DNA from: Candidatus Levyibacteriota bacterium
GTDB lineage: Bacteria > Patescibacteriota > Microgenomatia > Levybacterales > UBA12049
Assembly (NCBI GenBank): GCA_052034235.1
Contig: JBPOIT010000005.1
Coordinates: forward strand, 177,698-241,697
Reading direction: 5' to 3'
Length of the DNA stretch: 64,000 nucleotides
Part shown: positions 1-64,000 of the stretch, piece after piece
How the letters are laid out: each line of letters opens with the position of its first letter
Position numbering within the stretch: the first letter of the stretch is position 1
Notes under the pieces: model-generated
Seen by the model: only the letters and a program-made list of their open reading frames with translations
What the model was told of the DNA's origin: nothing
Databases searched by the model: none
Translations under genes and position numbers: made by a program

Positions 1-1246
1 GTCTTGGGGAATTACTTCCAAAACGCGTTGCAACTAGCTGCGCAACTGCTGTGTGTGGATCCATAACATAATTTGTCTTTTTATAAATATGTTTTATATT
101 TTTCAGACTATCCTCATTTGAAACCCAATCCGCATAAAATTCTTTTTGCAAAATAGCTTTTGTCTTAGCATCAACAGTAAAGGATCCTGTTGATTTCAAA
201 TCATTCATCCACTCGTAGATTTTTTTTGTATCGCCTGACAACACGTATAATAGCCGTTCAATATTACTGGCGATCAGAATATCCATTGAAGGAGAAGGTG
301 TTTTTACCAGGTGACGGTTAGTAATATCGTAAGTACCAGTTCGTAGGAAATCAGTTAATACATTATTGGCATTTGAAGCACATACACATGTTTTAATTGG
401 TAAACCCATACGTTTGGCATAATAAGCTGCAAGAATATTACCAAAATTACCTGTAGGAACAACAACATCGATTTCATCACCGAGTTTAATAACTTTTTGA
501 CTTACGAGCTCTAGATAACCATGGAAAAAATAGACGATTTGTGGAAGTAGCCTCCCCCAATTTATTGAGTTTGCTGAAGAAAGTAAAATGTTTTTTTCTG
601 CTAGTTCTTGTCCAAACGATATATCGGCAAAAAGTTCTTTAACACTACGCTGACAATCATCAAAATCTCCTTTCAAAGCAATAACTGAAACATTATTCCC
701 CTCCTGTGTTACCATTTGGAGTTCCTGAAATTGTGATACCCGTCCTTCCGGATAAAAAACCATTATTGAGATCTTTTTTTTATTTTTATATCCTTCAAGC
801 GCAGCTTTACCGGTATCGCCTGATGTTGCTACCAAAATGAGATATTTATCTGTTTTGTTTTTTACTGCTTCAGAAAAAAAGTGCGGCATAAGCTGCAGAG
901 CCATGTCTTTAAATGCAAGTGTTGGCCCATGCCAAAGTTCAAGCATGTTTTGATTTTCTCGTAGTGGAATCACAGGCGCAATTTGTTTGGTATCAAAATT
1001 GTTTCCATATGCTTTATGCACGAGCTTTTTTATCGTTTGTGCTGTAAGATCTGTTTGAAATTCATTTAGAAGAAAAATAGCTTTTTCCTGATATGTTTTT
1101 CCCAAAAGCTGCCTCAGCTGTTGATTACTAATGTGAGGAATTTTTTCAGGCACAAACAATCCCCCATCTGGAGCAATACCTTTAATAATTGCGTTTGAAA
1201 AAGTAACATGTGTTTTGTTTCCTCTGGTGCTAATGTACTTAATCAT
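1..1246 (-). CDS. thrC: threonine synthase; the 3' end is truncated by the window edge
   Basis: Minus-strand ORF with ATG at 1246..1244, uninterrupted to position 1. Translation begins MIKYISTRGNKTHVTFSNAIIKGIAPDGGLFVPEKIP, which is typical of the threonine synthase N-terminus. Its ATG overlaps the stop of the upstream kinase gene (ATGA). Confidence 0.8.
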   Translation of the reverse strand, partial: MIKYISTRGNKTHVTFSNAIIKGIAPDGGLFVPEKIPHISNQQLRQLLGKTYQEKAIFLLNEFQTDLTAQTIKKLVHKAYGNNFDTKQIAPVIPLRENQNMLELWHGPTLAFKDMALQLMPHFFSEAVKNKTDKYLILVATSGDTGKAALEGYKNKKKISIMVFYPEGRVSQFQELQMVTQEGNNVSVIALKGDFDDCQRSVKELFADISFGQELAEKNILLSSANSINWGRLLPQIVYFFHGYLELVSQKVIKLGDEIDVVVPTGNFGNILAAYYAKRMGLPIKTCVCASNANNVLTDFLRTGTYDITNRHLVKTPSPSMDILIASNIERLLYVLSGDTKKIYEWMNDLKSTGSFTVDAKTKAILQKEFYADWVSNEDSLKNIKHIYKKTNYVMDPHTAVAQLVATRFGSNSPR

Positions 1247-1860
1247 GGTTTGAGTTCCTCTATTAACATCTCTGCAGTAAAACCAGCACCTCGTAAATGA
1301 TGATAGTCCAGTGTTTTGTCGGCGAGTTTTGCATACGCATCTAATCGATAAGCAAGCAAGTCTGCATAACATCTTTCAAGCGCCTGGCTTTCAGTCTCCT
1401 GTTCGTTTTTTTGGTACGCATTTCCCCAAATAATTGGCTTTGGGTTTTTAATAAACACTTCATACATTTGCTGTTGAACTGATTGTGGAGTATCCAAATA
1501 AAGAACGTGTGTTATATCTTTCAAGCGTTTTAAAATCACCAAATCTATATAAATAACACTGCCTGTCGTATCAATGACAACATCTTCATCAATATCATTT
1601 ACCTGCATCAGCAATGCTTCCATTACTTCATTTTCAAATTGCAAATATTTACGACTTGTTTGAGGGTATTGCGTATCAAACGGTTGCCCCATCCATTTAG
1701 CAACATCGTTAATACCTCTGTAACCAAGCTTTTGTAATTCATCCCCAAGCTTTTCTTCAATTATGTCATCAACAGAAAAAACTTGGAAATGTTTTTGGGC
1801 CAACTGTTTTGACCAATAACTCTTACCACTTCCCGACATGCCAATTAAAGAAAGTTTCAT
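1243..1860 (-). CDS. P-loop NMP-kinase-fold protein, shikimate-kinase-like; candidate non-orthologous homoserine kinase
   Basis: The start MKLSLIGMSGSGKSYWSKQLAQKHFQVFSVDDIIEEKLG aligns well with the AroK N-terminus (Walker A GxxGxGKS, then the D-rich strand). The GGG shikimate-binding motif is replaced by TTGS. Its ATG overlaps the asd stop (ATGA) and its stop overlaps the thrC ATG (ATGA). The track ORF 1243..1953 extends in frame into asd; MKLSL at 1860 is the likely start. Confidence 0.55.
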   Translation of the reverse strand: MKLSLIGMSGSGKSYWSKQLAQKHFQVFSVDDIIEEKLGDELQKLGYRGINDVAKWMGQPFDTQYPQTSRKYLQFENEVMEALLMQVNDIDEDVVIDTTGSVIYIDLVILKRLKDITHVLYLDTPQSVQQQMYEVFIKNPKPIIWGNAYQKNEQETESQALERCYADLLAYRLDAYAKLADKTLDYHHLRGAGFTAEMLIEELKP

Positions 1861-2954
1861 ATATAGCCTTTTTTTACTAGGAATTCTGCCATAAGGACAG
1901 CTCCGCCTGCCGCACCTCGGATAGTGTTGTGAGAAAGTGAAACAAAGCGCCAACCAAAATGTTTGTCCGGCTCAAGCCTTCCCATTGTTATACCCATACC
2001 ACTGGCATAATCGCGATCGATTTTAGTTTGAGGTCTGTTATCTTCTTCAAAATATTTGATAAGTTTTTTCGGAGCTGATGGAAGACGAAGCTGTGCAATT
2101 GGATTTTCAAAATGTTCAATTGCATCGAGAAGTTGTTTTTTTGTGACTTTTTTCCCAAACTTCACCCGAACAACTGCCATATGTCCATCCGAAACAGCAA
2201 CCCGTACACAAGTAGCTGAGATTGTTGGTTTTTCAGCAATTGTAAGTGTACCCTTTGTTACTTTCCCCCAAATTTTCAAAGGCTCCTTTTCTGACTTTTC
2301 TTCTTCTCCGCCAATATAAGGAATCACGTTCTCAACCATTTCAGGCCAGGTTTCAAAATTTTTTCCAGCTCCTGAAATTGCCTGCATGCTGGTAACTGAA
2401 GCCTCAATTGGCTGGAATTTCTTAAGTGCTGTTAGAATAGATACGTACGATTGAATTGAGCAGTTGGGTTTTACAGCGATAAAACCTCTTCCGAAACCAC
2501 GGTTTTTCTTTTGGATATCAATCAGTTTGACATGCTCAGGATTTATCTCCGGCATGAGCATCGGAATATCTTCCGTCCAGCGATGTGCAGAATTATTTGA
2601 AACGACAGGCACTCCGGCTGCAGCATACGCAAGTTCAAGTTTTTGAATCGCATCTTTTTCCATATCTAATGCACAAAATACAAAACCTGTCCCGACGTTA
2701 TCAGGATCAATCTGCTCTGTTACTTTTTCAATGTCAGTGACGACCTGAACCTTAAGCTTAGCTATGCTTTCAGGAACGTTTACCTCCATTTTCCAGCGGC
2801 CTTTTACCGCTTCTTTATACGATTTGCCGGAAGAACTAGGAGATGCCGCGACAACAACCACTTCAAACCACGGATGATCCGCAAGTAGTGTTACAAATCT
2901 TTGCCCTACCATACCGGTAGCGCCTAATATGCCAACTCGTATTTTCTTTTTCAT
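1857..2954 (-). CDS. asd: aspartate-semialdehyde dehydrogenase
   Basis: 365 aa. Has the N-terminal Rossmann motif GILGATGMVGQ and the active-site NCS motif (KPNCSIQS). Length and overall pattern fit ASADH. Lies inside the thr operon. Confidence 0.85.
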   Translation of the reverse strand: MKKKIRVGILGATGMVGQRFVTLLADHPWFEVVVVAASPSSSGKSYKEAVKGRWKMEVNVPESIAKLKVQVVTDIEKVTEQIDPDNVGTGFVFCALDMEKDAIQKLELAYAAAGVPVVSNNSAHRWTEDIPMLMPEINPEHVKLIDIQKKNRGFGRGFIAVKPNCSIQSYVSILTALKKFQPIEASVTSMQAISGAGKNFETWPEMVENVIPYIGGEEEKSEKEPLKIWGKVTKGTLTIAEKPTISATCVRVAVSDGHMAVVRVKFGKKVTKKQLLDAIEHFENPIAQLRLPSAPKKLIKYFEEDNRPQTKIDRDYASGMGITMGRLEPDKHFGWRFVSLSHNTIRGAAGGAVLMAEFLVKKGYI

Positions 2955-2957
2955 ACG

Positions 2958-3974
2958 TTATATTTTATCAAAAATTGTCGAGATATCTCCAAACACCCCA
3001 GCAGCTGTTACTTCTCCACCTGCACCAGGACCTTTCACTATCAACAGGTTATTCAGGTAACGCTTGGTTTTGAAAACGATAAGATTATCCGGACCAGACA
3101 AACTACCAATATCTGATGTTTTATCGACTGCAACGAGTCCAACTTTGCATCCTTTTTTGGTTACATTGGCGACAAATCTCAGTACTTTGCCTTCTGTTTT
3201 TGCCTTTGCAGCTTTTTCTTTATACGATTTATCCAGATCAGAAATTTGACTCAAAAATGCCTCAACAGAAAGTTTTTCCATGTTTTTAGGATATAACCCC
3301 TCAAGTTTGACATCTGCCATTTCAACTTCCAATCCCAAAAGACGCGCCAAAATAAGCGCTTTACGAGCAACGTCCACTCCAGATAAGTCATCACGAGGAT
3401 CTGGTTCGGTAAACCCTAATTTTTTTGCTTCCAAAACTGCCCTGGAGAATGATGCACCATTTTCAATTTGTGAGAAGAGAAAGCCAAGTGTACCACTGAA
3501 ACATCCCTGGATTTCCAATACATCATCACCTGTTGCGAGAAGCGTCTTAAGTGTTGAAATAACGGGCAAACCTGCACCGACACTTGTTTCGTAAAACAAT
3601 CTTTCCCCACCTACTTTATGAAGCATATCAAAATCTTTTTGAGAACTAGCAATCGGCTTTTTATTGGACATCGTGACATATCCTCCGCGCTTGAGAGCCT
3701 GTTTCATATACACCATCGTTTTATCAGAAGCTGTCGTATCGATAAGGACAAAAGGAAGCGGCATCGCATCTATGGCATCAGTAACAGTCATCTTGGAATT
3801 TGTTGAAACACGTTTTAACTCGCTTTTTGAAAGACCGGTTTTCTTAAATACACCTGACTTTGACGTAAAGACGCCGCAATAAACATACTGCTTTGGGGCA
3901 TGTTCTGTTATTTGCTCAATGAGCTTTCCGCCCACATTGCCTGCACCTAGTTGTAATAAAAAGAGTTTTTTCAT
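2958..3974 (-). CDS. hom: homoserine dehydrogenase
   Basis: 338 aa. Has N-terminal GAGNVGG, TEPDPRDDLSGVDVARKALILARL and C-terminal GPGAG motifs, which are characteristic of Hom. Confidence 0.85.
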   Translation of the reverse strand: MKKLFLLQLGAGNVGGKLIEQITEHAPKQYVYCGVFTSKSGVFKKTGLSKSELKRVSTNSKMTVTDAIDAMPLPFVLIDTTASDKTMVYMKQALKRGGYVTMSNKKPIASSQKDFDMLHKVGGERLFYETSVGAGLPVISTLKTLLATGDDVLEIQGCFSGTLGFLFSQIENGASFSRAVLEAKKLGFTEPDPRDDLSGVDVARKALILARLLGLEVEMADVKLEGLYPKNMEKLSVEAFLSQISDLDKSYKEKAAKAKTEGKVLRFVANVTKKGCKVGLVAVDKTSDIGSLSGPDNLIVFKTKRYLNNLLIVKGPGAGGEVTAAGVFGDISTIFDKI

Positions 3975-5371
3975 TGTGCTAATTTATAAGCGCTATGGAT
4001 AACTTGTACTGCAGATTTTACATCCGTGTCGGCAATCAAGCAAGTAATATTTCGCTCAGATGATCCCTGGGCAATCGCTCTGATGTTGATACCGTTTGAG
4101 CCAAGTGCTGAAAAGAGTTTTCCGGCAGTTCCTGGTTTGCCGCGCATTCCCTGTCCGACTGCCGCAACAATTGCAAGACCATCTTCTTTTTTTACTGTTT
4201 CAATATATTTATTCATCAGTTCAAGTGCAAATGCATCTTTTAACACCTGTACCGTCCGCTCTCCATCTACATGCGCAACAACAAAGGAAATATTAAATTC
4301 ACTTGAAGCTTGTGAGATAAAATGGACATTAATATCTGATGCTGCAAGTACGGTGAAGAGTTTGGCAGACACACCAGGAACACCAATCATACCTTTACCC
4401 TGAAGGGTGATAAGAGAGATACCTTCAAATGTTGAAATTGCTTTTATACCAGGACGTGTATCGTTTGGTTTCTTTTCAATTCTCGTTCCTTCAAATTCAG
4501 GACGAAACGTATTTTTTATAACAATTGGAATTTCCTTTAGTGCAGCAGGCACCATCGTTAATGGATGCAGGACTTTTGCTCCGAAGTACGAGAGTTCAGT
4601 TGCTTCGTTATACGAAAGTACCTCAATTGATTTTGCTTCTTTGACAATCCTCGGATCAGCAGTCATCACACCATCAACATCAGTCCAAATCCAAACTTCC
4701 GACGCATCAAGACAATTACCAAGTATGGTCGCACTGTAATCAGATCCACCTCGACCAAGAGTTGTTATAACTCCCTGTTTATTGGCACCGAGAAAACCGG
4801 TAATCACCGGAATTATTTTTTTCTTTACCAGTTTGGTAATGTACGGTTTTGTTTTTTCAGCAGACTCCGAAAGAAGTGGTTTGGCACTTCCAAAATCATC
4901 AGAGGTGACGATCAGCTCATTAGCTTCAACTGGCTGTGCTAGTTTGCCTTTTTTTTGTATTGCTGCCGCGACAAGATGGATACTCATGCGCTCACCAAAT
5001 GAAGTCACTAAATCCTGACTTCGTTTTGAAGCTTCAGCAAGTTCATGAATACTGTACAAAAGATTTTTAAGATGTTTGAAATGTTTATCAAGGATATCTC
5101 TATTTTCCTCATGCACTTTTGCCGGAAGAGCAAGATCTTCAAGAGTACTTCGATGCAAGGTATAAAGTTTTTCAAGTTGTTTATTAAGTTGAGGTTTCTT
5201 TCGCTCTGAGGCAAGTTTGGTACATTCAACAAGGAGATTGGTTGCTCCACTAACTGCTGAAACAACTACCACGACTTTCTTTTTTTTGGCTAATTTTGTC
5301 ACAATGTCAGCAACTTCGCTCATTCGAGCTGCGCTTCCGACAGAGGTGCCGCCAAATTTCATCACTATCAT
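3971..5371 (-). CDS. lysC: aspartate kinase
   Basis: 466 aa. Starts MKFGGTSVG and has the amino-acid kinase fold plus two C-terminal ACT-like repeats. Overlaps both neighbouring genes by 4 nt. Confidence 0.9.
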   Translation of the reverse strand: MIVMKFGGTSVGSAARMSEVADIVTKLAKKKKVVVVVSAVSGATNLLVECTKLASERKKPQLNKQLEKLYTLHRSTLEDLALPAKVHEENRDILDKHFKHLKNLLYSIHELAEASKRSQDLVTSFGERMSIHLVAAAIQKKGKLAQPVEANELIVTSDDFGSAKPLLSESAEKTKPYITKLVKKKIIPVITGFLGANKQGVITTLGRGGSDYSATILGNCLDASEVWIWTDVDGVMTADPRIVKEAKSIEVLSYNEATELSYFGAKVLHPLTMVPAALKEIPIVIKNTFRPEFEGTRIEKKPNDTRPGIKAISTFEGISLITLQGKGMIGVPGVSAKLFTVLAASDINVHFISQASSEFNISFVVAHVDGERTVQVLKDAFALELMNKYIETVKKEDGLAIVAAVGQGMRGKPGTAGKLFSALGSNGINIRAIAQGSSERNITCLIADTDVKSAVQVIHSAYKLAQ

Positions 5372-6609
5372 ATCAGGAAATTGTATACCAAATCGTCAGT
5401 GGTAATCTTTCGGTATTTGAGGCCGATTTTTTCCATTTTGCTAAGAAGTGGCTCGAGATCTTTTTTAAATTTCAACTCGATCCCGACAAGGGCTGGACCT
5501 TTTTCCCTGTTCGTTTTTTTTGTGTATTCAAAAAGCACAATATCATCACTTTGTCCAAGTGCCTTGTTAAGAAATTCTTTCAATTGCCCAGGTTTTTGTG
5601 CAAATTCGATCAAGAAATAATGTTTTAATCCTTTATAAACCAAACTTTTTTCAAGTACTTCTGGATAGCGCAAAATATCATTATTGCCTCCGCTTAGAAT
5701 ACAAACAACAGTTTTGCCTTTAATATTTGAAAGTTCATCAAGTGCTGATATGGAAAGTGCACCGGCAGGTTCGGCGATAATTCCTTCCTGCTGATACAAA
5801 TCAATCATCGTCGCACACACTTTTCCTTCTTCGGAAAGCAAGATGCCGTCGACCACTTCTGTTGCAATTTTATAGGTTAAATCCCCGACTGACTGCACAG
5901 CAGCTCCGTCTACAAAGGTGTCAATCGTATCAAGCGTCACAACTTGCTTTTTCTTCATCGATGCATGCATTGCCGGTGCACCTTTTGGTTCTACTCCAAC
6001 AACTTTAATTTTAGGAAGTTTTGCCTTAAGATACGTCCCGATACCAGAAATAAGTCCACCGCCGCCGATAGCTGCAACAACAACATCAACTTTGCCGTTC
6101 ATCTGCTCAAAAATTTCTTTGCCGACAGTTCCCTGTCCTGCGATAGTCAGCGGATCGTTAAAAGGATGGACATAAACAGCCTGTGTGGATTCACCAAATT
6201 CGTGCGCCGCATGTGATGCATCATCGTAGGTATGTCCGACGAGTTTGATTGTCACATACGATCCGCCAAACTGCCGCACTCGATCAATTTTTTGTAAAGG
6301 AGTGATTGCCGGCATAAAAATTGTGCCTTTTATTTTGAGTTTGGCACAACTGAACGCAACACCCTGTGCGTGATTACCTGCACTTGCACAGACAACTCCC
6401 TTCTTTTTTTCGTCAGGAGTCATATGGCACATTTTATTATACGCACCGCGAAGTTTAAATGATCTAACTACCTGCAGATCTTCCCGCTTCAAATAGATAT
6501 GTGCTCCATAAAGTTTTGAAAGCCTTTCTGAATATTGGATAGGTGTTTCTACAGCCACTTTACTGACACACTCATTAGCTTTTTCTATATCTTGTATTGT
6601 TACTTTCAT
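5368..6609 (-). CDS. ilvA: threonine dehydratase (threonine ammonia-lyase) with a C-terminal regulatory domain
   Basis: 413 aa. Has the PLP-lysine motif SFKLRGA and a glycine-rich loop GGGGL. The C-terminal ~90 aa resemble an ACT-like regulatory domain. This is the first gene of the operon. Confidence 0.75.
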   Translation of the reverse strand: MKVTIQDIEKANECVSKVAVETPIQYSERLSKLYGAHIYLKREDLQVVRSFKLRGAYNKMCHMTPDEKKKGVVCASAGNHAQGVAFSCAKLKIKGTIFMPAITPLQKIDRVRQFGGSYVTIKLVGHTYDDASHAAHEFGESTQAVYVHPFNDPLTIAGQGTVGKEIFEQMNGKVDVVVAAIGGGGLISGIGTYLKAKLPKIKVVGVEPKGAPAMHASMKKKQVVTLDTIDTFVDGAAVQSVGDLTYKIATEVVDGILLSEEGKVCATMIDLYQQEGIIAEPAGALSISALDELSNIKGKTVVCILSGGNNDILRYPEVLEKSLVYKGLKHYFLIEFAQKPGQLKEFLNKALGQSDDIVLFEYTKKTNREKGPALVGIELKFKKDLEPLLSKMEKIGLKYRKITTDDLVYNFLI

Positions 6610-6617
6610 ATTTTTTC

Positions 6618-6650
6618 AATTAAAAAAACAAAAAAACCGCCTTTCGGCGG
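6618..6650 (-). terminator. intrinsic terminator (attenuator) in the thr-operon leader
   Basis: On the minus strand there is a stem CCGCC-GAAA-GGCGG followed by the run TTTTTTTGTTTTTTT. It lies about 8 nt upstream of the ilvA ATG and downstream of the leader peptide. Confidence 0.6.
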
Positions 6651-6686
6651 GTCTTGGTATGTTAGCTCACACGTACCAATCCCACC

Positions 6687-6734
6687 CTAGGTGGTAATAA
6701 TGGTAATTGTAATGTTTGCGTTGTTAAAACTCAT
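6687..6734 (-). CDS. thrL: thr/ilv operon leader peptide MSFNNANITITIITT
   Basis: Minus-strand reading is ATG AGT TTT AAC AAC GCA AAC ATT ACA ATT ACC ATT ATT ACC ACC TAG. Eight consecutive Ile/Thr codons come just before the stop. The stop sits in the loop of a CCACC-TAG-GGTGG hairpin, and the terminator lies downstream. Confidence 0.55.
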   Translation of the reverse strand: MSFNNANITITIITT

Positions 6735-6743
6735 ATAAAAGTA

Positions 6744-6771
6744 ATTATATACCTCGACTGGTATTTGTCAA
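6744..6771 (-). promoter_or_regulatory. sigma70-like promoter of the thr operon
   Basis: On the minus strand there is TTGACA (6771..6766), a 16-nt spacer and TATAAT (6749..6744). The -10 box overlaps the TAA stop of the upstream DUF1361 gene. The leader-peptide ATG is only about 9 nt after the -10 box. Confidence 0.5.
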
Positions 6772-7404
6772 CCGCTCAGCACGCATAAAGCTTCTTATAA
6801 ATCGAATCACAGGATCTCTGAACAAGAAATAAAAGAAATTCCCAAACAAACCAAACATAATACTCACAATTGTCAATTCATCACTACTTAACACATTGAA
6901 AGCTGCACTGATAACAGTATCAGTTGCGCTGAAAACATCCCACGAATTAACCCGCTCAACTTTACCCATTACGATTGCAAAACCTATGATGAAATTGAGT
7001 GCAATAATGCTGGTTGAAACAAACTTGCGATGTCTTTTTTTAAACCTATGACGCAGCTCTTTTTCAAACGCATACATACCACAAATGTATGCAAGAAGGC
7101 CAATAACCTCCAAATGAAGATATTGCACAAGAAGCAGGAGACGTTCGCCAAAGGACGCAAGCGGCCATTGCCAAATCACATGCTCCATATCAGAAACGAT
7201 ATACAACGCGTTTGGGAAAAACAAAAGCCACAAAACAGCAAGCACAATTTTATAAAACCCATGATCTGCCTTAAAATACAGGTAAGCAAATGCTACGGGT
7301 AGCACAGCTAAAATTGCGTTCCAAAGCATCCACTGCGCATTAAAAGAAAGGACGTCCATGTATCTATGATAGCAAATCTCGAGAAGAGATCCAAAGACAT
7401 CCAT
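6745..7404 (-). CDS. polytopic membrane protein, DUF1361-like
   Basis: 219 aa with about five TM segments. Has a FFPNALYIVSDMEHV motif reminiscent of the DUF1361 family. Confidence 0.4.
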   Translation of the reverse strand: MDVFGSLLEICYHRYMDVLSFNAQWMLWNAILAVLPVAFAYLYFKADHGFYKIVLAVLWLLFFPNALYIVSDMEHVIWQWPLASFGERLLLLVQYLHLEVIGLLAYICGMYAFEKELRHRFKKRHRKFVSTSIIALNFIIGFAIVMGKVERVNSWDVFSATDTVISAAFNVLSSDELTIVSIMFGLFGNFFYFLFRDPVIRFIRSFMRAERLTNTSRGI

Positions 7405-7447
7405 ATCGCGCCTTTACCCAGTTGTCGAAAATGATTATAATAAAGCT

Positions 7448-8380
7448 GTGCTTATTATAACCGGATCTCTCGCTTACGATTACCTCATGCAATTTCCTGG
7501 AGCTTTTTCAGAACATATTTTGCCGGATAATACACACAACATCAATCTCTCATACATTGTGAATTCTTTTGACAAGCGTCGTGGCGGAACAGGCGGTAAC
7601 ATCAGTTATACACTTGGACTTTTAAAAACTCCTCATAAATTGTATGCCTATGCTGGTGACGATTTTGATGAATATAAGCAAGCTTTTGAAAAACTCGGTA
7701 TAGATTTAAGCGGTGTTCGGATTGATCAATCAGACCATACTGCAACAGGTTTTGCCTTGATGGATAAAAGTCAGAATCAAATTTGGGGCTTTTACTATGG
7801 TGCAGCTGCAAAAAGTGCAGAACTCAGACTTGAAGGTATGGCAACAAAAAGTGATTTACTTGTCGTTGGTCCACAAGGCGCTGCCGGTTCGATGTCATTT
7901 ATCAAACAAGCAATTGATTTAGAAATTCCATACCTTTTTGATCCTGGATTCATCTTGACCCAAGTAACCTCACAAGATTTAGAACTTGGGCTTTCCCATG
8001 CAAAATACGTTATCGGTAACGAATATGAAATAGAACTCATGAAAAAGCGCATCACAACCTGGGACACGATCATAAAAGACAAAATAATTATCACAACACT
8101 CGGAGAACGCGGAGCACAAATCAAAACACCGGATGCAGAATATTCTATCGCTCCGTCAATTGTTATGAATGTCTCTACAACAGCAGGCGCTGGTGATGCA
8201 TGGCGAGGAGGCTTTTTAGCAGGGCTTGAGCGCAATTTAGATTTACAGACTTCTGGACAAATTGGAGCTGTCGCAGCATCTTACGCAGTTGAATCAACAG
8301 GGACACAGGAACATTTATACACTCTCGATGAATTCATAGCCCGCTACAAATTAGCCTACAACCAAGACTTGGCCCTCTAG
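7448..8380 (+). CDS. PfkB-family sugar or nucleoside kinase (ribokinase/adenosine-kinase-like)
   Basis: 310 aa with a GTG start. Has the C-terminal AGAGDAWRGGF (DTxGAGD-type) motif and N-terminal GG dipeptide motifs of the ribokinase superfamily. Confidence 0.6.
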   Translation: MLIITGSLAYDYLMQFPGAFSEHILPDNTHNINLSYIVNSFDKRRGGTGGNISYTLGLLKTPHKLYAYAGDDFDEYKQAFEKLGIDLSGVRIDQSDHTATGFALMDKSQNQIWGFYYGAAAKSAELRLEGMATKSDLLVVGPQGAAGSMSFIKQAIDLEIPYLFDPGFILTQVTSQDLELGLSHAKYVIGNEYEIELMKKRITTWDTIIKDKIIITTLGERGAQIKTPDAEYSIAPSIVMNVSTTAGAGDAWRGGFLAGLERNLDLQTSGQIGAVAASYAVESTGTQEHLYTLDEFIARYKLAYNQDLAL

Positions 8381-8428
8381 ATATCCTTCATTGACAAAGC
8401 TCTGCTTTTTTGCGACGCTTTAATCGTT

Positions 8429-9667
8429 ATGAATAGATTTTCCCTTGGCCATCTCCTCGTTTTAGTCACCATGTGCGTTTTACTTTTTAACGCAGCGTAT
8501 CCAGCACTTGATGTAGGGCGTTATCAATGTTATGCAACAGCTTTCTGGCACGGAACAAATGTCTTGCAGACCTCAGAGTACAAACACTGCGGCTTTCTTT
8601 TAGAAAACCAAAAACCTGTTGGCCCATATCGAATACTGCCGCTAGAGTATCCACCACTTTCACTCATACCCTTTTCGCTTGGTTTGAGCTTTGACTCACT
8701 TGGATATGCAACGTCGTTTAAAATCTGGATGCTTCTTACTGCTGTTTCTCTATACCTGCTTTTGCTGCGTTATGGTACACAAGCCTCGGCAATTGTCTTT
8801 GCACTCTATTTAGTTGCTGGCAGTTGGGCTCTAACGAGTGCACGCTTTGATATTTTCCCCGCACTGCTCACCTTTGGAGCACTGCTCCTTGCTGAAAAAA
8901 AGAAATGGAACTGGGCGTATATTGTCTTAGGTGCGGCTGTTCTTGTGAAGTTCTATCCAATCGTTCTTCTTCCGTTCTTTTTTGTCGCGCAGCAAAAAAC
9001 TATCAAGGGCAAACTCCTCTCTCTGAAACGGATTGAACCACTTATGCTTTTTAGCATTTTATGTATTGTGGTGTTCGGCCTTTCTTATATGCTCAATCCA
9101 GCTGGAACACTTGAACCGCTTACCTACTTTCAACACAGACCAATCCAAATAGAATCTTTGTGGTCATCCATTTTGTGGATTATCCAACCATTGAGTAGTC
9201 CATTACATTACATCTTCAGTTTTGGTTCAATAAATATCCTTAGCCCTCTTTCAGAAGCGATAATACGCCTGAGTTCTATCCTAAGTAGCGCAGGCTTTCT
9301 CGTTATTATCTGGTTGCAAATACGAGGCAAAATTACGTTGGCATATGCATGTATGCTTATGCTTTTATTGACTATTCTTCTTGGCAAAGTTTTTAGCATT
9401 CAATATCTAATGTGGATTGTACCGTTTATAGCTTATGTCGGGAAAAACAATCCATGGCACTTTATTCCGTGGTATACAATTTGTGCTTTAAGCACATGGA
9501 TTTACCCATATATTTATCCAAGCCTCTTCTCAACCAATGAAGATTCATTATTTTTTAATGTACTTTCTTTCCGAAATGGTTTAATGGTTCTGTTTTTTCT
9601 CTTTTTACTCACCTTTGCTATTTTTAAAAAAACTCCTCACCCAATCCATCGCCAGTTAACAAAATGA
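8429..9667 (+). CDS. GT-C fold membrane glycosyltransferase (DUF2029/GT87-like)
   Basis: 412 aa with more than 10 TM segments. The N-proximal loop has acidic and aromatic residues, and a FYPIVLLPFF segment is typical of polyprenyl-phosphate-sugar-dependent GT-C enzymes. Confidence 0.4.
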   Translation: MNRFSLGHLLVLVTMCVLLFNAAYPALDVGRYQCYATAFWHGTNVLQTSEYKHCGFLLENQKPVGPYRILPLEYPPLSLIPFSLGLSFDSLGYATSFKIWMLLTAVSLYLLLLRYGTQASAIVFALYLVAGSWALTSARFDIFPALLTFGALLLAEKKKWNWAYIVLGAAVLVKFYPIVLLPFFFVAQQKTIKGKLLSLKRIEPLMLFSILCIVVFGLSYMLNPAGTLEPLTYFQHRPIQIESLWSSILWIIQPLSSPLHYIFSFGSINILSPLSEAIIRLSSILSSAGFLVIIWLQIRGKITLAYACMLMLLLTILLGKVFSIQYLMWIVPFIAYVGKNNPWHFIPWYTICALSTWIYPYIYPSLFSTNEDSLFFNVLSFRNGLMVLFFLFLLTFAIFKKTPHPIHRQLTK

Positions 9668-10824
9668 AGCGATACATAAAGAAGCAATCCCAAAAATACA
9701 ACGCATAACATATAGTATTTCCACCCTGTTACCTTTGCTGCTAAAAAGATAAAAAGAGGAAAAGAGACTGATTGAAATCTCGAAAACGACATCGTGTCTT
9801 TTACAAGTAGTGGAAATACCCAAAGGAGTAGAGCAATCCACCAAAGCTGAGGATATTTTTTGAAATATTTTCGACAAGATATAATTAGCCCGCCGACAAG
9901 CACCATCATTGCTGTATCCACCTGAGATTCACGAGAATGATGAAAAGGTAGACTAAAGAATTTAAAAATCTGCTCGATGTTGTGATTAATTGCCGATGCC
10001 ATGGTATCTCCCTTGTACCAAACCGTTTGGATATGCTGCCAATAAAGCGGATCACCTGTTTGAAAATAACAAAAATAAAGCCAGCCCAGAAACGGCACGA
10101 AACTCAACGCAAAATAACCAATCGCTTGCCGCAATCCAATCCGCTTTTTATAAACAGCCAGGGCAAGTGTGAAAAAAAATATTCCTCCGATAATAAGTCC
10201 GTTAGGCCGACATACAAAAAGAAGAGCTGCTATGAGCGCTGAATAGAAAAATTTATGACGAATCATAAAATAACTCAACCAAACCAAAAGAAGTAAAAAG
10301 AGACTCTCCGTGTAGTAACTCCTATAGAAAATCCCAAATGGAAAAAGGAAAAGAAGAAATAAAGTTTTCGCAGCTAAGTGCCGCGTGAATAGCTTACTAA
10401 CAACATAATACAAACTTACAAAGTTCACTGCCAACAAAATGTTGCTTAGTATATATGCAGATAGTTCAACATTTCGAATCAGAACATTCAAGCCTGCTAT
10501 AAGCAGCGGATACAAGGGAAAAAACGCATATGTTAACGCGCCCATAAACCACGGACTCTGGTTAGCGTCAAATACTGCTTTTGTTGGATAGCCGTCATCT
10601 GCAATGCGCAAATACCACTGAGCATCCCACACACCAAGCGCCCGCAAAAATGAAAAATCACCACCTTGAATACGTGCATCAGGCAAATAATGATGAGAAT
10701 AATATTGGTAGGCAATATTATCAAACGGAACAGTTCTCTGTTGAAAGAACATATAACCAGTAAGAAAAAGTTGCAGCACGACAAAAATGGTAAACAAGCG
10801 TAGAAACACTTTGTCTTTAAACAT
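9637..10824 (-). CDS. GT-C fold membrane glycosyltransferase (PMT/ArnT-like)
   Basis: 395 aa, polytopic. Has an N-terminal loop with DxD-like residues (IADDGYP) and a YYxxS architecture like dolichyl/undecaprenyl-phosphate-sugar transferases. Converges on the previous gene and overlaps it by 31 bp. Confidence 0.4.
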   Translation of the reverse strand: MFKDKVFLRLFTIFVVLQLFLTGYMFFQQRTVPFDNIAYQYYSHHYLPDARIQGGDFSFLRALGVWDAQWYLRIADDGYPTKAVFDANQSPWFMGALTYAFFPLYPLLIAGLNVLIRNVELSAYILSNILLAVNFVSLYYVVSKLFTRHLAAKTLFLLFLFPFGIFYRSYYTESLFLLLLVWLSYFMIRHKFFYSALIAALLFVCRPNGLIIGGIFFFTLALAVYKKRIGLRQAIGYFALSFVPFLGWLYFCYFQTGDPLYWQHIQTVWYKGDTMASAINHNIEQIFKFFSLPFHHSRESQVDTAMMVLVGGLIISCRKYFKKYPQLWWIALLLWVFPLLVKDTMSFSRFQSVSFPLFIFLAAKVTGWKYYMLCVVFLGLLLYVSLHFVNWRWIG

Positions 10825-10904
10825 ATAAAAATTATATCGCTAATTACTCAGCAATGCGAGTTTGTAATTTTGAATTATGATACATATATCGTTATAATAA
10901 AATC

Positions 10905-12068
10905 ATGTTCGTAAAAAGTGTTGTATTATCGCTGTGTTTGTTTTTATTCCTCCTTATAACGCCTTTGGCACATGCTATTGAAAATCCGCTGGAGCGACCA
11001 AACAATAAAATGGGAATTCATATTTTATTTGATAGTGAATTACCTCAAGCTGCGAAATTTATTAATTCCTCAGGTGGAGATTGGGGGTACGCGATCATCC
11101 CAATTCAGGCTGGTGATAAAGATATTGTAAAATGGCAACAATTTATGGATTCAGCAAAACAGCAACGAGTTATCCCTATTCTTAGACTTGCTACTGAAGG
11201 TGACTACTTCAATACAAGTGTGTGGAGAAAACCAAAATACGAAGATGTTATTGATTTTGCGAATTTTCTCGATTCTCTTAATTGGCCAACCAAAAATCGC
11301 TATGTTGTTGTCTTTAATGAAGTTAATCGCGGTGACGAATGGGGAGGTTCTGCAAATCCTGCAGAATATGCTGAACTTTTGAGTTTTGCCGTGACAATTT
11401 TTAAATCCAAAAATCAGGACTTTTTTATCATTAATGCTGGACTTGATAACGCAGCACCTCGAGAAGGAACGAAATATATGAATCAATATGATTACATTCA
11501 AGCAATGAATGAAGCTGTCCCCGGTATTTTTAACCAAATTGACGGCTGGTCGAGTCATTCCTATCCCAATCCAGGATTTTCTCAAGCTCCTAATGCATTG
11601 AGCCGCATGGGTGTTGGGAGTTTTGCCCACGAGAAACAACTCGTTAAAACACTCAGTAGTAAAGATCTCCCGGTTTTTATTACTGAAACAGGCTGGACAA
11701 CTGACGTAGTCACTGATGAACTGATCGCAAAATATTATGTACAGACCTGGGACACGATTTGGTCAGATGCATCAATTGTTGCTGTAACACCGTTTCTACT
11801 CCAGGCAAACGGTGGACCATTTAAACAATTCACACTTATAAAAGATGATGGGAAATATACAAAGCAGTACGAGACTCTAAGAGCACTCCCCAAAAGACAA
11901 GGCTTTCCTTCACTCAATAAACAAAAAGTTCTTGCCGCCACAGCAACAAGTCTGGTTAACGTCCCTGCTGAAACGAAAGATTTTTCAACACCTGAGGTCA
12001 TTCCTGTCAAAAAATATCCATTGTCACTCACCGTCCAAAATGCCTTCAGATGGCTGATTGGGATATAA
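10905..12068 (+). CDS. secreted clan GH-A glycoside hydrolase (GH5-like)
   Basis: 387 aa. Has a signal peptide with an AHA cleavage site. The candidate acid/base residue is in VVFNEVNRGDEW and the candidate nucleophile in VFITETGWT, which together make a (beta/alpha)8 clan GH-A signature. Confidence 0.55.
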   Translation: MFVKSVVLSLCLFLFLLITPLAHAIENPLERPNNKMGIHILFDSELPQAAKFINSSGGDWGYAIIPIQAGDKDIVKWQQFMDSAKQQRVIPILRLATEGDYFNTSVWRKPKYEDVIDFANFLDSLNWPTKNRYVVVFNEVNRGDEWGGSANPAEYAELLSFAVTIFKSKNQDFFIINAGLDNAAPREGTKYMNQYDYIQAMNEAVPGIFNQIDGWSSHSYPNPGFSQAPNALSRMGVGSFAHEKQLVKTLSSKDLPVFITETGWTTDVVTDELIAKYYVQTWDTIWSDASIVAVTPFLLQANGGPFKQFTLIKDDGKYTKQYETLRALPKRQGFPSLNKQKVLAATATSLVNVPAETKDFSTPEVIPVKKYPLSLTVQNAFRWLIGI

Positions 12069-12457
12069 TCTGCATTACTATGGAATGGGAAGAAGCTGAT
12101 GATGTTAAACAAGATTTAAAAGTTGTACTCACCTATATCGATTTACCTTACATTGATATCAATCGCATCCATTGTTACCGAACAACCGGCTCCAAAGTAC
12201 GAGCCTACGCCAGAACATGGGCATTCCCCAAAATTTTCCAACGGGCTCTGGACATTCAGCCAGCTTACGTCATAGAGGTGTTATCCAAACATTATGACAA
12301 ACTGGACAATGACGCTCAAAAAAAAGTCCTTATCCATGAGCTTCTCCACATACCCAAAAATTTTTCGGGTGCACTCCTGCCGCACAAAACAAAAAGTCGG
12401 AATTTACATTCTCTTGCCAATCAATTATTTAAGGAGTATAAAAAGAAAATATGTTAA
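12050..12457 (+). CDS. small HExxH zinc-metallopeptidase-like protein (DUF45/SprT-like)
   Basis: 135 aa. Has a KKVLIHELLHIP motif (HExxH). An alternative ATG start lies at 12080. Overlaps the downstream gene by 7 nt. Confidence 0.3.
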   Translation: MADWDIICITMEWEEADDVKQDLKVVLTYIDLPYIDINRIHCYRTTGSKVRAYARTWAFPKIFQRALDIQPAYVIEVLSKHYDKLDNDAQKKVLIHELLHIPKNFSGALLPHKTKSRNLHSLANQLFKEYKKKIC

Positions 12458-13143
12458 CAATTATCCATGGCACTGATATTGTCGCTTCCCGCAAATTTTT
12501 TCTCGACCAAAAACTTGGCCATCCAGAAGCACTCACACTTGATGCTGAAAGTGTCAATTTAACTGATCTTGCTCAAGTTGTTGAGGGTGGCGGTTTGTTT
12601 GGAGAGTCAAAATATATTTTTATTGAACAATTCTTAACGAAACGTAAAAAATCTGGGGACTATAAAGATATTATTACCTATCTTGATACACATGCTGAAG
12701 AACACACAATTTTTCTTTGGGAAAACAAAGAGCTAGATATCTCAACACAAAAAGCTTTTAAAAAAGCTGCGATCAGACCATTCAAACTGCCCCAAACGCT
12801 TTTCGCACTGCTTGATACTATCAAACCTGGCAATGGCAAAATACTTTTAAAACAATTCCATGAAACAATTGCATCAACAGAGGTCGAAATGGTATTTTTC
12901 ATGCTCATCAGACAATTCAGAATGCTCCTCGCACTTTCAAGTCCGGGGACTGAAAGTGAAATTGACGAAGTCAAAAAGCTTACATGGCAGCGATCAAAAA
13001 TGGAAAAACAAGCATCACTATTTGAAGCGGAACATTTACTAGATTTATACGCAATTCTTTTCGCAATTGAAAAAGGGCAAAAAACAGGCACACTTTCAGC
13101 ACCTTTAACTACCACAATTGACTTTTTTTTGTTGGAGATTTAA
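12451..13143 (+). CDS. holA: short DNA polymerase III delta-subunit-like protein (HolA family)
   Basis: 230 aa. The N-terminus MLTIIHGTD and the LFGES…IFIE pattern resemble the clamp-loader delta N-domain. This is a weak, pattern-based call. Confidence 0.3.
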   Translation: MLTIIHGTDIVASRKFFLDQKLGHPEALTLDAESVNLTDLAQVVEGGGLFGESKYIFIEQFLTKRKKSGDYKDIITYLDTHAEEHTIFLWENKELDISTQKAFKKAAIRPFKLPQTLFALLDTIKPGNGKILLKQFHETIASTEVEMVFFMLIRQFRMLLALSSPGTESEIDEVKKLTWQRSKMEKQASLFEAEHLLDLYAILFAIEKGQKTGTLSAPLTTTIDFFLLEI

Positions 13144-13152
13144 AATGTATAA

Positions 13153-14541
13153 ATGAACGATATTGATCCTAAGATTTTCAAGGCATATGATATCAGGGCA
13201 ATTTATCCGGACCAGATGGACGAGACAAATATTGTTCATATTGTCCGCGCGTTTTACAAATTCTTCAAAACTCAAACTGAAAAAGAGCAACCTTCAATAG
13301 TCCTCGCATACGACATGCGTCTCTCCGGCCCCAAACTTTATGAAGCAGCCAAAAAGACACTCGTAGATATGGGAGCAAATGTGATCGAAGTAGGCCAACT
13401 CTCTACTCCATCTTTCTACTTTGCAGTTTTTAACTATAAATATGACTGTGGTATTCAGATTACAGCATCCCACAATCCAAAAGACTGGAATGGTATGAAA
13501 GCTGTCCGATACACACCAAAAGGTCTTATCAAGATAGGTAAACCAACAGGTATGGACGAAATCCAGAGATTGTCACTTGAAGGTGTTGACGAAACACCAG
13601 CGCAGCCTGGCTTTATTACACCAAAAGACGGCATCCTTGAGGATGAAGTTAATAAAACACTTGAGATTTTTAACAATCCTACACTTAAGAAGTTTAAGAT
13701 CGTAGCTGACCCAGCCAATGCCATGGGTGCGCAGTATATCCAAGCTTTATTTGATAAAATTCCAGCAGATCTTATCAAAATGAACTTTGAGCTCGACGGT
13801 AATTTCCCAGCTCACGAAGCAAATCCATTAAAGTTTGAAACCCTCGTTGATCTTCAGAAAAAAGTTATCGAAGAAGGTGCTGACTTTGGTCTCGCAACTG
13901 ACGGTGACGGAGATAGACTTTACTTTATCGACGAAAAAGGACAAGTAGTCAATGCAACCTCAATCACATCAATCGTGGCTCGTGAGATGCTCAAAACACA
14001 TCCAGGAGATCTAATTTATTTTGATATCCGGGACATTCTCTCTCCACAAAAAATTGTAGAAGAAGCAGGTGGACGTTCAGAGATTGTCAGAGTCGGTCAT
14101 GCATATATCACTGCTGCGATGAACAATTCAGGTGGTGTATTTGCAGGCGAATCATCAGGACACATGTTCTTCCGTGACATGGGTAATGCTGAAAATAATC
14201 TCCCAATTATTGTCTGCATCATGAAAGTGCTCACTGAAGAAGGCAAAACACTCTCAGAGCTCGTCCAGGAAATCAGAAGAGCTGAAGAATCTGGCGAAGT
14301 GAACTTTGAAGTTACTAATGCTCCTGAAATTCTTGAAGGGCTGAAGCAAAAATATAGTGACGGCACACTTGAGACCATGGATGGTGTTTCTATTTCCTAC
14401 CCTACATGGAGATTTAACGTCAGAACTTCAAACACTGAACCACTTATGCGTCTCAATGTTGAAGGTTACGACAAAGTCGAGATGCAAACAAAATTTGAAG
14501 AATTAAAGACATTTATTCAGAACTTAGCAAAAGCTGAGTAA
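13153..14541 (+). CDS. manB: phosphomannomutase/phosphoglucomutase
   Basis: 462 aa. Has the active-site serine loop TASHNP, a metal-binding loop DGDGDR and a GEESGH sugar-binding loop. Confidence 0.9.
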   Translation: MNDIDPKIFKAYDIRAIYPDQMDETNIVHIVRAFYKFFKTQTEKEQPSIVLAYDMRLSGPKLYEAAKKTLVDMGANVIEVGQLSTPSFYFAVFNYKYDCGIQITASHNPKDWNGMKAVRYTPKGLIKIGKPTGMDEIQRLSLEGVDETPAQPGFITPKDGILEDEVNKTLEIFNNPTLKKFKIVADPANAMGAQYIQALFDKIPADLIKMNFELDGNFPAHEANPLKFETLVDLQKKVIEEGADFGLATDGDGDRLYFIDEKGQVVNATSITSIVAREMLKTHPGDLIYFDIRDILSPQKIVEEAGGRSEIVRVGHAYITAAMNNSGGVFAGESSGHMFFRDMGNAENNLPIIVCIMKVLTEEGKTLSELVQEIRRAEESGEVNFEVTNAPEILEGLKQKYSDGTLETMDGVSISYPTWRFNVRTSNTEPLMRLNVEGYDKVEMQTKFEELKTFIQNLAKAE

Positions 14542-14546
14542 CCCCT

Positions 14547-15776
14547 ATGGCTGATCAATCACAACGGATCTTTCCAATCACTGGTAAAATTTTTTCCAGT
14601 CCTTACGATTGGGGTGGTAAAGAACTTATTCCACAAACGCTTGGCTTTACTCCTGAACCTGGTGTTCCTTATGCTGAATATTGGATCGGAGCACACAAAC
14701 GTGCACCATCAATGGTTGAATACTCAGATGGAACAAAATCGCTTGAAGAGATAATCGCCGGAAATCCTGAGGATATTTTAGGTTCAGAAGTAGCCAAGCG
14801 GTTTGGAGAACTTCCGTTTCTTTTTAAATTGTCCGAGGCCAAAAAAATGCTCTCAGTACAAGTACACCCAAATAAAAAACAAGCAGAAGAAGGTTTTGCA
14901 ATTGAGGAGAAATCAGGTATCCCTGCAACCGATTTGAAACGCACATTTAAAGATCCCAATTCTAAAACCGAAATGCCGCTCGCTCTGGGGGATTTTTGGC
15001 TCCTCCATGGACTAAGACCTGAAAGCGAAATGCTTGAAATTTTAAAAGAAACCAAAGAGTTAACGCCGCTTATTCCAATTTTTGGAAACAACGATTATCG
15101 AGCTCTTTATAAACATGTCCTAAGCGATATGTCCAAAGAGGAAGTGAATACGATGCTTTCCCCGCTTGCGATGAGAATTCGTAGACAATATGAAGATATT
15201 GAATTACAAAAAACTTCTCCTGACTATTGGGCTGCAAAGGCGATAAAGGATTTTAACATGCAAGAAGGAGACTATGACCGAGGATTATTCTCACTCTATT
15301 TCGCCAATATCGTTCATTTAAAAGCTGGTGATGCACTTTTCCAAAACGAAGGCGTTATTCATGCATTTCTCGAAGGACAATATATCGAAATCATGCAAAA
15401 TTCAGACAACATTGCCCGTGCTGGTATGACCAATAAACCGATTGATATTGAAGGGCTTATGAAATTTATGACATTCACCTCCCAAAAACCAAACATATTA
15501 GAAGGGAGAAAAGAGAATAATGAGATATTTTATGACGCGCCTGCTGATGAATTCCTCGTCAGTCAGCTTTTATTAAAAGACGGCATGCCCTACAAACAAA
15601 CCTCTTATTCTGTTGAAATACTCATGGGGATTACCGGCAACGCAACAATTACATCAGATGGAATATCACTTCCACTTGGACAAGGGAAAAGTATCGTTGT
15701 CTTCGCAGACGCGACCTACGAAATTACGGGCACAGAAACTGACGTTATCTTTAAAACAGCTGTTCCACACAAATGA
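14547..15776 (+). CDS. manA: mannose-6-phosphate isomerase, class I
   Basis: 409 aa. Has the motifs YAEYWIGAH, LPFLFKLSEAKKMLSVQVHP (zinc ligands Q/H) and C-terminal HAF, which are diagnostic of type I PMI. Confidence 0.85.
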   Translation: MADQSQRIFPITGKIFSSPYDWGGKELIPQTLGFTPEPGVPYAEYWIGAHKRAPSMVEYSDGTKSLEEIIAGNPEDILGSEVAKRFGELPFLFKLSEAKKMLSVQVHPNKKQAEEGFAIEEKSGIPATDLKRTFKDPNSKTEMPLALGDFWLLHGLRPESEMLEILKETKELTPLIPIFGNNDYRALYKHVLSDMSKEEVNTMLSPLAMRIRRQYEDIELQKTSPDYWAAKAIKDFNMQEGDYDRGLFSLYFANIVHLKAGDALFQNEGVIHAFLEGQYIEIMQNSDNIARAGMTNKPIDIEGLMKFMTFTSQKPNILEGRKENNEIFYDAPADEFLVSQLLLKDGMPYKQTSYSVEILMGITGNATITSDGISLPLGQGKSIVVFADATYEITGTETDVIFKTAVPHK

Positions 15777-16210
15777 ATGATTTAGCACACAATCAACCCT
15801 GCCCTCACTGTGGCAGATATAAAAATAGAGCAGTTACACTCGATGCAGTCATCATCAACGATAAAAACCAAGTACTACTCGTAAAACGAGGCAACGAACC
15901 GTATAAAGGGTTATGGGCGAATGCTGGTGGATATCTTGATCCAAACGAAACTGCAGAGCAAGGCATCATGCGTGAGGTCAAGGAAGAGACTGGTTTGGAC
16001 ACAGTATCAGTGACCTTTCTTAACGTCTACACCAATCCAAACAGACACCCTGATCAAGCCATCAGTGTCGCTTATGCCGTAAAGGTAACTGGAGAATTAA
16101 AAGCCGGCGACGACGCAGCTGATGCCGCTTGGTTTGCAATTGATAAACTTCCAACCCCACTAGCATTTGACCATGAAAGGATTATCCGTGACTATCTCAA
16201 ATCTAATTAA
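15773..16210 (+). CDS. Nudix hydrolase with an N-terminal zinc ribbon
   Basis: 145 aa. Has a CPHCG ribbon and the Nudix box GGYLDPNETAEQGIMREVKEETGL. Confidence 0.8.
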   Translation: MNDLAHNQPCPHCGRYKNRAVTLDAVIINDKNQVLLVKRGNEPYKGLWANAGGYLDPNETAEQGIMREVKEETGLDTVSVTFLNVYTNPNRHPDQAISVAYAVKVTGELKAGDDAADAAWFAIDKLPTPLAFDHERIIRDYLKSN

Positions 16211-16227
16211 CATGCCATACTAAGATT

Positions 16228-16569
16228 ATGCTCGCGACACTCAAACCGACATCGCAAAAGATTTTGTTAACCATTGTAGCTCTAATAGCTCTGTATTTCT
16301 TGGTTATGTTTGATTTCAGTACCCTGCTTCCACTCAATCTCATAACTATGTGGCAAATATTAGTCATAGGTTCATGGCTTGACAATTTTATTAATCTAGA
16401 CATAACAGCTTTATTCCTAGTAGCAAGTTTTGTGTACTTCCTCGTTTATGCTTCCATAACCTATTTGTGTATCTGTATTCTTCTCAATTTGAAAATCAAA
16501 AAAGAAACTGTTACGACATTTAGTAAAGAAGTGGCGAGTGAATTAAGTAATATTATTAAACCAAAATAA
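16228..16569 (+). CDS. small hypothetical membrane protein
   Basis: 113 aa with 3-4 hydrophobic segments and no recognisable motif. Confidence 0.25.
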   Translation: MLATLKPTSQKILLTIVALIALYFLVMFDFSTLLPLNLITMWQILVIGSWLDNFINLDITALFLVASFVYFLVYASITYLCICILLNLKIKKETVTTFSKEVASELSNIIKPK

Positions 16570-16625
16570 TCATTGAAGTCCTTTCTAAAAGAGTGTAGAC
16601 TTAGGGAGATTATTACTCGTAATCT

Positions 16626-17663
16626 ATGATTGATTTAAATAACCGCGACGAAATTGCAAAACTTGACCCCAAAGATACTCTCGGGACTACTGAGAACATG
16701 CTTGAGCAATGCAGGGTTGCTTGGGATGAAGTAAGCAAGCTTGACCTCGCTCCAATCGAAAACGTTAAAAATATTGTCTTTTGCGGCATGGGTGCCTCTA
16801 TCTACGGTGCAATGGTCCTGAAAGCCATCATGGGCCGCAACATGCCCTATCCAATCGAACTTGTTAGTGATTACTTCCTCCCTGATTATGTAAATGAAGA
16901 ATCACTCGTCGTCCTCACAAGTTATTCAGGCAATACAGAAGAAGTCCTTTCCTGCGCCGAAGATGCCAAAGCTAAAAAAGCCAAAATGGTAGTAATCACC
17001 AAAGGCGGCGCACTTGCTGAATTTGCACAGGATAATAAAGTTCCGGCATACATTTTTGACGGTAAATATAATCCAGGTGACGTCCCAAGACTTGGCAATG
17101 GTTATTCAATTTTTGGACTTATCGGACTACTTAATAAAACTCGAGTTATTGATATCGAAGAGTTTGAAGTTACCCAGGCTCTAGAGCGATTTAAAGAGAA
17201 AAAAGATGAAATTCAGCAGCAAGCACAAGATATTGTCAGTTTGTTCGAAAACAAAATCCCAATCATCTTTGCCGCTGAACATCTTGCCGGCAATGCACAA
17301 ATCATCAGAAACCAGTTTAACGAAACGAGTAAAGCGTTTTCAAGTTATTTTCTGATTCCAGATCTTAACCATCATTTGATGGAAGGTCTCCAATTCCCAG
17401 CAGATGCGCCGCTGCAATTTTTGGTTTTTGATTCACCCAACTATTCAGAGAAAATCAGACAGCGTGTAGGGCTCACCATCGATGTTGTTAAACAAAACAA
17501 TTATCCGGTGGTTGAATTCATAACAAGCGGCCAAACAGAATATGATGACTTCCTAGAGGTCCTGTACTATGGCTGCTTCCTGACACTTTATCTCGGATTG
17601 ACATACAACCAAAATCCAGCTATTAATCCATGGGTTGATTGGTTCAAAGATAAACTTAAATAA
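16626..17663 (+). CDS. SIS-domain bifunctional phosphoglucose/phosphomannose isomerase-like protein
   Basis: 345 aa. Has two SIS-like halves with an FCGMGASIYGA motif, an architecture like archaeal-type PGI/PMI. Its sugar-phosphate gene neighbourhood fits. Confidence 0.45.
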   Translation: MIDLNNRDEIAKLDPKDTLGTTENMLEQCRVAWDEVSKLDLAPIENVKNIVFCGMGASIYGAMVLKAIMGRNMPYPIELVSDYFLPDYVNEESLVVLTSYSGNTEEVLSCAEDAKAKKAKMVVITKGGALAEFAQDNKVPAYIFDGKYNPGDVPRLGNGYSIFGLIGLLNKTRVIDIEEFEVTQALERFKEKKDEIQQQAQDIVSLFENKIPIIFAAEHLAGNAQIIRNQFNETSKAFSSYFLIPDLNHHLMEGLQFPADAPLQFLVFDSPNYSEKIRQRVGLTIDVVKQNNYPVVEFITSGQTEYDDFLEVLYYGCFLTLYLGLTYNQNPAINPWVDWFKDKLK

Positions 17664-18021
17664 GATATTCGCGGAGTTTTTCGACTAATTCCTGAGGGCC
17701 ATATTCTGACTTTATCAAATACGCATCCGAAAGCTTCAATCTATCATCGTTCATATCCGTAGGTTTCTGTTCATTAGTTAAAAACACAATCTTTTTTGCA
17801 GCTGGTGGTGTGAGTGAGCGGGCCTGGCGTAATACATCTATACCCATCAATTTGGGCAAGTTATCATCAACAAGCACCATATCCCAATTCCCACGTTTTA
17901 TCTTTTCAAGTCCCTCAGCTCCATCTACTGCAGATTCAACTTCAAACCCTGAGTCTTTAAAATAATCAGTATAAATATCCCGAAGAAACAAATCATCCTC
18001 AATAAGTAACAACCTCGTCAT
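17656..18021 (-). CDS. stand-alone response-regulator receiver (CheY-like) protein
   Basis: 121 aa. Has the acidic pocket EDD, the phospho-acceptor D in MVLVDDNLP, T in FLTN and K in YLIKS. There is no output domain. Confidence 0.75.
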   Translation of the reverse strand: MTRLLLIEDDLFLRDIYTDYFKDSGFEVESAVDGAEGLEKIKRGNWDMVLVDDNLPKLMGIDVLRQARSLTPPAAKKIVFLTNEQKPTDMNDDRLKLSDAYLIKSEYGPQELVEKLREYLI

Positions 18022-18073
18022 AATAATTTATTCTATCATAATTAGTAAAATTGGTTAAGTAATCAATAAAAAA

Positions 18074-18089
18074 ATCACCCGAGGGTGAT
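18074..18089 (-). terminator. intrinsic terminator downstream of the pilin-1 gene
   Basis: A stem ATCACCC-GAG-GGGTGAT, followed on the minus strand by TTTTTTTATT, lies 26 nt after the pilin stop. Confidence 0.6.
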
Positions 18090-18114
18090 TTTAAAAACTT
18101 TTATTTATTTATCT

Positions 18115-18582
18115 TTATCTCGTTACTGAAATTGTTTCTCCAAGTTCTGCTGCTGGGGCTGTGATTGTTATTCTACTATCGCCTGCTCCGACTGCTACTG
18201 TGTATCCAGTTACATATCCTGCTGGGCATGTTGATGCAATTGCTACTCCACCGTTTGTCAATGGATCTACTGGAAGTTGTGCGATATATTGGGTGACGAG
18301 TGCTCCACAGATATCTTGTGCTGCATCTGAAATTGCTCCTGATCCACCAGCTGCTGGCATTCCTGCTGGAAGTGCACCGTTATTGTCTGCTTGATATTGA
18401 CCTATTGCATTAAGGATAGCGTTTACGTCTGATGATCTCTTTGTGTTATTTGCTTGTGAGAATTGTCTTGCTGGATTGATAGCGATAAGGGTGATTGATA
18501 GGAGGATAGCTAAGATGCCGATAACGACTAGCAGTTCGATAAGTGTGAAACCTTTTTGTGATTTAAAATTTTGGACAGTCAT
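18115..18582 (-). CDS. pilA: type IV major pilin, copy 1
   Basis: 155 aa. Has a class III signal MTVQNFKSQKG|FTLIELLVVIGILAILLS with E at +5. The C-domain is Ala/Gly-rich with two Cys residues. Confidence 0.85.
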   Translation of the reverse strand: MTVQNFKSQKGFTLIELLVVIGILAILLSITLIAINPARQFSQANNTKRSSDVNAILNAIGQYQADNNGALPAGMPAAGGSGAISDAAQDICGALVTQYIAQLPVDPLTNGGVAIASTCPAGYVTGYTVAVGAGDSRITITAPAAELGETISVTR

Positions 18583-18592
18583 GTTTTTTGTT

Positions 18593-18612
18593 GATCAATT
18601 TATTTATTGATC
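18593..18612. promoter_or_regulatory. operator-like palindrome GATCAAT-N6-ATTGATC in the pilin-1 5' UTR
   Basis: Has perfect 7-bp inverted arms containing two GATC sites. It lies between the putative -10 box (about 18621..18626) and the ATG at 18582. A -35 TTGACA is at 18648..18643. Confidence 0.45.
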
Positions 18613-18759
18613 TGTATTAATATTTACAAACTGTAGAGTTATTGTCAATACACCAATTTTCGAAAAAAAGTCGAAAGATAATCAAGCGAATCGTGCCTAA
18701 GTATTCGATAATTGACAAAGACAAATATGTTTCTCATACTAAACAGTAAGAATTAGCTT

Positions 18760-19245
18760 ATGTCTTTCTTTGATATTTTAGATAATCTTGAGGATTTCAC
18801 TATTCCAAGTGTCGTAGTCTTTTTATTATTAATTACACTCCCCCCTGCTGCGTTTTATGGAGGGATCTATTATGATCGTAAGACCTATGTTCCTCCACCG
18901 ACACCTACACCCACGCCACGAAATATTGTTGATGCTGCTCCTGGACCATATCACGGTACATGTAAAAAATATAATTTGATTACAAATCCAAAAATTGCTC
19001 CTCCATCAAACTTCCCTGGTTATAATGAAAGTAATCTTGTAGCTATAAATGGTGAGATAACTACAATAGTTAAAAACGGATGGCTTATAGATGCCGGCAC
19101 CGCAAGGAAATATTTTATTTTAGATAGTACTGTTATTCTAGATAAATATTCTATAAATAATTATGCTGTTGGAGATTGCGTCACCCTCTATTATGGTTTG
19201 ACAAAGAAAGGTAGTGAGAGAACATTTAGTGTAACAACTCAATAA
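18760..19245 (+). CDS. hypothetical membrane-anchored protein with a PT-repeat linker
   Basis: 161 aa. Has an N-terminal TM segment, a PPPTPTPTP linker and a Cys-containing C-domain. Sits between the duplicated pilin genes. Confidence 0.3.
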   Translation: MSFFDILDNLEDFTIPSVVVFLLLITLPPAAFYGGIYYDRKTYVPPPTPTPTPRNIVDAAPGPYHGTCKKYNLITNPKIAPPSNFPGYNESNLVAINGEITTIVKNGWLIDAGTARKYFILDSTVILDKYSINNYAVGDCVTLYYGLTKKGSERTFSVTTQ

Positions 19246-19275
19246 TTGCTAAGTGATAAAAATTTGAAAAAATTA

Positions 19276-19563
19276 TTATTTTTTCTTTTTTTTGGAGACT
19301 TTTGCTTTTGTGGATTTGGATACAGCTTTTGTTTTTGCAGTTGCTTTATGTGTTGTTTGGCTGCTTAGGTAGAGAAGGCCTATTAGGAAACCGCTTACGG
19401 CAATTGTGAATACGACATAATTTCTTAGTGCTTCAAGATCGTTGAAGAAGTAGTTTTGATTGGTCATGAATTTCCAGAAGAGTACAAATGCAATTCCTAA
19501 AACGAGTAAGGCAACGACTGCTTTTGCTGTACTAAGAGGCTCATGATGCTTGGTGTATTTCAT
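19276..19563 (-). CDS. small membrane protein with a Lys-rich tail
   Basis: 95 aa with two TM segments. The C-terminus is AKTKAVSKSTKAKVSKKKKK. Confidence 0.3.
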   Translation of the reverse strand: MKYTKHHEPLSTAKAVVALLVLGIAFVLFWKFMTNQNYFFNDLEALRNYVVFTIAVSGFLIGLLYLSSQTTHKATAKTKAVSKSTKAKVSKKKKK

Positions 19564-19585
19564 TGTAGATTAAGAATAATTAAAT

Positions 19586-20053
19586 TTAGCGAGTGACTGA
19601 GATAGTTTCACCAAGTTCTGCTGCTGGGGCTGTGATTGTCACTCTACTATCACCCGCTCCGACTGCTACTGTGTATCCGGTTACATATCCTGCTGGGCAT
19701 GTCGATGCGATTGCAACGCCACCGCCGGTCAATGGATCTACTGGAAGTTGCGCGATATATTGGGTGACAAGTGCCCCACAAATATCCTGTGCTGCATCTG
19801 AGATCGTTCCAGACGCTCCTGCAGCTGGCATTCCTGCTGGAAGAGCTCCATTGTTATCTGCTTGATATTGGCCGATTGCATTAAGGATAGCATTTACATC
19901 AGATGATCTCTTTGTGTTATTTGCTTGTGAGAATTGTCTTGCTGGATTGATAGCGATAAGGGTGATTGATAGAAGGACTGCTAAAATACCGATAACGACG
20001 AGGAGTTCGATGAGTGTGAAACCTTTTTGGGATTTAAAATTTTGGACAGTCAT
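19586..20053 (-). CDS. pilA: type IV major pilin, copy 2
   Basis: 155 aa. Has the same prepilin leader as copy 1. It differs from copy 1 at about 5 residues (I13V, G90A, A93T, N117G, I143V). Confidence 0.85.
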   Translation of the reverse strand: MTVQNFKSQKGFTLIELLVVIGILAVLLSITLIAINPARQFSQANNTKRSSDVNAILNAIGQYQADNNGALPAGMPAAGASGTISDAAQDICGALVTQYIAQLPVDPLTGGGVAIASTCPAGYVTGYTVAVGAGDSRVTITAPAAELGETISVTR

Positions 20054-20063
20054 GTTTTTTGTT

Positions 20064-20083
20064 GATCAATTTATTTATTGATC
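20064..20083. promoter_or_regulatory. operator-like palindrome GATCAAT-N6-ATTGATC in the pilin-2 5' UTR
   Basis: This is an identical copy of the 18593..18612 palindrome at the same distance from the ATG at 20053. A TTGACA -35 lies about 20114..20119 on the minus strand. Confidence 0.45.
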
Positions 20084-20155
20084 TGTATTAATATTTACAA
20101 ACTGTAGAGTTATTGTCAATATACTAGTTTTCGAAAAAAAAACGAAAACTTGTGC

Positions 20156-21292
20156 TTAGTTAGCGAGAACAATTGTTATATCGTATTCCCCATCTTGTCT
20201 TTCTTGTACAGTAATGTTGGTTTTTACTTTTCTAATTTCATCAAGAACTGCATTTCTCACTTCTTGTGTCACGTTGCCGGAAAATGAAACAACCGTGCTT
20301 GTCGGAGTCGCGCTGCTTTGTGTTGAAAGTGTTAGTGTTTTAAAAGCAAATTTGCCGAGACCTTCCCTAAGGGTTTGTGCTGCTGTGTCTGAAGTTGATG
20401 CATTGGTGATCTGAACTGCAAGTGTTGGAGCTTTAACGATTGCTGCAGTTGGAGCAATCGTCGGGATAGGTGCAGCAATTGTATTGGCTGTTGCTGCTGG
20501 TTGTGTTGAAGAGGTTTTTTTCGGTGGCGGCTGATTCAGGCTTTGGAGATAAACTACTACCAGGATAATCAATAAGAAAGCCAAAAAGCCTACCATGATA
20601 TAGAGACGTTTTTTATCAGGCTTTTTATTCTTTTCATCAAAATCTTCAATCTCCATCTCAACACTTGTTTCAGTTCCCTTTCGTGGTTCCGGTTTATAAA
20701 TTTCCGCACGCAGTAAATCAAACTCTTTCAGCGTATTTACCTTTGCAAAAAATGTACTCACCAGCGTATTATCCAAAACCGGTTTAGCACTGAGATTACC
20801 TCCGAGAATAAAGCCTGGATAGACAGCGTCCACTGCAAAACCTATTTTGGTGAAAGAACTTTTAATCGCTTCAAAAAAGTCCTTATTCACAGCACAAACT
20901 CGAATACCATTTTTAAGAGGAATTGATTTACTAACGACATTTTCATAAGGAACGTGCTCAACAAAATCCATTGAAAGGACATGTATTGTTTCCATTGTCA
21001 TTTGAGGTGGTGGTGCAACCGGTTGGCCTTTTTGCGGTGGCGGAGGGGCTGGCAAAACAAAATCTTTTACAAAATACGCATTGTCCGCAAGAATAATTGT
21101 AAAGCTGCTTGGTGGAAGTTTGGTATTGGTAACAAACACTTTAATCAAATTTTCCAGCATCTCCGGATTGATGACATCAGAATCTCTCACGATTTCCGGC
21201 ACAAATCTGAATTCAATAATTTGCCGCAAAAGCGGTGAATACAGCTGAAACTTGTCTTTTTGTAAATAAATAATTCCTGGTTTGCCTGTCAT
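20156..21292 (-). CDS. bitopic pilus-assembly protein (possible PilM/PilN-like fusion)
   Basis: 378 aa. Has a ~230-aa cytoplasmic N-domain, one TM segment (LYIMVGFLAFLLIILVVVYL) and a Thr/Ala-rich periplasmic tail ending in a small alpha/beta region. Its position in the T4P locus supports the call. Confidence 0.3.
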   Translation of the reverse strand: MTGKPGIIYLQKDKFQLYSPLLRQIIEFRFVPEIVRDSDVINPEMLENLIKVFVTNTKLPPSSFTIILADNAYFVKDFVLPAPPPPQKGQPVAPPPQMTMETIHVLSMDFVEHVPYENVVSKSIPLKNGIRVCAVNKDFFEAIKSSFTKIGFAVDAVYPGFILGGNLSAKPVLDNTLVSTFFAKVNTLKEFDLLRAEIYKPEPRKGTETSVEMEIEDFDEKNKKPDKKRLYIMVGFLAFLLIILVVVYLQSLNQPPPKKTSSTQPAATANTIAAPIPTIAPTAAIVKAPTLAVQITNASTSDTAAQTLREGLGKFAFKTLTLSTQSSATPTSTVVSFSGNVTQEVRNAVLDEIRKVKTNITVQERQDGEYDITIVLAN

Positions 21293-21293
21293 A

Positions 21294-21710
21294 TCAATAT
21301 ACTTCCCTTTGTGATTGCACCTGCAATAAATTGTTTACATATGTTGCTTGTATCTCAACCTTACGAATATATTGCCCGACTGACCCAGTCGATCTAATCG
21401 TAAACGGTGTTCCCGGTTGACCTGTTCCTGTAACGACGATATCTGCACTGCCGCTCCCAATTGGTAGATCTGTCTCCCCTGTATACGTTGGATTGCGTAA
21501 AAGGCGCAGCATCCCATTTTCAGCGCCGCTTTGGGCTACTTGATACGCAGCTTCTCCTTCCTGAAGTCGCATGCCACTTGTTGAATTAACAAGCATCATC
21601 ACAACAGCTGCCGACGTAACTGTGAGACCGATCACTGAAAAAAACAAAAGCGTCACAAGCGCCTGACCGCGCTCTGAAAAAACAGATTTTATAAAATACT
21701 TATATTTCAT
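21294..21710 (-). CDS. PilX-like minor pilin (PilX_N-type N-terminus)
   Basis: 138 aa. Has SERGQALVTLLFFSVIGLTVTSAAVVMML, a PilX-type hydrophobic N-terminus lacking the canonical E+5. Confidence 0.45.
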   Translation of the reverse strand: MKYKYFIKSVFSERGQALVTLLFFSVIGLTVTSAAVVMMLVNSTSGMRLQEGEAAYQVAQSGAENGMLRLLRNPTYTGETDLPIGSGSADIVVTGTGQPGTPFTIRSTGSVGQYIRKVEIQATYVNNLLQVQSQREVY

Positions 21711-21716
21711 ACGCCG

Positions 21717-22235
21717 TTATAATCGGTAATCTCTGGACAATGTCGTTTGAAAATCTCTCGATTCTGGACCTGACGGACGCTGCGTTCGGCTAGTAACCGT
21801 AAAGTTAAACCGAACTGTATCGCTGCCACTTCCATTTCCAATCCGCTGAAAACTCACATTTGAAACCTGAGAATCAAAACCGTTAAGCGTATTGCTCCCG
21901 TAATTATTTACAACCTGCAGATTGCCGCCTGCATTGACGCTATAAGTATATCCTACCCCATTTATAGTCATTTGCAAAGTAGATGAGGTTTCGCCCGGAT
22001 CACTCGGCTCAACGATATTGGTTGCCGATTTCGTGTCATAAAGGAGCTTGGACAAAATATACCTCCCATCCTGATCAACACTAGAAGCAGCCTCTGATTC
22101 CAGCTGCACATCCACAATGGTCGCAAATATCATCCCCAAAACCCCCACCAAAATAGACATCATCCCCATATACAAAACCAACTCAATAAGCGTAAACCCT
22201 TTAGAAGTAAATCTTTTAACTCGTCGAAATCTCAT
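21717..22235 (-). CDS. minor pilin/pseudopilin (PilW/GspJ-like)
   Basis: 172 aa. Has the prepilin motif KG|FTLIELVLYMGMMSIL with E+5. Confidence 0.7.
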   Translation of the reverse strand: MRFRRVKRFTSKGFTLIELVLYMGMMSILVGVLGMIFATIVDVQLESEAASSVDQDGRYILSKLLYDTKSATNIVEPSDPGETSSTLQMTINGVGYTYSVNAGGNLQVVNNYGSNTLNGFDSQVSNVSFQRIGNGSGSDTVRFNFTVTSRTQRPSGPESRDFQTTLSRDYRL

Positions 22236-22498
22236 ATCTTTATTGAGCGTATCGGTTTACGCCCTAACTTTCAAGAGGCTAGTTAACTAACGTAATAATT
22301 AATCTAGAATTATGATCCGCCAGATTGTGGAGTTGGTGTTGGCTCGTTTCCACCACCGTCATTTTGCAAAGGTTGAATAATCGATTTGGCAAAATTAAAT
22401 AAAATTTGATAAGCATCTTTGGAATATTTTGTCCAAATAAGGGTTTATAATGCAGAGCTTAAGAGTTTTCATTTTATACTATAAATATAGCTTTTCTC

Positions 22499-24994
22499 TC
22501 ATTGTGAATAATTCCAGCTTATATCATAAAGATATGGAGAAATCATTTGATTTGTTGTTTCCATAAAGACTTTGTAGCGAAAACACCTGCCTGGATTTTG
22601 ATAGTTACCTACATTTAGTAGTGGAATAACGCTAGTATATTCGACATTTCCTGTGCTAACTGTGGAAAATGTATCTGTTGGGGCAGTAGTTCCTCCAGGT
22701 CCAACATAATCGTAGGTAGAATTGTTACAGCTTCCAGAGATAGCTGGAGCAATGGCTAATTGAAATTTGACACTTGTGCTTACCGGCTGATAAATATTGG
22801 ATAGTAATCTGTTAAATGCTCTAAGAGCAGTGCTTCCATCTACTGATGCGGTATCGAAGATTGGGGATTCGTAGGAACCGCTTGGGACGTATATTGCATC
22901 GTCTGGACCTCCTTCAATAATTTTTAATTCATTTAGTGTTGTATTAGCGATCATATAGATATACGTTTCATAATCTTTTTCTGAGACGTAGGTTAAATCA
23001 TTGAAGCCTGAGTCATAGTTAACGCCTGAACAATATGTGGGCGTTGCTTCTGTGTCCATATTAAGTACTTGGTATTCTTCTGCATCGTTTCCATTAGAGA
23101 CTGCATCACTGCCCACAAGCACTGCCCGCTCGCCATTCAGAACTGTCATTGATCTTCGGGGATACATCTCGACATCAGCGGCAGGCGCTGGAGATGCGCT
23201 CTCATAATAGCCACTGGACGGAGTACCAGATCCAGAAAGGAATGAAGGAGAAGTTTTTGAAGTAGTATTTAAGACATAAAACTGCTTACTATCAGCCTGA
23301 CCATTACCATTGCCATCAATACCTCCGTTTGATGATATATATGCTCGACTACCATCCGACTTCGCAAACACAGAATTTGCTGCTTCCTCCGTTCCACTTT
23401 GGTTATTGAAATCAAGTGTTCCACTTCTTCTCCAACTTGAATTACTGCTCGATGTTGTACCACAACTGTTGCCAGTCAGTGAGGTTCCACTAGTCGGTGC
23501 CGTTGTTGCGTTCACTATTTCAAATTCAGGATTGGTAACACCACCAACGGCAACATACACATAGGTACTACCCCCAACTGAAACGGGGAAAATGTCATTT
23601 GTAGCTTTCAATTCAATATTTCCGCCGTCAGAGCAGTCATTATGAATAGGTGTTGTATCATCTCCCCAAGAGGTGCCAGATTGTCCAGGGTCGTATTTCT
23701 CAGCAGTTGCTGTTGTACCAGGATTACATTCGTAGCCGTCGAGTTGGATTCTACATCCTAGCATTGGGAGACTTGTTGTTGTGGTGGCAGTATCAATATT
23801 GGCAAGGTTGAAGACATAGAGATAGCCACCGGATGCAACATAGCCTCTTGTTCCAAGTGCGGCAATTGTCGATGCACCGTAACCATATGGTGATTGATCG
23901 TTGGTCGCCACACTTGAATACCGTTTGGTATTAAAAAAGGTTTTAAATTTATAAATTTTGTTTACTGGATCTTGGAATTCGTTATCTGTAGCATTATTGC
24001 CGTCATTTACGAGAATTGCAATTACCTCCATACCTGTCAGATTGGTGCCGAGTAGTGCATAGGTATTGCCGCCAGATGAACGGTAATACACCACATCTGT
24101 CGTCTTAAAATTATTATCAAACCCGGAGATCGTCTGTGGAGAATAACCACTGGCAAATTGTCCTGCATCCATCGTGAATTTACCACGCAGCGTAGCAGTA
24201 GGTGTTGCAACGTCTGCAGGGACATTTACATGGGCAAGTTTGATAACACTTGATGTGGAAGGAGCTGTAGCGACAAAAACATCATTGGGAATAGTATTGG
24301 AAACAGCGCTAGCTGTTGCAGAAACAGCAACTGGCGGCCCATCAGGAAGATCAATTGTTGAACTATTAAAAGAAGGGGAACACCACTTAGCTTTATTATT
24401 GTTTGAGAGACGGATAGCCCCGTCATTGCCTATGCCTGAAATCGAAACCAGATTTGTATATTGTCCTAAATCAAATTCAGTTTTTGCTGAATCAGAAGCT
24501 GAATTATTTTGTATTCTCGTTAAATAGAGACTTGAGTAGATTGATGACGTTTTTGGTTGTGACCATGAAACAGTTATATCTGCTTTTTTGGTTGATAAAT
24601 CAAGGATACTCCCCGGAGCTCCTTGGGCGATGATAGCTCCAACTGACGTGCGGTACACATCGCTAATAACCACTTTACTCGTAATCCCGCCAGATGTGCT
24701 CGCACCTGTGCTGAGTGCCCAACTTGATCCTGAAATCACAGGATGAAATGTGCCATTGACTGCAAACGAAGACCAGCCTGTATCTCTGATACTTTTGACT
24801 GCTGCTTCTGTTTCCTTCATCACTTGAATTGCCCGCACTCGCTGTTCCTGCTGAGGTTTGCCTTCACGTGATGCAACAAGGCCTGTTAGAAGAGCCGGCA
24901 AAATAATAGCGGCGAGTCCAATCGCGAGAACAAGCTCAACGAGCATTTGGCCTTTCAGTTTTATGATTTTAATTCGCACTGGTAATAACTCCAT
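22499..24994 (-). CDS. large pilin-like protein (831 aa), putative pilus-associated adhesin or minor pilin
   Basis: The N-terminus is KG|QMLVELVLAIGLAAIILPAL (E+5, unusual Gln at +1). It is followed by an ~800-aa Ser/Thr/Gly/Asn-rich domain with predicted beta-rich character. Confidence 0.55.
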   Translation of the reverse strand: MELLPVRIKIIKLKGQMLVELVLAIGLAAIILPALLTGLVASREGKPQQEQRVRAIQVMKETEAAVKSIRDTGWSSFAVNGTFHPVISGSSWALSTGASTSGGITSKVVISDVYRTSVGAIIAQGAPGSILDLSTKKADITVSWSQPKTSSIYSSLYLTRIQNNSASDSAKTEFDLGQYTNLVSISGIGNDGAIRLSNNNKAKWCSPSFNSSTIDLPDGPPVAVSATASAVSNTIPNDVFVATAPSTSSVIKLAHVNVPADVATPTATLRGKFTMDAGQFASGYSPQTISGFDNNFKTTDVVYYRSSGGNTYALLGTNLTGMEVIAILVNDGNNATDNEFQDPVNKIYKFKTFFNTKRYSSVATNDQSPYGYGASTIAALGTRGYVASGGYLYVFNLANIDTATTTTSLPMLGCRIQLDGYECNPGTTATAEKYDPGQSGTSWGDDTTPIHNDCSDGGNIELKATNDIFPVSVGGSTYVYVAVGGVTNPEFEIVNATTAPTSGTSLTGNSCGTTSSSNSSWRRSGTLDFNNQSGTEEAANSVFAKSDGSRAYISSNGGIDGNGNGQADSKQFYVLNTTSKTSPSFLSGSGTPSSGYYESASPAPAADVEMYPRRSMTVLNGERAVLVGSDAVSNGNDAEEYQVLNMDTEATPTYCSGVNYDSGFNDLTYVSEKDYETYIYMIANTTLNELKIIEGGPDDAIYVPSGSYESPIFDTASVDGSTALRAFNRLLSNIYQPVSTSVKFQLAIAPAISGSCNNSTYDYVGPGGTTAPTDTFSTVSTGNVEYTSVIPLLNVGNYQNPGRCFRYKVFMETTNQMISPYLYDISWNYSQ

Positions 24995-25451
24995 ATCTAT
25001 TTAAACGTATCACTTTTTGATTCCCATCTATCGTGTCAGTAAGCGTAATCACAGCTGAACTACTTGCATAACCTGGAATTTCACCACTCCCTTTTAAGAA
25101 TACCAAATCCGCACCTGCAGATGCGAATGTGACTGTTAAGGTACTGGGAAGTGTAATTGTAAAATTGGCTGTGCCATAGCTATTTCGAAAAAGCGTGTAG
25201 TTTGTCGTACTGAAGCGAATGCCATAATTTGCTGAATCCCCACTGCCTTGCGTGTCTCCGACCATTGCTTTTACTTGCTGTTCTTTGAGATCCGTAACAA
25301 GTGTATTAACTGCTGCATTGATTTGGGAATTCTGTTGAAAATTTCCGAGGCTTACGGTTGCAAGCGCGGTCATCACTGCAAAGATCGACATTACGAGAAG
25401 TAATTCAACCATTGTGAAACCTGATTGTAGTCTTTTCGGTACTTCATTCAT
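24969..25451 (-). CDS. minor pilin/pseudopilin (GspH/FimT-like)
   Basis: 160 aa. Has the prepilin motif SG|FTMVELLLVMSIFAVM with E+5. Confidence 0.7.
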   Translation of the reverse strand: MNEVPKRLQSGFTMVELLLVMSIFAVMTALATVSLGNFQQNSQINAAVNTLVTDLKEQQVKAMVGDTQGSGDSANYGIRFSTTNYTLFRNSYGTANFTITLPSTLTVTFASAGADLVFLKGSGEIPGYASSSAVITLTDTIDGNQKVIRLNRYGVITSAN

Positions 25452-25460
25452 TTGTCATGT

Positions 25461-26513
25461 CTACCTGGTTCCCACAGAGCCGATAAGTTGATAAATCGGC
25501 GCAATAATAGCCATCATCATTCCTCCTACCAATACTCCCACCCCGACAAGCATAATCGGTTCAATAAGCGCGGTTACTGTCTTTAAGGTACTTGAAACTT
25601 GGTAATCAAGATACTCAGAGACATCAAGCATCGCTCTATCAAGAGAACCTGAGCGCTCGCCTGCCTCGATGATTTTGATCATAATCGGCGGCACAACTTT
25701 TTTATTGTCTTTCAACCCTTCAGACAATTTTTTTCCGGAAAACACAACATTTTTTGTATGAACAATTGCGTTACGAATATTTTTTTTCATAACCACATCT
25801 TGTGTCAATTCCAATGCAACAGTGATTGGCAAACCTGCAGTGAGGAGTAAATACAAACTCCTTGTAAATCTAGTCAAATCAATCTGCTGCGCAAGGAGTG
25901 ATATCAGCGGAAGAGAAGTCAACGCATGTACGAGCACCATTTTATTTTGTTTATAAACGTAGACAATGCCAGCAACAATCGCTGCTGTGACAGCAATAAT
26001 CGGTATTGTATAATTCATAATCGCATCAGACATAAAAATCATGATTTGTGTCGGAAGCGGCAAATCAACTCCTAAACGAACAAAAACAGTTGAAATCTTC
26101 GGGACAACAACAACCAGAATGACGAGCAGCACAAGGACAAAGACTATCATGATAAATATTGGATAAATCAGTGCTGATTTGATCTTGTCATTAAACTCAA
26201 TATCTTTTCTTATGGTGTTTTTCAAATCAGCAAGTGCCGTATCAAGCGTACCCGACTCTTCGGCAGCTTTGACGATACTTACTGTCACTTTGTCAAAAAT
26301 CTTTGGGAATTTCTCAAAGGTTATATACATGTGCTGTCCTTGCCCGAGATCAGCTTTCATTTGCTCAAGCAGTTTTTTTTGAGCTCCCTTTGAATCTTCA
26401 AGAAGCGACTGGACAGTTTCAAGAATTGGAATGCCTGATGAAAGCATCGTGTGCAGATTACTGACGAGCGCAATTTTATCATTGCTTGAAAGCTGAGTAT
26501 TGAAGGTTTTCAT
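25461..26513 (-). CDS. pilC: type IV pilus platform protein PilC (GspF family)
   Basis: 350 aa. Has two T2SS-F repeats, three TM segments and conserved GxPxLEsL-like segments. Confidence 0.85.
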   Translation of the reverse strand: MKTFNTQLSSNDKIALVSNLHTMLSSGIPILETVQSLLEDSKGAQKKLLEQMKADLGQGQHMYITFEKFPKIFDKVTVSIVKAAEESGTLDTALADLKNTIRKDIEFNDKIKSALIYPIFIMIVFVLVLLVILVVVVPKISTVFVRLGVDLPLPTQIMIFMSDAIMNYTIPIIAVTAAIVAGIVYVYKQNKMVLVHALTSLPLISLLAQQIDLTRFTRSLYLLLTAGLPITVALELTQDVVMKKNIRNAIVHTKNVVFSGKKLSEGLKDNKKVVPPIMIKIIEAGERSGSLDRAMLDVSEYLDYQVSSTLKTVTALIEPIMLVGVGVLVGGMMMAIIAPIYQLIGSVGTR

Positions 26514-26516
26514 CTT

Positions 26517-28202
26517 TTATAGAGCTTCGACTTTTGTAACACGTAATACTTCTTCAATCGTCGTGTCCCCTTTGATGACTTTCACTAGACCGTCATCAAG
26601 CATCGTTGTCATCCCGTCTGCAACAGCCTGCTTAAGAAGCACATCTGAATCATTATGCTCTGTGATGAGCTTTTTAATGTTGTTATCAACCTCAAGCACT
26701 TCAAAAATACCCAAACGTCCTGAATAGCCGGTGAAATGACAAACTTCGCATCCTTTGCCTTTATATATACGCACATCGCGTTTGGTTCCGAAATGCTTTT
26801 TTATCATTTCTGCAGGCAAATTTTGAAGCAGTTGATCGGTTGTAACATCCATTGATGATTTACACATCTCACAAATTTTTCGAACCAAACGCTGAGCGAC
26901 AATACAGTTCACGGTTGAAGCCACAAGAAATGGTTCAACCTTCATATCAGTCAAACGAGGCAGCGCACCTGCTGCATCATTTGTGTGGAGTGTTGAGAGA
27001 ACCAAATGCCCTGTTAAAGCTGCGTTAACCGCAATGCCTGCAGTTTCTGAATCACGGATTTCTCCAACCAGAATAACGTTTGGATCCTGGCGAAGGATAG
27101 AACGCAAACCGGACGCAAAAGTGAGTTCTGCTTTTGCATTGGTTTGGATCTGGTTAATGCCTTTCAAACGATATTCGACTGGATCTTCGATTGTCGTAAT
27201 ATTTTTTTCCCTCGTATTGATGATTTTTAAAATAGAATAAATAGATGTCGATTTACCTGAACCAGTCGGACCTGTTGAAAGAATCATACCAAATGACTTT
27301 TTAAACGAGTTCGTCACTTTGTCCAAATCAGCCTGTGTCATACCCAAATCCGCGAGTGAGAACTGACGGAAATGCGAAGCAAGTAAACGCATAACGATTT
27401 TTTCACCGTAAATGACCGGCAAAATAGAAACACGAATATCAAGATCTTCTTCATCAAGTGCGATTCTGAGTTTGCCGTCTTGAGGAGCCTGATGTTCATC
27501 AGTTCTAAGTGAAGACAAAACTTTTATGCGGGTTGAGATTTGCTCATGAAGTTTTTTGGGCAGATACAAAACATCGTGCAAAATACCATCAACACGAAAA
27601 CGCACCAGCGTATCTTTTTCCTCAGGTTCGATATGAATATCTGATGCTCTATCCTGATAGCCATACTGAATGATAAGCTCAACTATTTTTGCAATTGGAA
27701 TCTCAATAGAGGTTGATTTCGCTGCTGTATGAACTTGTTCTGAAACAAGAACGTCAAACGTTTTCTGAAGGTCTTTACGGTATAACCATAGTTTATTGTA
27801 GATATCTCGTTCTGTTGCAAGGTACGGAAAAACCTTTTGACCGGTTTTTCGCGCAATCATTTCCTGGATAAGTTTATTGGCTGGATCAGCCATTGCTACT
27901 TTAATGCCTTCCTTATCACGGGCAAACGGAATAGCTTTATATTTACGGGCTAAACGTTCAGGTATAATTCGAAAAGCTTCCTCAGGAATTGAAATCTTCC
28001 CAAGTACAATAAAAGGAATTTTTACCGCATCAGCAATAAGAATACCGAGGTTTTCATCAGTGACAACGTCTTTTTCAATAAGAGCGTCAGTAAGCGGGAT
28101 GTCACTGTTTTTTGCATACAGCACTACTTCGTCAAGCTTTTTTTGATCCAGAATCTTAACATTAAGTATGAGCTGTTTAAGCTGATCGTCAGTTAACAAC
28201 AT
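26517..28202 (-). CDS. pilB: type IV pilus assembly ATPase PilB (GspE family)
   Basis: 561 aa. Has an N-terminal T2SSE_N domain, Walker A GPTGSGKST, Asp and His boxes, and a tetracysteine cluster (CEMC…CEVC). Confidence 0.9.
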   Translation of the reverse strand: MLLTDDQLKQLILNVKILDQKKLDEVVLYAKNSDIPLTDALIEKDVVTDENLGILIADAVKIPFIVLGKISIPEEAFRIIPERLARKYKAIPFARDKEGIKVAMADPANKLIQEMIARKTGQKVFPYLATERDIYNKLWLYRKDLQKTFDVLVSEQVHTAAKSTSIEIPIAKIVELIIQYGYQDRASDIHIEPEEKDTLVRFRVDGILHDVLYLPKKLHEQISTRIKVLSSLRTDEHQAPQDGKLRIALDEEDLDIRVSILPVIYGEKIVMRLLASHFRQFSLADLGMTQADLDKVTNSFKKSFGMILSTGPTGSGKSTSIYSILKIINTREKNITTIEDPVEYRLKGINQIQTNAKAELTFASGLRSILRQDPNVILVGEIRDSETAGIAVNAALTGHLVLSTLHTNDAAGALPRLTDMKVEPFLVASTVNCIVAQRLVRKICEMCKSSMDVTTDQLLQNLPAEMIKKHFGTKRDVRIYKGKGCEVCHFTGYSGRLGIFEVLEVDNNIKKLITEHNDSDVLLKQAVADGMTTMLDDGLVKVIKGDTTIEEVLRVTKVEAL

Positions 28203-28278
28203 AGGCAGAATAAGACAACACTTTTGCGTGGTCTCCTTTCATTTTCCATTGTTCAGGGGGAAAATTCAATCGGCAAAT

Positions 28279-28644
28279 TTATTTCTTTGCCATTTCGAGG
28301 ATGCGATTGAAGAGTTTATCAAAATCAAAGAAACTCTTATTAATATAGCCGCGTGCTCCCAGCTGTCTCGCTTTCTCAATATCTTTCTCTTGTCCAAGGG
28401 TAGAAAAGACAAGCACGGGTATTGTATTGGTAAGTCCTGACTGCTGCATTGTTGTAAGCACTTCAAAACCGTCTTTTTTGGGCATAATCAGATCGAGCAG
28501 GACAAGATCTGGTGGATTTTCGCTGATTTTTTTCAGACCTTCTTCACCATTATCTGCGATATCAATCTGAATACCTTTTTCCTGAAGTTTAAAGGCGTAG
28601 AAATCACGAAAGAATTTATCATCTTCAACAAGCAATATTCTCAT
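28279..28644 (-). CDS. stand-alone response-regulator receiver (CheY-like) protein
   Basis: 121 aa. Starts MRILLVEDD, with D in LVLLDLIMP, T in VFST and K in YINK. A paralogue of the REC protein at 17656. Confidence 0.75.
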   Translation of the reverse strand: MRILLVEDDKFFRDFYAFKLQEKGIQIDIADNGEEGLKKISENPPDLVLLDLIMPKKDGFEVLTTMQQSGLTNTIPVLVFSTLGQEKDIEKARQLGARGYINKSFFDFDKLFNRILEMAKK

Positions 28645-28684
28645 AGCGATTTAATTATGTCTTAATAATTACCTTTGTGCAAGC

Positions 28685-29077
28685 CTACAAACGTAAAATT
28701 GACTCTAGTTCTTTTGATTCATCATTTAAATCAAGTTCATGTCCTTTTTGTTCAATCTCATCAATTGAAAGGGCTATTTTTGTGACGATACTGTCTATCA
28801 TTTGCAGTGTGGCTACTTTAAAACTTAAATTTCCTTCCATTTTTGCTTTAAATATCTTTTCTATCGCAAATGAAGTTGAACCTGTCGTTGAAAAACCCAT
28901 CAAGAGACTTTGACTTGCAAGCGAATGAGATGCCAAATGCACGACATTAACAGCATCAGCGTTGTCGTCTCCCGTGAGAAGCTTACTGAGATTTGCCTGC
29001 ATATCCCTAACGTAAGCCCGTGCTGTTTGGACATAAAGCGTCCTGTATTTGAGTTTGTCTACCTCTTCCATAGTCAC
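28685..29077 (-). CDS. stand-alone histidine phosphotransfer (HPt) protein
   Basis: 130 aa, helical. Has an HPt-like motif VHLASHSLASQSLLMG (HxxKG-type). Confidence 0.5.
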   Translation of the reverse strand: MTMEEVDKLKYRTLYVQTARAYVRDMQANLSKLLTGDDNADAVNVVHLASHSLASQSLLMGFSTTGSTSFAIEKIFKAKMEGNLSFKVATLQMIDSIVTKIALSIDEIEQKGHELDLNDESKELESILRL

Positions 29078-29184
29078 TAATTACTATACTTAGGAACTCC
29101 TGTTATGTCAATGCAATCATTAAATAATTATGTATCAGTAAAGCATACTTGTGTTTTTATGGCATTCAAACACATAATAGATGT

Positions 29185-31401
29185 ATGTCCGGAAAATTTT
29201 CCTCGGTTCTGTTGTTGCATCAAATAGATAAAGAAGATGTCGAAGAAGTAGGCAAAAAAGCTGCCTCACTTGGTGAAATGATGCAAGCTGGTTTTCCTGT
29301 ACCTCCTGGATTTATTGTCACCAATCACGCGTTTCAGCACTTCCTGCACGAAAATAATCTGCCAACCCGCATAAACGCATTGTTATCAACCGTAAATTAC
29401 GAAGATATGACATCTCTCATGCAAATTTCAGGATATATAAAAAAACTTATCATGCAGGGACATCTGTCTTCGGAACTTATAAAAGACATTAGTACTGAAT
29501 ATGACAAAATGGGCGGACTTTTTCGCCACGCAACTGTTAGTGTCAGTTTGTCTCAGCACGATGATGAAAAGCAGCATGCAATTCTTAATGTAAAAGGTGA
29601 CACAAATGTCATCCTCAAAGTTCGTGAAGCCTGGGCATCACTCTTTTTACCGGCTGAACTTCAGGCAAAACATCGTGCGGGACAAGAGCATTTTCAAACA
29701 AACACAACAGTTATTGTGCAAAAAATGATTCTGCCTGAGGTTTCAGGTATTATTTTGACGCAAAACCCCGTTAATCACGATCGTAACACCATGCTTGTTG
29801 AAGCTGTTTATGGATTTTCGCATCATAGTGTACTCCCAGACCAATATGAAGTAACCAAACAAGACTGCACCATTGGCGCCAAAAAGATCCGAACACAGGA
29901 AACAATGCTCGTGTTAAATGATGGACAAATGAAACAAACTCCTGTACCTAAAAAGTTTATAGAAGTGCAAAAATTACCTGATAATAAAATTCTTGATCTT
30001 GCGATCATGGGTAAAAAATTGGAAAAACATTCCTATTTTCCGCAACTTATTACCTGGGCAATTGAAAAAAACAAAATCTATTTCATAAGAACTAGACAAC
30101 TTGACCTATCACCACATACCAAACACGCTCAGTTGCACGCGACTCCATCTCGTTACCTTCCGCTACTCTTAAAAGCAACACCTGGGTCCCCAGGTCTTAA
30201 AAAAGGTCCGGTCCGAGTGATTCGACATGCAAAAGAACTTGTTTATGTCCATCACGGCGATGTGCTTGTGACGACGCACACTAGTGCTGAATTTGTCCCT
30301 TATCTCAAAAAAGCAGCCGCAGTTATCACAGAAGAAGCAGGAAGAGTTTCAACCGCGGCACATGTTTCACGCGAACTTGGAATTCCAGCAATTATCGGTG
30401 CCGATCGAGCGATGACAATTCTGCATTCGGGTGCAATTGTAACAGTTAATGGAACAACCGGAGAAGTATTTGGAGGATCAGTGCAAGCACAACCGCACAA
30501 CGGCATTAGTACAGCAACGAAATTGTATGCAACGATCACCGACACCACACACGCCGCAGCAATAGCGCATGAACATATTGAAGGCATAGGTGCATTTCAT
30601 TCAGATTTGCTGCTCAAAGATATCGGTGTTCATCCACAAAAACTCTTTAGCCATGGATCAGAAAAAATATTTGGAGATAAACTTAGAGTGCAGCTTGAGA
30701 CAGTTTGCAAAGCATTTGCGCCGCGACCAGTTGTGTACAGCTTTACTGATCTCTTAACAACGCAGCTGAAACAGCTCGACGGTGGAAAACTATACGAACC
30801 AACCGAAACCAATCCTCTCATTGGTTTCCACGGTGCGTATCGTATAACGCATCAACCGAGACTATTTGCAATGGAACTTCAAGTAGTGAGACTGATCAGA
30901 AATAACTGCAATAATATATGGCTTTCAGTCCCCTTCATCAGAACGCGGAGGGAACTTGAGGAAATCAAACGGCTCATGACTGCTGCAGGTTTGCATCGAA
31001 CTCCGACGCTCAAACTCTGGATGAATGTCTCAACTCCTGCCAATCTCATCTCGCTTGATTCATACATTATGGACGGGATCGACGGCATTATGATTGATTT
31101 GGATACGGTGATTTCGCTGCTTTTGGGTGTTGATAAAAATAATAGTGAAGTGCTTAAAGAATTTAATCCGCATGATCCGGCTGTTCTCTGGATTTTGGAG
31201 CAAGCAATTAAGATCTGCCACAAACATCACACACCGGTTTCAGTAACAGGAAAAACCGCATCACAATTCCCGGCACTTATCGAAAAACTCGTCCATTGGG
31301 GCGTCACCAGCATCAGTGTCGAGCCAAACGCAATTCATACAGTCCGCAAACAAATCCAAGAAGCCGAAAAGTCCCGAATAGAAAACGCTGGAAAAAATTA
31401 A
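29185..31401 (+). CDS. ppsA: phosphoenolpyruvate synthase (PEP/pyruvate dikinase family)
   Basis: Has an N-terminal PPDK_N ATP-grasp domain (GKKAASLGEM), a phosphohistidine mobile domain (TAAHVSRELGIPAIIG) and a C-terminal PEP-utilising TIM barrel. The track ORF starts at 29149; MSGKF at 29185 is the likely start. Confidence 0.8.
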   Translation: MSGKFSSVLLLHQIDKEDVEEVGKKAASLGEMMQAGFPVPPGFIVTNHAFQHFLHENNLPTRINALLSTVNYEDMTSLMQISGYIKKLIMQGHLSSELIKDISTEYDKMGGLFRHATVSVSLSQHDDEKQHAILNVKGDTNVILKVREAWASLFLPAELQAKHRAGQEHFQTNTTVIVQKMILPEVSGIILTQNPVNHDRNTMLVEAVYGFSHHSVLPDQYEVTKQDCTIGAKKIRTQETMLVLNDGQMKQTPVPKKFIEVQKLPDNKILDLAIMGKKLEKHSYFPQLITWAIEKNKIYFIRTRQLDLSPHTKHAQLHATPSRYLPLLLKATPGSPGLKKGPVRVIRHAKELVYVHHGDVLVTTHTSAEFVPYLKKAAAVITEEAGRVSTAAHVSRELGIPAIIGADRAMTILHSGAIVTVNGTTGEVFGGSVQAQPHNGISTATKLYATITDTTHAAAIAHEHIEGIGAFHSDLLLKDIGVHPQKLFSHGSEKIFGDKLRVQLETVCKAFAPRPVVYSFTDLLTTQLKQLDGGKLYEPTETNPLIGFHGAYRITHQPRLFAMELQVVRLIRNNCNNIWLSVPFIRTRRELEEIKRLMTAAGLHRTPTLKLWMNVSTPANLISLDSYIMDGIDGIMIDLDTVISLLLGVDKNNSEVLKEFNPHDPAVLWILEQAIKICHKHHTPVSVTGKTASQFPALIEKLVHWGVTSISVEPNAIHTVRKQIQEAEKSRIENAGKN

Positions 31402-32187
31402 TTATTTAATAATTCTCTGACGAGACATAGTACTTAACACTAAAGCACGATCAATTTGTGGTCCAATAAATAAAGATCTTCTAAAATCATTATCATATTT
31501 TTTCCGGTAATGATCAATGCCATTAGTAAAATTTGCTCCAGCGCTACCAAAAAAAGTCGATAGTATAATCGAGGGAACTATATACTTAAATTCACCTACT
31601 CCTATCGCAAGAGAAGAACCCATAGCTACACTTACGAGTCCAACATACCCCATATCAAATTTGTCTTCAAGAGACAAGTTGAAAATAAGATGTTCTATTC
31701 CCTCTTGCACAATACCGTCTTTTATATCCTGATTGAGTTCTGTTGCCCACGCTTTAGGGTCTCGTATTCTTTGCTGTTTTCTGCCTATTCTATCAGCCAC
31801 ATCAGTAATATTTATAGGTAAAGTCACATCAACCCATCTACCTGCAAGATATGGAGATTGATCATTACTTGATGGTCGGCGTCTTTGTGAACCGCTCTTT
31901 AAAGTATGCTTATCAAATACACCTTCGGCAGTTGCTACTCCTTCACCAGCTACTCCAGAGATGATTGGCTGTTGACGATCCAATGGTCCTGAATGACCGG
32001 TTACCTGCAATCTATTTATTCCTCCCATGTTCATCATTCGATGAAGCCTGCGTAGATGAATGCCTATTCGTTCAGTTGGAACTATACCTGGTAGCTTTAA
32101 ATCAAACGTTACTCTTGGGGGTTGATCTATTAATGATGCACTTTCAATTTCCGCTAATGAATGAAATCCTCTTTCTACTTTTGCCAT
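31402..32187 (-). CDS. hypothetical protein with a C-terminal glycine-zipper membrane segment
   Basis: 261 aa. The C-terminus has GYVGLVSVAMGSSLAIGVGEF. No family was recognised. Confidence 0.25.
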   Translation of the reverse strand: MAKVERGFHSLAEIESASLIDQPPRVTFDLKLPGIVPTERIGIHLRRLHRMMNMGGINRLQVTGHSGPLDRQQPIISGVAGEGVATAEGVFDKHTLKSGSQRRRPSSNDQSPYLAGRWVDVTLPINITDVADRIGRKQQRIRDPKAWATELNQDIKDGIVQEGIEHLIFNLSLEDKFDMGYVGLVSVAMGSSLAIGVGEFKYIVPSIILSTFFGSAGANFTNGIDHYRKKYDNDFRRSLFIGPQIDRALVLSTMSRQRIIK

Positions 32188-32238
32188 ATGTACAGTTGTA
32201 AATACTGCCTATTATAGCGTATACTAGTTTTCTGTTCT

Positions 32239-32865
32239 ATGGCATATCTAGTACTCGTTAGACACGGTGAATCGGTTTGGAATGCGCTTGGTCAGTGGAC
32301 CGGGTGGACTGATGTGGATTTGAGTGAAAAAGGCCACTCCGAGGCAAAAGAGGCTGGCAATCTCCTCAAAGATATTCATTTCGATTTTGCATATACTTCT
32401 GCACTGAAAAGAGCTCAACAAACCTTTGAAGAAATTAAACAAGTCCTCGGCCAACCAGATCTCACACCTACCGCTGATAAAGCGCTTGATGAGCGGGATT
32501 ATGGCGATTACACAGGCAAAAACAAATGGCAGGTAAAAGAGCAAGTTGGTGAAGAAGAATTCCAAAAACTCAGAAGAAGCTGGGATTATCCCCCACCAAA
32601 TGGAGAATCGCTTAAAATGGTTTACGATCGCGCAGTCCCGTATTACGAGCGAGAAATTTTGCCTAAACTCAAAGAAGGTAAAAATGTCATCATCGCTGCC
32701 CACGGTAACAGTCTCCGTGCTTTAAGCAAATATTTACAAAACATCCCGGATGACAAAATTGCATTACTAGAAATGCCCACCGGCCAACCATTTGTCTATC
32801 AAATAGATTCAGAAGGAAAAGTAACGTCAACCGAAGTCAGAGGTCAAAAAGAAAATACTGCTTAG
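32239..32865 (+). CDS. gpmA: 2,3-bisphosphoglycerate-dependent phosphoglycerate mutase
   Basis: 208 aa. Has LVLVRHGESVWN, TGWTDVDLSEKG and AAHGNSLRAL motifs (the histidine phosphatase RHG…H signature). Confidence 0.85.
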   Translation: MAYLVLVRHGESVWNALGQWTGWTDVDLSEKGHSEAKEAGNLLKDIHFDFAYTSALKRAQQTFEEIKQVLGQPDLTPTADKALDERDYGDYTGKNKWQVKEQVGEEEFQKLRRSWDYPPPNGESLKMVYDRAVPYYEREILPKLKEGKNVIIAAHGNSLRALSKYLQNIPDDKIALLEMPTGQPFVYQIDSEGKVTSTEVRGQKENTA

Positions 32866-33075
32866 TTACAATAAAAACAGTCGCTTGTAAGCGACCGTAA
32901 TTATCCTCAAATATGGGCAGTGTATTAATAATCTTTATTAAGGATTATTAATGTTATAAATAGATATTAAACCCCCAGCGTAACAACAATAAAAAAATTC
33001 CGTAAGAGCAACGTAACAGATGAGATTCTATTGAAAGTAGAGTACTGAAATACAATCTGAACAATAAGCCTATAG

Positions 33076-33104
33076 TTGCTGTTTCCCTAATAAAATGTTA
33101 TACT
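33076..33104 (+). promoter_or_regulatory. sigma70-like promoter with a leaderless start
   Basis: TTGCTG, a 17-nt spacer and TATACT; 6 nt later comes the ATG at 33111. Confidence 0.45.
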
Positions 33105-33110
33105 TTAATC

Positions 33111-33356
33111 ATGGCTCGATCTGAATTTTCAATTAGACCAACAAGAAGGGAACGTATCTTATTCGAAAAACCATGGACTCAATCTCCGCCTAAAAAACCT
33201 ACGGTGGCAGATTTACGGGCTTTGAGACTACAAGAGATTGCTAATGCAAAAACAAGTACTGCTGATCCTCATCGTATTCGTGGAAGACATCGTGCAGAAG
33301 AACCACCGAGAAAAACTGCTGCATTTGGTATTGAGCACCGAGGCAGAACCAGATAA
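33111..33356 (+). CDS. small Arg-rich basic hypothetical protein
   Basis: 81 aa with more than 20% Arg/Lys. No motif was recognised. It has its own strong promoter. Confidence 0.3.
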   Translation: MARSEFSIRPTRRERILFEKPWTQSPPKKPTVADLRALRLQEIANAKTSTADPHRIRGRHRAEEPPRKTAAFGIEHRGRTR

Positions 33357-33379
33357 TTAGGTCATTCTCAAAAAGAATT

Positions 33380-34093
33380 CTAAATGTGTAATAAAATAAT
33401 AAACTCCCCTCTTGGCTCTGTTTTTTTGAAATGAGTTCTGGCTTCTGAGATTTTTTCTTGTCGAACCTCTTCATAGATTTTTGTGAGTTCTCTGGTTATG
33501 ACGATAGGGATGTCTCCTATGACTGATTGCATGTCTTCAAGCGTTCTGAGTAGTTTGTGCGGGGCTTCAAACATGACCACGGTGAATGTCGTGTGTTCGA
33601 GAGATTTTTTGAGGTTTTCGAAATAGGTTATTCTGTGGCCGGATTTATGTGGTGGATAGCCAGCGAAGAGAAATTTGTCTGTTGGGAGACCTGAGACAAC
33701 GAGCGATGTTATGACTGATGATGCACCTGGAAGTGCTTCGATTTTTAAGCCTTGTGCTCTGCATTCTCTCACAAGTTTGAATCCTGGATCTGATATGGCA
33801 GGTGTTCCAGCATCTGAAACGAGCGCTACATTCATATCAGACTGAAGCATGGCGATAATTTCAGGGATTCGCTGCAACTCATTCTGATCAAAATATGAAA
33901 GAAACCTCGGTTTTTGTTTTGGTTCATGTCCAGCAAGGGCTGTATACGGAGCGGTTATTTTCTCAAGCAAGAGCCCTGCACGTCTCGTATCTTCACACGC
34001 AATAACATCAACCTCAAACAGCGTCTTCACTGCCCGAAGTGTAATATCCTTCATGTTTCCAATTGGCGTCGCAACTAAATAAAGTGTACCCAT
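33380..34093 (-). CDS. rsmI: 16S rRNA (cytidine1402-2'-O)-methyltransferase
   Basis: 237 aa. Has GTLYLVATPIGNMKDITLRAVKTLFEVDVIACEDTRR, the tetrapyrrole-methylase fold typical of RsmI. Confidence 0.8.
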   Translation of the reverse strand: MGTLYLVATPIGNMKDITLRAVKTLFEVDVIACEDTRRAGLLLEKITAPYTALAGHEPKQKPRFLSYFDQNELQRIPEIIAMLQSDMNVALVSDAGTPAISDPGFKLVRECRAQGLKIEALPGASSVITSLVVSGLPTDKFLFAGYPPHKSGHRITYFENLKKSLEHTTFTVVMFEAPHKLLRTLEDMQSVIGDIPIVITRELTKIYEEVRQEKISEARTHFKKTEPRGEFIILLHI

Positions 34094-34157
34094 ATTTACA
34101 AAAAAACTGTTCCTAAAGAACAGTTCTATAAGTTATTATACACTAAAGGTAACCAAA

Positions 34158-34790
34158 CTAATAACGTCTCACAAGTCCCACCACTCTCCCCTGAATTTTA
34201 AGGGTTTTGGGATAAATTGGATCCATGGTTGAATTCGCGGGTTTGAGAATTACTTGCTCGCCTTCTTTATAAAATTTCTTAAGCGTCGCGAGATTATCAT
34301 CAACGAGTGCGACCACTATTTCACCATTGGTTGCACGATCAACTTTTTCAATCACAACAAAATCCCCATCCATAATGCCATCCTCAATCATTGATTCACC
34401 TCTTACCTGCAAAACATATGCTGTTTTGGAACCTGTCAGCATACTAGCAGAAATTTGAAACGTTGCGTTCGGATCGGTATGCGGTTCAAGCGGTTTGCCT
34501 GCTGCGATATAACCCATAAGCGGTAACTCAATCGATGGCTCAGTACCCATAAAAGTTGAGATGACATTCTCATCTTTCACTTTCAACACACGCGCATTGC
34601 CGTCGACTTTCTGGACATATCCTTTATCGACAAGATTGCGGATAATAACGTGAACTGTTGAAACACTGCGGTGACCTGTTGCTCCTGCTATTTCGACGAG
34701 TGTTGGGGAATATCCATGTTTACTTTGGAACTGAACGAGGAACTCTAAAACTTGTCTTTCTTTTCGATAAAGTACTCCAGGCATTAACAA
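34158..34790 (-). CDS. lexA: LexA repressor
   Basis: 210 aa. Has an N-terminal winged-HTH domain, an Ala-Gly cleavage site (IAAGKP) and an S24 domain with Ser in GESM and Lys in ATLKKF. Confidence 0.85.
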   Translation of the reverse strand: MLMPGVLYRKERQVLEFLVQFQSKHGYSPTLVEIAGATGHRSVSTVHVIIRNLVDKGYVQKVDGNARVLKVKDENVISTFMGTEPSIELPLMGYIAAGKPLEPHTDPNATFQISASMLTGSKTAYVLQVRGESMIEDGIMDGDFVVIEKVDRATNGEIVVALVDDNLATLKKFYKEGEQVILKPANSTMDPIYPKTLKIQGRVVGLVRRY

Positions 34791-34865
34791 AAAATATACG
34801 ACATTTCGCGTATTTTTTCAATAAATCATTTTGATACAAAATAGGTCAACTTGCTATAGGTTATA

Positions 34866-35510
34866 TTAACGCCTTGCTACTTTTATCCCTCTAGCCTCAA
34901 CAACTTTAAGATTATCCAAACGAGGAATTCCTGGAGCAACAAAAACAACATATGCTGCATTATCCACATGCGCAATTCTTGCTCCGTCTTCATAACCTAT
35001 GGTATGCAATAAATTTACCATCATTCCACCATGTGTCCCTAATAAACTTGTCTCACCTTCGAGTGATGAACCATATAACTTAAAGAATTGGCCCCAACGA
35101 TCTTCCATCTGTTCGTCAGTCTCGGCTCCTGGCACTATTTGGTCTCGATATCTATCTTGATGTAACCGCCCATATAAAAAATGAACTATCTCTTTAGTAA
35201 CAGGAGCACCTTCAAGACTTGCGAAATGCCGCTCTCTCAACCATAAAGTTTGCTCTGGTACTTTTCCAGTCGCTAAGAATGCAGTCCTTGCAGCTCTTCG
35301 TCGATCTGAAGATAATACGCGAGTAATCGGTTGATAGGGTTCTAAATGTTCCCCTAGCTCAAGTGCCTCTTTTTCACCTTGTTCTACAAGCGCTACATTC
35401 CAACCTCCGGCAATCAATTTCTGTTCATTTGCGCGAGAACGTCCGTGTCGTCCAACTATCACTATTGTACCTGATTCAATTTTTGCACTCATTAGCCTGT
35501 AATTATACAA
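34866..35510 (-). CDS. histidine-phosphatase superfamily protein (phosphoglycerate-mutase-like)
   Basis: 214 aa. Has VIVGRHGRS (RHG motif) and a downstream His (GTHGG). Confidence 0.6.
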   Translation of the reverse strand: MYNYRLMSAKIESGTIVIVGRHGRSRANEQKLIAGGWNVALVEQGEKEALELGEHLEPYQPITRVLSSDRRRAARTAFLATGKVPEQTLWLRERHFASLEGAPVTKEIVHFLYGRLHQDRYRDQIVPGAETDEQMEDRWGQFFKLYGSSLEGETSLLGTHGGMMVNLLHTIGYEDGARIAHVDNAAYVVFVAPGIPRLDNLKVVEARGIKVARR

Positions 35511-35545
35511 AAATGCAAATCTTACGTATAGTGTTAGGGTTTATA

Positions 35546-36475
35546 TTATTTTAATTTCAAAAGAAGATATCGAAACGGACCGAGGGTTGTATTCCAGGGA
35601 ATTTCTGACAAAACCATCAGAATTATTACTCTTGGTTCAAAAAAACTAAAGGCAAGACCAATCGCAAGTGCGTTGTTCATGTACGCTTTTGAAACTGCTA
35701 GTGCAATTTTTTCGTCCTTTTTACGCCAGAATGCGAGGTAATAACCTGCGATTAAATGAATTGTGAATATGAAGAAAAGCCAAAAGGTATCACTAATCAA
35801 ACTTGATAACGGCTGGCTGAGAATTTGTTGTGATTGGCTGGCAATGATGATATAGACCATCAATGTAATAAGAACAATGTTAGTAACACTGAAATATGTT
35901 TGTGTCCGTTTGATAAGTCCCTTTTTATATTTCCGAACGATTTGAGAGAAAATGAGCGGCAGAAAATTAATGAGAAGAAGTGTTTGTGCAAGTCCCCACA
36001 AATCAAGCTGAATAGTTTTTTGCGTGAGAAAAAAGAATAAAGCAACTACAGTAAAAGGCGCAATGATATACGATAAAAAAGTGACTGCGATACTGAGAGT
36101 CGTATTCCCTTTCATCAGATCAGTCAAAAACGGTGCAGCTGCGCCCGGAGGCATTGAACATAAGAGTAAGACGGAAATTGCCAAACTCGGATGCATAAAT
36201 GAAACTACTGCATATAAAACAGCAGGAATAAGAAGTAAATAAATACATAAAACATACGCAATAAATTTGGGCTGTTTGACATGGGATAAAATATCGAGAT
36301 AATCAATTTTTAAATACGTTAAAAACAAAATAACCATTAAGCTCGGAATAATAAGAAACGAAAGATCTTTACCTAAAAAGGGCGAAACCAAACCTAAAAC
36401 TAAAGCAATAATCAGGAGCAACCAAAATTTTTCTTCGATAAACTTCCTCACGCAACAATTGTAGCATAGGCTCAA
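35546..36475 (-). CDS. BASS/ACR3-like membrane transporter (bile acid:sodium symporter fold)
   Basis: 309 aa with about 9-10 TM segments. Has CSMPPGAAAPFLTDL, typical of the SBF family. Confidence 0.4.
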   Translation of the reverse strand: MSLCYNCCVRKFIEEKFWLLLIIALVLGLVSPFLGKDLSFLIIPSLMVILFLTYLKIDYLDILSHVKQPKFIAYVLCIYLLLIPAVLYAVVSFMHPSLAISVLLLCSMPPGAAAPFLTDLMKGNTTLSIAVTFLSYIIAPFTVVALFFFLTQKTIQLDLWGLAQTLLLINFLPLIFSQIVRKYKKGLIKRTQTYFSVTNIVLITLMVYIIIASQSQQILSQPLSSLISDTFWLFFIFTIHLIAGYYLAFWRKKDEKIALAVSKAYMNNALAIGLAFSFFEPRVIILMVLSEIPWNTTLGPFRYLLLKLK

Positions 36476-36497
36476 AAAGCTGTGCTACAATGCTCAT

Positions 36498-37388
36498 ATG
36501 AAAATAACTCCGCTAAAGATAAATATGGTTCAGGAAATGCGTGCAATACGAACTTCATACACTGCTGCAACAACAGTCGGTTTTATTCCTACCATGGGTT
36601 ATTTGCATGAAGGGCATCTTTCACTTGTGCGAAAAGCCAGGAAGGAAAATGACGTTGTTATCGTGAGTATTTTTGTAAATCCAACACAATTTGGTCCGAA
36701 CGAAGATTTATCTCGCTATCCTCAGGATATTGAACGTGATACCGTATTACTTAAAGAAGTTGGTGTTGATATCGTTTTTACCCCAAACGCTGAATCGATG
36801 TATCCTGAGCGTTTTCAAACATACGTTGACCCACTGGGACTTCTCGTCACTGAAGTTGAAGGTGCTATTCGCCCTGGACACTTTCGCGGTATGGCTACAA
36901 TTGTGTTGAAATTGTTTAACATCATCAAACCTACAAATGTCTATTTCGGACAAAAAGACGCCCAGCAAGCACTTATTGTTGAAAAAATGATCACAGATCT
37001 TAATTTACCTATTACGTTCAACGTAGAACCCACAGTCCGCGAAAAAGATGGTTTGGCAATGAGCAGCCGTAATGTCTACTTAACTCCTGATGAAAGAAAA
37101 GCAGCAGCAGTGCTTTACAAAGCACTACAAAAAGGCAAAGAGATATTTGACAAAAATCTGGACAAAAATGTTGACATTGTGAGAGACGCAATAAGTGAGA
37201 TACTCGTTTCAGAGCCCCTTTTGAGCCTAGAATATATTGAAATTCGAAATCCTCAAACATTTGAAAAACAAAACAAACTTGCAGCTCCCTCCCTTATGTT
37301 GATTGCTGTTAAACTTGGAAAAACCCGACTCATAGATAACTTTTTACTCCAATCAAACGGAACCTGGAATACAGGAAGACTTGTCTAA
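36498..37388 (+). CDS. panC: pantoate--beta-alanine ligase
   Basis: 296 aa. Has FIPTMGYLHEGHLSLV (HIGH-like motif) and VSIFVNPTQFGPNED. It is leaderless: TACAAT lies 6 nt before the ATG. Confidence 0.85.
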   Translation: MKITPLKINMVQEMRAIRTSYTAATTVGFIPTMGYLHEGHLSLVRKARKENDVVIVSIFVNPTQFGPNEDLSRYPQDIERDTVLLKEVGVDIVFTPNAESMYPERFQTYVDPLGLLVTEVEGAIRPGHFRGMATIVLKLFNIIKPTNVYFGQKDAQQALIVEKMITDLNLPITFNVEPTVREKDGLAMSSRNVYLTPDERKAAAVLYKALQKGKEIFDKNLDKNVDIVRDAISEILVSEPLLSLEYIEIRNPQTFEKQNKLAAPSLMLIAVKLGKTRLIDNFLLQSNGTWNTGRLV

Positions 37389-37417
37389 TCACGATATTTA
37401 TCGTAAACTCATCCAAT

Positions 37418-37909
37418 ATGCAATTTAATTGGCTCACACAATCTATATTCGCACTCACAACACTTTCAGTCATGTCCTTCTTAATTACCTTTCTGACAAG
37501 AAAGGGTGTACCTGTCTCATTTGTGATGCTTGGAATCGGGGTTATCTTTACCATTTTTTACTGCTATCACACATTTGTCGTCCTGCAATACAAAATACAG
37601 CCTTCGTTTAGCACGTTTGGCCTCCTTTTTGTTATTGGTATACTCAGTGTTGTTGGCAATCTTGCTTTGTTTCAGGCAGCAAATAACGCACCAAACCCTG
37701 GACTTGCAATAGCAATTGGCGCAGGCCTCCAATCAGGAGTCATTGCGATTCTGGCATTTTTTATCTTGAAAGACAAACTCACGACCATGCAAATTCTCGG
37801 CCTTGTCCTCAGCATCGCCGCCGTCCTTATGATTACACTTGGAGGAAACAAAGCAGAGAAAAAAACTTCTGCAGTAAAAGACACAAAGACGGTAACAGCT
37901 TCAAAATAA
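37418..37909 (+). CDS. EamA/DMT-type small membrane transporter
   Basis: 163 aa with four TM segments and a Gly-rich TM3. Confidence 0.4.
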   Translation: MQFNWLTQSIFALTTLSVMSFLITFLTRKGVPVSFVMLGIGVIFTIFYCYHTFVVLQYKIQPSFSTFGLLFVIGILSVVGNLALFQAANNAPNPGLAIAIGAGLQSGVIAILAFFILKDKLTTMQILGLVLSIAAVLMITLGGNKAEKKTSAVKDTKTVTASK

Positions 37910-37953
37910 CCGCTCAACAATAAATATCTAATCGTCTGTGCTACAATGCTTTT

Positions 37954-39951
37954 ATGAAATTTCAACTTGAATCCAAATTTAAACCTACGGGTGATCAGCC
38001 AAGTGCGATTAAACAGATTACCAAAAACCTAAAAGATGATGTCAAAAACCAAGTGCTTCTTGGGGTTACAGGGAGTGGTAAAACCTTTACCATGGCGAAT
38101 GTTATCCAGGAAATTCAAAAGCCAACACTGATTATCTCTCACAACAAAACACTCGCAGGACAACTCTATCAGGAATTCCGTGATTTTTTTCCAAATAATG
38201 CAGTTTCCTATTTTGTTTCTTATTATGATTATTACCAGCCTGAAGCATATGTACCGACAACTGATACGTATATCGAAAAGGAATCTGAAATAAATGAAGA
38301 AATTGATAAACTCAGGCTCGCTGCAACGGCAAACCTGCTTACTCGTAAGGATGTCATTGTTGTCGCCTCAGTTTCGTGTATTTATAACATCGGTTCTCCT
38401 ATGGAATATGGCAAATTTGCACTAGAACTTAAACAAGGCGTCAAAATAGCCCAACAAGATATACTTATCAGGCTTGCAGATTTGCAATATGATCGCAATG
38501 ATTACGAATTCAAAAGAGGCGCATTTCGAGTGCGAGGCAACGCAATTGATCTTTTCCCTGCGTATGTTGACCATGGTATCCGTATTGAAGTTTCGGACAG
38601 AGTAACCAATATGTATGAATTTGACCCACTGACTGGAGATATTCTCAAACCACTGGACGCAACGGTCATTTACCCAGCCAAACATTATATGACCGATCCT
38701 CGAAGTTATCATGATGCTTTTGCAAAAATTAATGCTGATGTTGATATGCAGGTTAAAAAGTTTCGTGAACAAAATAAACTTATCGAAGCTCAACGAATTG
38801 CACAACGCACGCATTATGACCTCGAGATGCTTCGCGAAATCGGCTATGTTAACGGTATTGAGAATTATTCAATTTATTTTGACAATCGCCCACCAGGCTC
38901 ACCTCCTTACTCGCTCATTGATTATTTCCAGGCTGCATCTGATGATTGGCTGCTCCTTGTAGATGAATCGCATATCACACTTCCGCAAATCAGAGGCATG
39001 TATAACGGCGACCAAGCACGAAAACAAACCCTTATCGATTACGGATTCAGACTTCCTTCAGCGCTTGATAATAGACCGCTGAAATTTGATGAATTTATGA
39101 GAAAAACCAATCAAATTGTGTATGTTTCAGCAACACCAAACGATTATGAGATATCACTCTCGCAGGAATCCGATCATGGCGTTGTTGAACAGCTGATCAG
39201 GCCTACTGGCCTTGTTGATCCAGTTGTAACAGTCAAACCAAGTGCCGGACAAATTGTCGATTTACTTGAAGAAATTAAAAAACGTGTTGAGAAGAAACAA
39301 CGCGTCCTCGTGACGACATTGACCAAACGAATGTCAGAAGAACTAACAAGCTATCTCGAGGAACACGGTGTCAAGGTTGCCTATCTGCATTCCGATATCG
39401 AAACCCTCAATAGACAAGATGTGTTGGATAATTTGCGATCAGGGGAACATGACGTCGTTGTGGGTATTAATTTACTTCGTGAAGGGCTGGATTTACCGGA
39501 AGTTTCACTTGTAGCAATACTTGATGCTGATAAAGAAGGATTTCTGAGATCACGAACCTCACTTATTCAAACCATGGGACGCGCAGCCAGAAATGCCGAT
39601 GCTGAAGTTATTATGTATGCAGATAAAATGACCAGATCTATGGAGGAAGCGATTGGAGAAGGCGAACGACGTCGTAAAATTCAACTTGAATACAATAAAA
39701 AGCACGGCATTACGCCCCAAACGATTATCAAAGATATCCGGGCAAAATTGGTTGAGCAGCAAGAAGAAGAAGAAGGCAAACCAACAATTGATGCATTGAT
39801 GCAGTTTAGTCAAAAAGATGTCCTTTTGCCAGATGAACGCCAAGATTTGGTTAAAAACTTACGAAAAGAAATGAAAATTGCAGCCGAAAGACTGGATTTC
39901 GAAACAGCAATTGCGATAAGGGATCAAATACGGAAAGTAAAAAAGAAGTAA
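37954..39951 (+). CDS. uvrB: excinuclease ABC subunit B
   Basis: 665 aa. Has Walker A GVTGSGKTFTMA, helicase motifs and a C-terminal UVR coiled-coil region. TGcTACAAT lies 6 nt before the ATG. Confidence 0.9.
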   Translation: MKFQLESKFKPTGDQPSAIKQITKNLKDDVKNQVLLGVTGSGKTFTMANVIQEIQKPTLIISHNKTLAGQLYQEFRDFFPNNAVSYFVSYYDYYQPEAYVPTTDTYIEKESEINEEIDKLRLAATANLLTRKDVIVVASVSCIYNIGSPMEYGKFALELKQGVKIAQQDILIRLADLQYDRNDYEFKRGAFRVRGNAIDLFPAYVDHGIRIEVSDRVTNMYEFDPLTGDILKPLDATVIYPAKHYMTDPRSYHDAFAKINADVDMQVKKFREQNKLIEAQRIAQRTHYDLEMLREIGYVNGIENYSIYFDNRPPGSPPYSLIDYFQAASDDWLLLVDESHITLPQIRGMYNGDQARKQTLIDYGFRLPSALDNRPLKFDEFMRKTNQIVYVSATPNDYEISLSQESDHGVVEQLIRPTGLVDPVVTVKPSAGQIVDLLEEIKKRVEKKQRVLVTTLTKRMSEELTSYLEEHGVKVAYLHSDIETLNRQDVLDNLRSGEHDVVVGINLLREGLDLPEVSLVAILDADKEGFLRSRTSLIQTMGRAARNADAEVIMYADKMTRSMEEAIGEGERRRKIQLEYNKKHGITPQTIIKDIRAKLVEQQEEEEGKPTIDALMQFSQKDVLLPDERQDLVKNLRKEMKIAAERLDFETAIAIRDQIRKVKKK

Positions 39952-39952
39952 A

Positions 39953-41353
39953 TTAGGCTTTTTCTACAAAAATCATGTTGGTACTACCAGCTTCTCCAAA
40001 AGGCATACCTGCGGCGATAACAAAGTCATCACCTTCACTTAATTGATGAACAGCGTTTGTTTTTGCTATGTCCTTAGCCTGTTTGAGGAAATCTTTAAAA
40101 TCTTTGGTCGGTTCGATAACTTGTGGATACACACCGCGACTGAAGTTCAGTTGACGAACTGTCGTCAGACTTGGAGAAAGAGCAACGATATATTCCTTAT
40201 GTCTATGTCTTCCAATATTTCTGGCTGTATTGCCGCTTTCGGTAAAGGCAATGATAAGTTGCGCACGAATTTGATCAGCAATGTTTCCTGCTGAGGCACT
40301 AATAGCGTCACCTACCATGCGTCCTTCATAGAAATCGAGATGTCCCTGGTGTTTGACGGCCTCATGAATAATACTCCCCATCGTTTTAACTGTCTCAACT
40401 GGGAACTCACCTCGAGCTGTTTCAGCTGAAAGCATGACACAATCAGTTCCATCCAAAATAGCATTTGCAACGTCTGTCACTTCAGCTCTTGTTGGAAGTG
40501 GACGTGAAACCATAGATTCAAGCATTTGAGTCGCGGTTATGACTGGTTTTGATTTACGCAAACACATCATAATGAGATCTTTTTGAATATGTGGCACTTT
40601 TGCCATAGGCACAGCAAGTCCCATATCACCGCGTGCGATTAGTAAAGCTTCAACCACATCGAGAATTTCTTCTGCATTATCAACTCCACTTGCCGTTTCA
40701 ATTTTAGCGACTAGCATAATAGGAGAATCTTTTGGAAGCAGATTTCTTACTTCAATTGCGTCTTGTGCTGTTTGAACAAATGAAATTGCCAGTGCGTCAG
40801 CTCCTTTTTTCACCATTTCAAGAATTGAAGCCTTATCTTTCGCAGAAATTCCTGTTTTACTCAGTGCAATACCTTCGGCAAGAAAACCTTTCCTTGATGA
40901 TAATGGTCCTCCAACAGTAACGGTAGCCTCCAAATTTTCACCCACGCGTTTTTCAGCACGCATTTTAATTGCACCGTCATCAACGTAAATAACAGCTCCT
41001 GGTTCAATTTTTTCAATAATATCAGGAAAATTTAATGAAAATTTAGTAGCATTACCTTGGATATGTTCCTTGTGAATAGTAACCATATCTCCGGATTTTA
41101 TAACTGTCCCTTCAGCGATTTCTTCAATTCTAATCTTTGGTCCAGCTAAATCACCCATAATGGCAAGAGGTGTTTCAAGCTCCTTTTCAGCCTTTCGAAT
41201 CCACACAAAACGATTATCAATTTCTTCTTGTGTTGCATGAGACAAGTTAATACGAAAGACATTGACACCTGAACGTGCCAGCTCTAAGACTGTTTCGTAG
41301 TTATCAGTTGCGGGACCAGTGGTCGCTACTATTTTTACAGGATTTCTATGCAT
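39953..41353 (-). CDS. pyk: pyruvate kinase
   Basis: 466 aa. Has KIVATTGPA and MVARGDMGLA-like motifs. Converges on uvrB with a 1-nt gap. Confidence 0.9.
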   Translation of the reverse strand: MHRNPVKIVATTGPATDNYETVLELARSGVNVFRINLSHATQEEIDNRFVWIRKAEKELETPLAIMGDLAGPKIRIEEIAEGTVIKSGDMVTIHKEHIQGNATKFSLNFPDIIEKIEPGAVIYVDDGAIKMRAEKRVGENLEATVTVGGPLSSRKGFLAEGIALSKTGISAKDKASILEMVKKGADALAISFVQTAQDAIEVRNLLPKDSPIMLVAKIETASGVDNAEEILDVVEALLIARGDMGLAVPMAKVPHIQKDLIMMCLRKSKPVITATQMLESMVSRPLPTRAEVTDVANAILDGTDCVMLSAETARGEFPVETVKTMGSIIHEAVKHQGHLDFYEGRMVGDAISASAGNIADQIRAQLIIAFTESGNTARNIGRHRHKEYIVALSPSLTTVRQLNFSRGVYPQVIEPTKDFKDFLKQAKDIAKTNAVHQLSEGDDFVIAAGMPFGEAGSTNMIFVEKA

Positions 41354-41442
41354 ATGTTAAAAAAACAAAACCCTCCTTCATTGCCATGTCCCATAGAGGT
41401 GATGGCCAAGATGAGGGTAAGTTCTAACATATAGTATACACC

Positions 41443-41822
41443 CTAACTAATGTTTTTTACAAGCTCTATTTCTAAGAGCTCATTGTGGGTGTTTAATACG
41501 ACTGTTACAGCGTCTATTCTCATAAGTTTTTGCAAATGCGGGTTTCTCATACAATAATATGAAGCAGTCTTCATAAGTGATTTCAACTTATAATACGTTA
41601 TCGCTTCAAGCGGCGTGCCAATTTCTCCGGTTGATCTTGTTTTTACTTCAATAAATACGAGGGTTTTCTGACTTGTCAGTTGAGAAGTCTCAATTGCAAT
41701 AATATCAATTTCTCCACCCCGGATTCTAAAATTTCTATCAATTATTTGAAAACCTAGTTATTTTAGATAAGAAACAGCTAAATCCTCTCCTCGTTTGCCT
41801 TGGATATTTTTAAAAAGAGTCA
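41443..41822 (-). pseudogene. yraN: YraN/UPF0102-family endonuclease gene interrupted by an in-frame TAA
   Basis: The minus-strand translation is MTLFKNIQGKRGEDLAVSYLK*LGFQIIDRNFRIRGGEIDIIA…VFIEVKTRS…, which matches YraN across the stop. The stop is TAA at plus 41757..41759, in frame, with no frameshift. Confidence 0.5.
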
Positions 41823-41864
41823 TACTCTATTTAGATTAGCACGATGTCTAAAAGGAAGATACTA

Positions 41865-42149
41865 TTATTTCTTAGCTATTTTGAGGTGGTTGAGTTTTGC
41901 GCGTTTGATGCGTCTTTTTGGATGTGCGTCTATTTCGATTTTTTCAATCATGGGAGAATGTAGCGGCCAGATTCTCTCAACTGAAATCTGTCCAACCATC
42001 TTCATAACGGTAAACATTTTATTTTCACCACGACCACGAATTTGGAGGACCGTACCCTTAAAAACCTGAATACGAGTCTTCTCACCTTCTTGAATTTTCT
42101 GGTGAACTTTAATAATATCGCCTGGTGCAAATGTAACAGTTTGTAACAT
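41865..42149 (-). CDS. rplS: 50S ribosomal protein L19
   Basis: 94 aa. Has GDIIKVHQKIQEGEKTRIQVFKGTVLQIRG…ERIWPLHSP…KRRIKRAKLNHLK, the L19 signature. Confidence 0.9.
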   Translation of the reverse strand: MLQTVTFAPGDIIKVHQKIQEGEKTRIQVFKGTVLQIRGRGENKMFTVMKMVGQISVERIWPLHSPMIEKIEIDAHPKRRIKRAKLNHLKIAKK

Positions 42150-42200
42150 AGATATGTATTATAGCGGAAAACTACCAATTACTCAAGCAGTGAGATAAAG

Positions 42201-43859
42201 CTATTTATCCTTACTGCAGGCTTCGATGAAACCGAGGAATATTGGATGGGGTTGAAGTGGACGACTCTTGTATTCTGGATGTCCTTGCGTACCCATATAG
42301 AATGGATGATCTGGAACTTCGATGATTTCGACGAGTCCTTCCTCAACAGATCTAGCACTAATGACAAGTCCAGCTTTTTCGAAGTCCTCTGCAAATTTAT
42401 TATTAAACTCGTAGCGATGACGATGACGTTCGCTCGTCAGACCTTTTGCTTTATTAATGAACTGGTCATATTTTTCATAGAGTTTAAATGCACGAGTCCC
42501 TTTTTTGACAATTGCTTCCCAACCGCCTAAACGCATTGTCCCTCCATACGCACGACGTTCCATAATCTCTTTTTGTGAAGGGATAAGATAGATAACTGGA
42601 TGCTTTGATTTTGGATCATTTTCAGTTGTGTTTGCATCCCGCCATTTTAGCACTCCACGCGCGTAAGCGATAACAGCGAGTTGCATCCCATAACAAAGCC
42701 CGAGATATGGTATCTTTTTTTCTCTCGCATAATTTGCTGCAGCAATCATTCCCTCAGCACCTCTTTCTCCCCAACCTATTGGGACAATAATGCCATCTGG
42801 ATTTCCAATAACTTTTTCTACGCCTTCCTTTTCAACCAGCTCTGCGTTAACCCATTGTGTCTCAACATCGACACCGACTTGCCATTTTGCATGGTCAATA
42901 GCGTCAAACAAAGCTGCATAGCTATCACGAAGTTGATACTCACCTGTTCCAAAATATTTACCCACAATCGCAATAGTTATCTTTTTTTTCTTTGGAGCTT
43001 TTACATTAGCCACAAATTTCTTCCATTCTTTCATGTCAGGCTCACGCTGTGGAAGTTTGAATTTATGAAGTATTCGTTTGACCAATCCCTGCGCCTGAAG
43101 CACCATTGGAATTTCATAAACTGTTGGGATATCAGGATTGGAAATAATATCTTCTGGATGCATATTGCAGAAAAGTGCAAACCGATCTTTGCGTCTCTGA
43201 TCAAGGGGCTTTTCTGAACGAGCAATAATAAAGTCCGGCTGAATACCCAAACCGTTAAGCGTACGAACTGATAACTGGGTTGGTTTGGTTTTTGGCTCTC
43301 CCAAATGCCCTGGGGTTGGTACATAAGATACATGGATATGCAAAACATCTCCAGGGTTACGAAGCGTCATAATACGTGATGCTTCGTAGTAGAGAATGTT
43401 CTGATATTCACCAGCCGTACCACCAAGCTCAATTAAAACGATATCTGCTTTCCTCTTCTCGCCTATTCCTTTGACACGACTAATGATCTCATCAGTGATG
43501 TGCGGAATAGCCTCAACATCTTCACCGTGATATTCAAATCGTCTCTCTCTATCAATAACTGTCTGATAAATTCGTCCTATGGTAACAAAGCTCTCTTTGC
43601 CCATATCTTCGTTAAGGAACTTTTCGTATGAGCCAATATCCATATCCCCTTCTGTACCATCTTCACAAAGGAACGGATCACCATGTTCAATAGGATTAAT
43701 TGTGCCTGCATCGAGGTTGAGATAGTTTTCAAATTTTATAGGGGCAACTGTATATCCTGCTTGTTTTAAGAGGAGGGCAATAGACGAGGATGTTAAGCCT
43801 TTACCTATACCAGAGATAACGCCTCCGGAAACAAATATGTATTTAGTTTTATTCTTCAA
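42201..43859 (-). CDS. pyrG: CTP synthase
   Basis: 552 aa. Has an N-terminal synthetase domain (KYIFVSGGVISGIGKG) and a C-terminal class I GATase with GLCYGMQ and HPEY motifs. Confidence 0.9.
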   Translation of the reverse strand: MKNKTKYIFVSGGVISGIGKGLTSSSIALLLKQAGYTVAPIKFENYLNLDAGTINPIEHGDPFLCEDGTEGDMDIGSYEKFLNEDMGKESFVTIGRIYQTVIDRERRFEYHGEDVEAIPHITDEIISRVKGIGEKRKADIVLIELGGTAGEYQNILYYEASRIMTLRNPGDVLHIHVSYVPTPGHLGEPKTKPTQLSVRTLNGLGIQPDFIIARSEKPLDQRRKDRFALFCNMHPEDIISNPDIPTVYEIPMVLQAQGLVKRILHKFKLPQREPDMKEWKKFVANVKAPKKKKITIAIVGKYFGTGEYQLRDSYAALFDAIDHAKWQVGVDVETQWVNAELVEKEGVEKVIGNPDGIIVPIGWGERGAEGMIAAANYAREKKIPYLGLCYGMQLAVIAYARGVLKWRDANTTENDPKSKHPVIYLIPSQKEIMERRAYGGTMRLGGWEAIVKKGTRAFKLYEKYDQFINKAKGLTSERHRHRYEFNNKFAEDFEKAGLVISARSVEEGLVEIIEVPDHPFYMGTQGHPEYKSRPLQPHPIFLGFIEACSKDK

Positions 43860-43942
43860 TGTATTCTTAAAGTACCGGGGTACGATTTATGTTATCAAAT
43901 CAAACTAAAGCTGTCAATAAGTCAACATTAAGCTGACACCTA

Positions 43943-44710
43943 TTAGCTATGAATTTCTTCAAAATACTTTGCCAGACCATCATCCTGAACGCTGCCAATT
44001 ATTAAATCCGCAGTTTTTTTTAATTCTTTAACAGCATTCCCCATTGCGACTTTGGTATCTACTGCATTAAAAAGATGAATGTCATTATGTCCATCTCCAA
44101 CACCAATAGCATCTTTTCTGCTAACATTAAGCCTAGCTAACAACTCTGCAATAGCATGCTCCTTTGTTGCACTTTCGTTGACTGTATGGAGATCGCGACA
44201 ACCTTTTTTCTGAGAAACAACCATAACACAGGTAATTCCTTCAACTGCTTCTAGTTTCTTCTGCATCTTAATTGCCAAATCATCAGGTACAAAGCTTTGT
44301 GACAGCCAATTTACCTTTACTGAACAATCGAAATCTTTGGGTAAAACGCCTCCATTGAAGTAATCATCTTCCGTATAATCATTAAAAATGAGTCTTTGAT
44401 CTCCGTTTTCAGAATATATAACTATAGCTTCACGCAAAGACTGTTCCTTAATATCCTTCTGCCAAACTATTTCGCCTGTTTGAGGATCGCAAATCTGAGT
44501 TCCACCAGAAATAATACATAGATCTTTTAAATCTAGTCCTTGAATTATATCTTTTCCAAATGTCCAACATCTTCCAGTTGCGGCACAAAGGTAAAAAGTT
44601 TCCTGCAGTTTTTTTGCTGCATTACATAATCGCTCAGTAGGTAATTTCTGTTCAGGGGAATCAACTGCTGTTCCGTCTAAATCTATAATGATAGCTTTCT
44701 TTCTCATCAT
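43943..44710 (-). CDS. HAD-superfamily hydrolase (Cof-like, IIB)
   Basis: 255 aa. Has IIDLDGT (motif I) and GVGDGHNDIHLF (motif IV). Confidence 0.6.
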   Translation of the reverse strand: MMRKKAIIIDLDGTAVDSPEQKLPTERLCNAAKKLQETFYLCAATGRCWTFGKDIIQGLDLKDLCIISGGTQICDPQTGEIVWQKDIKEQSLREAIVIYSENGDQRLIFNDYTEDDYFNGGVLPKDFDCSVKVNWLSQSFVPDDLAIKMQKKLEAVEGITCVMVVSQKKGCRDLHTVNESATKEHAIAELLARLNVSRKDAIGVGDGHNDIHLFNAVDTKVAMGNAVKELKKTADLIIGSVQDDGLAKYFEEIHS

Positions 44711-44711
44711 G

Positions 44712-44782
44712 AGCGGGGTACGAGAATCGAACTCGCTTCTCTGCCTTGGGAAGGCAGCATACTACCGGTGTACTAACCCCGC
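44712..44782 (-). tRNA. tRNA-Gly (CCC)
   Basis: Minus-strand sequence GCGGGGT…CTGCC-TTCCCAA-GGCAG…GCGAG-TTCGATT-CTCGT-ACCCCGC folds as a cloverleaf. The anticodon is CCC and no CCA is encoded. Confidence 0.75.
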
Positions 44783-44846
44783 AGAAATACAAGGAAATGA
44801 TAACAGATTCGGGAAAAGATTTCACTGAGGAGTTATAGGCAAGATA

Positions 44847-45677
44847 TTAGCCTCTAGGGATTTTTAATTTATTACCGCTGTGAATGAGACTTGGATTAAC
44901 TAGTTTGTTTGCCTCAGCAATCTTTTTCCATTGGTAACCATCACCATATGCTCTTACAGAAACATCCCACAAGGTATCACCTTTTACTATAGTATAGTCG
45001 GCACCAGTAATTTTTGTTTTACTCGTAGCAACTTGCTGCTGATTTTGCTGTGGCTTAACTGTTGCTATTTTTTGTTCAACTTTAGGCATTTTCAATTTTT
45101 GTCCAGTTTTTAAGGCTCCAGGATTGGATAAATTATTTGCTCGTGCGATATCAACCCAATTATAGCCACTCTTATACTGCTTTTCTGCAATCGCCCAAAG
45201 TGAATCTCCTGCAGCAACGGTGTATTCACCTGTTGAAGGATTTACTGTTCCCTGTCCCTGTGCTTGAGCGACTTTAACTGGAGTTAGAGTTGCTTGTGCG
45301 ACTACTTTAGTTGGTTCAGGTTTTTTTGTTGGCGTTGCTGTTGGTGCTGCTGGTGCTTTTGTTGGTGTCGGCACTTGTGTTGGAGTTGGTGTATTTTTTA
45401 CTTCTGCTTTTTCAGGATCTGGTGTTTCTGTTGTTAAAGGTGCCGATGGAAGTGCTATATCTTTTTGGGAAAGAAGCTGTGGTGTATCTTTTTCTGTGTT
45501 TCTATTATTAACAAATGAGAGAAGTAAAACTGTTGAGATGATAACAACGATAATACCAAGAACAAGACTGGTGTATGATTCTCCAAAACGGAGATAGTCA
45601 AATAAATTGCTGCGTGACTGAGTTTCTTCCTCCTCAATCTCTATGGGTTTAATAATTTTTGTTGATTTTCTAGCCAC
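44847..45677 (-). CDS. membrane-anchored protein with two LysM peptidoglycan-binding domains
   Basis: 276 aa. Has an N-terminal TM segment, a Pro/Thr-rich linker, and two LysM repeats (YTVAAGDSLWAIA…, YTIVKGDTLWDVS…). Confidence 0.8.
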   Translation of the reverse strand: MARKSTKIIKPIEIEEEETQSRSNLFDYLRFGESYTSLVLGIIVVIISTVLLLSFVNNRNTEKDTPQLLSQKDIALPSAPLTTETPDPEKAEVKNTPTPTQVPTPTKAPAAPTATPTKKPEPTKVVAQATLTPVKVAQAQGQGTVNPSTGEYTVAAGDSLWAIAEKQYKSGYNWVDIARANNLSNPGALKTGQKLKMPKVEQKIATVKPQQNQQQVATSKTKITGADYTIVKGDTLWDVSVRAYGDGYQWKKIAEANKLVNPSLIHSGNKLKIPRG

Positions 45678-45781
45678 TTTTATATCCTCTCAGAGCAGTT
45701 ATTGTGATTTGGCAGGGGGCAAGGATTACCGTAAAGTATACAGTGTTTTATTATTATTTGCAATAGTTATGAAGCCTATAA

Positions 45782-45855
45782 ATATAATTTGCGGGATGGA
45801 CGGGACTCGAACCCGCGACCTCCTCCGTGACAGGGAGGCGCTCTAACCAACTGAG
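45782..45855 (-). tRNA. tRNA-Asp (GTC)
   Basis: Minus-strand sequence GGGGTGG-TA-GCTCAGTTGGTTAGAGC-G-CCTCC-CTGTCAC-GGAGG-…GCGGG-TTCGAGT-CCCGT-CCATCCC-G. The anticodon is GTC and no CCA is encoded. Confidence 0.75.
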
Positions 45856-46003
45856 CTACCACCCCAGCTCGCAAAGCGAAACTGAGAACTAAAAAACATT
45901 GAACTAAAAAAAGTTTTTAGTCTTCAGTTTTAAGTTTTGTGTAAATTGTATTTTAGCCCAATCTTGCACGCTCGTCAATCCTTTGATACACTTGCTATAT
46001 TCC

Positions 46004-47779
46004 ATGACAAATATCGAAATCAGTAGGCTGTTCAGTAATATCGCTGCAGCCTATTCAATTATTGATGAAAAAAAGTACCGATTTCAAATAATCGCATACC
46101 AAAAAGCTTCAGAAGCAATCGAAGGTTCACATCATGAATTGAAAGCTCTTTTTAAAGAAGGCAAACTTGATGAGATCGACGGCATTGGATCTTCGATGAA
46201 AGGTCATCTGAAGGAATTATTTGAAAAAGGAAGTGTCGAACACTTTGAAGCAATTTTCAAAAATGTGCCAGCAGCAGTATTCCCACTCCTGGATGTGCCG
46301 AGTTTTGGACCGAAAAAAGCCTTCCGACTAGTGAGCGAATTTAATTTGAAAAACCCTGATTCGGTAATTACTGACCTTGCAACTATTGCTAAATCGGGGA
46401 AAATTGCTGACCTTCCAGGCTTTGGTGAAAAATCTCAGCAAGATATTTTGCAGGCAATTGAAGAATATAGACGTGGTAAAACGAAAACCGCAAGAATGGT
46501 GCTCCCCTATGCAAATGAGCTTGCTAAAAAAATACTTACATATATAAAGGAGTCAAAAGATGTTGTACGAGTAGAACCTTTAGGGAGTTTGAGGAGACGA
46601 CGCTCAACAACTGGAGACATTGATATCGCAGTTGCAACAAAAAATCCACAAGCAGTTCTTGATCATTTTACTAATTACCCGTTAAAAGAACGCATCATTG
46701 AACGTGGTGAACGCACGTCTTCCATACTCGTTTCTGGTGGAAGACAAATTGATTTGATGGTCGAAAAACCTGAAGCTTTTGGGGCATTATTACAACATTT
46801 CACCGGAAGTAAAGCTCACAATGTTCGTTTGCGTGAATATGCACTTACTATCGATCTTTCACTTTCTGATTACGGCATGCGAAAAAAAGGTACAGATGAT
46901 CCTTATACACTCTTTGATTCTGAAGAGAAGTTCTATAAAACATTAGGCATGCAGTGGGTTCCACCTGAAATGCGCGAAGATAAAGGGGAGATTGAACTTG
47001 CTCTCCAAAATAAGTTGCCAAAAATTGTAGAACTAAGTGACATAAAAGGTGACTTTCATCTGCATTCAAGCTTTCCTATAGAAGAGAGCCATGATGCTGG
47101 ACAAAGCTCTATGGAAGAGATGATCGAAAAAGCACTTTCACTTGGATACAAATATGTTGGGTTTTCAGAACATAACCCAAGCCAATCAGGACATACTCCA
47201 AAAGAAATTTATAAGCTTTTAGAAAAGCGAAAAAAACATATCGAAGATTTACGCCTAAAGTATAAAAATGTTATTCGTATATTTTCATTACTCGAAACAG
47301 ATATTCTTCCTAGCGGAAAGCTCGCTGTAGATGATGATGCCCTATCGCTTTTAGATGCAACAATAGTTTCGATACATAGCTCATTTGCAATGGATCGGGA
47401 AACGATGACTGAGAGAATTCTCAAAGGTTTATCCCATCCAAAAGCGAAAATTCTCGCCCACCCAACAGGCAGACTGCTTAATCAGCGTCCTGGTTATGAA
47501 GTTGATTGGGTAAAGCTCTTTACATTTGCCTCAGAGAATAATAAAGCACTAGAGATTAACTCATGGCCACTGAGACTCGATTTACCTGATGAATTAGTTT
47601 TTGAGGCAAGACAAAAAGGTGTGAAATTCTTTATCGATACAGATAGTCACGACAAAAGCCAAATGGACATGATGGAATACGGCGTTTCAGTAGCCAGACG
47701 CGGATGGGCAACGCCTGATGACATTATGAATACAAAGTCATATAATGAAATCGAAGAGTTTTTTAAAGGGGGTGAGTAA
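46004..47779 (+). CDS. polX: family X DNA polymerase with a C-terminal PHP domain
   Basis: Has Pol-beta-like fingers/palm (Hh[16 protein letters not shown]) plus a PHP phosphoesterase (HLHSSF…, HNPSQ). The track ORF starts at a TTG at 45983; the ATG at 46004 (MTNIEIS) is more likely. Confidence 0.75.
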
Positions 47780-47781
47780 TT

Positions 47782-48333
47782 ATGGATTTACCAATTATTC
47801 TGATCGGCGCAATTGCTGTCATTCTTATTTATGTGTGGGTTGTCTACAACAGCCTTGTCACAGCGAGACTTCGTATTAAGGAAGCTTGGTCACAAATTGA
47901 TGTACAGCTGAAGCGCAGAACTGATCTGATTCCAAACCTTGTCGAAACCGTTAAAGGTTACGCCAAACACGAAAAAGAACTGCTTGAAAATATTACGAAA
48001 GCAAGAAGTGCGTTAATGAATGCTGGCTCAGCACAAGCAAAAGCTGAAGCAAATAATTTCCTTTCTGACACACTTAAATCATTGTTTGCTGTTGCGGAAA
48101 ATTATCCTGATTTGAAAGCAAGCCAAAACTTTATGGCACTCCAGCAGGAACTTTCTGATACTGAAGACAAGATTGCTTACTCAAGACAATTCTTAAACAG
48201 CAATGTACTTGATTACAACACAAAACTAAGTGTTTTCCCAAGTTCTTTAGTTGCAAAGATGTTTAACTTTAAGGAAGCAGAATTTTTTGAAGTCAGTGAA
48301 GAAGAACGAAAACCAGTTAAGGTACAGTTCTAA
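47782..48333 (+). CDS. lemA: LemA-family membrane protein
   Basis: 183 aa. Has an N-terminal TM segment and [40 protein letters not shown], a LemA hallmark. Confidence 0.8.
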
Positions 48334-48339
48334 AATAAC

Positions 48340-48432
48340 GAAATCCGAAATTCGAAACAAGCTAAAATTTCATAATTCAATAACACTCGTTATTGAACGA
48401 TGATTCTGAAATTTGTTTTTGTTTCGGATTTC
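48340..48432. repeat. ~93-bp palindromic intergenic element with GAAATCCGAAA/TTTCGGATTTC termini
   Basis: Has perfect 11-bp terminal inverted repeats (48340..48350 and 48422..48432). Inside are nested inverted pairs AAATTTCA/TGAAATTT and TCAATAAC-actc-GTTATTGA. It lies 10 nt before the htpX ATG. Confidence 0.6.
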
Positions 48433-48442
48433 AAGCTTAATT

Positions 48443-49336
48443 ATGACAATTTATAACGCTATTTCTTCTAATATCTGGAAAAGTTATCTTATCCTTTTCC
48501 TCTTTATCCTTTTTACGGCAACTGTTGCGTATGTCATCGTGCAGGGAGCAGGCTACGATCCTTCTTTAGGAATTTTTATTTTTATCGGTTCAGTCATTTA
48601 TAGTTTTATTAGCTATTTCAATGCAGACAAAATGGTACTCGCCACCTCAGGTGCAAAAGAAATTAAAAAGCACGATCACCCTGAACTTTTTAACCTCGTT
48701 GAAAATTTATCGATAGGTGAAGGCATGCCTATGCCCAAAATATATATCATGCATGACACGTCCCCAAACGCCTTCGCAACTGGCCGTGATCCAAAGCACG
48801 CAGCAGTCGCAGTCACGACTGGTATCCTTGAAAAATTAAATAAAACGGAACTTGAAGGTGTACTCGCACATGAACTTTCGCATATAAAAAATTATGATAC
48901 AAGACTTTTGGCAATAACAGCAGTATTGGTGGGTTTTATTTCACTGCTTGCTGATCTTTTTATGAGGCATATGTGGTGGGGAGGAATGAGAAATGATAGA
49001 AATAACAGATCAAGCAGCATTGTGCTTGTGGTGGCCATAGCACTGGCAATCCTTGCACCAGTTGTCGCAAGTCTTATACAGCTTGCAATATCACGCAGAC
49101 GTGAATTCCTCGCTGATGCATCAGGAGCACTTCTGACAAGGTATCCTGAAGGACTAGCGAGTGCCCTTGAAAAGATCTCAAGCGACCCAAAACCACTGAA
49201 AGCTGCCAACGGAGCAACTGCTCATTTATTTATCGTTAACCCCTTAAAAGGCAAAGGATTTTCAGGCTGGCTCACAAATCTATTCAGCACTCACCCACCA
49301 CTTGAAGAAAGAGTCCGAATCCTCAGATCAATGTAA
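48443..49336 (+). CDS. htpX: HtpX-like M48 zinc metalloprotease
   Basis: Has HELSHIKNYD (HExxH) and a downstream E in REFLAD, with TM segments flanking. The track ORF starts at a TTG at 48413; the ATG at 48443 (MTIYNAIS) is more likely. Confidence 0.8.
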   Translation: MTIYNAISSNIWKSYLILFLFILFTATVAYVIVQGAGYDPSLGIFIFIGSVIYSFISYFNADKMVLATSGAKEIKKHDHPELFNLVENLSIGEGMPMPKIYIMHDTSPNAFATGRDPKHAAVAVTTGILEKLNKTELEGVLAHELSHIKNYDTRLLAITAVLVGFISLLADLFMRHMWWGGMRNDRNNRSSSIVLVVAIALAILAPVVASLIQLAISRRREFLADASGALLTRYPEGLASALEKISSDPKPLKAANGATAHLFIVNPLKGKGFSGWLTNLFSTHPPLEERVRILRSM

Positions 49337-49361
49337 GAAGAAACTTTAGTATAATAGAAAT

Positions 49362-50639
49362 ATGCTAAACAATACCCTCATTGCGATAGGCAAAACACTT
49401 TCAAAGACAAGCCGACTCATGAATCGTGGGAATGGTTCAACCTGGCCTGGACATATAGCGCTTAAGGGTAATAAACAATTTATCAAACAAATTCTTGACG
49501 CTTCAAAAATTAAAATTATTATTGTCGCGGGAACGAATGGGAAGACGACTACAGCAGCGTTAATTAAAACCAGCCTTGAGCACAATGGTTTTACTGTGTT
49601 GCAAAATGATTCTGGCGCAAATCTGCTCAACGGTATCGCTTCGACAATTTTATTAAACACCAATGTTTCCGGAAAACTCAATCATGATTACGCTATTTTT
49701 GAAGTCGATGAGAATGCATTGCCGCTCATTCTTAAGCAAGTAACTCCCGATTATTTATTACTCCTGAACCTTTTTCGAGACCAATTGGATAGATATGGCG
49801 AAGTAAATACAATCGCTAGCAAATGGAAAGACGCTATTAAAAATTTACCTGAAAAAACGAAACTAATACTCAATGCAAATGATCCTCAAATCGCCTTTTT
49901 AGGCAATGATTATACAGCAACATATTTCGGTATAGAAAACGCAACAGACAATCAAACACCGCAGCATGCAGCGGATTCAATTTATTGCCCAAGATGTAAT
50001 GAAAAGCTTACGTTTAAAGCAACATATTTCTCTCATATTGGCGATTGGTATTGCAAACACTGCAAACTAAATCGACCACAAATAACGAAATCACTTGCTG
50101 CTGAGTGCGGACTTTCAGGCATTTATAACCAGTTTAATATATTGGCTGCAACACTTGTGCTTAAGCAAACGGGATTAACCGAAAAGCAAATCGGTAATTC
50201 TCTCCTTGACTTCAAACCTGCTTTTGGTAGACAAGAGATCATAAAATATAAAGATAAAAACGTACAAATTTTTCTCTCAAAAAACCCGACGAGCTTCAAT
50301 CAGTCGTTTACCGCTATTAGAGATCAAGGTGCAAAAACACTTCTCATCGTTCTCAATGACAGAATTCCCGATGGACGCGATGTTTCCTGGATCTGGGATG
50401 TGGATTTACCAGGAATTGAAAATTTCAGCCAAATATTGCTCGCTGGTGATCGGGTCTATGATATGGCCTTGCGAGTGAAATATGAAGACTATAAAAACTA
50501 CCAGACCTTTGAAAATCTCGAAGAAGCAATTGAATCTGGGACACATGCTACCGCGCAAAACGAAACATTTTTTATCCTCCCCACGTACTCTGCTATGCTT
50601 GAAGTCAGAAAAATTTTAACAGGTAAAAAAATATTATGA
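49362..50639 (+). CDS. murT: lipid II isoglutaminyl synthase subunit MurT (Mur-ligase-like)
   Basis: 425 aa. Has the Mur ligase P-loop AGTNGKTTTAALI, a DRYGE motif, a Cys4 ribbon (CPRC…CKHC) and a C-terminal DUF1727-like domain. Confidence 0.7.
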   Translation: MLNNTLIAIGKTLSKTSRLMNRGNGSTWPGHIALKGNKQFIKQILDASKIKIIIVAGTNGKTTTAALIKTSLEHNGFTVLQNDSGANLLNGIASTILLNTNVSGKLNHDYAIFEVDENALPLILKQVTPDYLLLLNLFRDQLDRYGEVNTIASKWKDAIKNLPEKTKLILNANDPQIAFLGNDYTATYFGIENATDNQTPQHAADSIYCPRCNEKLTFKATYFSHIGDWYCKHCKLNRPQITKSLAAECGLSGIYNQFNILAATLVLKQTGLTEKQIGNSLLDFKPAFGRQEIIKYKDKNVQIFLSKNPTSFNQSFTAIRDQGAKTLLIVLNDRIPDGRDVSWIWDVDLPGIENFSQILLAGDRVYDMALRVKYEDYKNYQTFENLEEAIESGTHATAQNETFFILPTYSAMLEVRKILTGKKIL

Positions 50640-51424
50640 AACAAAATTTTCATCTCAAAATCGGTTGGCTTTACCCTGAGCTCATGAGCACATACGGAGA
50701 TAGAGGGAATGTGACTGTCCTACAAAAAAGAGCTGAGTGGCGTGGCATTAAAGTTACAATACAAAAGATTGATGCTGCTACAACAGATGCAGAGTTAAGA
50801 TCAATTGATCTGCTTTTCGGCGGCGGGGCACAAGACCGTGAACAAGAAATTGTCATTGAAAACCTCAAAAAGAAGCAAAAACTTATAAAAGAACTTATCG
50901 AAAAAAATATCCCTGCACTTTTCGTTTGTGGTGCACCACAACTCATGGGTAACTATTATGAACCTGCAGAGGGTAAACGAATTGAAGGTTTGGGTATTTT
51001 TGATATGTACACGGAGCATCCAGGCGTAAATAAACCAAGACTTATCGGAAATCTCGCGGCAGAAATAATCTTGGAAAATATAAAAACGAGTCCATATACG
51101 ATTGATCCAAATCCACTTCTTGTAGGTTTTGAAAATCATGGCGGTAGAACATATTTAGGAGCTCTCGCCAAACCACTGGCTAAAGTCATTAAAGGTTTCG
51201 GTAATAATGGCGAAGACGAAACCGAAGGTGTTGTGTATAAAAACGCTATTGGCTGTTACCTTCACGGTCCTCTACTCCCAAAGAATCCCGGCCTTGCTGA
51301 TTGGCTTATTACAAAAGCGCTCGAGGTAAAATATGAGAAACACATAAAACTTGAAGTCCTTGACGATACTATTGAAGACAAGGCTAAGTCAACAATTGCG
51401 AAGAGGCTGGGTGTTGCGCTATAA
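50636..51424 (+). CDS. gatD: glutamine amidotransferase GatD (CobB/CobQ-like), partner of MurT
   Basis: 262 aa. Has a class I GATase-like Cys in FVCGAPQLMG and His in CYLHGPLLPKNP. Overlaps murT by 4 nt. Confidence 0.65.
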   Translation: MKQNFHLKIGWLYPELMSTYGDRGNVTVLQKRAEWRGIKVTIQKIDAATTDAELRSIDLLFGGGAQDREQEIVIENLKKKQKLIKELIEKNIPALFVCGAPQLMGNYYEPAEGKRIEGLGIFDMYTEHPGVNKPRLIGNLAAEIILENIKTSPYTIDPNPLLVGFENHGGRTYLGALAKPLAKVIKGFGNNGEDETEGVVYKNAIGCYLHGPLLPKNPGLADWLITKALEVKYEKHIKLEVLDDTIEDKAKSTIAKRLGVAL

Positions 51425-51431
51425 TACCGTC

Positions 51432-51716
51432 ATGAAACTCAATGTTCCCCATATCGCCAAACTCGCTAACCTCCCACTTTCTGACGAGGAAATGAAAAAG
51501 TTTGAATCCCAACTTGAGGAAACATTAACCTATGTCGACAGTCTTTCGGAAATAAACACTGATAAAGTAAAACCTACTTCAAACGTCACAGGACTTGAAA
51601 ATATTTTACGAGAAGACATTGCTCACCCATCGCTCACACAAAAACAAGCACTTTCAAATGGGAAAAACATACTTAAAGGTTCATTTGAAGTAGACGCTAT
51701 TTTAGATAATGCCTAA
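51432..51716 (+). CDS. gatC: aspartyl/glutamyl-tRNA amidotransferase subunit C
   Basis: About 94 aa, starting MKLNVPHIAKLANLPLSDEEMKKFESQLEETLTYVDSL, which is typical of GatC. The track ORF begins upstream at 51351, inside gatD. Confidence 0.75.
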   Translation: MKLNVPHIAKLANLPLSDEEMKKFESQLEETLTYVDSLSEINTDKVKPTSNVTGLENILREDIAHPSLTQKQALSNGKNILKGSFEVDAILDNA

Positions 51717-52326
51717 GCAAACACAAACAACGTTTTACATAGTCAGACACGGACAGACAGATTGGAATATAGAAAAAAAATTACAGGGACATACTGATGT
51801 TCCTTTAAATGAAACTGGAGAAATACAAGCAAAGGAACTGAGTTCGAAACTCGAAACAATAAAATTTGATTTGGCTTTTTCTTCAGATCTGTTACGGGCA
51901 AAGCGGACAGCGCAGGTAATAGCGCTTGAACAGAAATTAGCGGTCCAAACAACAGAGGTTTTACGCGAAAGAATGTTTGGAAAATTCGAGGGGCAACCAT
52001 ATAGTGCCCGGGACTCGTATTATGTATTTTTAGGAGAGTTGACACATGAGCAACGAATACATCATAAAATTGAGCCTGATATCGAAAGCGATAACGAACT
52101 AGTAACCCGTTTGATTACTTTTTTACGAGAAACAGCAGTAGTGAGTCCTGGGAAAACAATTCTTGTAGTAACGCATGGTGGACCGATACATGTACTGTTG
52201 AGACATTTTGGAGTTTTTAGTTATCAGGATAAGATTAAGGTCGGAAATACAGCGTATATTAGATTACTTTCTGACGGAGTTGATTTTTTTGTTAAGGAAC
52301 TTAATGGCATAAATCAAGTAAAATAA
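51709..52326 (+). CDS. histidine-phosphatase superfamily protein (PGM-like)
   Basis: 205 aa. Has FYIVRHGQTDWN (RHG motif) and VVTHGGPIH. It is inserted between gatC and gatA. Confidence 0.65.
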   Translation: MPKQTQTTFYIVRHGQTDWNIEKKLQGHTDVPLNETGEIQAKELSSKLETIKFDLAFSSDLLRAKRTAQVIALEQKLAVQTTEVLRERMFGKFEGQPYSARDSYYVFLGELTHEQRIHHKIEPDIESDNELVTRLITFLRETAVVSPGKTILVVTHGGPIHVLLRHFGVFSYQDKIKVGNTAYIRLLSDGVDFFVKELNGINQVK

Positions 52327-52336
52327 CTTATAAAAT

Positions 52337-53749
52337 ATGGATATTAAATCACTAACCATTACACAGACACTTGAAGATCTGAAGAATAAAAAATATTCTT
52401 CTGTCGAGCTAACAAAAGCATATTTAAAGCGCATTAAAGAGCTTGAACCAAAAATCAATGCGTTTGTGACAGTAACTGAAGAGGAAGCATTGAAAAATGC
52501 AAAAGATGCTGATGATAAGCGTTCAAAAAGTGTTGACGGAGCACTCCTTGGTGTTCCGCTTTCAATCAAAGATAACTTCTCAACAAACGGTATTCGTACA
52601 ACTGCATCAAGTAAAGTGTTGGATGATTACATTCCCCCATTTGACTCAACAGTCGTAACCAAACTCAAAGAAGCAGGCATCGTCATGCTCGGCAAAACAA
52701 ATATGGACGCCTGGGCACATGGTTCATCGACTGAAACTTCAGATTATGGCTCAAGCCGTAATCCGTGGAATACGAATCATTTACCTGGAGGTTCATCAGG
52801 TGGAGCAGCAGCGAGTATTGCAGCTGACGAAGCTGTCGCTGCAATTGGCTCTGAAACAGCAGGCTCAATTCGCCAACCAGCCAGTTGGTGCGGAGTTGTA
52901 GGTTTAAAGCCCACATACGGCCGTGTAAGCCGCTACGGCGTGGTTGCAATGGGTTCGTCACTAGATAGCCCGGGACCAATCACTAAAACCGTTGAAGACA
53001 GTGCACTCATATTACAAGTCCTGGCTGGTCAGGATCCGCATGATGCGACCACATCGCCGAATGCTGTACCTGATTACCTCAAAAATCTTAAAAAAGATAT
53101 ACACGGTTTAAAGATTGGTATATCAGAAGATTATTTTGAAGGCGTTGATCCAGAAGTAAAAGCTGCTGTAGAGGATGCAATCAAGCTTTTCGAGAAACTG
53201 GGGGCAAAGGTGAAAAAGATCAAACTCTTCCATCCAAAATACGCAATCGCAGTCTATACTATTCTTCAAAGAGCTGAGGTTTCGTCAAACCTAGCCAGGT
53301 ACGATGGTATACGGTATGGCAATGATCGTTCACATTTTGGCGACGAAGCCAAACGCCGAGTTATGCTGGGGGCATATACCCTTTCAGCTGGATATTACGA
53401 TCAATATTACAATAAGGCATTAAAAGTTAGAACCGTCATCATCGATGACTTCAATAAAGCTTTTAATGACGTCGATGTCATCGTTGGACCGACAAGTCCC
53501 ACAACTTCGCTTGCAATAGGCGCATCTGAAAACCAATCAATGTTTGGAGAACTGGCTGACGTCTTGGTCGAACCATCATCAATTGCCGGTCTTTCGGGAA
53601 TTAATGTGCCAGTTGGGTTTAATAAAGCAGGATTACCGATCGGTATGCAGATCATCGGACAACAATTTGCAGAAGAAATCGTATTAAATGCAGCCTACAA
53701 ATATGAACAAGAAAACCCGATTGTACTGACGAAAAAACCAAAATTATGA
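52337..53749 (+). CDS. gatA: Glu-tRNA(Gln)/Asp-tRNA(Asn) amidotransferase subunit A
   Basis: 470 aa. Has the amidase signature GGSSGGAAASIAA and a Ser-cisSer-Lys triad context. Confidence 0.9.
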   Translation: MDIKSLTITQTLEDLKNKKYSSVELTKAYLKRIKELEPKINAFVTVTEEEALKNAKDADDKRSKSVDGALLGVPLSIKDNFSTNGIRTTASSKVLDDYIPPFDSTVVTKLKEAGIVMLGKTNMDAWAHGSSTETSDYGSSRNPWNTNHLPGGSSGGAAASIAADEAVAAIGSETAGSIRQPASWCGVVGLKPTYGRVSRYGVVAMGSSLDSPGPITKTVEDSALILQVLAGQDPHDATTSPNAVPDYLKNLKKDIHGLKIGISEDYFEGVDPEVKAAVEDAIKLFEKLGAKVKKIKLFHPKYAIAVYTILQRAEVSSNLARYDGIRYGNDRSHFGDEAKRRVMLGAYTLSAGYYDQYYNKALKVRTVIIDDFNKAFNDVDVIVGPTSPTTSLAIGASENQSMFGELADVLVEPSSIAGLSGINVPVGFNKAGLPIGMQIIGQQFAEEIVLNAAYKYEQENPIVLTKKPKL

Positions 53750-55065
53750 GTAAATATACACCAATCATCGGCCTTGAAGTCCATGTAGAGTTAAAAACAA
53801 ACAGCAAAATGTTTTGTTCATGCCCTGCTGACTATTTTGGCAAAGATCCAAACAGCCATACTTGTCCTGTATGTCTCGGACTTCCAGGAGCCCTTCCTGT
53901 ACCAAATAAGAAAGCTATCGAGTGGTGTATAAAAATTTCCCACGCCTTAAATTGCAAGATAAATTCGTTCTCAAAATTTGATCGAAAGAACTATTACTAC
54001 CCAGATCTTGCCAAAGGATATCAAATCAGCCAATATGACTTACCATTCGGTTATGAAGGCTCCATCAAACTTTCCACAGGTAAAACGATCAGAATTACCC
54101 GGGTTCACATGGAGGAAGATACTGGCAAGCTTACTCATCAGGAAGTGAAAGGGCAAAAGACCAGTCTCATCGACTTTAACCGCAGTGGCGTGCCACTTGT
54201 TGAGATTGTTACAGAGCCAGATTTCCATGATGCGCTTGAAGTGAAGGAATACCTCCAGAAACTGCAGCAAATTGTCAGATATTTGGATGTCTCAAATGCA
54301 GACATGGACAAAGGTGAAATGCGACTTGAGCCAAATATCTCACTATCTACTGACCCAAAAAAATTACCAAATTATAAAGTCGAGGTAAAGAATATTAACT
54401 CGTTTAGTTTTGTCGAAAAAGCGATAAGATATGAAATAAAACGACAGGAAGAGATTCTTGAAGAAGGAAATCGCCCAGCACAAGAGACAAGAGGTTGGGA
54501 TGAGAATCGTCAAAAAACATTCTCACAAAGATCAAAAGAAGAAGCACATGATTACAGATATTTCCCTGAGCCAGATATTCCACCTATTATAACCTCAAAA
54601 GAGGATATTAGCAGACTAAAGTCTGAAGTGCCAGAATTACCGGAGAAAAAACTTATACGGTTTATCAAAGAATTTAGCCTCCCAGAATACGATGCAGAGA
54701 TACTCACACGAGAAAAACCATTAGCAGATTTCTTTGAAGAGGCAGTAAAAGCCGGTACTGAACAAAAAATCAAACCAAAGGAAATCGCCAATTTTATCAT
54801 CAATAAAAAAGTTGCACATCCAGAAATGACGGCACTTACTCTGGTAAATCAATTAGTCGCATCGAAAAAAACTGATGATATTGATGAAGTTGCTTTGAAA
54901 AAAATAATTGAAGAAGTACTTAGCGAAAATGTAAAGCCAGTTGAAGAATACAAGAACGGTAAAGAACAAGTACTCATGTTCCTCGTCGGTCAGACAATGA
55001 AAAAAATCGGAAAGAAAGTAGACGTGAACAAAGTAAAAATAACACTAAAAAAATCCCTCAAATAG
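53746..55065 (+). CDS. gatB: Glu-tRNA(Gln)/Asp-tRNA(Asn) amidotransferase subunit B
   Basis: 439 aa. Starts PIIGLEVHVELKTNSKMFCSC, with RVHMEEDTGK and a C-terminal GatB/YqeY domain. Shorter than typical GatB. Confidence 0.85.
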   Translation: MSKYTPIIGLEVHVELKTNSKMFCSCPADYFGKDPNSHTCPVCLGLPGALPVPNKKAIEWCIKISHALNCKINSFSKFDRKNYYYPDLAKGYQISQYDLPFGYEGSIKLSTGKTIRITRVHMEEDTGKLTHQEVKGQKTSLIDFNRSGVPLVEIVTEPDFHDALEVKEYLQKLQQIVRYLDVSNADMDKGEMRLEPNISLSTDPKKLPNYKVEVKNINSFSFVEKAIRYEIKRQEEILEEGNRPAQETRGWDENRQKTFSQRSKEEAHDYRYFPEPDIPPIITSKEDISRLKSEVPELPEKKLIRFIKEFSLPEYDAEILTREKPLADFFEEAVKAGTEQKIKPKEIANFIINKKVAHPEMTALTLVNQLVASKKTDDIDEVALKKIIEEVLSENVKPVEEYKNGKEQVLMFLVGQTMKKIGKKVDVNKVKITLKKSLK

Positions 55066-55113
55066 TAAAGTACTATTGATTACTCGTACAAAAATTGCTA
55101 ATGTTGTACTATT

Positions 55114-56172
55114 ATGCCTGAAGAACAAAATACCCATGATATTACTCATCCTGAACCAGTTCTAGGAAGTCTTCTTGCAGAACCTACTCAAGTTAAACCA
55201 TTAGTTCGTCAAGGAGAGCGAAGGCGTCATGAACGACCAACAGGGCCAGAAACAGCAAAGCAAGATGAACAATTTAGAAGAGTAATATTAATACATAAAA
55301 GATTTGGAGATGATCCTGCATTTAGAGAACTTTTTTATGAAAGAACCTCTGAGGCTCTCGAAAGATTAAAAACACTCATGCCTTCGCGTGAGACCCAAAC
55401 AGAAACGGGAGACCAAGAATTGAGCATAATTGCTGAAGTTGAAGCAACTTTCTTAGCAGAAAAAGAAATGCTGAAAAATGCAGCCGAAAAAGATAGTATA
55501 ACTGATCCATTAACAGGAGCATACAACAGAAGAGGTTTTGATCAAAAATTACTAGAAGCATTTGACGGTGTGAGAACATCAGGTAAGAGTGCAACATTAG
55601 CCGAATTGGACTTAGATCATTTTAAGAGAGTCAATGACACACTTGGACACGACGGGGGAGATATTGTTTTGGAAAAAACTGTTGAGTTTTTGAAACAAGT
55701 TTTAGGTGACAAAGGCTACATCGGACGATATGGAGGCGAAGAATTTTATATTCTTTTTCAAAACATGAATCCTCAAGAAACGAAAGATTTTCTTGAAGGC
55801 ATACGCGGAGATATGCCTAAATTTTTAAGGACACAACTCTCAGAAAAACAAATAAATACAGATCATCAACTTACTGCTAGCTGGGGTGTTGCGGCATTAT
55901 CTGCGGAGACTTCAATAGAAGATGCCAAGAAGGCTACAGATACCGCTCTTTACGCAGCTAAACAAAACGGAAGAAACCGGGTCGTCTCTTTTGAAGATAT
56001 TGAACTTGAAGAAAGAGCAGAATTGAACAACGCGGTTGAAAGCATTAAACAGCGTGCTGATCTTGCTGCAAAGGAGTTAATACGTAGAATGGAAGAATCT
56101 CCATATACAAGATGGCAAAATCGACAAGTATCACCTTCGATTCCTCTTCCTGAGGAACCGCAAAAAATATAA
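55114..56172 (+). CDS. GGDEF-domain diguanylate cyclase without a recognisable sensor domain
   Basis: 352 aa. Has LTGAYNRRGF, an RxxD-like I-site context, and the active site RYGGEEF. The ~170-aa N-terminus is charged, with no TM segment or known sensor fold. Confidence 0.8.
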   Translation: MPEEQNTHDITHPEPVLGSLLAEPTQVKPLVRQGERRRHERPTGPETAKQDEQFRRVILIHKRFGDDPAFRELFYERTSEALERLKTLMPSRETQTETGDQELSIIAEVEATFLAEKEMLKNAAEKDSITDPLTGAYNRRGFDQKLLEAFDGVRTSGKSATLAELDLDHFKRVNDTLGHDGGDIVLEKTVEFLKQVLGDKGYIGRYGGEEFYILFQNMNPQETKDFLEGIRGDMPKFLRTQLSEKQINTDHQLTASWGVAALSAETSIEDAKKATDTALYAAKQNGRNRVVSFEDIELEERAELNNAVESIKQRADLAAKELIRRMEESPYTRWQNRQVSPSIPLPEEPQKI

Positions 56173-56250
56173 ATAAATAAATTTTTTGTTAAAAACCATG
56201 AATACTTATTTGAAGAACAGCCATGCAAAATTCTGTTATAATTAATTTGC

Positions 56251-59200
56251 ATGTCAAAGTTTGTTCATCTTCATAACCACTCTGAATTTTCTCTTCTTGA
56301 CGGACTCCAGAAAACAAAAAATATGGTCGCATATGCAAAAGAACTTGGGATGGAAGCGCTTGCAATTACCGACCATGGGAACATGTACGGTACCATAAAG
56401 TTTTATAAAGCTTGCATGGATGCGGGGATTAAACCGATAATTGGCTGTGAAATTTACGTCGCCAAACGTTCACTTCATGATAAAGAAAAAGATGTCGACA
56501 AAAATTATAACCATTTGATTCTACTCGCGGAAAATGATCAAGGCTATAAAAATCTTATGAAGATTGTCACAGTAGCCAATCTCGAAGGTTACTACTACAA
56601 ACCACGCACTGATCTTGAACTTCTCAAAAAATATCATGAGGGTATTATTTGTCTGAGTGCATGCGTGAATGGCTATGTCTCAGAACCAATTATGCATGGC
56701 GATGATGCTGAAGGAGAAAAACGAGCACTCAAATTAGCCGAGATTTTCGGCCCCGATCATTTTTATCTCGAAATTCAACATCATCTAGATGTCCCTCCTC
56801 AAGAGCCTGTCAATGAAAAACTGATTGCACTCTCCAAAAAACTTGGACTCCCACTCGTTGCAACAAATGATAATCATTACACTCGAAAAGACGACGCTGA
56901 AGCACAAGAGGCACTTCTTTGTATTCAAACACAATCCACACTGCTTGATAAGAACAGAAAACTCTCAATGGTCTCCTCCCCTGACTTTTATATCAAGAGT
57001 GCCGAAGAAATGGAGAAATTATTTATCGAAACTCCGGAAGCAATTGAAAACGCAAATAAAATAGCTGAGCGATGCAATGTTGAAATAATACTTGGCAAAT
57101 GGCATATGCCAGTTTTTGAAGTCCCAGAAGGATTAACACCTGCTGAATATTTAACTCAGCTTGTGTATGAAGGTGCCGAAATACGATACAAAACGATTAC
57201 AGAAGACATTAAGGAACGTATTGAGTATGAGCTTTCAATCATCACCAAGAAAAAATATGAAACATATTTTCTCGTGGTTTCTGATTTTGTGAATTGGGCA
57301 AAAGATCAAGGAATTGCTGTCGGGCCAGGAAGAGGATCGGCTGCCGGTTCGGTCGTTGCTTACACACTAAGGATTACTGATGCTGATCCATTTTTCTTTA
57401 ATTTACCATTTGAAAGATTCCTTAACCCATATCGCCCATCAGCTCCAGATATTGATTTGGACTTTGCAGACATCAGACGTGAAGAAGTTATCGCCTATGT
57501 TACTAAAAAGTACGGCGCAGATAAAGTCGCACAGATCATTACTTTTGGTACGATGGAAGCCAAAGGTGCCGTGCGTGATGTCGGGCGTGTTATGGGTATG
57601 CCATATGCGGGACCTGACAGGATTTCTAAAATGATTCCTCCAGGTTGGCAAGGACAATCTATGACTATTGATAACGCACTGACGCAAAGTATTGATCTGA
57701 AACGGGCATACGAAAGCGAACCTGAAACAAAAAAGCTATTAAATCTAGCAAAAAAACTTGAGGGTGTTGCACGCCATGCATCAGTTCATGCAGCGGGTGT
57801 GGTGATCGCAGATAAGCCGCTTACAGAGTACACACCCCTACAGCGAGAAACGAACGGTGAAAAAGTCGTAACACAATACGATATGTACACGGTTGGTGAA
57901 GACGGCGTGGGTTTGTTAAAGATGGACTTTTTGGGTCTACGCAATTTAACGATTATCGAAGAAACTATTAAATTTATCAAAGAAAATCAAAACGTCGATA
58001 TAGACTTTACCAAAGTTGATATCACAGACGAAAAAACGTACAAACTCCTATCAGAAGGTGAAACAACAGGTATCTTCCAGCTAGAATCTGCAGGCATGAG
58101 AAGGTACATTAAAGAACTCAAACCCACATCGATATTTGATCTGCAGGCAATGGTTGCCTTGTATCGTCCAGGGCCAATGGCAAACATACCTGAATTTATT
58201 AAACGCAAACATAATCCTGAACTTATTGCATACCCTTTTCCTCAACTAAAAGAAATTCTGAAACAATCATACGGCGTGCTCACCTATCAGGATGACGTGC
58301 TGCTCTCAGTTATTGAACTAGCAGGTTATACCTGGCTTGAGGTGGACAAATTCCGAAAAGCCATGGGTAAAAAAATTGCGAGTGAAATGAAAAAGCAGGC
58401 TGAGTTATTTATTCAGGGCTGTGTTAAAAATGGTTTAACGCTGAAACAAGCTGAAGGTTTTTATGAGCTCATTGCTCCATTTGCAGGATACGGGTTTAAC
58501 AAAGCTCACGCCGCTTGTTATGCAATTATCGCTTTTCGAACAGCATATTTAAAGGCAAACTTCCCAGTTGAATTTATGTCGGCACTTCTGACAGCTGAAT
58601 CGAGAGGTACTTCCGGTCCGCAAAAAAACGAGAAAGTCAGCCAAGCAGTTGCAGAATGTAAACGACTAGGAGTTCCAATCCTCCCTCCACACATTAATAA
58701 ATCACGAACAGACTTTTCAATTGAAGACAAAACACAAGTGCGCTTCGGGCTCTCTGCTATCAAAAACGTCGGAGCAGCAGCTATTGAAACGATAATTCAA
58801 GCCCGAACCGAAAAAAAGTTTACTTCTTTTCAAGATTTTTGTATGCGCGTCAATCTAAGCACCGTCAATAAAAAAACTATGGAAAGTTTGATAAAAGCCG
58901 GAGCCATGGATAAATTTGGTAACAGAGCATCGCTTCTTATTACACTTCCTGAAATAGTCAGTAAAGTTAGTCAATTAAAAAAGCAAAGCGCTGAAGGACA
59001 GGTTTCTCTTTTTGAAGAAGAAGAAAGTTCTGCTGAAGAAATAACTTTTACAAAAGTTGATGTTGATGATTTTACAAAAATTGAGAAATTAAACTTCGAA
59101 AAAGAGTTTTTTGGGTTTTATCTTACCTCACACCCGCATATGGATACACTATCTGCAATTAAACAATATATTACTCACGAAATAGATCTACTAGAAGAAG

Positions 59201-59496
59201 AAGAAGATGGCCAACATGTAAAAATTGGCGGTATTATTGAAAATGCAAAAAAAATCTTCACAAAAAAATCGAATGCAGAAATGGCTTTTCTTATGCTGAC
59301 AAACGAAAAAGGAATAGGTATAGAATGCGTTATCTTTCCAAAGATATTTGAGCAATATAAAGAACACCTCACAACCGATACTGTCATTCTCATCGACGGT
59401 CGTTTAGATACCAAAAATGATAAGACTGCAATTATTGCTGAATCCATAACACCAATTGCTCATCTACAGCTTGACTTAACGCCTAAGAATAATTAA
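56251..59496 (+). CDS. dnaE: DNA polymerase III alpha subunit
   Basis: 1081 aa. Has an N-terminal PHP domain (HLHNHSEFSLLDG), a polymerase core (GRGSAAGS, PDIDLDF) and a C-terminal OB-fold region. Confidence 0.9.
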   Translation: MSKFVHLHNHSEFSLLDGLQKTKNMVAYAKELGMEALAITDHGNMYGTIKFYKACMDAGIKPIIGCEIYVAKRSLHDKEKDVDKNYNHLILLAENDQGYKNLMKIVTVANLEGYYYKPRTDLELLKKYHEGIICLSACVNGYVSEPIMHGDDAEGEKRALKLAEIFGPDHFYLEIQHHLDVPPQEPVNEKLIALSKKLGLPLVATNDNHYTRKDDAEAQEALLCIQTQSTLLDKNRKLSMVSSPDFYIKSAEEMEKLFIETPEAIENANKIAERCNVEIILGKWHMPVFEVPEGLTPAEYLTQLVYEGAEIRYKTITEDIKERIEYELSIITKKKYETYFLVVSDFVNWAKDQGIAVGPGRGSAAGSVVAYTLRITDADPFFFNLPFERFLNPYRPSAPDIDLDFADIRREEVIAYVTKKYGADKVAQIITFGTMEAKGAVRDVGRVMGMPYAGPDRISKMIPPGWQGQSMTIDNALTQSIDLKRAYESEPETKKLLNLAKKLEGVARHASVHAAGVVIADKPLTEYTPLQRETNGEKVVTQYDMYTVGEDGVGLLKMDFLGLRNLTIIEETIKFIKENQNVDIDFTKVDITDEKTYKLLSEGETTGIFQLESAGMRRYIKELKPTSIFDLQAMVALYRPGPMANIPEFIKRKHNPELIAYPFPQLKEILKQSYGVLTYQDDVLLSVIELAGYTWLEVDKFRKAMGKKIASEMKKQAELFIQGCVKNGLTLKQAEGFYELIAPFAGYGFNKAHAACYAIIAFRTAYLKANFPVEFMSALLTAESRGTSGPQKNEKVSQAVAECKRLGVPILPPHINKSRTDFSIEDKTQVRFGLSAIKNVGAAAIETIIQARTEKKFTSFQDFCMRVNLSTVNKKTMESLIKAGAMDKFGNRASLLITLPEIVSKVSQLKKQSAEGQVSLFEEEESSAEEITFTKVDVDDFTKIEKLNFEKEFFGFYLTSHPHMDTLSAIKQYITHEIDLLEEEEDGQHVKIGGIIENAKKIFTKKSNAEMAFLMLTNEKGIGIECVIFPKIFEQYKEHLTTDTVILIDGRLDTKNDKTAIIAESITPIAHLQLDLTPKNN

Positions 59497-59506
59497 AATA
59501 TGCTTG

Positions 59507-59529
59507 TCCCGTCGGATCGGGATTTTTTT
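59507..59529 (+). terminator. intrinsic terminator after dnaE
   Basis: A stem TCCCG-TCGGAT-CGGGA followed by TTTTTTT. It ends 5 nt before the atpB ATG. Confidence 0.6.
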
Positions 59530-59534
59530 AGTTT

Positions 59535-60254
59535 ATGTTAGAACTGAAAGCAGAGACACTCGCACACATCGGACCCTTTCCTATAACCAACGCCATCGTT
59601 GATACCGTTCTCGTAGATATTATTCTGATCGCACTTGCTGTTTATATTTATAGAAGTGCCAAGCTAAACCCAACAAAATTCCAAAGTATTATCGAAATGG
59701 TAATTGAAGGCTTTTATAATCTTACAAATCAAGTAGCACCGCAAAATGCTAAAAAGATCTTTCCATTTGTTATGACTTTTTTTCTCTTTATTTTGATTTC
59801 AAACTGGACTGGTCTACTCCCAATTATCACAGCAATAACTGTCGGTCATGGTGAACATGAAGCGCATCTCATTCGAAGTGCCTCAACAGATTTGAACACA
59901 ACAATGGCGCTTGCTTTGGTTTCACTTGTTTCGACTCACACAATGAGTATTCAAACCCTCGGTCTTAAATCATACATTAGTAGATTTTTATCATTTAACC
60001 TACTCGCTCTTTATACAGGAGTTTTGGAGCTTATTTCAGAAATCACAAAGATCATCTCGTTTTCTTTCCGTCTTTTTGGTAATATATTCGTTGGAGAAGT
60101 TATGCTCGTTTCACTGTCTGCAGCATTTGCCTTCTTCCTGCCAATCCCGCTCATTATGTACGAAATGTTCGTCGGTGTGGTGCAAGCAGCTATTTTTGGG
60201 CTATTAACTATGGCATTCATGGGAATTTTTACAACTCCCCATGGAGAGCACTAA
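59535..60254 (+). CDS. atpB: F-type ATP synthase subunit a
   Basis: 239 aa, polytopic. Has the conserved Arg in SFSFRLFGNIFVGEV. Confidence 0.85.
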   Translation: MLELKAETLAHIGPFPITNAIVDTVLVDIILIALAVYIYRSAKLNPTKFQSIIEMVIEGFYNLTNQVAPQNAKKIFPFVMTFFLFILISNWTGLLPIITAITVGHGEHEAHLIRSASTDLNTTMALALVSLVSTHTMSIQTLGLKSYISRFLSFNLLALYTGVLELISEITKIISFSFRLFGNIFVGEVMLVSLSAAFAFFLPIPLIMYEMFVGVVQAAIFGLLTMAFMGIFTTPHGEH

Positions 60255-60279
60255 ATATAAGGGAGGTGATTTGAATTAT

Positions 60280-60486
60280 ATGGAAATTTCAATTACAGGT
60301 GGTATAATCGCAGCAATTGGAGGACTCGGACCTGCACTCGGTGTTGGTTTGATTGGCGCAAAAGCTATGGAAGCAATTGGCCGCAATCCAAACGCATCTG
60401 GCAAGATCATCCCAAACATGATCATCGCCATGGGTTTTGCTGAAGCTATCGCTATTTACGCATTAGTTTTCGCAATTATTGGGTAA
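60280..60486 (+). CDS. atpE: F-type ATP synthase subunit c
   Basis: 68 aa hairpin protein. Has a GxGxGxG helix 1 and the essential acidic residue in MGFAEAIAIYAL. A strong SD (GGGAGGTGA) lies 9 nt upstream. The track ORF starts at 60241. Confidence 0.85.
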   Translation: MEISITGGIIAAIGGLGPALGVGLIGAKAMEAIGRNPNASGKIIPNMIIAMGFAEAIAIYALVFAIIG

Positions 60487-60495
60487 CGAGTAAAA

Positions 60496-60597
60496 TCGAA
60501 ACCCGAAATTCGGAATTGTTCGACGTGCTCACGATACGTAGGTATTATTATACTGAGCAAAGTCGAAGGGTTTCGGATTTCGAAATTCGAATTTCGA
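60496..60597. repeat. ~100-bp palindromic intergenic element with TCGAAACCCGAAATTCG/GGGTTTCGGATTTCG termini plus an 18-bp perfect palindrome
   Basis: Arms TCGAAACCC (60496..60504)/GGGTTTCGG and TTCGAC/GTCGAA flank a 37-nt centre containing TATTATTATACT. TCGAAATTCGAATTTCGA (60580..60597) is a perfect palindrome. It shares the CGAAAYCCGAAATTCG motif with the 48340..48432 element. Confidence 0.55.
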
Positions 60598-60610
60598 GGA
60601 AAGAAATATT

Positions 60611-61117
60611 ATGGAAATTTTTGAAACATTTGGGATTGATGGACTTATTGTCCTTGCGCAAATTGTAAACTTTGTCATTATTTTGTTAATTCTTAAAAAG
60701 TTTGCTTATAAGCCAATTTTTAACATACTTAAAAAGCGTGAAGATTTAATAAAAGATACTGTTGAACGCGCTGAAGAACAAAAGAAAGCACTTGAACGAA
60801 CAGAAGCTGAAGAAAAGAAAATAGTCAAAAAAGCTAACGAATCAGCATCTCAAATCGTAAAAGATGCAAAAGAGCAGGCTGCAACCATCAGAAAAGAAGC
60901 TCAGGAAAAAGCGAAAAATGAAGCTGCGAAGATGATAATAGACGCAAAAGCGCAGATTGAAATCGAGAGAAAAGAAGTTGAAGCAAAGATATTAAAAGAT
61001 GTGACTGGACTTTCTGTCGAACTTTTGAGAAAATCACTATCTAAGATTCTTACTGATAAAGAGCAGGATGAAGTTGTAAAACGTGCAATTACTGTTTTAC
61101 AAAAGCAATCAAACTAA
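60611..61117 (+). CDS. atpF: F-type ATP synthase subunit b
   Basis: 168 aa. Has an N-terminal TM segment and a long charged E/K/A-rich coiled coil. Confidence 0.8.
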   Translation: MEIFETFGIDGLIVLAQIVNFVIILLILKKFAYKPIFNILKKREDLIKDTVERAEEQKKALERTEAEEKKIVKKANESASQIVKDAKEQAATIRKEAQEKAKNEAAKMIIDAKAQIEIERKEVEAKILKDVTGLSVELLRKSLSKILTDKEQDEVVKRAITVLQKQSN

Positions 61118-61120
61118 CAT

Positions 61121-61471
61121 ATGACAAATTTTATTCAGGGACTGGTTGTTAAGAGTTACAAGCAAGATCAATTAGATGAGTCCATTGTCGATTTGGTTGC
61201 AAACAAATTAACACGCAGACAACTAAAGGAGTATATTAAGCTACTTAAACAGCAAGAAAGTAAAAAACAGGTAATTGTAACTGTTCCAAAATCATTAAAC
61301 AGTGAGGAAAGAGATATGCTTCAAAAACTGTTTAATAATAAAAAAATTATGTATACTGTTGATCCATCGATGATCAGCGGCATCAGAATCGTTGATAATG
61401 ATGTAGAATACGAAATAAGTCTTGATCAGATTTTCCAAAACCTGATCGCACATGTAAGTAAACTTGACTAA
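61121..61471 (+). CDS. atpH: F-type ATP synthase delta subunit, short form
   Basis: 116 aa. The C-terminal half (VTVPKSLNSEERDMLQKLFNNKKIMYTVDPSMISGIRIVDNDVEYEISL) resembles the OSCP/delta C-domain. The N-terminal helical domain is much reduced. Confidence 0.6.
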   Translation: MTNFIQGLVVKSYKQDQLDESIVDLVANKLTRRQLKEYIKLLKQQESKKQVIVTVPKSLNSEERDMLQKLFNNKKIMYTVDPSMISGIRIVDNDVEYEISLDQIFQNLIAHVSKLD

Positions 61472-62999
61472 TATGATTGACAATAACGATATTATTAAAG
61501 AATTAGAAAAAAGGCTCGGCAATTTTAATGTTGATCCGAAAACGCAAAACATCGGTGCAGTTGAGAAAAACACTGACGGTGTTATTAGCGCCTCAGGCCT
61601 TTCAAAAGCCTTCATGGGCGAGCTGATTGATTTCCAGGACGGAAGTACTGGTTTTATCCTCAACCTTGACGAAGATAATGCATCTATTATTTTGCTTGAG
61701 GGTGGCAGTAAAGTAAAAGAAGGAGATACTGTCAAAACGACTGGAAAGCAATTAACCATTAACGCATCAGACGATCTGCTTGGAAGAGTCGTTAATCCAC
61801 TGGGTCAACCCATTGATGGCAAACCAACTATCAAAAAAGGCAGTCTTATGCCACTTGAGAAAATCGCAGCAGGTGTTGTCGAACGTGAAAGTGTTGATAC
61901 CCCTATGAAGACCGGTATTAAAGCAATTGACGCTATGTTCCCTATCGGACGCGGACAGCGTGAGCTTATTATTGGAGATCGCGGACTTGGAAAAACAGCA
62001 ATCGCAGTTGATGCAATCATCAACCAGCGCACACAGGAAAAAGGACTTAAAAGAGTTGTCTGTATCTATGTCGCAATTGGCCAAAAACAAAGCTCAACCG
62101 CACAAGTAGTTGAAAGACTCAAGCAAGATGAAGCAATGGATTACACAATCGTTGTTTCAGCAGGAGCATCAGAATCAGCAGCCCTCCAATATCTCGCACC
62201 ATACGCAGGTGTTGCTATCGCTGAATACTTCCTCGAAAAAGGTGAAGATGTTTTGATTGTCTATGACGATTTAACCAAACACGCATGGGCATATCGCCAA
62301 TTATCACTCGTTTTGAGACGTCCAGCAGGACGTGAAGCATACCCAGGAGACATTTTTTATCTGCACAGTAGACTTCTTGAACGGGCAGTTCGCTTGAATA
62401 AGAAAAACGGCGGCGGATCAATTACAGCACTCCCTATTATCGAAACACAAGCTGGAGATATTTCAGCATATATTCCAACCAATGTTATCTCAATCACTGA
62501 CGGACAAATCTTTTTGGTTAACGATCTTTTCAATGCAGGTATCAGACCAGCAATTAACACGGGAACTTCAGTGTCACGTGTCGGTGGCGCTGCCCAAACA
62601 GGTGCAATGAAATCAGTCTCAGGCAAAATGAAACTTGAGATGTCACAATTCCGAGAACTTGCAGCATTTGCACAATTTGGTTCAGAGCTCGATGCAGCAA
62701 CCCAATCTCAGCTTGACCGTGGTTTGAGAACAAATGAAATACTTAAGCAACCACAATTTGCTCCCCTTTCGGAGGCGTTCCAAACACTCAGTATCGCAGC
62801 TGTCACAAGCGGCGCGCTTGATGAAGTTCCTGTCGAAGCAGTTACTCGCTACGAAAGAGATTTCCACGAATACGCAAAAAAACACTATAAGAAACTGCTT
62901 GAAACACTCGGCAGTGGGGCAAAAGTTACCGAAGATGTTTTGAAAGAAGTCAAAAAAGCATCAGACGAATTTAGAAAAAAATTTGTCTTTGATAAATAG
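61464..62999 (+). CDS. atpA: F-type ATP synthase alpha subunit
   Basis: 511 aa. Has Walker A GDRGLGKTAIA and the alpha-specific DDLTKHA and ITDGQIFL motifs. Confidence 0.9.
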   Translation: MTNMIDNNDIIKELEKRLGNFNVDPKTQNIGAVEKNTDGVISASGLSKAFMGELIDFQDGSTGFILNLDEDNASIILLEGGSKVKEGDTVKTTGKQLTINASDDLLGRVVNPLGQPIDGKPTIKKGSLMPLEKIAAGVVERESVDTPMKTGIKAIDAMFPIGRGQRELIIGDRGLGKTAIAVDAIINQRTQEKGLKRVVCIYVAIGQKQSSTAQVVERLKQDEAMDYTIVVSAGASESAALQYLAPYAGVAIAEYFLEKGEDVLIVYDDLTKHAWAYRQLSLVLRRPAGREAYPGDIFYLHSRLLERAVRLNKKNGGGSITALPIIETQAGDISAYIPTNVISITDGQIFLVNDLFNAGIRPAINTGTSVSRVGGAAQTGAMKSVSGKMKLEMSQFRELAAFAQFGSELDAATQSQLDRGLRTNEILKQPQFAPLSEAFQTLSIAAVTSGALDEVPVEAVTRYERDFHEYAKKHYKKLLETLGSGAKVTEDVLKEVKKASDEFRKKFVFDK

Positions 63000-63039
63000 G
63001 TAATCCCTAAACCTAAACTCTTAAACCCAAACCCTAACT

Positions 63040-63903
63040 ATGGCAAGTACAATGCTTTTACAAAGAAGAATAAGGACTGCGCAGAATGTCTCTAAGACGA
63101 CCAAAGCCATGCAGATGATCGCAGCATCAAAACTCAAAAAAGCCCAAGATGCAGCACTTTCTTCACGCCCTTACGTTGAAAAGCTTTCAGAAGTAACAAG
63201 AAATCTTACAACCAAACTCCAAGACACATCCAAACCCAAATACATGGATAATTCAAATAAAAATGGTAAAACACTCCTCATCGTTATCTCACCTGATAAA
63301 GGACTTTGTGGAGGACTCGTCACTAATTTACTCCGAGAAGTACTCAAAAGAAATGCAAAAGACGATTCATATCTCACCATCGGAAAAAAAGTAGAGAACG
63401 GTGTAGCTCACCTTGGCAACGATCTCGTTGCAGCTTTCCCCTTTGGCAACACTCTCCCATCCTTTGAAGTTGTTTATCCAATCATTAAACTTGTCGATGA
63501 ATATTTCCTCACTGGTAAAGTAGAAAAAGTGCAAATCCTCTCAACACATTTTGAAAACCTCTTTACCCAAAAGCCACATGTCACAACGCTTCTCCCCGTT
63601 CAAGCACCCGCTGAAACCTCAAACGATCATTCAACAAATCAATTTCAACTTTTTGAACCAGACTTAGAAGAAATTCTTCCTGATCTTCTTAACAGATATA
63701 TCGAAATGGTAACATATCAGGAAATTATCGAAAGTTATCTTTCAGAACAAGGAGCCCGAATGCTCTCAATGCAAAATGCCACCAACAATGCCAAAGACAT
63801 TATCGAAGATTTAAGACTTGAATATAACAAGTCACGACAAGCAAAAATTACGAGTGAATTACTGGATATTACAGGTGCATCAGCGAGTACAGCAAGCAAT
63901 TAA
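63040..63903 (+). CDS. atpG: F-type ATP synthase gamma subunit
   Basis: 287 aa. Has N- and C-terminal coiled-coil helices (RIRTAQNVSKTTKAMQMIAASKLKKAQ… ITSELLDITGASA), the gamma hallmark. Confidence 0.85.
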   Translation: MASTMLLQRRIRTAQNVSKTTKAMQMIAASKLKKAQDAALSSRPYVEKLSEVTRNLTTKLQDTSKPKYMDNSNKNGKTLLIVISPDKGLCGGLVTNLLREVLKRNAKDDSYLTIGKKVENGVAHLGNDLVAAFPFGNTLPSFEVVYPIIKLVDEYFLTGKVEKVQILSTHFENLFTQKPHVTTLLPVQAPAETSNDHSTNQFQLFEPDLEEILPDLLNRYIEMVTYQEIIESYLSEQGARMLSMQNATNNAKDIIEDLRLEYNKSRQAKITSELLDITGASASTASN

Positions 63904-63953
63904 ATCAATGCGAAAATTAAGCTGATCTGTTATAATACAACTCTAATAAACCT

Positions 63954-64000
63954 ATGGCAGAAACAAAGAAAAATACAAATGGCATCGTTATCAGGGTCCA
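63954..64000 (+). CDS. atpD: F-type ATP synthase beta subunit; the 3' end is truncated by the window edge
   Basis: Starts MAETKKNTNGIVIRV, which fits a beta-subunit N-terminus by position and pattern. Only 15 codons are visible. Confidence 0.5.
   Translation, partial: MAETKKNTNGIVIRV

Follow-up and report, generated by a model that had tools for sequence, protein, structure and literature searches.

We propose that the 205-aa P-loop kinase encoded between asd and thrC in this DNA is an ATP-dependent L-homoserine kinase with the fold of shikimate kinases, which would feed threonine synthase (ThrC) from within an operon predicted to be under the control of a Thr/Ile attenuator. Judging from the sequence, we give this reading a probability of roughly 0.8. 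The window, by which we mean the whole stretch of DNA analysed, measures 64,000 nucleotides and comes from a Candidatus Levyibacteriota bacterium. Homoserine is the most likely substrate because of the gene order, the fusions found in both domain orders, the Thr/Ile attenuators and the coexistence of a family member with a canonical aroK on one contig, L035. The active-site pattern, which lacks the shikimate-specific residues, adds to the support for this assignment, which is good overall. ThrC requires O-phosphohomoserine. The kinase would make O-phospho-L-homoserine for the threonine synthase encoded immediately downstream and would thereby complete the five-step path from aspartate to threonine (aspartokinase, Asd, Hom, kinase and ThrC), together with IlvA, in a single operon. 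The Thr/Ile leader peptide attenuator would control this operon as a whole.

The operon consists of six genes on the minus strand, in the order ilvA, aspartokinase, hom, asd, kinase and thrC. The first one, ilvA (5368..6609), encodes a threonine ammonia-lyase (NF006390, 613.9 bits). It is followed by an aspartate kinase gene with two ACT domains (3971..5371; TIGR00657, 445 bits), by hom for homoserine dehydrogenase (2958..3974; PF00742, 168 bits) and by asd for aspartate-semialdehyde dehydrogenase (1857..2954; NF006416, 447.8 bits). The kinase gene lies at 1243..1860 and, from its ORF translation, Pfam matches, AF2 model and context, is predicted to encode an ATP:L-homoserine O-phosphotransferase with the N-terminus MKLSLIGMSGSGKS. 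The mechanically called ORF reaches an upstream TTG at 1953; we take the ATG at 1860 as the real start because it is common to 63/63 aligned homologues. The window start cuts thrC (1..1246; TIGR00260, 251 bits; Thr_synth_N and PALP domains), so that 415 codons of its 5' part are inside the window, while the complete protein on contig L001 has 498 aa. ATGA overlaps join the asd stop to the kinase start (1857-1860) and the kinase stop to the thrC start (1243-1246), and occur likewise between ilvA and aspartokinase and between aspartokinase and hom. The ORF coordinates thus confirm the position that an earlier note on this sequence had described for the kinase, between asd and thrC with an ATGA on either side. 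That note had also deduced translational coupling and shared stoichiometry from the overlaps. ATGA overlaps are common in the source genome: at least three more (at 15773, 50636 and 53746) are found beyond the operon. They indicate operon membership and possible translational coupling, and say nothing special on stoichiometry, which was an over-reading.

The kinase is the sole unassigned gene in an operon otherwise encoding every enzyme from aspartate to threonine except homoserine kinase. Six-frame hmmsearch and phmmer over the window and 10 kb past its start found neither a second shikimate-kinase-like ORF nor an ORF similar to E. coli ThrB. Reading all ORF translations, with Pfam run on ten ambiguous ones, gave no GHMP, APH-type or phosphoglycerate-mutase-like candidate, in agreement with the earlier observation that the window holds no GHMP-type thrB. 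The kinase protein itself has no Pfam GHMP match and shows no similarity of the ThrB/GHMP kind.

Upstream of ilvA, on the same strand, a consensus sigma-70-type promoter (TTGACA-16-TATAAT, 12/12; 6744..6771), recognised by pattern match alone, precedes a short leader peptide ORF at 6687..6734. Its product, MSFNNANITITIITT, followed by the stop codon, has four Thr and four Ile among its last eight codons. A terminator scan and an MFE fold predict an attenuator RNA in the adjoining segment (6627..6686). Right behind the stop codon of the leader comes the sequence GGGUGGG, which can form an antiterminator by pairing with CCCGCC. The alternative terminator, CCGCCGAAAGGCGG with a U-run, is located at 6627-6650, 17 nt upstream of the ilvA ATG. 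In the MFE fold (-31.3 kcal/mol, z -2.8) it is the antiterminator that forms, and we expect the attenuator to switch between antiterminator and terminator. Transcription attenuation by a leader peptide of the E. coli thrL type is an established regulation of threonine biosynthesis genes. By sequence, all elements of such an arrangement are present (an ORF of regulatory codons, a promoter, a terminator and a competing pairing), and the leaders recur in 11 other loci. Thr/Ile-rich leader ORFs occur 16 times in 1.1 Mb, 13 of them distinct. Of these 13, ten immediately precede kinase-containing operons (in the window and at nine further loci), two precede thrS and one is found elsewhere (L026, 12809). 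In three cases (L028, L035 and L053) what follows the leader is a bare kinase-thrC pair. A GC hairpin with a T-run stands between the leader and the next gene in 9/11 of the genome-locus leaders examined, as it does in the window. An Rfam scan of the window matched two tRNAs and nothing else; neither a riboswitch nor a T-box was detected ahead of the operon.

Relatives of the kinase are encoded in 462 species genomes, and the family of about 205 aa forms 397 clusters at 50% identity (E <= 1e-30). The best relatives, among the matches listed, belong to Levybacteria, Gottesmanbacteria and Microgenomates; the taxonomy in many TPA MAG titles ('uncultured Gammaproteobacteria ... binchicken') looks unreliable and was set aside. 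In the database matches listed, relatives are named 'shikimate kinase' or 'hypothetical' only. The earlier note had suggested surveying aroK-like genes in threonine operons across genomes, and such a survey bears out the association. It covered the best 80 loci of relatives, 74 of them evaluable, and thrC, hom, asd or aspartokinase directly adjoined or was fused to the kinase in 41 of the 74. In 34 surveyed loci thrC was at most four genes away, and thrS was nearby in 11. The remaining 33 of the 74 loci, mostly Desulfobacterota-like, have no threonine gene beside the kinase, which counts against the homoserine kinase reading. No E. coli-type ThrB was found near the best 80 loci, and phmmer with E. 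coli ThrB gave no match in 86 loci. The family kinase occupies the place that thrB normally has, with hom or asd on one side and thrC on the other.

Fusions of the kinase to aspartokinase-homoserine dehydrogenase occur in both domain orders. P0133 (1031 aa) consists of AA_kinase, ACT, homoserine dehydrogenase and kinase, while P0259 (1055 aa) begins with the kinase, followed by AA_kinase, ACT and homoserine dehydrogenase. L027 and L060 contain fused ORFs of 1047 and 1044 aa in their genomic sequence. On contig L035, a family kinase is followed by thrC (TIGR00260, 275 bits), and an aroB-aroA operon of the same contig ends with a canonical shikimate kinase (AroL model, 147.8 bits). This contig is a natural control, with the true aroK in the aro operon and the family member with thrC. 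Linkage to threonine genes, fusion with them and predicted co-regulation, which mark the homoserine kinase class, are all found in this family.

A shikimate-kinase-fold enzyme as the operon's homoserine kinase had been put forward in the earlier note as a 'previously undescribed' route. The functional part of that claim is well supported by the gene order, fusions, attenuators, L035 and active site; the claim of novelty is incorrect. In Desulfovibrio vulgaris Miyazaki F the homoserine kinase is DvMF_0971, a protein that carries the annotation shikimate kinase; threonine rescues mutants in its gene, and an E. coli thrB- strain is complemented by that gene (Price et al. 2018, PMC5764234). NCBIfam has a model for this type of enzyme, NF040667 'hom_kin_desulfo' (163 positions, cut-off 197 bits), so an NMP-kinase-fold homoserine kinase was described before. 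It could then be argued that the window kinase, having the same function, is a distant orthologue inside the DvMF_0971 family and that no separate recruitment of the fold took place. We regard this as possible although less likely than not. NF040667 outscores any shikimate kinase model for the window kinase (44.5 bits, E 1.4e-11) and is the best NCBIfam match for it as well as for 11/11 other family members tested from diverse loci (32-47 bits). However, all these scores are far under the cut-off, and the canonical shikimate kinase of L035 reaches 98.6 bits on the same model, more than twice the family scores. Because of this latter value, we see NF040667 as a near-shikimate-kinase model and the family as remote from both, and we rejected a specific kinship deduced from best-match status. 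The family members are also longer (about 205 aa against 163 positions) and carry two insertions. Neither DvMF_0971 nor a close homologue appeared among the best 120 matches of either protein search.

What is new, by score and length against NF040667, is a separate and larger family of about 205 aa with two insertions. Our literature search brought up no publication in which this family is described as a homoserine kinase, nor any paper on CPR bacteria that deals with it. Tentatively, at somewhat less than even odds, we propose that the fold was recruited separately from the Desulfovibrio enzyme, possibly independently, and that Microgenomates, other CPR bacteria and DPANN archaea would have in this family a main homoserine kinase. 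According to this proposal, many Desulfobacterota, Terriglobia and Chloroflexi would rely on it too, with the members in all these groups mis-annotated at present. The family would then fill part of the 'missing thrB' gap that GapMind 2026 still lists, and in these lineages classical Thr/Ile leader peptide attenuation would govern the pathway.

The kinase might instead act on another metabolite of the aspartate/threonine branch, for instance L-serine or L-threonine, or be regulatory. PduX phosphorylates L-threonine, the genomic context points to threonine metabolism in general, and the thrS adjacency in 11 loci and the Thr leaders would also fit a threonine-related kinase. We consider this improbable, since no other enzyme of the operon makes O-phosphohomoserine for ThrC and the fusion partner yields homoserine, the would-be substrate. 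Moreover, the gene sits where thrB usually does, and attenuators induced by threonine starvation suit a biosynthetic enzyme.

The AF2 model of the kinase is compact (pLDDT 94.5), and the best PDB matches to its fold are shikimate kinases throughout; the protein has an NMP-kinase-like fold with shikimate kinase topology. Its Pfam matches are limited to weak ones, to AAA_33 and SKI; the SKI score of 25.8 bits for the whole protein is marginally above the cut-off of 22.1, with no single stretch passing it. These nearest structures, the public name 'shikimate kinase' of relatives and the SKI score would fit a genuine divergent shikimate kinase (AroK) embedded by chance in a threonine operon. We think that this is very improbable. 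The NCBIfam AroK model NF003456 scores 19.3 bits against a cut-off of 195. When PDB chain sequences were searched with the family profile, no structure of a shikimate kinase came up at E <= 0.01; a designed amidase (E 0.002) was the sole match. No aro gene occurs within the 74 kb examined (window and contig L001), and the aro operon of L035 includes a shikimate kinase of its own. AroB is the usual fusion partner of shikimate kinase; here the partner is aspartokinase-homoserine dehydrogenase.

The active site also argues against AroK. Since the PDB sequence search gave only the designed amidase, residue equivalences to the M. tuberculosis shikimate kinase (MtSK) were obtained with hhalign, aligning the family alignment with a six-sequence shikimate kinase alignment (97.8% probability). 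Conservation was counted over 132 representatives of the 50%-identity clusters, in which the family signature is essentially invariant. The equivalents of MtSK K15, D34, E61, R117 and R136 are retained, while R58 and the GGG are gone. The Walker A motif G7-M-S-G-S-G-K13-S14 (1819..1842, this and the following on the minus strand) has invariant G12 and K13, the latter equivalent to K15. In D31-D32 (1765..1770), D31 is kept in 128/132 and corresponds to MtSK Asp34, the catalytic residue to which the substrate hydroxyl binds. The LID loop K141-P142 (1435..1440) matches MtSK R117-P118, with K in 103/132 and R in 20/132 at position 141. R172 (1345..1347), invariant in 132/132, matches MtSK R136, which binds the substrate carboxylate. 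At the position of Arg58, the shikimate-carboxylate residue, the kinase has Leu73 (L in 115/132, with Arg absent from the four commonest residues). The motif D97-T98-T99-G100-S101 (1558..1572) stands for the shikimate-binding (A/S)-(T/L)-G-G-G loop. It aligns with MtSK S77-L78-G79-G80-G81, so that T99-G100-S101 replaces GGG, and this profile-profile alignment agrees with the TTGS reported earlier. D97 is conserved in 131/132, and G100 and S101 each in 132/132. Two insertions relative to shikimate kinases, of about 24 and 11 residues, complete the picture. The first (residues ~42-65, KLGYxGIxDVAKWMGQPxDxQY; 1666..1737), a gap in the shikimate kinases by hhalign, includes W56 (132/132) and P60 (131/132).

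The catalytic roles and the substrate that we propose for these residues are based on the profile alignment and on an unliganded predicted model. Binding of ATP-Mg and of the phosphate under transfer would fall to K13 and S14 of the P-loop and to K141 of the LID. D31 may position or deprotonate the gamma-hydroxyl of homoserine, and R172 would bind the substrate carboxylate. With the shikimate-ring contacts presumably gone (Arg58 to Leu73, Gly79-Gly81 to T-G-S), the pocket could have been reshaped for a small amino acid by the new invariant D97 together with W56 and P60 of the longer insertion, D97 being a candidate binder of the alpha-amino group. The explanation that we find least probable is a P-loop protein that has lost catalysis, or acts as a scaffold, and was kept in the operon, given that 97-100% of the 132 representatives conserve the Walker A Gly/Lys, the catalytic Asp and Arg172, that the LID Lys/Arg is conserved and that the predicted model is compact and confident.

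In most descriptions CPR bacteria cannot synthesise amino acids; our results suggest that some of them carry a complete, regulated pathway from aspartate to threonine. A thrB gap exists in 16/208 genomes (GapMind 2026 preprint). Such gaps lead to false predictions of threonine auxotrophy, and the ~205-aa family is a concrete candidate for some of them. Assigning it as homoserine kinase would put right the name 'shikimate kinase', a systematic mis-annotation. Compared with AroK, the kinase would represent a clean case of a substrate pocket rebuilt upon a fixed phosphotransfer scaffold.

The kinase differs from shikimate kinases AroK/AroL (PF01202; PDB 2iyq, 1kag) by Leu instead of Arg58, by T-G-S preceded by an invariant Asp instead of GGG and by its ~24- and ~11-residue insertions. 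It has no sequence-level match to the solved ones, and in the genomes it is associated with thr genes instead of aro genes. With canonical ThrB, of the GHMP kinase family, it shares the predicted reaction and the operon position beside hom and thrC, whereas the fold is unrelated and similarity to E. coli ThrB is absent from the window and 86 loci. Archaea have a GHMP-type shikimate kinase, which is the reciprocal case of a homoserine kinase with the shikimate kinase fold. HomK/ThrB2 (BT2402, TIGR02535, phosphoglycerate-mutase-like) and the phosphotransferase ThrH are, as predicted for this kinase, non-orthologous replacements of ThrB next to thrC (PMC9026213; bioRxiv 10.1101/2024.10.14.618325). 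Those have other folds and are probably not ATP-dependent, in contrast to the intact ATP-binding P-loop seen here. The DvMF_0971 type is likewise a shikimate-kinase-fold P-loop kinase replacing ThrB in threonine synthesis. The Desulfovibrio enzyme was proven by genetics and complementation, whereas the window family is predicted from sequence; the window kinase differs in length, insertions and score from the NF040667 model (about 205 aa against 163 positions, two insertions, 44.5 against 197 bits). Finally, the regulatory region resembles E. coli thrL in its short ORF rich in Thr/Ile codons, its alternative hairpins and its intrinsic terminator upstream of threonine genes. Here, by contrast, the leader stop codon abuts the antiterminator arm, the function is deduced from the nucleotide sequence, and the putative attenuator belongs to an uncultured lineage, in which the nearest kinase relatives are Microgenomates, and to other MAG lineages.

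The 205-aa P-loop kinase of the window (1243-1860, minus strand) belongs to a family of shikimate-kinase-fold proteins that, with a probability of roughly 0.8, act as homoserine kinase. The earlier note had predicted this function, and we infer the same substrate from gene neighbourhoods, gene fusions, a genome that serves as natural control and apparent co-regulation. Six genes are closely packed in one minus-strand operon at the window start: ilvA (5368-6609), aspartate kinase (3971-5371), homoserine dehydrogenase (hom, 2958-3974), aspartate-semialdehyde dehydrogenase (asd, 1857-2954), the kinase ORF and threonine synthase (thrC, starting at 1246 and running off the window start). All except the kinase have strong Pfam and NCBIfam matches. 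The kinase start is the ATG at 1860, since all aligned homologues begin there. Thirteen metagenome contigs carry the identical protein in the same operon. On the longest readable one, the source contig L001, the full ThrC is 498 aa long and the next gene is convergent; shortly after thrC comes a RidA (Ribonuc_L-PSP) gene (L001 14858-15232). Besides the leading ilvA, no other ilv genes are present in the window. ATGA start/stop overlaps at both ends of the kinase, as first noticed from the sequence, are indeed there, and the ilvA-aspartokinase and aspartokinase-hom junctions have them too. At least three more occur elsewhere in the window, so this overlap is a sign of operon membership and not of the shared stoichiometry that had been read into it.

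Another homoserine or shikimate kinase was searched for nearby. All plausible window ORFs were translated, and Pfam was run on ten ambiguous ones, which included a PfkB sugar kinase, three histidine phosphatases and a Cof-type HAD hydrolase. Six-frame searches of the window and the extra 10 kb of L001, with a shikimate kinase profile, a family profile and E. coli ThrB as queries, returned no second shikimate-kinase-like or ThrB-like ORF beyond the kinase at 1243-1860, in agreement with the absence of a GHMP-type thrB from the window claimed before. No aro genes are present in the same region. Three His_Phos_1 paralogues lie within 20 kb (32239-32865, 34866-35510 and 51709-52326), only one of which looks like a standard phosphoglycerate mutase. 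Elsewhere in the window, two near-identical 155-aa type IV pilin-like genes (MTVQNFKSQKGFTLIELLVV...; 18115-18582 and 19586-20053, minus strand), about 1 kb apart, adjoin a pilus assembly cluster with PilB-like (26517-28202) and PilC-like (25461-26513) genes plus an 831-aa protein. At 12050-12457, a small gene encodes a "putative phage metallopeptidase" domain (PF18894, 73 bits); it shares 7 nt with the beginning of a DNA polymerase III delta-like gene.

The window protein is barely recognised by curated models. Pfam gives AAA_33 at 27.6 bits and SKI at 25.8 bits, NCBIfam AroK reaches 19 bits (cut-off 195), and the top NCBIfam match is the homoserine kinase model NF040667, "hom_kin_desulfo" (44.5 bits, E 1.4e-11, cut-off 197). 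In a sequence search, a profile from 64 family members found no solved shikimate kinase at E <= 0.01. The AlphaFold2 model built on this 64-member alignment (pLDDT 94.5, pTM 0.89) has only shikimate kinases at Foldseek ranks 1-35, and hhalign matches the family alignment to six shikimate kinases with 97.8% probability (E 1e-12). With M. tuberculosis shikimate kinase (MtSK) as reference, the hhalign equivalences keep K13 (MtSK K15), the catalytic, hydroxyl-binding D31 (D34), E76 (E61), the carboxylate-binding R172 (R136) and Y176 (Y140), while K141-P142 keeps a basic residue and Pro at the LID (R117-P118). MtSK R58, which contacts the shikimate carboxylate, is lost to L73, and S77-L78-G79-G80-G81 is changed to D97-T98-T99-G100-S101. 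The replacement of the shikimate-binding GGG motif, proposed from the window alone, thus holds family-wide. Two insertions, residues ~42-65 and ~147-157, have no shikimate kinase counterpart. Among 132 representatives of 50%-identity clusters, G12, K13, W56, E76, G100, S101, R172 and Y176 are each found in 132/132, D97 in 131 and D31 in 128, and an aliphatic residue, Leu or another, occupies position 73. These equivalences and the near-invariant signature indicate a phosphotransfer machinery that is predicted to be intact, with shikimate-specific contacts replaced.

The gene neighbourhoods of family members were surveyed in other genomes, in line with a check that had been proposed. Of the 80 best genome loci, 74 were evaluable, and in 41 of these thrC, hom, asd or aspartokinase is fused to or directly adjoins the kinase. 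thrC lies within four genes in 34 loci, mostly as the next gene downstream in the same orientation, in some cases with a 4-nt overlap; none of the surveyed loci has an E. coli-type ThrB. In seven loci (L023, L025, L026, L035, L041, L053 and L063; about 8620-9940) a different ThrC subtype of ~430 aa, with a Cys-rich N-terminal segment and a PTGSFKDRG motif, stands in downstream for the E. coli-like ThrC (confirmed in L035 by TIGR00260, 275 bits). Threonyl-tRNA synthetase (thrS) is near the kinase in 11 loci. The kinase is directly upstream of thrS in L058, L066 and L072 and adjoins it also in L009-L011, L015, L024 and L059, the order being sometimes thrS-kinase-thrC. This repeated adjacency would link threonine synthesis to threonine charging. 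Fusions occur in two domain orders: the match P0133 (1031 aa) reads aspartokinase-ACT-homoserine dehydrogenase-kinase, and P0259 (1055 aa) has the kinase N-terminal to the same module, which implies that fusion to the homoserine-producing enzyme took place at least twice. P0148 is another aspartokinase/ACT/homoserine dehydrogenase/kinase fusion, and two Peribacteria genomes have ORFs for such fusions (1047 aa, L027 5481-8624; 1044 aa, L060 5481-8615).

The locus L035 provides the natural control. There the family kinase is directly followed by thrC, and 7 kb further along an aromatic operon (10180-16332) contains DAHP-synthase-like, pheA, chorismate mutase/prephenate dehydrogenase, aroB (372 bits) and aroA (396 bits) genes and ends with a canonical shikimate kinase (AroL model, 147.8 bits). 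Judging from these matches, the shikimate kinase role in this genome is already taken by the canonical enzyme.

Upstream of ilvA, a putative Thr/Ile leader-peptide attenuator (6627-6771, minus strand) was recognised by its promoter, leader ORF and hairpin pattern. A promoter matching the consensus at 12/12 positions precedes a 15-codon leader ORF, MSFNNANITITIITT* (6734-6687). A G-rich antiterminator arm touches the leader stop codon and is able to base-pair with the 5' strand of the terminator hairpin CCGCCGAAAGGCGG; this hairpin and its U-run lie 17 nt upstream of the ilvA ATG. A search for short ORFs with 7/8 or more Thr/Ile over 1.1 Mb (80 loci and the window) gave 16 matches, 13 of them distinct. 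Ten of the 13 are directly upstream of kinase-containing operons (window and nine loci), two are upstream of thrS (L010 6050-6094 and L020 10349-10396) and one (L026 12809) is elsewhere. In L028 (1282-1347), L035 (7765-7848) and L053 (7762-7827) the leader precedes a bare kinase-thrC pair, the kinase being the first gene. The other Thr-run or Thr/Ile-run leaders are L018 1338-1406, L019 4143-4202, L026 4785-4844, L029 430-513, L042 454-522 and L054 6708-6764. Of the 11 locus leaders inspected, 9 have a GC hairpin and T-run behind them. Kinase expression is thus predicted to depend on the charging of Thr and Ile tRNAs, which would be expected of an enzyme of threonine biosynthesis. Leader-peptide attenuation seems widespread in CPR lineages, a label carried by several of the leader-bearing MAGs.

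Residue roles may be proposed from the profile alignment and the unliganded model. ATP-Mg would sit on the P-loop, and the LID (K141) would shut over the gamma-phosphate. The homoserine carboxylate would rest on R172 and the gamma-hydroxyl on D31, working as in shikimate kinase, while the new, practically invariant D97 and the W56/P60 insertion would narrow the pocket and may hold the alpha-amino group. The product, O-phosphohomoserine, would be handed on to ThrC.

It is a large family: two word-indexed searches gave 474 and 663 matches, 397 clusters pass E <= 1e-30 in a set of 1.84 billion representatives, and relatives occur in 462 of the species genomes scanned. Among the matches listed, the nearest relatives are Microgenomates-group CPR (Levybacteria, Gottesmanbacteria, Roizmanbacteria, Daviesbacteria) and remoter members come from Peregrinibacteria, Saccharibacteria, Woesearchaeota, Desulfobacterales, Syntrophobacteraceae, Terriglobia, Anaerolineales, Phycisphaerae and SAR324, by taxon labels that are unreliable for many MAG records. 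All their source names read "shikimate kinase" or "hypothetical protein"; homoserine kinase does not occur among them.

We found no published description of this family in the literature. The July 2026 GapMind preprint reports thrB missing in 16 of 208 prototrophs and speculates that other kinases took over, without naming a shikimate-kinase-like family. Our family is a candidate, open to direct testing, for filling part of this recognised annotation gap, and the window operon points to CPR bacteria having a threonine pathway with regulation, as read from sequence. Other ThrB replacements, HomK/ThrB2 (BT2402) and ThrH, have unrelated folds (PMC9026213; bioRxiv 10.1101/2024.10.14.618325). The earlier suggestion that the route is "previously undescribed" is wrong: in Desulfovibrio vulgaris Miyazaki F, homoserine kinase was shown to be DvMF_0971, a protein with a shikimate kinase annotation. 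Threonine rescues DvMF_0971 mutants, and the gene complements an E. coli strain that is thrB- (Price et al. 2018, PMC5764234). This precedent makes a homoserine kinase on the shikimate-kinase fold less surprising. However, the window protein falls outside the curated cut-off of NF040667, the model of the DvMF_0971 family, which scores the canonical shikimate kinase of L035 at 98.6 bits and twelve members of our family at 32-47 bits. NF040667 is thus a near-shikimate-kinase model and our family is remote from both. By these model scores, the widespread and mis-annotated family would be distinct from the DvMF_0971 type.

Follow-up and report, generated by a model that had tools for sequence, protein, structure and literature searches.

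A probable leader-peptide attenuator upstream of the ilvA-threonine operon in a Levybacteria genome

In a Levybacteria (CPR) genome, the operon ilvA-ask-hom-asd-kinase-thrC is very probably controlled by a ribosome-mediated (leader-peptide) transcription attenuator, and the element makes a well-supported case of the textbook amino-acid-sensing type. The locus lies on the minus strand of the 64-kb stretch of DNA that was analyzed, referred to here as the window. UvrB similarity points to a Candidatus Levybacteria genome (CPR/Patescibacteria) as the likely source of this DNA. Attenuation through a leader peptide rich in Thr and Ile codons had been proposed from a sequence-only reading of it, and those of the checks named in that reading that could be run in silico all supported it.

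Results

The promoter TTGACA-16-TATAAT was present as the sequence-only reading had described it (Table 1), and a promoter scan identified 6771-6744 as the sole 12/12 site within 5000-9000. An equivalent of the -35 hexamer (TTGACA or TTGACT) was also present in most of the related leaders inspected. The 15-codon ORF at 6734-6687 ends, as claimed, in Ile and Thr codons alone, 8 of the 15 forming one uninterrupted run. This run is the longest in the six frames of the window (the next comprises 5 codons), and runs of at least 8 Ile/Thr codons occurred in 2 of 200 shuffled windows. Ile and Thr together make up 14% of codons in the ordinary genes of the window.

Table 1. Features of the leader and operon, listed in the direction of transcription
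Feature	Position	Strand	Remarks
DUF1361 gene, upstream	6745..7404	-	same strand; synteny DUF1361-leader-ilvA kept in L166-L169
-35 hexamer TTGACA	6766..6771	-	12/12 sigma-70 match; 16-nt spacer to -10
-10 hexamer TATAAT	6744..6749	-	contains DUF1361 stop codon (6747-6745); 9 nt before leader ATG
Leader ORF MSFNNANITITIITT	6687..6734	-	15 codons + TAG (6689-6687); read from sequence
Codons 8-12 (I T I T I), predicted regulatory codons	6699..6713	-	ribosome-mask model
Segment 1, CCACC	6690..6694	-	within Thr codons 14-15; pairs with segment 2
Segment 2, GGUGGG	6681..6686	-	directly after stop codon; pairs with segment 1 or segment 3 (antiterminator)
Inner hairpin, UUGGUA-14 nt-UACCAA	6654..6679	-	closes antiterminator loop
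Segment 3, CCCGCC	6646..6651	-	terminator 5' arm and antiterminator 3' arm
Segment 4, GGCGG	6637..6641	-	terminator 3' arm; GAAA loop at 6642-6645
T7-G-T7 tract of intrinsic terminator	6622..6636	-	read from sequence; terminator scan
ilvA, threonine ammonia-lyase	5368..6609	-	first structural gene; one C-terminal regulatory domain; NF006390 614 bits, cut-off 421
ask, aspartate kinase	3971..5371	-	start overlaps ilvA stop; TIGR00657 445 bits, cut-off 209
hom, homoserine dehydrogenase	2958..3974	-	matches that part of bifunctional PRK09436, 320 bits
asd, aspartate-semialdehyde dehydrogenase, archaeal/eukaryal type	1857..2954	-	NF006416 448 bits, cut-off 232
205-aa P-loop, shikimate-kinase-like protein	1243..1860	-	homoserine kinase position; hom_kin_desulfo 43.5 bits, cut-off 197
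thrC, threonine synthase	1..1246	-	first 415 codons, runs off window edge; ORF and start codon

The -10 hexamer is followed by 9 nt (6743-6735) and then by the leader ATG (6734-6732), in agreement with the earlier count. This geometry predicts a transcription start that coincides with the leader AUG or shortly precedes it, and with a 9-nt spacing a 5' UTR of 1-2 nt is possible. A set of 18 relatives, collected with no promoter filter applied in finding their leaders, mostly has 6-7 nt between the -10 box and the AUG (range 6-10), a spacing by which a leaderless leader peptide is a predicted trait of the whole family. In this genome an SD-like motif was seen for 6 of 58 ORFs, whereas for 24 of 58 a -10-like box lies 5-9 nt ahead of the start codon; from these counts, leaderless starts look like the norm in the host genome. 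The near-leaderless arrangement had been proposed and called unusual. Promoter geometry agrees with the first part, but the second does not stand, since the arrangement is predicted to be family-wide, likely normal for this genome, and known for a Corynebacterium ilvB leader.

Both hairpins of the sequence-only reading were found, CCACC-TAG-GGTGG across the stop codon at 6694-6681 and CCGCC-GAAA-GGCGG with its T-run at 6651-6622, the latter being called as a terminator by the terminator scan. The ilvA ATG (6609) had been placed 8 nt further downstream, which was wrong, as it lies 27 nt past the terminator stem and 12 nt past the last T of the tract. The alternative pairing claimed for GGUGG and CCGCC, extended to GGUGGG:CCCGCC, belongs to the minimum-free-energy fold. 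Folding of the region showed that the 1:2/3:4 and 2:3 conformers both exist and are close in energy, with -7.1 kcal/mol for helix 1:2, -10.1 kcal/mol for helix 3:4, and -16.5 to -18.7 kcal/mol for helix 2:3 plus the inner hairpin. Because of these helix energies, the antiterminator is favored when segment 1 is masked, and the terminator alone forms when segment 2 is masked. Note that free RNA at equilibrium prefers the antiterminator together with a 1:4 pairing (terminator probability 0.32), so that without a ribosome termination is not clearly the default, and the outcome would be decided by the kinetics of co-transcriptional folding.

Effects of ribosome position were estimated by partition-function folding with the ribosome footprint masked, assuming footprints of 8-12 nt downstream. 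With the A site on any of codons 7-12 the terminator probability stayed at 0.01-0.10, and it rose to 0.65-0.93 once codon 14, codon 15 or the stop codon occupied the A site; the result was robust to footprints of 8-12 nt. In this model, the Ile/Thr codons are so placed that a stalled ribosome would favor the antiterminator and a ribosome at the stop codon would mask segment 2. When the 35-nt spacer was shuffled, the mean terminator probability was 0.68, and 3.7% of the shuffles reached values as low as the observed 0.044. The switch recurred in the leaders L166, L168, L169, L171, L172, L040, L009 and L017; a clear switch was not found by the masking model in L014, L025 and L032.

The syntenic Levybacteria contigs L166-L169 (IlvA 79-86% identical) keep the promoter, an ...IITT tail, the stop-codon hairpin and the terminator. 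The N-terminal half of their peptides varies and the Ile-rich C-terminal part is conserved (L166 MAQQYANILITITITT, L167 MLARKSISKIAITIITT, L168 MFLPVQTNSIIAISIITT, L169 MFLTENANSIIAVSIITT). Equivalents of the inner hairpin have other sequences, GGUU/AACC in L166 and UUGC-AUGA-GCAA in L167. In L170 and L171 (IlvA 70-72%) the architecture is kept in another gene context with a ...TP tail, L170 being without a clear -35, and in distant MAGs (Microgenomates and other candidate phyla) it is built from different stems, namely CCUUCC/GGGAGG, CUCGC/GCGGG and GGGGUUGU/ACAACCCC. Across L166-L171 and the distant MAGs, the predicted regulatory codons are conserved and the rest of the peptide is not. An IlvA metagenome scan returned 80 loci at ≤66% identity, only a few of which show a leader of this type within the sequence retrieved; a first filter found none directly at ilvA, and in the loci inspected ilvA lies inside an operon, overlapping its upstream gene.

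Sister elements were found before other operons, with Phe/Tyr/Trp-rich peptides upstream of DAHP synthase-aroB-aroQ and ILV-rich ones upstream of ilvB. The shared module, which precedes ilvA, ilvB, the candidate Leu-rich units and DAHP synthase-aroB-aroQ operons, consists of a consensus promoter, a start ∼7 nt after the -10 box, a biased peptide, a stop-codon hairpin, an antiterminator and a terminator.

Covariation was assessed in 24 leaders from Microgenomates and related MAGs that have a common architecture and differing stem sequences, aligned with structure-blind MAFFT (alignment A3). The 2:3 helix was 82% paired versus 72.9±2.1% in shuffles (0/500), 5 of its 6 pairs were changed on both sides, and slid registers were at most 61% paired. 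Mean duplex energies of matched and permuted segments were -10.0 versus -7.7±0.4 kcal/mol for 2:3 and -9.2 versus -7.0±0.4 kcal/mol for 1:2 (0/5000 each), so that the 1:2 pairing is also specific to each leader. When the same permutation tests were restricted to 12 representatives, one per clade or stem variant and picked by eye, the values were 3/5000 for 2:3 and 0/5000 for 1:2. The terminator/1:2 state was only weakly above shuffles in percentage paired (17/500), in part because the alignment misplaces the terminator loops. In a close-family alignment of 7 sequences (A2) the stems are nearly invariant, leaving little variation for a covariation test, and the near-identical contigs L081-L085 have leaders identical to that of the window, so they give no covariation signal. 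The covariation argues for a predicted antiterminator that is mutually exclusive with the terminator. Conservation of the leader ORF, on which the sequence-only reading had staked its interpretation, was borne out: the Ile-rich tail and the alternative helices are kept upstream of ilvA, and the stem changes are compensatory.

Profile matches and ORF layout confirmed the operon order that had been read as ilvA-lysC-hom-asd-kinase-thrC, given here as ilvA-ask-hom-asd-(P-loop kinase)-thrC. These genes provide threonine synthesis and the first step from Thr to Ile. Aspartate kinase also matched TIGR00656 (409 versus a cut-off of 402), and the top-scoring model, PRK06291, was slightly under its cut-off (525.5 versus 528). 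No NCBIfam model was matched by homoserine dehydrogenase at its curated cut-off; the identical L081 gene matches Pfam Homoserine_dh. The 205-aa P-loop protein, with marginal Pfam SKI and AAA_33 matches, would by gene context be a homoserine kinase stand-in. The name thrC is putative, and follows the first reading together with a Thr_synth_N/PALP gene that adjoins ilvA in L168.

Discussion

The proposed mechanism builds on the sequence elements, the alternative helices with their covariation, and the conserved peptide tail seen here; where its transcription starts, how translation is coupled to it and how it responds to amino acids are inferred. RNA polymerase would start at the leader AUG or 1-2 nt earlier, producing a leaderless leader mRNA, and a ribosome would load at the 5'-terminal AUG and translate MSFNNANITITIITT. 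With ample charged tRNA-Ile and tRNA-Thr, the ribosome would reach the stop codon and cover segment 2, so that segments 3 and 4 would pair to form the CCGCC-GAAA-GGCGG/T-tract terminator and transcription would end after ∼100 nt. Under shortage of Ile or Thr, the ribosome would stall on codons 8-12, covering segment 1 and leaving segment 2 free to pair with segment 3, aided by the inner hairpin. The terminator would then not form, and the polymerase would continue into ilvA and the threonine pathway genes.

The attenuator could be real and respond to isoleucine only, with Thr codons that are incidental or structural (ACC ACC serving as segment 1, ACA/ACC at codons 9 and 11 being neutral). Such a response fits the masking model at Thr codons 14 and 15, where stalls give terminator probabilities of 0.7-0.9 and not the antiterminator. 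It also fits the closest relatives L168 (SIIAISIITT) and L169 (SIIAVSIITT), whose effective zone is free of Thr codons, and the majority of family leaders, which are rich in Ile alone. Thr codons 9 and 11, however, belong to the zone in which a stalled ribosome brings the terminator probability to 0.02, and internal Thr codons follow the gene content of the operons. They are present in all six leaders whose operons hold Thr-related genes (the window, L166 and L167 with ask-hom-(asd)-kinase; L040, L023 and L025 with thrS-infC) and absent from all seven leaders of ilvA-ridA operons (L169, L171, L009, L011, L015) or ilvA-ilvD-ridA operons (L002, and L003 through its near-identity to L002). L017, an Ile-only leader with ridA after ilvA, is a similar case left out of the seven, and L168 (ilvA-thrC-ridA) is the sole exception to the match. 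The thr leader of E. coli likewise contains both Thr and Ile codons. We regard a response to isoleucine alone as unlikely and prefer sensing of both amino acids.

A switch governed by a trans factor (a T-box tRNA, a protein or a metabolite) in place of the translating ribosome appears extremely improbable, even though Firmicutes control ilv and thrS genes through T-boxes (PMC2965389). The leader is just ∼105 nt long, and the amino acids of the peptide track the operon (Ile/Thr, ILV, Leu, aromatic), which argues for codon reading. T-box and riboswitch identities were rejected, as the Rfam search of 6300-7100 gave no such match even at E≤10 and that of the whole window gave none at gathering score; neither search assigned the leader to a family, Thr_leader and P9 scoring below threshold. 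Equally hard to credit is a hairpin that merely terminates the DUF1361 gene, accompanied by a chance Ile/Thr ORF in an AT-rich spacer. The two lie on the same strand and there is no other terminator before ilvA, but the hairpin is separated from the end of the DUF1361 coding sequence by a 12/12 promoter, an 8-codon Ile/Thr run arises in 1% of shuffled windows, and loci with other upstream genes keep the ORF with its codon bias as well as the antiterminator (DUF5660, ilvC, an unknown 112-aa ORF). Loss of the ORF with retention of the hairpin was not observed in close relatives. The terminator scan found no terminator between the DUF1361 gene and the leader, and read-through transcripts from DUF1361 would therefore meet the attenuator too. 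A strong promoter and a strong terminator bound a short unit of ∼100 nt, which might instead be a stand-alone small gene for a hydrophobic 15-aa peptide or an sRNA, with ilvA having its own promoter; trans-acting functions are known for attenuator-derived RNAs and peptides such as rnTrpL/peTrpL (PMC6614838, PMC7298713). We judge this very unlikely, because sequence reading and the promoter scan revealed no promoter-like site in the 27 nt between terminator and ilvA ATG, the unit is always found immediately before ilvA or some other biosynthetic gene regardless of its neighbors, the peptide is conserved only in its regulatory codons, and a covarying 2:3 helix would serve no purpose in a simple small gene.

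The preferred attenuator is like thrL/ilvL in its proposed mechanism, but by sequence it falls outside Rfam Thr_leader (RF00506), for which it was rejected at 17 bits (E=2; gathering score 55). It shares with thrL of E. coli/Salmonella a short ORF rich in Thr/Ile codons, mutually exclusive helices (1:2/3:4 or 2:3), the position of an intrinsic terminator immediately ahead of the first threonine-pathway gene, and a proposed logic of dual Thr/Ile control, yet has no sequence or structure homology to it. The window peptide is shorter (15 aa), with its stop codon in the 1:2 hairpin loop, segments 2 and 3 are separated by an inner hairpin, and there is no Shine-Dalgarno and, from the predicted start, no 5' UTR. 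The operon also differs in opening with ilvA, in its separate ask and hom genes, in an archaeal-type asd, and in a P-loop kinase that replaces thrB. The E. coli ilvGMEDA leader, ilvL, resembles that of the window in its Ile-rich regulatory codons, alternative hairpins and ilvA-containing operon. It is, however, an SD-led ORF of 32 aa that responds to Ile, Leu and Val, whereas codons for Leu and Val are absent from the window ORF. Leaderless precedents come from Corynebacterium, where the transcript 5' end of the C. diphtheriae ilvB leader MNIIRLVVITTRRLP is the start codon (PMC5784534) and the C. glutamicum ilvBNC leader peptide is likewise leaderless (PMC11857589); actinobacterial ilvB, leuA and trp leader peptides have been analyzed comparatively (PMC1262725). 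These leaders share with the window an Ile/Val/Thr-rich peptide, leaderless by prediction in the window, and terminator and antiterminator hairpins, but the window element belongs to Patescibacteria/CPR, has no sequence similarity to them, precedes an ilvA that is fused to a thr operon, and has a transcription start predicted from promoter geometry. The best sub-threshold Rfam match was the Pseudomonas sRNA P9 (RF00624; 24.9 bits, E=0.005, gathering score 43), whose consensus starts with AUUAUUAUUACC and continues with a CCGCC...GGCGG hairpin ahead of a terminator. P9 differs from the window leader in being an annotated sRNA, and the resemblance is probably convergent.

CPR/Patescibacteria are known chiefly through metagenomes and are commonly described as lacking amino-acid biosynthesis. 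This Levybacteria genome holds a putatively complete Asp-to-Thr-to-2-oxobutyrate gene set under a predicted classic translation-coupled attenuator, and in its relatives the Ile/Leu/Val and aromatic pathways would be served by sister attenuators. Moderately surprising are the lineage, for which the papers searched do not describe such an element, and the sister leaders of Leu, ILV and aromatic operons. A 2010 survey (PMC2965389) gave Proteobacteria and Actinobacteria as the only groups then known to use leader-peptide attenuation and itself added Firmicutes, and the present element would extend the known range beyond these phyla. Literature searches on CPR with leader peptides and attenuation found no paper, an absence from the library that is no proof of novelty; nothing relevant was found on leaderless genes in Patescibacteria, and almost nothing on CPR gene regulation.

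We consider it reasonably likely that leaderless leader-peptide attenuation is a general means of amino-acid sensing in Microgenomates and related CPR. If so, it would be the first cis-regulatory system that we found described for CPR, and indirect evidence that transcription and translation are tightly coupled on leaderless mRNAs there, a coupling whose working the present locus would itself imply. Leader codon content may have been re-tuned with operon content, Thr codons being found where ask-hom-asd-kinase or thrS joined ilvA, and close relatives with the same leader and operons ranging from six genes down to ilvA-ridA offer a natural experiment in codon-operon matching. Attenuators of this kind would give a sequence-level handle on the amino acids that uncultured cells make and sense.

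Leader anatomy and operon

The promoter, short ORF, two hairpins and T-run listed in the sequence-only reading are all present on the minus strand upstream of ilvA (coordinates are collected in the table below). The promoter is a 12/12 match to TTGACA-16-TATAAT and the sole such site within 5000-9000. Across the six reading frames of the window, no run of Ile/Thr codons exceeds this one of eight (the runner-up has five); a run of this length was found in 2 of 200 shuffles, and Ile plus Thr make up 14% of codons in the window's ordinary genes. The ilvA ATG lies 27 nt past the terminator stem and 12 nt past the T tract, not the 8 nt previously given.

The operon genes all lie on the minus strand; neighbors either overlap by 4 nt at their start and stop codons or are separated by 3 nt. 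The 205-aa P-loop protein scores 43.5 bits against NCBIfam hom_kin_desulfo (cut-off 197), with marginal matches to Pfam SKI and AAA_33. Homologues occupy the same operon position in the related contigs L166 and L167, and the protein is probably a non-orthologous homoserine kinase.

The upstream DUF1361 gene ends inside the −10 box, its stop codon lying 10 nt before the leader AUG. Termination-reinitiation could allow the leader to be translated on read-through transcripts. The arrangement recurs in L166 and is absent in L168.

Features of the window and of related loci (L-numbers)
Feature	Position	Strand	Remark
−35 TTGACA	6771-6766	−	read from sequence
−10 TATAAT	6749-6744	−	16 nt from −35
DUF1361 stop codon	6745-6747	−
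Leader ORF MSFNNANITITIITT	ATG 6734; TAG 6689-6687	−	15 codons; ATG 9 nt past −10
Segment 1, CCACC	6694-6690	−	one flank of stop codon
Segment 2, GGUGG(G)	6686-6681	−	other flank of stop codon
Inner hairpin UUGGUA...UACCAA	6679-6654	−
Terminator CCGCC-GAAA-GGCGG (segments 3 and 4)	6650-6637	−	then T7GT7
ilvA	5368-6609	−	ATG at 6609
Aspartate kinase (ask)	3971-5371	−
Homoserine dehydrogenase (hom)	2958-3974	−
asd, archaeal-type	1857-2954	−
P-loop, shikimate-kinase-like protein, 205 aa	1243-1860	−	homoserine kinase position
thrC	1246 to window edge	−	named from ORF and gene context
Rfam P9 match	6632-6704	−	sub-threshold
155-aa paralogues	18106-18582; 19577-20053	−	type IV pilin motif
ORFs with start-proximal TAnnnT (examples)	7448(+), 10824(−), 10905(+), 36498(+), 37954(+), 49362(+), 56251(+)
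Phe/Tyr/Trp-rich leaderless short ORFs	L025:9753-9853; L023:6502; L017:11705, 12276; L011:12164, 12726; L018:7644
Leu-rich leaders	L017:4708; L011:4925; L116:2833; L094:3202
ILV-rich leaders	L172:~4690; L031:2770; L030:2346; L012:2265; L013:4049
thrS and infC	L040:7280-9092; L025:7255-9100; L023:4150-5989		locus of leader, ilvA, thrS and infC

Energetics of the predicted switch

The minimum-free-energy fold of the leader includes the GGUGGG:CCCGCC antiterminator (2:3) stacked on the inner hairpin. Evaluated separately, the 1:2 helix, inner hairpin and 3:4 helix contribute −7.1, −3.3 and −10.1 kcal/mol, for a terminator state of −20.5 kcal/mol; 2:3 plus the inner hairpin gives −16.5 to −18.7 kcal/mol. 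In this model the antiterminator is favored when segment 1 is removed, and only the terminator is left when segment 2 is removed.

Ribosome positions were scanned by computing partition functions with covered nucleotides held unpaired. With the A site on any of codons 7-12, the terminator probability was 0.01-0.10; it was 0.35 on codon 13 and 0.65-0.93 on the last two codons (14 and 15) and the stop. Varying the downstream footprint between 8 and 12 nt left this pattern in place. Codons 8-12 (I-T-I-T-I) are thus placed where a stall would give read-through, and the terminal two ACC codons would serve mainly as segment 1. When the 35-nt spacer was shuffled, the mean terminator probability was 0.68, and 3.7% of shuffles were as low as the observed 0.044. 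Free leader RNA at equilibrium favors the antiterminator, to which a 1:4 pairing is added (terminator probability 0.32), so the ribosome-free outcome depends on folding kinetics.

Conservation and covariation

Contigs whose IlvA is 79-86% identical share the order pfkB (opposite strand), DUF1361, leader, ilvA. The N-terminal half of their leader peptides varies, while the Ile-rich tail, stop-codon hairpin and terminator are kept, as is the inner hairpin despite its different sequence.

Leader peptides and operons in the window and syntenic contigs
Locus	Leader	Operon
Window	MSFNNANITITIITT	ilvA-ask-hom-asd-kinase-thrC...
L166	MAQQYANILITITITT	ilvA-ask-hom-asd-kinase-ridA
L167	MLARKSISKIAITIITT	ilvA-ask-hom-kinase-(38-aa ORF)-ridA
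L168	MFLPVQTNSIIAISIITT	ilvA-thrC-ridA
L169	MFLTENANSIIAVSIITT	ilvA-ridA

In L170 and L171 (IlvA 70-72%), with leaders MFQTAHYSIVSIMTP and MITNSIIIIAAFNTP, segment 2 is GGCGG; L172 carries MNSQKNLIIVVILTP upstream of ilvB-ilvN-ilvA-(glyoxalase)-ilvD. Distant MAGs (Microgenomates and other candidate phyla) have Ile-rich leaders upstream of ilvA with other stems, such as CCUUCC-UAA-GGGAGG with CCUCCC-AUAAA-GGGAGG (L040), CUCGC/GCGGG/CCCGC (L002) and GGGGUUGU/ACAACCCC (L023). At least five unrelated stem sequences occur among the compared leaders.

Stems are near-invariant in the closest family, where covariation tests are uninformative. A structure-blind MAFFT alignment of 24 leaders was therefore used, with the caveat that, the sequences being mutually related, none of the covariation and permutation figures that follow is a strict probability. 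The 2:3 helix was 82.0% paired versus 72.9±2.1% in shuffles (0/500), with changes on both sides in five of six pairs (11/500) and a covariation score of 0.274 versus 0.145 (0/500); slid registers did not exceed 61%. The state combining 1:2 and 3:4 was weaker, partly because loop lengths are misaligned: 71.9% versus 68.4% paired (17/500), with double-sided changes in 20 versus 11 cells (1/500). Permutation tests on duplex energy, run independently, gave −10.0 versus −7.7±0.4 kcal/mol for 2:3 and −9.2 versus −7.0±0.4 kcal/mol for 1:2 (each 0/5000). With 12 representatives, picked by eye as one per clade or stem variant, the counts were 3/5000 and 0/5000.

Probable leaderless starts in the host genome

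Among species-representative genomes, most of the closest IlvA proteins (61-69% identity) belong to MAGs under the labels Patescibacteria, Roizman-, Levy-, Davies- or Gottesmanbacteria, with some labelled otherwise (e.g., Gammaproteobacteria). For the window's UvrB, identity is 84% with a protein named Candidatus Levyibacteriota and 82% with a Levybacteria-named one; further matches in the 81-84% range are labelled differently (Saccharimonadales, Sulfotelmatobacter). Genes for type IV pili and for GT87/PIG-V-like glycosyltransferases are also present in the window, and we consider both common in CPR genomes. The two 155-aa paralogues with a prokaryotic N-terminal methylation motif share 86% identity across 300 nt, and their upstream sequences do not differ.

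An SD-like motif precedes just 6 of 58 window ORFs, and 24 of the 58 have a TAnnnT box 5-9 nt upstream of the start codon (estimated chance expectation about 13%), in many cases an exact TATAAT or TACAAT placed precisely 6 nt away. Because SD motifs are rare and such boxes frequent, leaderless mRNAs seem to be standard in this Levybacteria genome. Leaders from 18 relatives, found without any promoter filter, have a −10 hexamer mostly 6-7 nt upstream of the start codon (range 6-10), and most have a TTGACA-like −35 at 16-18 nt. The predicted leaderless start, earlier considered unusual, appears to be real and typical of both host genome and family. It also has precedent elsewhere: in Corynebacterium diphtheriae ilvB transcription starts at the leader start codon (PMC5784534), and a leaderless start is likewise documented for C. 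glutamicum ilvBNC (PMC11857589).

Sister leaders and Thr codons

All fetched loci were scanned for a −10 box 5-9 nt upstream of a short ORF of biased composition, followed by a spacer and terminator. In the window no leader besides that of ilvA was found. Elsewhere, Phe/Tyr/Trp-rich ORFs each have a stop-codon hairpin, antiterminator and terminator; the L025 copy, VKKKDLIFYFFYFTS, adjoins a DAHP synthase-aroB-aroQ operon and is a candidate aromatic amino-acid attenuator. Leu-rich leaders (e.g., MKSQIAFTLALLLTR) are built like the ilvA leader; the 259-aa product following the one in L017 had no NCBIfam match. ILV-rich leaders have the same build and lie directly upstream of ORFs of 563-590 aa, taken as ilvB from Pfam in L172 and L031 (acetolactate synthase, TPP-enzyme domains in the latter) and from ORF length in L030, L012 and L013.

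Internal Thr codons occur in 6/6 ilvA leaders of operons with Thr-related genes (ask-hom-(asd)-kinase in the window, L166 and L167; thrS-infC in L040, L023 and L025) and in 0/7 leaders of ilvA-ridA (L169, L171, L009, L011, L015) or ilvA-ilvD-ridA operons (L002, L003), where L003 is included through near-identity to L002 and L017, a similar case, is uncounted. L168 is an exception. The pattern is suggestive of Thr codons accompanying Thr-related operon genes in at least two independent clades.

In one Levybacteria clade thrS and infC follow ilvA within 6-41 nt, and the attenuator may also control threonyl-tRNA synthetase there; in Firmicutes this is done by T-boxes. Among close Levybacteria (L166-L169 and L171 versus window 1-6609), the same leader precedes operons shrinking stepwise from ilvA-ask-hom-asd-kinase-(thrC)-ridA through ilvA-ask-hom-kinase-ridA and ilvA-thrC-ridA to ilvA-ridA, which suggests that the threonine pathway is still being lost or gained around a stable ilvA-ridA core.

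Relation to known systems

The proposed mechanism is that of the thr and ilv leaders of enterobacteria, but by sequence the element falls outside Rfam Thr_leader (17 bits versus 55), and the Rfam search gave no T-box or riboswitch match. Below threshold, the best match was Pseudomonas sRNA P9 (RF00624, 24.9 bits, E=0.005), whose consensus begins AUUAUUAUUACC and continues with a hairpin and then a terminator. P9, although annotated as an sRNA, may in fact be a leader of the Ile/Thr type. A 2010 survey described leader-peptide systems as known only in Proteobacteria and Actinobacteria, and added Firmicutes (PMC2965389). Our literature search found no paper linking CPR/Patescibacteria with leader peptides or attenuation, which is weak negative evidence.

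The alternative helices, masking scan, conservation and covariation support the attenuator interpretation proposed from sequence: a probable leader-peptide attenuator of known mechanism, here in an under-studied lineage. The finding would be of greater interest should the picture across the family, and the proposed re-tuning of its leader codons, prove right.

Follow-up and report, generated by a model that had tools for sequence, protein, structure and literature searches.

Two palindromic elements in the 64,000-nucleotide stretch of Candidatus Levyibacteriota DNA that we analysed (the window), E1 between lemA and htpX and E2 between atpE and atpF, belong to a family of heptamer-repeat hairpins that is far larger than is visible in the window and occurs in many phyla. 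With moderate confidence we regard the two as gene-less members, short and partly decayed, of a selfish palindrome family that resembles the intervening sequences of 23S rRNA and lies in mRNA spacers.

Anatomy of the two elements

Both elements were present at the places named in the original prediction, whose observation was partly confirmed and whose interpretation was partly supported. The GAAAYCCGAAA motif given for their termini occurs, together with its complement, at just four places in the window, all of them in the arm pairs of E1 and E2 (Table 1). The motif of about 20 nt described as inverted at both ends was found in E2, whereas in E1 only a core of 11-12 nt is mirrored, and the interior of E1 is unrelated to that of E2. 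What the two have in common is in fact an array of 7-nt units in tandem, (CGAAnnn)n ... (nnnTTCG)n, of which the arms carry 3 + ~2 units in E1 and 3 + 4 in E2. When up to 3 mismatches were allowed, the 19-nt pattern CGAAAYYCGAAAYYCGRAA had 10 matches in the window against 0.5 expected, a count reached by 0 of 100 shuffles; the matches outside the elements (37238, 51838 and 51845) lie within coding sequence, and those at 37238 and 51838 were dismissed as chance. The predicted long imperfect hairpins were borne out: the minimum free energy of the E1 RNA is -34.3 kcal/mol (z -6.2) and that of E2 -43.5 kcal/mol (z -5.1), and in neither case did any of 200 shuffles fold as well. Covariation in the outer stem was uninformative because its columns are invariant, with none to detect.

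A profile built from 122 family arms, all from other genomes, was run against the window with nhmmer; it matched the four arms of E1 and E2 (E 3e-8 to 0.014) and one marginal site in coding sequence (51841, E 0.014). The 5' arm of E1 was matched at 48338-48362 (E 1.9e-5) and is near-identical to the arm beside a four-helix-bundle gene in Kaiserbacteria, while the 3' arm gave a minus-strand match at 48432-48417 (E 0.014). With its outer units decayed, E1 measures ~95-105 nt; AAGCTTAATT at 48433-48442, 3' of the arm, looks by its sequence like the remains of such units. The apical hairpin of E1 has no counterpart in E2. The 5' arm of E2 begins 5 nt past the atpE stop codon (60484-60486) and was matched at 60492-60512 (E 0.011), and the 3' arm gave the best match of the window (60597-60569, minus strand, E 3.4e-8). 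In E2, which spans only ~106 nt, the 5' terminus AAAATCGAA and the 3' terminus ...AATTTCGA are kept. The 18-bp perfect palindrome reported beside the atpF ribosome-binding site, TCGAAATTCGAATTTCGA, was located at 60580-60597, within the 3' arm of E2, where it adjoins the GAGG of that site (60596-60599), which overlaps the end of the arm. E2 is identical in all strain variants (L001-L010).

Table 1. Coordinates of the two elements, their parts and the flanking genes in the window.
Feature	Position	Strand	Basis
lemA, upstream of E1	47782..48333	+	ORF; PF04011 LemA on orthologs
E1, whole hairpin element, lemA-htpX spacer	48340..48432	.	sequence and fold
E1 5' arm, three heptamer units CGAAATC CGAAATT CGAAACA	48339..48359	+	sequence
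E1 apical hairpin TTCAATAAC-ACTC-GTTATTGAA, copy-specific centre	48376..48397	+	fold
E1 3' arm TTTGTTTTTGTTTCGGATTTC, a decayed unit, then GTTTCG GATTTC	48412..48432	+	sequence
E1 GAAAYCCGAAA arm pair	48340-48350/48422-48432		sequence
htpX, M48 peptidase, downstream of E1	48443..49336	+	ORF; homologs carry PF01435
atpE, c subunit, upstream of E2	60241..60486	+	ORF; PF00137
E2 5' arm, family-type terminus AAAATCGAA, then CGAAACC CGAAATT CGGAATT	60492..60517	+	sequence
E2 centre, inner stem GTTCGAC/GTCGAA around nested hairpin	60518..60567	+	fold
E2 3' arm GGGTTTCG GATTTCG AAATTCG AATTTCG A	60568..60597	+	sequence
E2 GAAAYCCGAAA arm pair	60498-60508/60571-60581		sequence
atpF, b subunit, downstream of E2	60611..61117	+	ORF; PF00430

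The nested hairpin of E2 (GTGCTCA...TGAGCA, 60526-60559) is specific to the window and bears a promoter-like TATTAT; in its place the ortholog L222 has only AGAT. The loop promoter proposed for the atp copy thus lies in a segment missing from an orthologous copy, and it did not rise above shuffled sequence: the candidate TCGACG-17-TATTAT scored 9/12, and the region holds 3 promoter-like sites where its shuffles have 1.1 +/- 1.1. The suggested attenuation role, like a role as terminator, was not supported either. The sense strand carries neither a U-tract nor any terminator-like site at E1 or E2, and canonical terminators are present elsewhere in the window and used by the genome; thus the elements are not terminators. 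Rfam returned nothing for E1 or E2 at the gathering threshold (at the E-value level, only chance matches to microRNA hairpins) and just two tRNAs in the window. Searches of the 64 kb for rRNA, for an RNase III gene (rnc) and for a four-helix-bundle ORF, the last also within E1 and E2, were negative.

A length-constrained family across phyla

Confined to two places inside the window, the motif is clearly not so confined across public genomes. The pattern GAAAYCCGAAA-N50-80-TTTCGGRTTTC was found in at least 120 genome stretches, against about 4 expected by arithmetic in 596 Gb of genome contigs. The matches listed come from Planctomycetota, Verrucomicrobiota, Omnitrophota, 'delta-proteobacteria', Acidobacteriota and Patescibacteria, according to the depositors' own labels on metagenome-assembled genomes, and host GC ranges from 39 to 69%, the element being AT-rich throughout. 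An origin of the cross-phylum copies in one contaminating sequence is unlikely because their flanks differ.

The outer-arm consensus of the family is AAATYCGAAnnnCGAAnnnCGAAATCCGAAACAAAT and the canonical termini are AAATYCGAA...TTCGRATTT. The CGAA/TTCG tetrads are invariant and the triplets between them vary freely, CGAAATC, CGAAACA, CGAAACC and CGAAATT being the commonest units. The order of the arms is fixed, with CGAAnnn 5' and nnnTTCG 3' (81:1 for adjacent arrays in the loci; 7 loci with this order and 0 with the reverse in viral scans). The ends are sharp, full copies measure 128-134 nt in near-gapless alignment (12 copies from six or more lineages), and distinct units follow one another in the same order in different phyla. 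The centres of the copies differ from one another, and the copies do not go back to a single master. Fifteen intact copies showed no target-site duplication (0-1 nt). No transposase was found with the elements, the sole cargo seen being a 122-aa four-helix-bundle protein, and no gene recurred among 2,228 ORFs near 120 elements (loci up to 8 kb), the top cluster consisting of spurious ORFs that run through the repeats. The 130 other copies examined were likewise all in spacers within protein-coding operons, none of them in or beside an rRNA gene. Like E1 and E2, family members occupy short spacers between co-directional genes and start a few bases past the upstream stop codon; although the gene calls in GC-rich loci are crude, the flanking pair was co-directional in 68 cases, convergent in 14 and divergent in 4, and the scarcity between divergent genes suggests that the elements must be transcribed.

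E1 and E2 share with the family the order of the arms, the profile match and the position in a short co-directional spacer. They depart from it in the combination of canonical termini with a length of ~128-134 nt, which marks them, E1 at ~95-105 nt with decayed outer units and E2 at ~106 nt, as truncated or decayed copies. BLAST of a canonical copy against plasmid and phage collections gave no match, to which the low-complexity filter may contribute. A keyword search of the literature on Planctomycetes or Patescibacteria retrieved no relevant repeats, and a search with literal element sequences retrieved primers only.

The link to a four-helix-bundle gene

In a clade of Kaiserbacteria the same termini enclose, between secA and obg, a TIGR02436 gene (E 4.5e-21), and the same contig has a gene-less copy of the element at a distance of 1.1 kb. 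TIGR02436/PF05635 is the four-helix-bundle protein known from intervening sequences in 23S rRNA and is related to the Avd protein of diversity-generating retroelements. Period 7 was the best repeat period in 27 of 30 flanks of 15 copies of four-helix-bundle genes (three of the 15 representing one orthologous Kaiserbacteria insertion) and in 34 of 422 random segments; the flanking arrays are mostly inverted pairs, and their unit number differs between the near-identical strains L239 and L240. Exact CGAA-type termini surround the gene in only one lineage, and it may just as well have inserted into the loop of a hairpin already in place. The three Kaiserbacteria proteins that we looked up all come from the single secA-obg site, which indicates vertical inheritance and not fresh transposition. 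Identical copies on three Nostoc plasmids proved uninformative on mobility, since they lie within larger duplicated blocks. The four-helix-bundle family is very large (at least 8,000 candidates, all below E 1e-8), and its alignments against viral contigs gave 1 and 0 loci.

Comparison with known systems

The closest parallel is offered by the 23S rRNA intervening sequences of Coxiella, Leptospira, Salmonella and others. RNase III cleaves the terminal inverted repeats of the Coxiella sequence, which has a 28-bp stem, an ORF for the S23p four-helix-bundle protein and 2-3 tandem heptamers (GACAGAT) whose number differs between strains (PMC4990558). Both groups share terminal inverted repeats with a long stem, tandem heptamers of strain-variable number in the stem region, a loop that is either empty (~100 nt) or filled by a PF05635 ORF of ~120 aa, and the behaviour of selfish insertions. 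In contrast to the rRNA elements, which sit in helix 9, 25 or 45 of 23S rRNA, E1 and E2 lie between protein genes, and neither the CGAAATC unit nor the fixed format of ~134 nt has been described for intervening sequences. Just as only some of the latter hold the S23p ORF, E1 and E2 lack it and the Kaiserbacteria copy has it between identical termini.

Heptameric intergenic repeats include the STRR of cyanobacteria. Others are the inverted pairs of GGGAATC in Xanthomonas, GGGGA(C/T)T in Nostoc and TAACTGA in Beggiatoaceae, Cyanobacteria and Bacteroidetes (PMC4692102, PMC4679880). They resemble our family in their tandem 7-nt units, in convergent pairs some of which can form stem-loops and in a spread across phyla that puzzled their authors; they differ in the sequence of the units and in their interpretation as G-quadruplex or translational signals, and the two papers give neither an element with defined ends nor a link to four-helix-bundle genes. 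Transcribed MITEs such as the Correia elements of Neisseria and the enterobacterial ERIC are likewise palindromes of 100-150 bp inside transcription units, and Correia RNA is cut by RNase III. Unlike these, the family has no target-site duplication and no parent insertion sequence with a transposase, and its centres differ. Integron attC sites, too, are imperfect palindromes (60-140 bp) between co-directional genes, their ends conserved and their centre variable, but E1 and E2 lack the RYYYAAC/GTTRRRY core sites and their neighbours are core housekeeping genes, not cassettes.

Orthologous sites and alternative explanations

The lemA-htpX site shows the behaviour of an insertion: the spacer is empty in L218 and in the relative L219 (HtpX 90% identical), and it holds other, unrelated palindromes in L220 and L221. 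The atpE-atpF spacer measures 80-140 nt and contains a stable hairpin in every relative with an AtpF at least ~45% identical, as against 3-10 nt in more distant relatives; the hairpin is always present and the repeat family changes, at least five unrelated families having occupied the site. Between the atp copy and L224 the arms are 85-90% identical, far above the 47-61% at third codon positions, and at atp sites the sense strand folds more stably in 16 of 26 cases (p 0.04, 2.7 kcal/mol on average), including all four CGAA-type orthologs. These features of the atp site speak for host-evolved regulatory hairpins, for which an operon need came before any shared motif: a 3'-end stabiliser of the atpB-atpE mRNA, or a processing site providing an excess of the c subunit relative to b, delta and the other subunits. 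Stems between cistrons, for instance the REP between malE and malF, are indeed known to stabilise the upstream mRNA. Nevertheless we consider this unlikely as the primary origin. The same 30-40-nt arm sequence recurs at unrelated loci of other phyla, for which a local regulatory need is insufficient, and both the empty lemA-htpX spacer and the re-occupation of the atp site by unrelated families point the same way. Our preferred reading, which also draws on the conserved arms and the sense-strand folding at the atp site, would accommodate a selfish element domesticated there, and therefore host regulation stands as a rival on primary origin alone.

That the arrays act on DNA is a different proposal: CGAA every 7 bp, three units making two helical turns, would be a putative binding array, the candidate binder possibly being the four-helix-bundle pentamer, with a role in DNA structure or replication and not at the RNA level. 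It agrees with sequence conservation beyond pairing, that is invariant tetrads and free triplets, with the fixed length and arm order about the dyad, and with the lack of strand or orientation bias in other phyla. There, 55 elements had no excess of G-U over A-C mismatches on the sense strand (25 vs 24), and the asymmetric GCA/TAT sub-type was not significantly oriented with respect to gene direction (16 vs 9), which argues that RNA-level selection is not general. We judge the proposal quite improbable, however, given the depletion between divergent genes and the sense-strand bias of the atp site; moreover, it is compatible with the family assignment, from which it differs only in the level of action. 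Mobilisation as REP/REPIN-type elements by a RAYT encoded elsewhere in each genome appears very improbable. The original comparison with REP and MITEs holds in the broad sense of dispersed palindromic repeats inside operons, and size (about 100-134 nt), conserved inverted ends around a variable spacer, intergenic sites seldom between divergent genes and the lack of target duplication, as expected of Y1 transposases, are all REP-like; REPs also have known roles as mRNA stabilisers. The strict, RAYT-type sense is not supported: in the 120 loci of up to 8 kb no RAYT was seen and no neighbouring gene recurs, the only coding partner found is the four-helix-bundle gene, and REP families are to our knowledge specific to a species or genus and not common to several phyla. 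REP families are defined by a 20-40-nt imperfect palindrome headed by GTAG or CGTC (PMC3733652), and no such head is present in the sequences. Finally, the elements could be slippage products, ordinary heptameric simple-sequence repeats brought head to head by chance without any family identity. Such repeats are over-represented in bacteria, convergent pairs exist in Xanthomonas (PMC4692102) and unit number varies among near-identical strains, but sharp ends, fixed length, the conserved order of distinct units, the profile matches to the E1 and E2 arms (with the one marginal coding site) and the at least 120 matches where about 4 were expected make this explanation hardly credible.

Proposed mechanism

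Under the intervening-sequence-like reading, the full form of the element would carry the PF05635/TIGR02436 gene in its loop, a gene that E1 and E2 lack, and the selfish palindromes would have landed in mRNA spacers instead of rRNA helices. Co-transcribed with their operons, E1 and E2 would fold into a long double-stranded stem that, by analogy with rRNA intervening sequences, is probably cut by RNase III. Such a cut would split atpB-atpE from atpF and the genes that follow, or lemA from htpX, and each part of the transcript would keep a protective stem. A role of E1 and E2 as RNA-processing sites is plausible on this analogy. At the atpE-atpF junction the host may have co-opted the effect, which would explain why the hairpin is never lost from this spacer. 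That the four-helix-bundle pentamer recognises the heptamer arrays is speculation.

A broader reading unites heptamer-array hairpins and PF05635 genes as one unrecognised, cross-phylum class of mobile element, of which the rRNA intervening sequences would be merely one special case, known for a long time. Its pentameric protein would recognise the 7-nt arrays at the element's own ends and thereby drive copying or processing; gene-less palindromes of ~134 nt, E1 and E2 included, would be non-autonomous passengers that arise as near-perfect fold-back copies and move between phyla; and some sites, for instance atpE-atpF, would have been recruited as RNase III-dependent operon punctuation. With all its parts, we put this forward only tentatively, as a possibility with the odds against it.

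Implications

Where 23S rRNA intervening sequences come from, how they move and what their four-helix-bundle family does have been questions since about 1990. These questions have now become testable with a discrete, length-constrained, cross-phylum palindrome of the same architecture that lies in mRNA spacers, and with four-helix-bundle genes set between inverted period-7 arrays; binding of the pentamer to the arrays, cutting by RNase III and the mode of spread can now be asked about. For annotation, the family accounts for many odd AT-rich intergenic hairpins in the GC-rich Planctomycetota and Verrucomicrobiota and in Patescibacteria, which should not be taken for terminators. Furthermore, our data suggest that bacteria with tiny genomes may gain intercistronic processing sites from selfish DNA.

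Heptamer-repeat hairpins in two operon spacers

The window, part of a Patescibacteria genome that the analysis placed near Saccharimonadales, is AT-rich (39.5% GC) and its tightly packed genes include MurT/GatD, GatCAB, DnaE and atpBEFHAGDC. We confirmed by reading the sequence that the original prediction had placed both of its palindromic elements correctly, E1 in the lemA-htpX spacer and E2 in the atpE-atpF spacer. In the window, exact GAAAYCCGAAA and its complement occur only as the two arm pairs of E1 and E2, and CGAAAYYCGAAAYYCGRAA with up to three mismatches has 10 matches against 0.5 expected, those beyond E1 and E2 all falling within coding sequence. Both elements fold as the long imperfect hairpins that had been proposed, with a stability far above that of shuffled sequences (-34.3 kcal/mol, z -6.2 for E1; -43.5 kcal/mol, z -5.1 for E2). 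The observation is real and chance is ruled out. The motif common to both was found to be a tandem array of 7-nt units, a feature missed before; the 18-bp perfect palindrome of E2 consists of two self-complementary units, and the two elements have unrelated interiors. No Rfam family matches either element.

The same window carries a GGDEF-domain protein of the c-di-GMP synthase type between gatB and dnaE, in a small Patescibacteria genome, a direct repeat (86% identical) covering two paralogous ORFs, and a YraN/UPF0102-like frame broken by an in-frame TAA and followed by a canonical terminator; the TAA could mark a pseudogene, signal recoding or result from a sequencing error.

Positions of the hairpins and of further features in the window and in the compared genome stretches (L-numbers)
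Stretch	Position	Strand	Feature
Window	48340-48432		E1; CGAAATC CGAAATT CGAAACA ... GTTTCG GATTTC
Window	~60492-60597		E2; CGAAACC CGAAATT CGGAATT ... GGGTTTCG GATTTCG AAATTCG AATTTCG
Window	60580-60597		Perfect palindrome of E2
Window	near 6640-6680	minus	Canonical terminator
Window	near 34100-34130	minus	Canonical terminator
Window	near 41385-41420	minus	Canonical terminator
Window	18106-18405; 19577-19876		300-nt direct repeat
Window	18115-18582; 19586-20053	minus	Paralogous 155-aa ORFs
Window	41354-41864	minus	YraN/UPF0102-like frame
Window	55114-56172		GGDEF-domain protein
L143	14695-14748		Second TCWGA-type hairpin
L160	2262-2334; 15079-15215		Heptamer-unit hairpins
L220	298-423		CGTCATT palindrome
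L225	897-986		CGTCATT palindrome
L239, L240	~2450-2500		Heptamer deletion upstream of four-helix-bundle gene

A palindromic family common to several phyla

The termini pattern GAAAYCCGAAA-N50-80-TTTCGGRTTTC, scanned against one genome per species, matched at least 120 genome stretches against about 4 expected by arithmetic for 596 Gb. The proposal of a repeat family inside operons was right. By the depositors' own labels, the matches listed include Planctomycetota (Gemmataceae, Pirellulaceae, Phycisphaerae, Brocadiae), Verrucomicrobiota, Lentisphaerae/Victivallales, Kiritimatiellia, Omnitrophota, "delta-proteobacteria", Acidobacteriota, Margulisiibacteriota, Saccharibacteria and other Patescibacteria, several genomes among them having four or five matches each. 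The element is AT-rich throughout, in hosts of 39-69% GC. BLAST with a canonical copy found none of these CGAA-type elements in plasmid and phage collections. Seven IMG/VR contigs classed as viral (L131-L137) bear CGAA-type elements, L133 being L135 in the opposite orientation.

Adjacent arrays run CGAAnnn then nnnTTCG in 81 cases and in the reverse order in one (7 and 0 loci, respectively, in the viral contigs), with CGAAATC, CGAAACA, CGAAACC, CGAAATT, CGAAGCA and CGAATAT as the most frequent units. Sixty copies anchored on the inner junction have sharp ends and yield the consensus 5'-AAATYCGAA nnn CGAA nnn CGAAATCCGAAACAAAT ... ATTTGTTTCGGATTTCG nnn TTCG nnn TTCGRATTT-3'. Lengths are 128-134 nt in twelve intact copies representing six or more lineages; five of them have precisely 134 nt, and the set aligns over its full length with hardly a gap. 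In each arm the outermost ~38 nt scarcely vary; the CGAA and TTCG tetrads pair and the intervening triplets are often mismatched. The central ~60 nt vary by copy (identity 0.62 vs 0.53 in shuffles), each centre being palindromic on its own to a variable degree (z -0.5 to -8.9). No target-site duplication was detected. Since a profile of 122 arms from other genomes recovers all four arms of E1 and E2 (E 3.4e-8, 1.9e-5, 0.011 and 0.014), and elsewhere in the window one marginal site only, the two are genuine CGAA-type members, shorter and partly decayed.

Neighbouring genes are mostly co-directional (68 pairs, with 14 convergent and 4 divergent; gene calls are crude in GC-rich loci), and the gap to either neighbour is typically 10-100 nt, the same situation as for E1 and E2. 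No recurrent gene lies beside the elements among the loci listed. Furthermore, 55 co-directional elements showed no sense-strand excess of G-U over A-C mismatches (25 vs 24), and the sub-type with asymmetric units had no orientation preference (16 vs 9).

Turnover of the elements in related genomes

At lemA-htpX, L219, with an HtpX 90% identical, has a 15-nt spacer and L218 one of 9 nt, while L220 carries a GTCATTCTGG...CCAGAATGAC palindrome and L221 a hairpin of CCATTTn heptamers. Because relatives have such short spacers or other palindromes there, E1 looks like a dispensable insertion, and it is probably neutral.

At atpE-atpF, CGAA-type copies are present in the window, L222, L224 and L139 (a full canonical copy). 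L225 and L226 have a GTCATTCTGG-type palindrome, L227 and a neighbouring clade TCWGA units, and further relatives GAATTAA or CTAAATT heptamers; below ~45% AtpF identity the spacer shrinks to 3-10 nt. Plotted on an AtpF tree, repeat families mostly follow clades, but replacements occur. Thus the site retains a hairpin regardless of repeat sequence family. The arms of the window and L224 copies are 85-90% identical, third codon positions just 47-61%. At the atp site the sense strand folds more stably than the antisense strand, by a mean of 2.7 kcal/mol (16/26, Wilcoxon p 0.04), and does so in all four CGAA-type orthologs.

Palindromes beginning with CGTCATT, of the GTCATTCTGG...CCAGAATGAC and GTCATTGCGA types, occur at both spacers in relatives of the window, among them the atpE-atpF spacers of L140, L150 and L159. 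The TCWGA hairpins have units of 8-9 nt, not 7 (atpE-atpF of L141, L143, L152, L154-L156 and L227), and L143 has a second copy elsewhere in its atp operon. L160 holds three different heptamer-unit hairpins within 20 kb (CTAAATT at atpE-atpF, plus TTAAATT-type and GTCAAAA-type), therefore several unit families can coexist in one genome.

Association with four-helix-bundle genes

On a Kaiserbacteria contig, the same CGAA-type termini bracket a 122-aa ORF (AAATCCGAAGCACGAAATCCGAAACAA ... TTGTTTCGTATTTCGAATTTCGGATTT), a TIGR02436 "four helix bundle protein" (E 4.5e-21) with PF05635 (23S_rRNA_IVP) and a relative of PDB entry 2RLD, which has five chains; such a gene was found within exact CGAA termini in this one lineage only. 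This cassette has an arm nearly identical to that of E1, and 1.1 kb from it is a gene-less copy sharing its ends. In a clade with proteins 83-100% identical, the cassette is fixed at the secA-obg position, its unit order and number varying even among near-identical strains. Between L239 and L240, which encode the same protein, about three heptamer units are deleted in the left inverted repeat.

Inverted arrays of other units (GCGGAAA, best period 8; CAATnnn; AATnATG-type) lie on both sides of three further genes of this family, two from the loci and one from a viral contig. Inverted arrays, for example (AATTCAA)4 ... (TTGAATT)4, also bracket most of eight plasmid genes (cultured Nostoc, Aulosira, Planktothrix, Gloeocapsa, Chlorohelix, Treponema, Pseudanabaena and Bernardetia), the Pseudanabaena and Bernardetia flanks being direct repeats. 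A tandem period of 7 fits best in 27 of the 30 flanks, from 15 gene copies of which three represent one orthologous Kaiserbacteria insertion, vs 34 of 422 random segments. Period-7 arrays around these genes are a general association. Co-directional host genes closely flank these genes, and the surrounding operon is often defence-like, with the four-helix-bundle gene wedged between a helicase and an N6-methylase, between DUF1156 and Swt1-HEPN, or directly upstream of cas1. Defence-like neighbourhoods were seen on the Chlorohelix (L249), Gloeocapsa (L252) and Pseudanabaena (L250) plasmids.

The 23S rRNA intervening sequence (IVS) of Coxiella, described as a 428-nt selfish element, has terminal inverted repeats that RNase III cuts, and contains an S23p four-helix-bundle ORF in its loop and two or three tandem GACAGAT heptamers in its 5' region, their number depending on the strain as between L239 and L240; the paper calls the origin of such sequences unclear (PMC4990558). 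Intergenic arrays of heptamers have also been described from other bacteria (GGGAATC in Xanthomonas, GGGGA(C/T)T in Nostoc, TAACTGA in Beggiatoaceae/Cyanobacteria/Bacteroidetes), some as convergent pairs such as Xanthomonas GGGAATC, and were interpreted as G-quadruplex or translational signals, with four-helix-bundle genes unmentioned (PMC4692102, PMC4679880). In the open-access literature we found neither a description of the CGAAATC element nor a report of PF05635 genes lying between period-7 inverted arrays.

Possible function and origin

An attenuator role, suggested by the original prediction, is unsupported: E1 and E2 lack a U-tract and their sense strand is not called as a terminator, whereas ordinary intrinsic terminators elsewhere in the window have a G+C-rich stem followed by a U run. 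The promoter proposed in the atp loop fared no better, since TATTAT is a 9/12 match, the regional number of such matches lies within the shuffle range, and the orthologous copy in L222 lacks the loop segment that bears it.

E1 and E2 belong to a discrete palindromic family common to several phyla, which enters and is lost from intercistronic spacers and whose termini can carry an IVS-type gene; they are best filed as gene-less, IVS-like heptamer-repeat palindromes. They would be co-transcribed with their operons and fold into a double-stranded stem of at least 40 base pairs, which RNase III, by analogy with intervening sequences, would probably cut. Such cutting would break one transcript downstream of lemA and the other downstream of atpE, leaving stem remnants at the new ends. 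Because the atpE-atpF site is never empty, its arms are conserved and its folds show a sense-strand bias, this hairpin may have been co-opted, raising c-subunit mRNA relative to the downstream cistrons. CGAA-type elements have neither transposase nor target duplication; as some centres are near-perfect and others decayed, copies appear to be born as fold-back palindromes whose sequence between the conserved arms decays later. We speculate that the four-helix-bundle pentamer may read the heptamer arrays, and the CGAA-type elements give a testable link to this enigmatic protein family.
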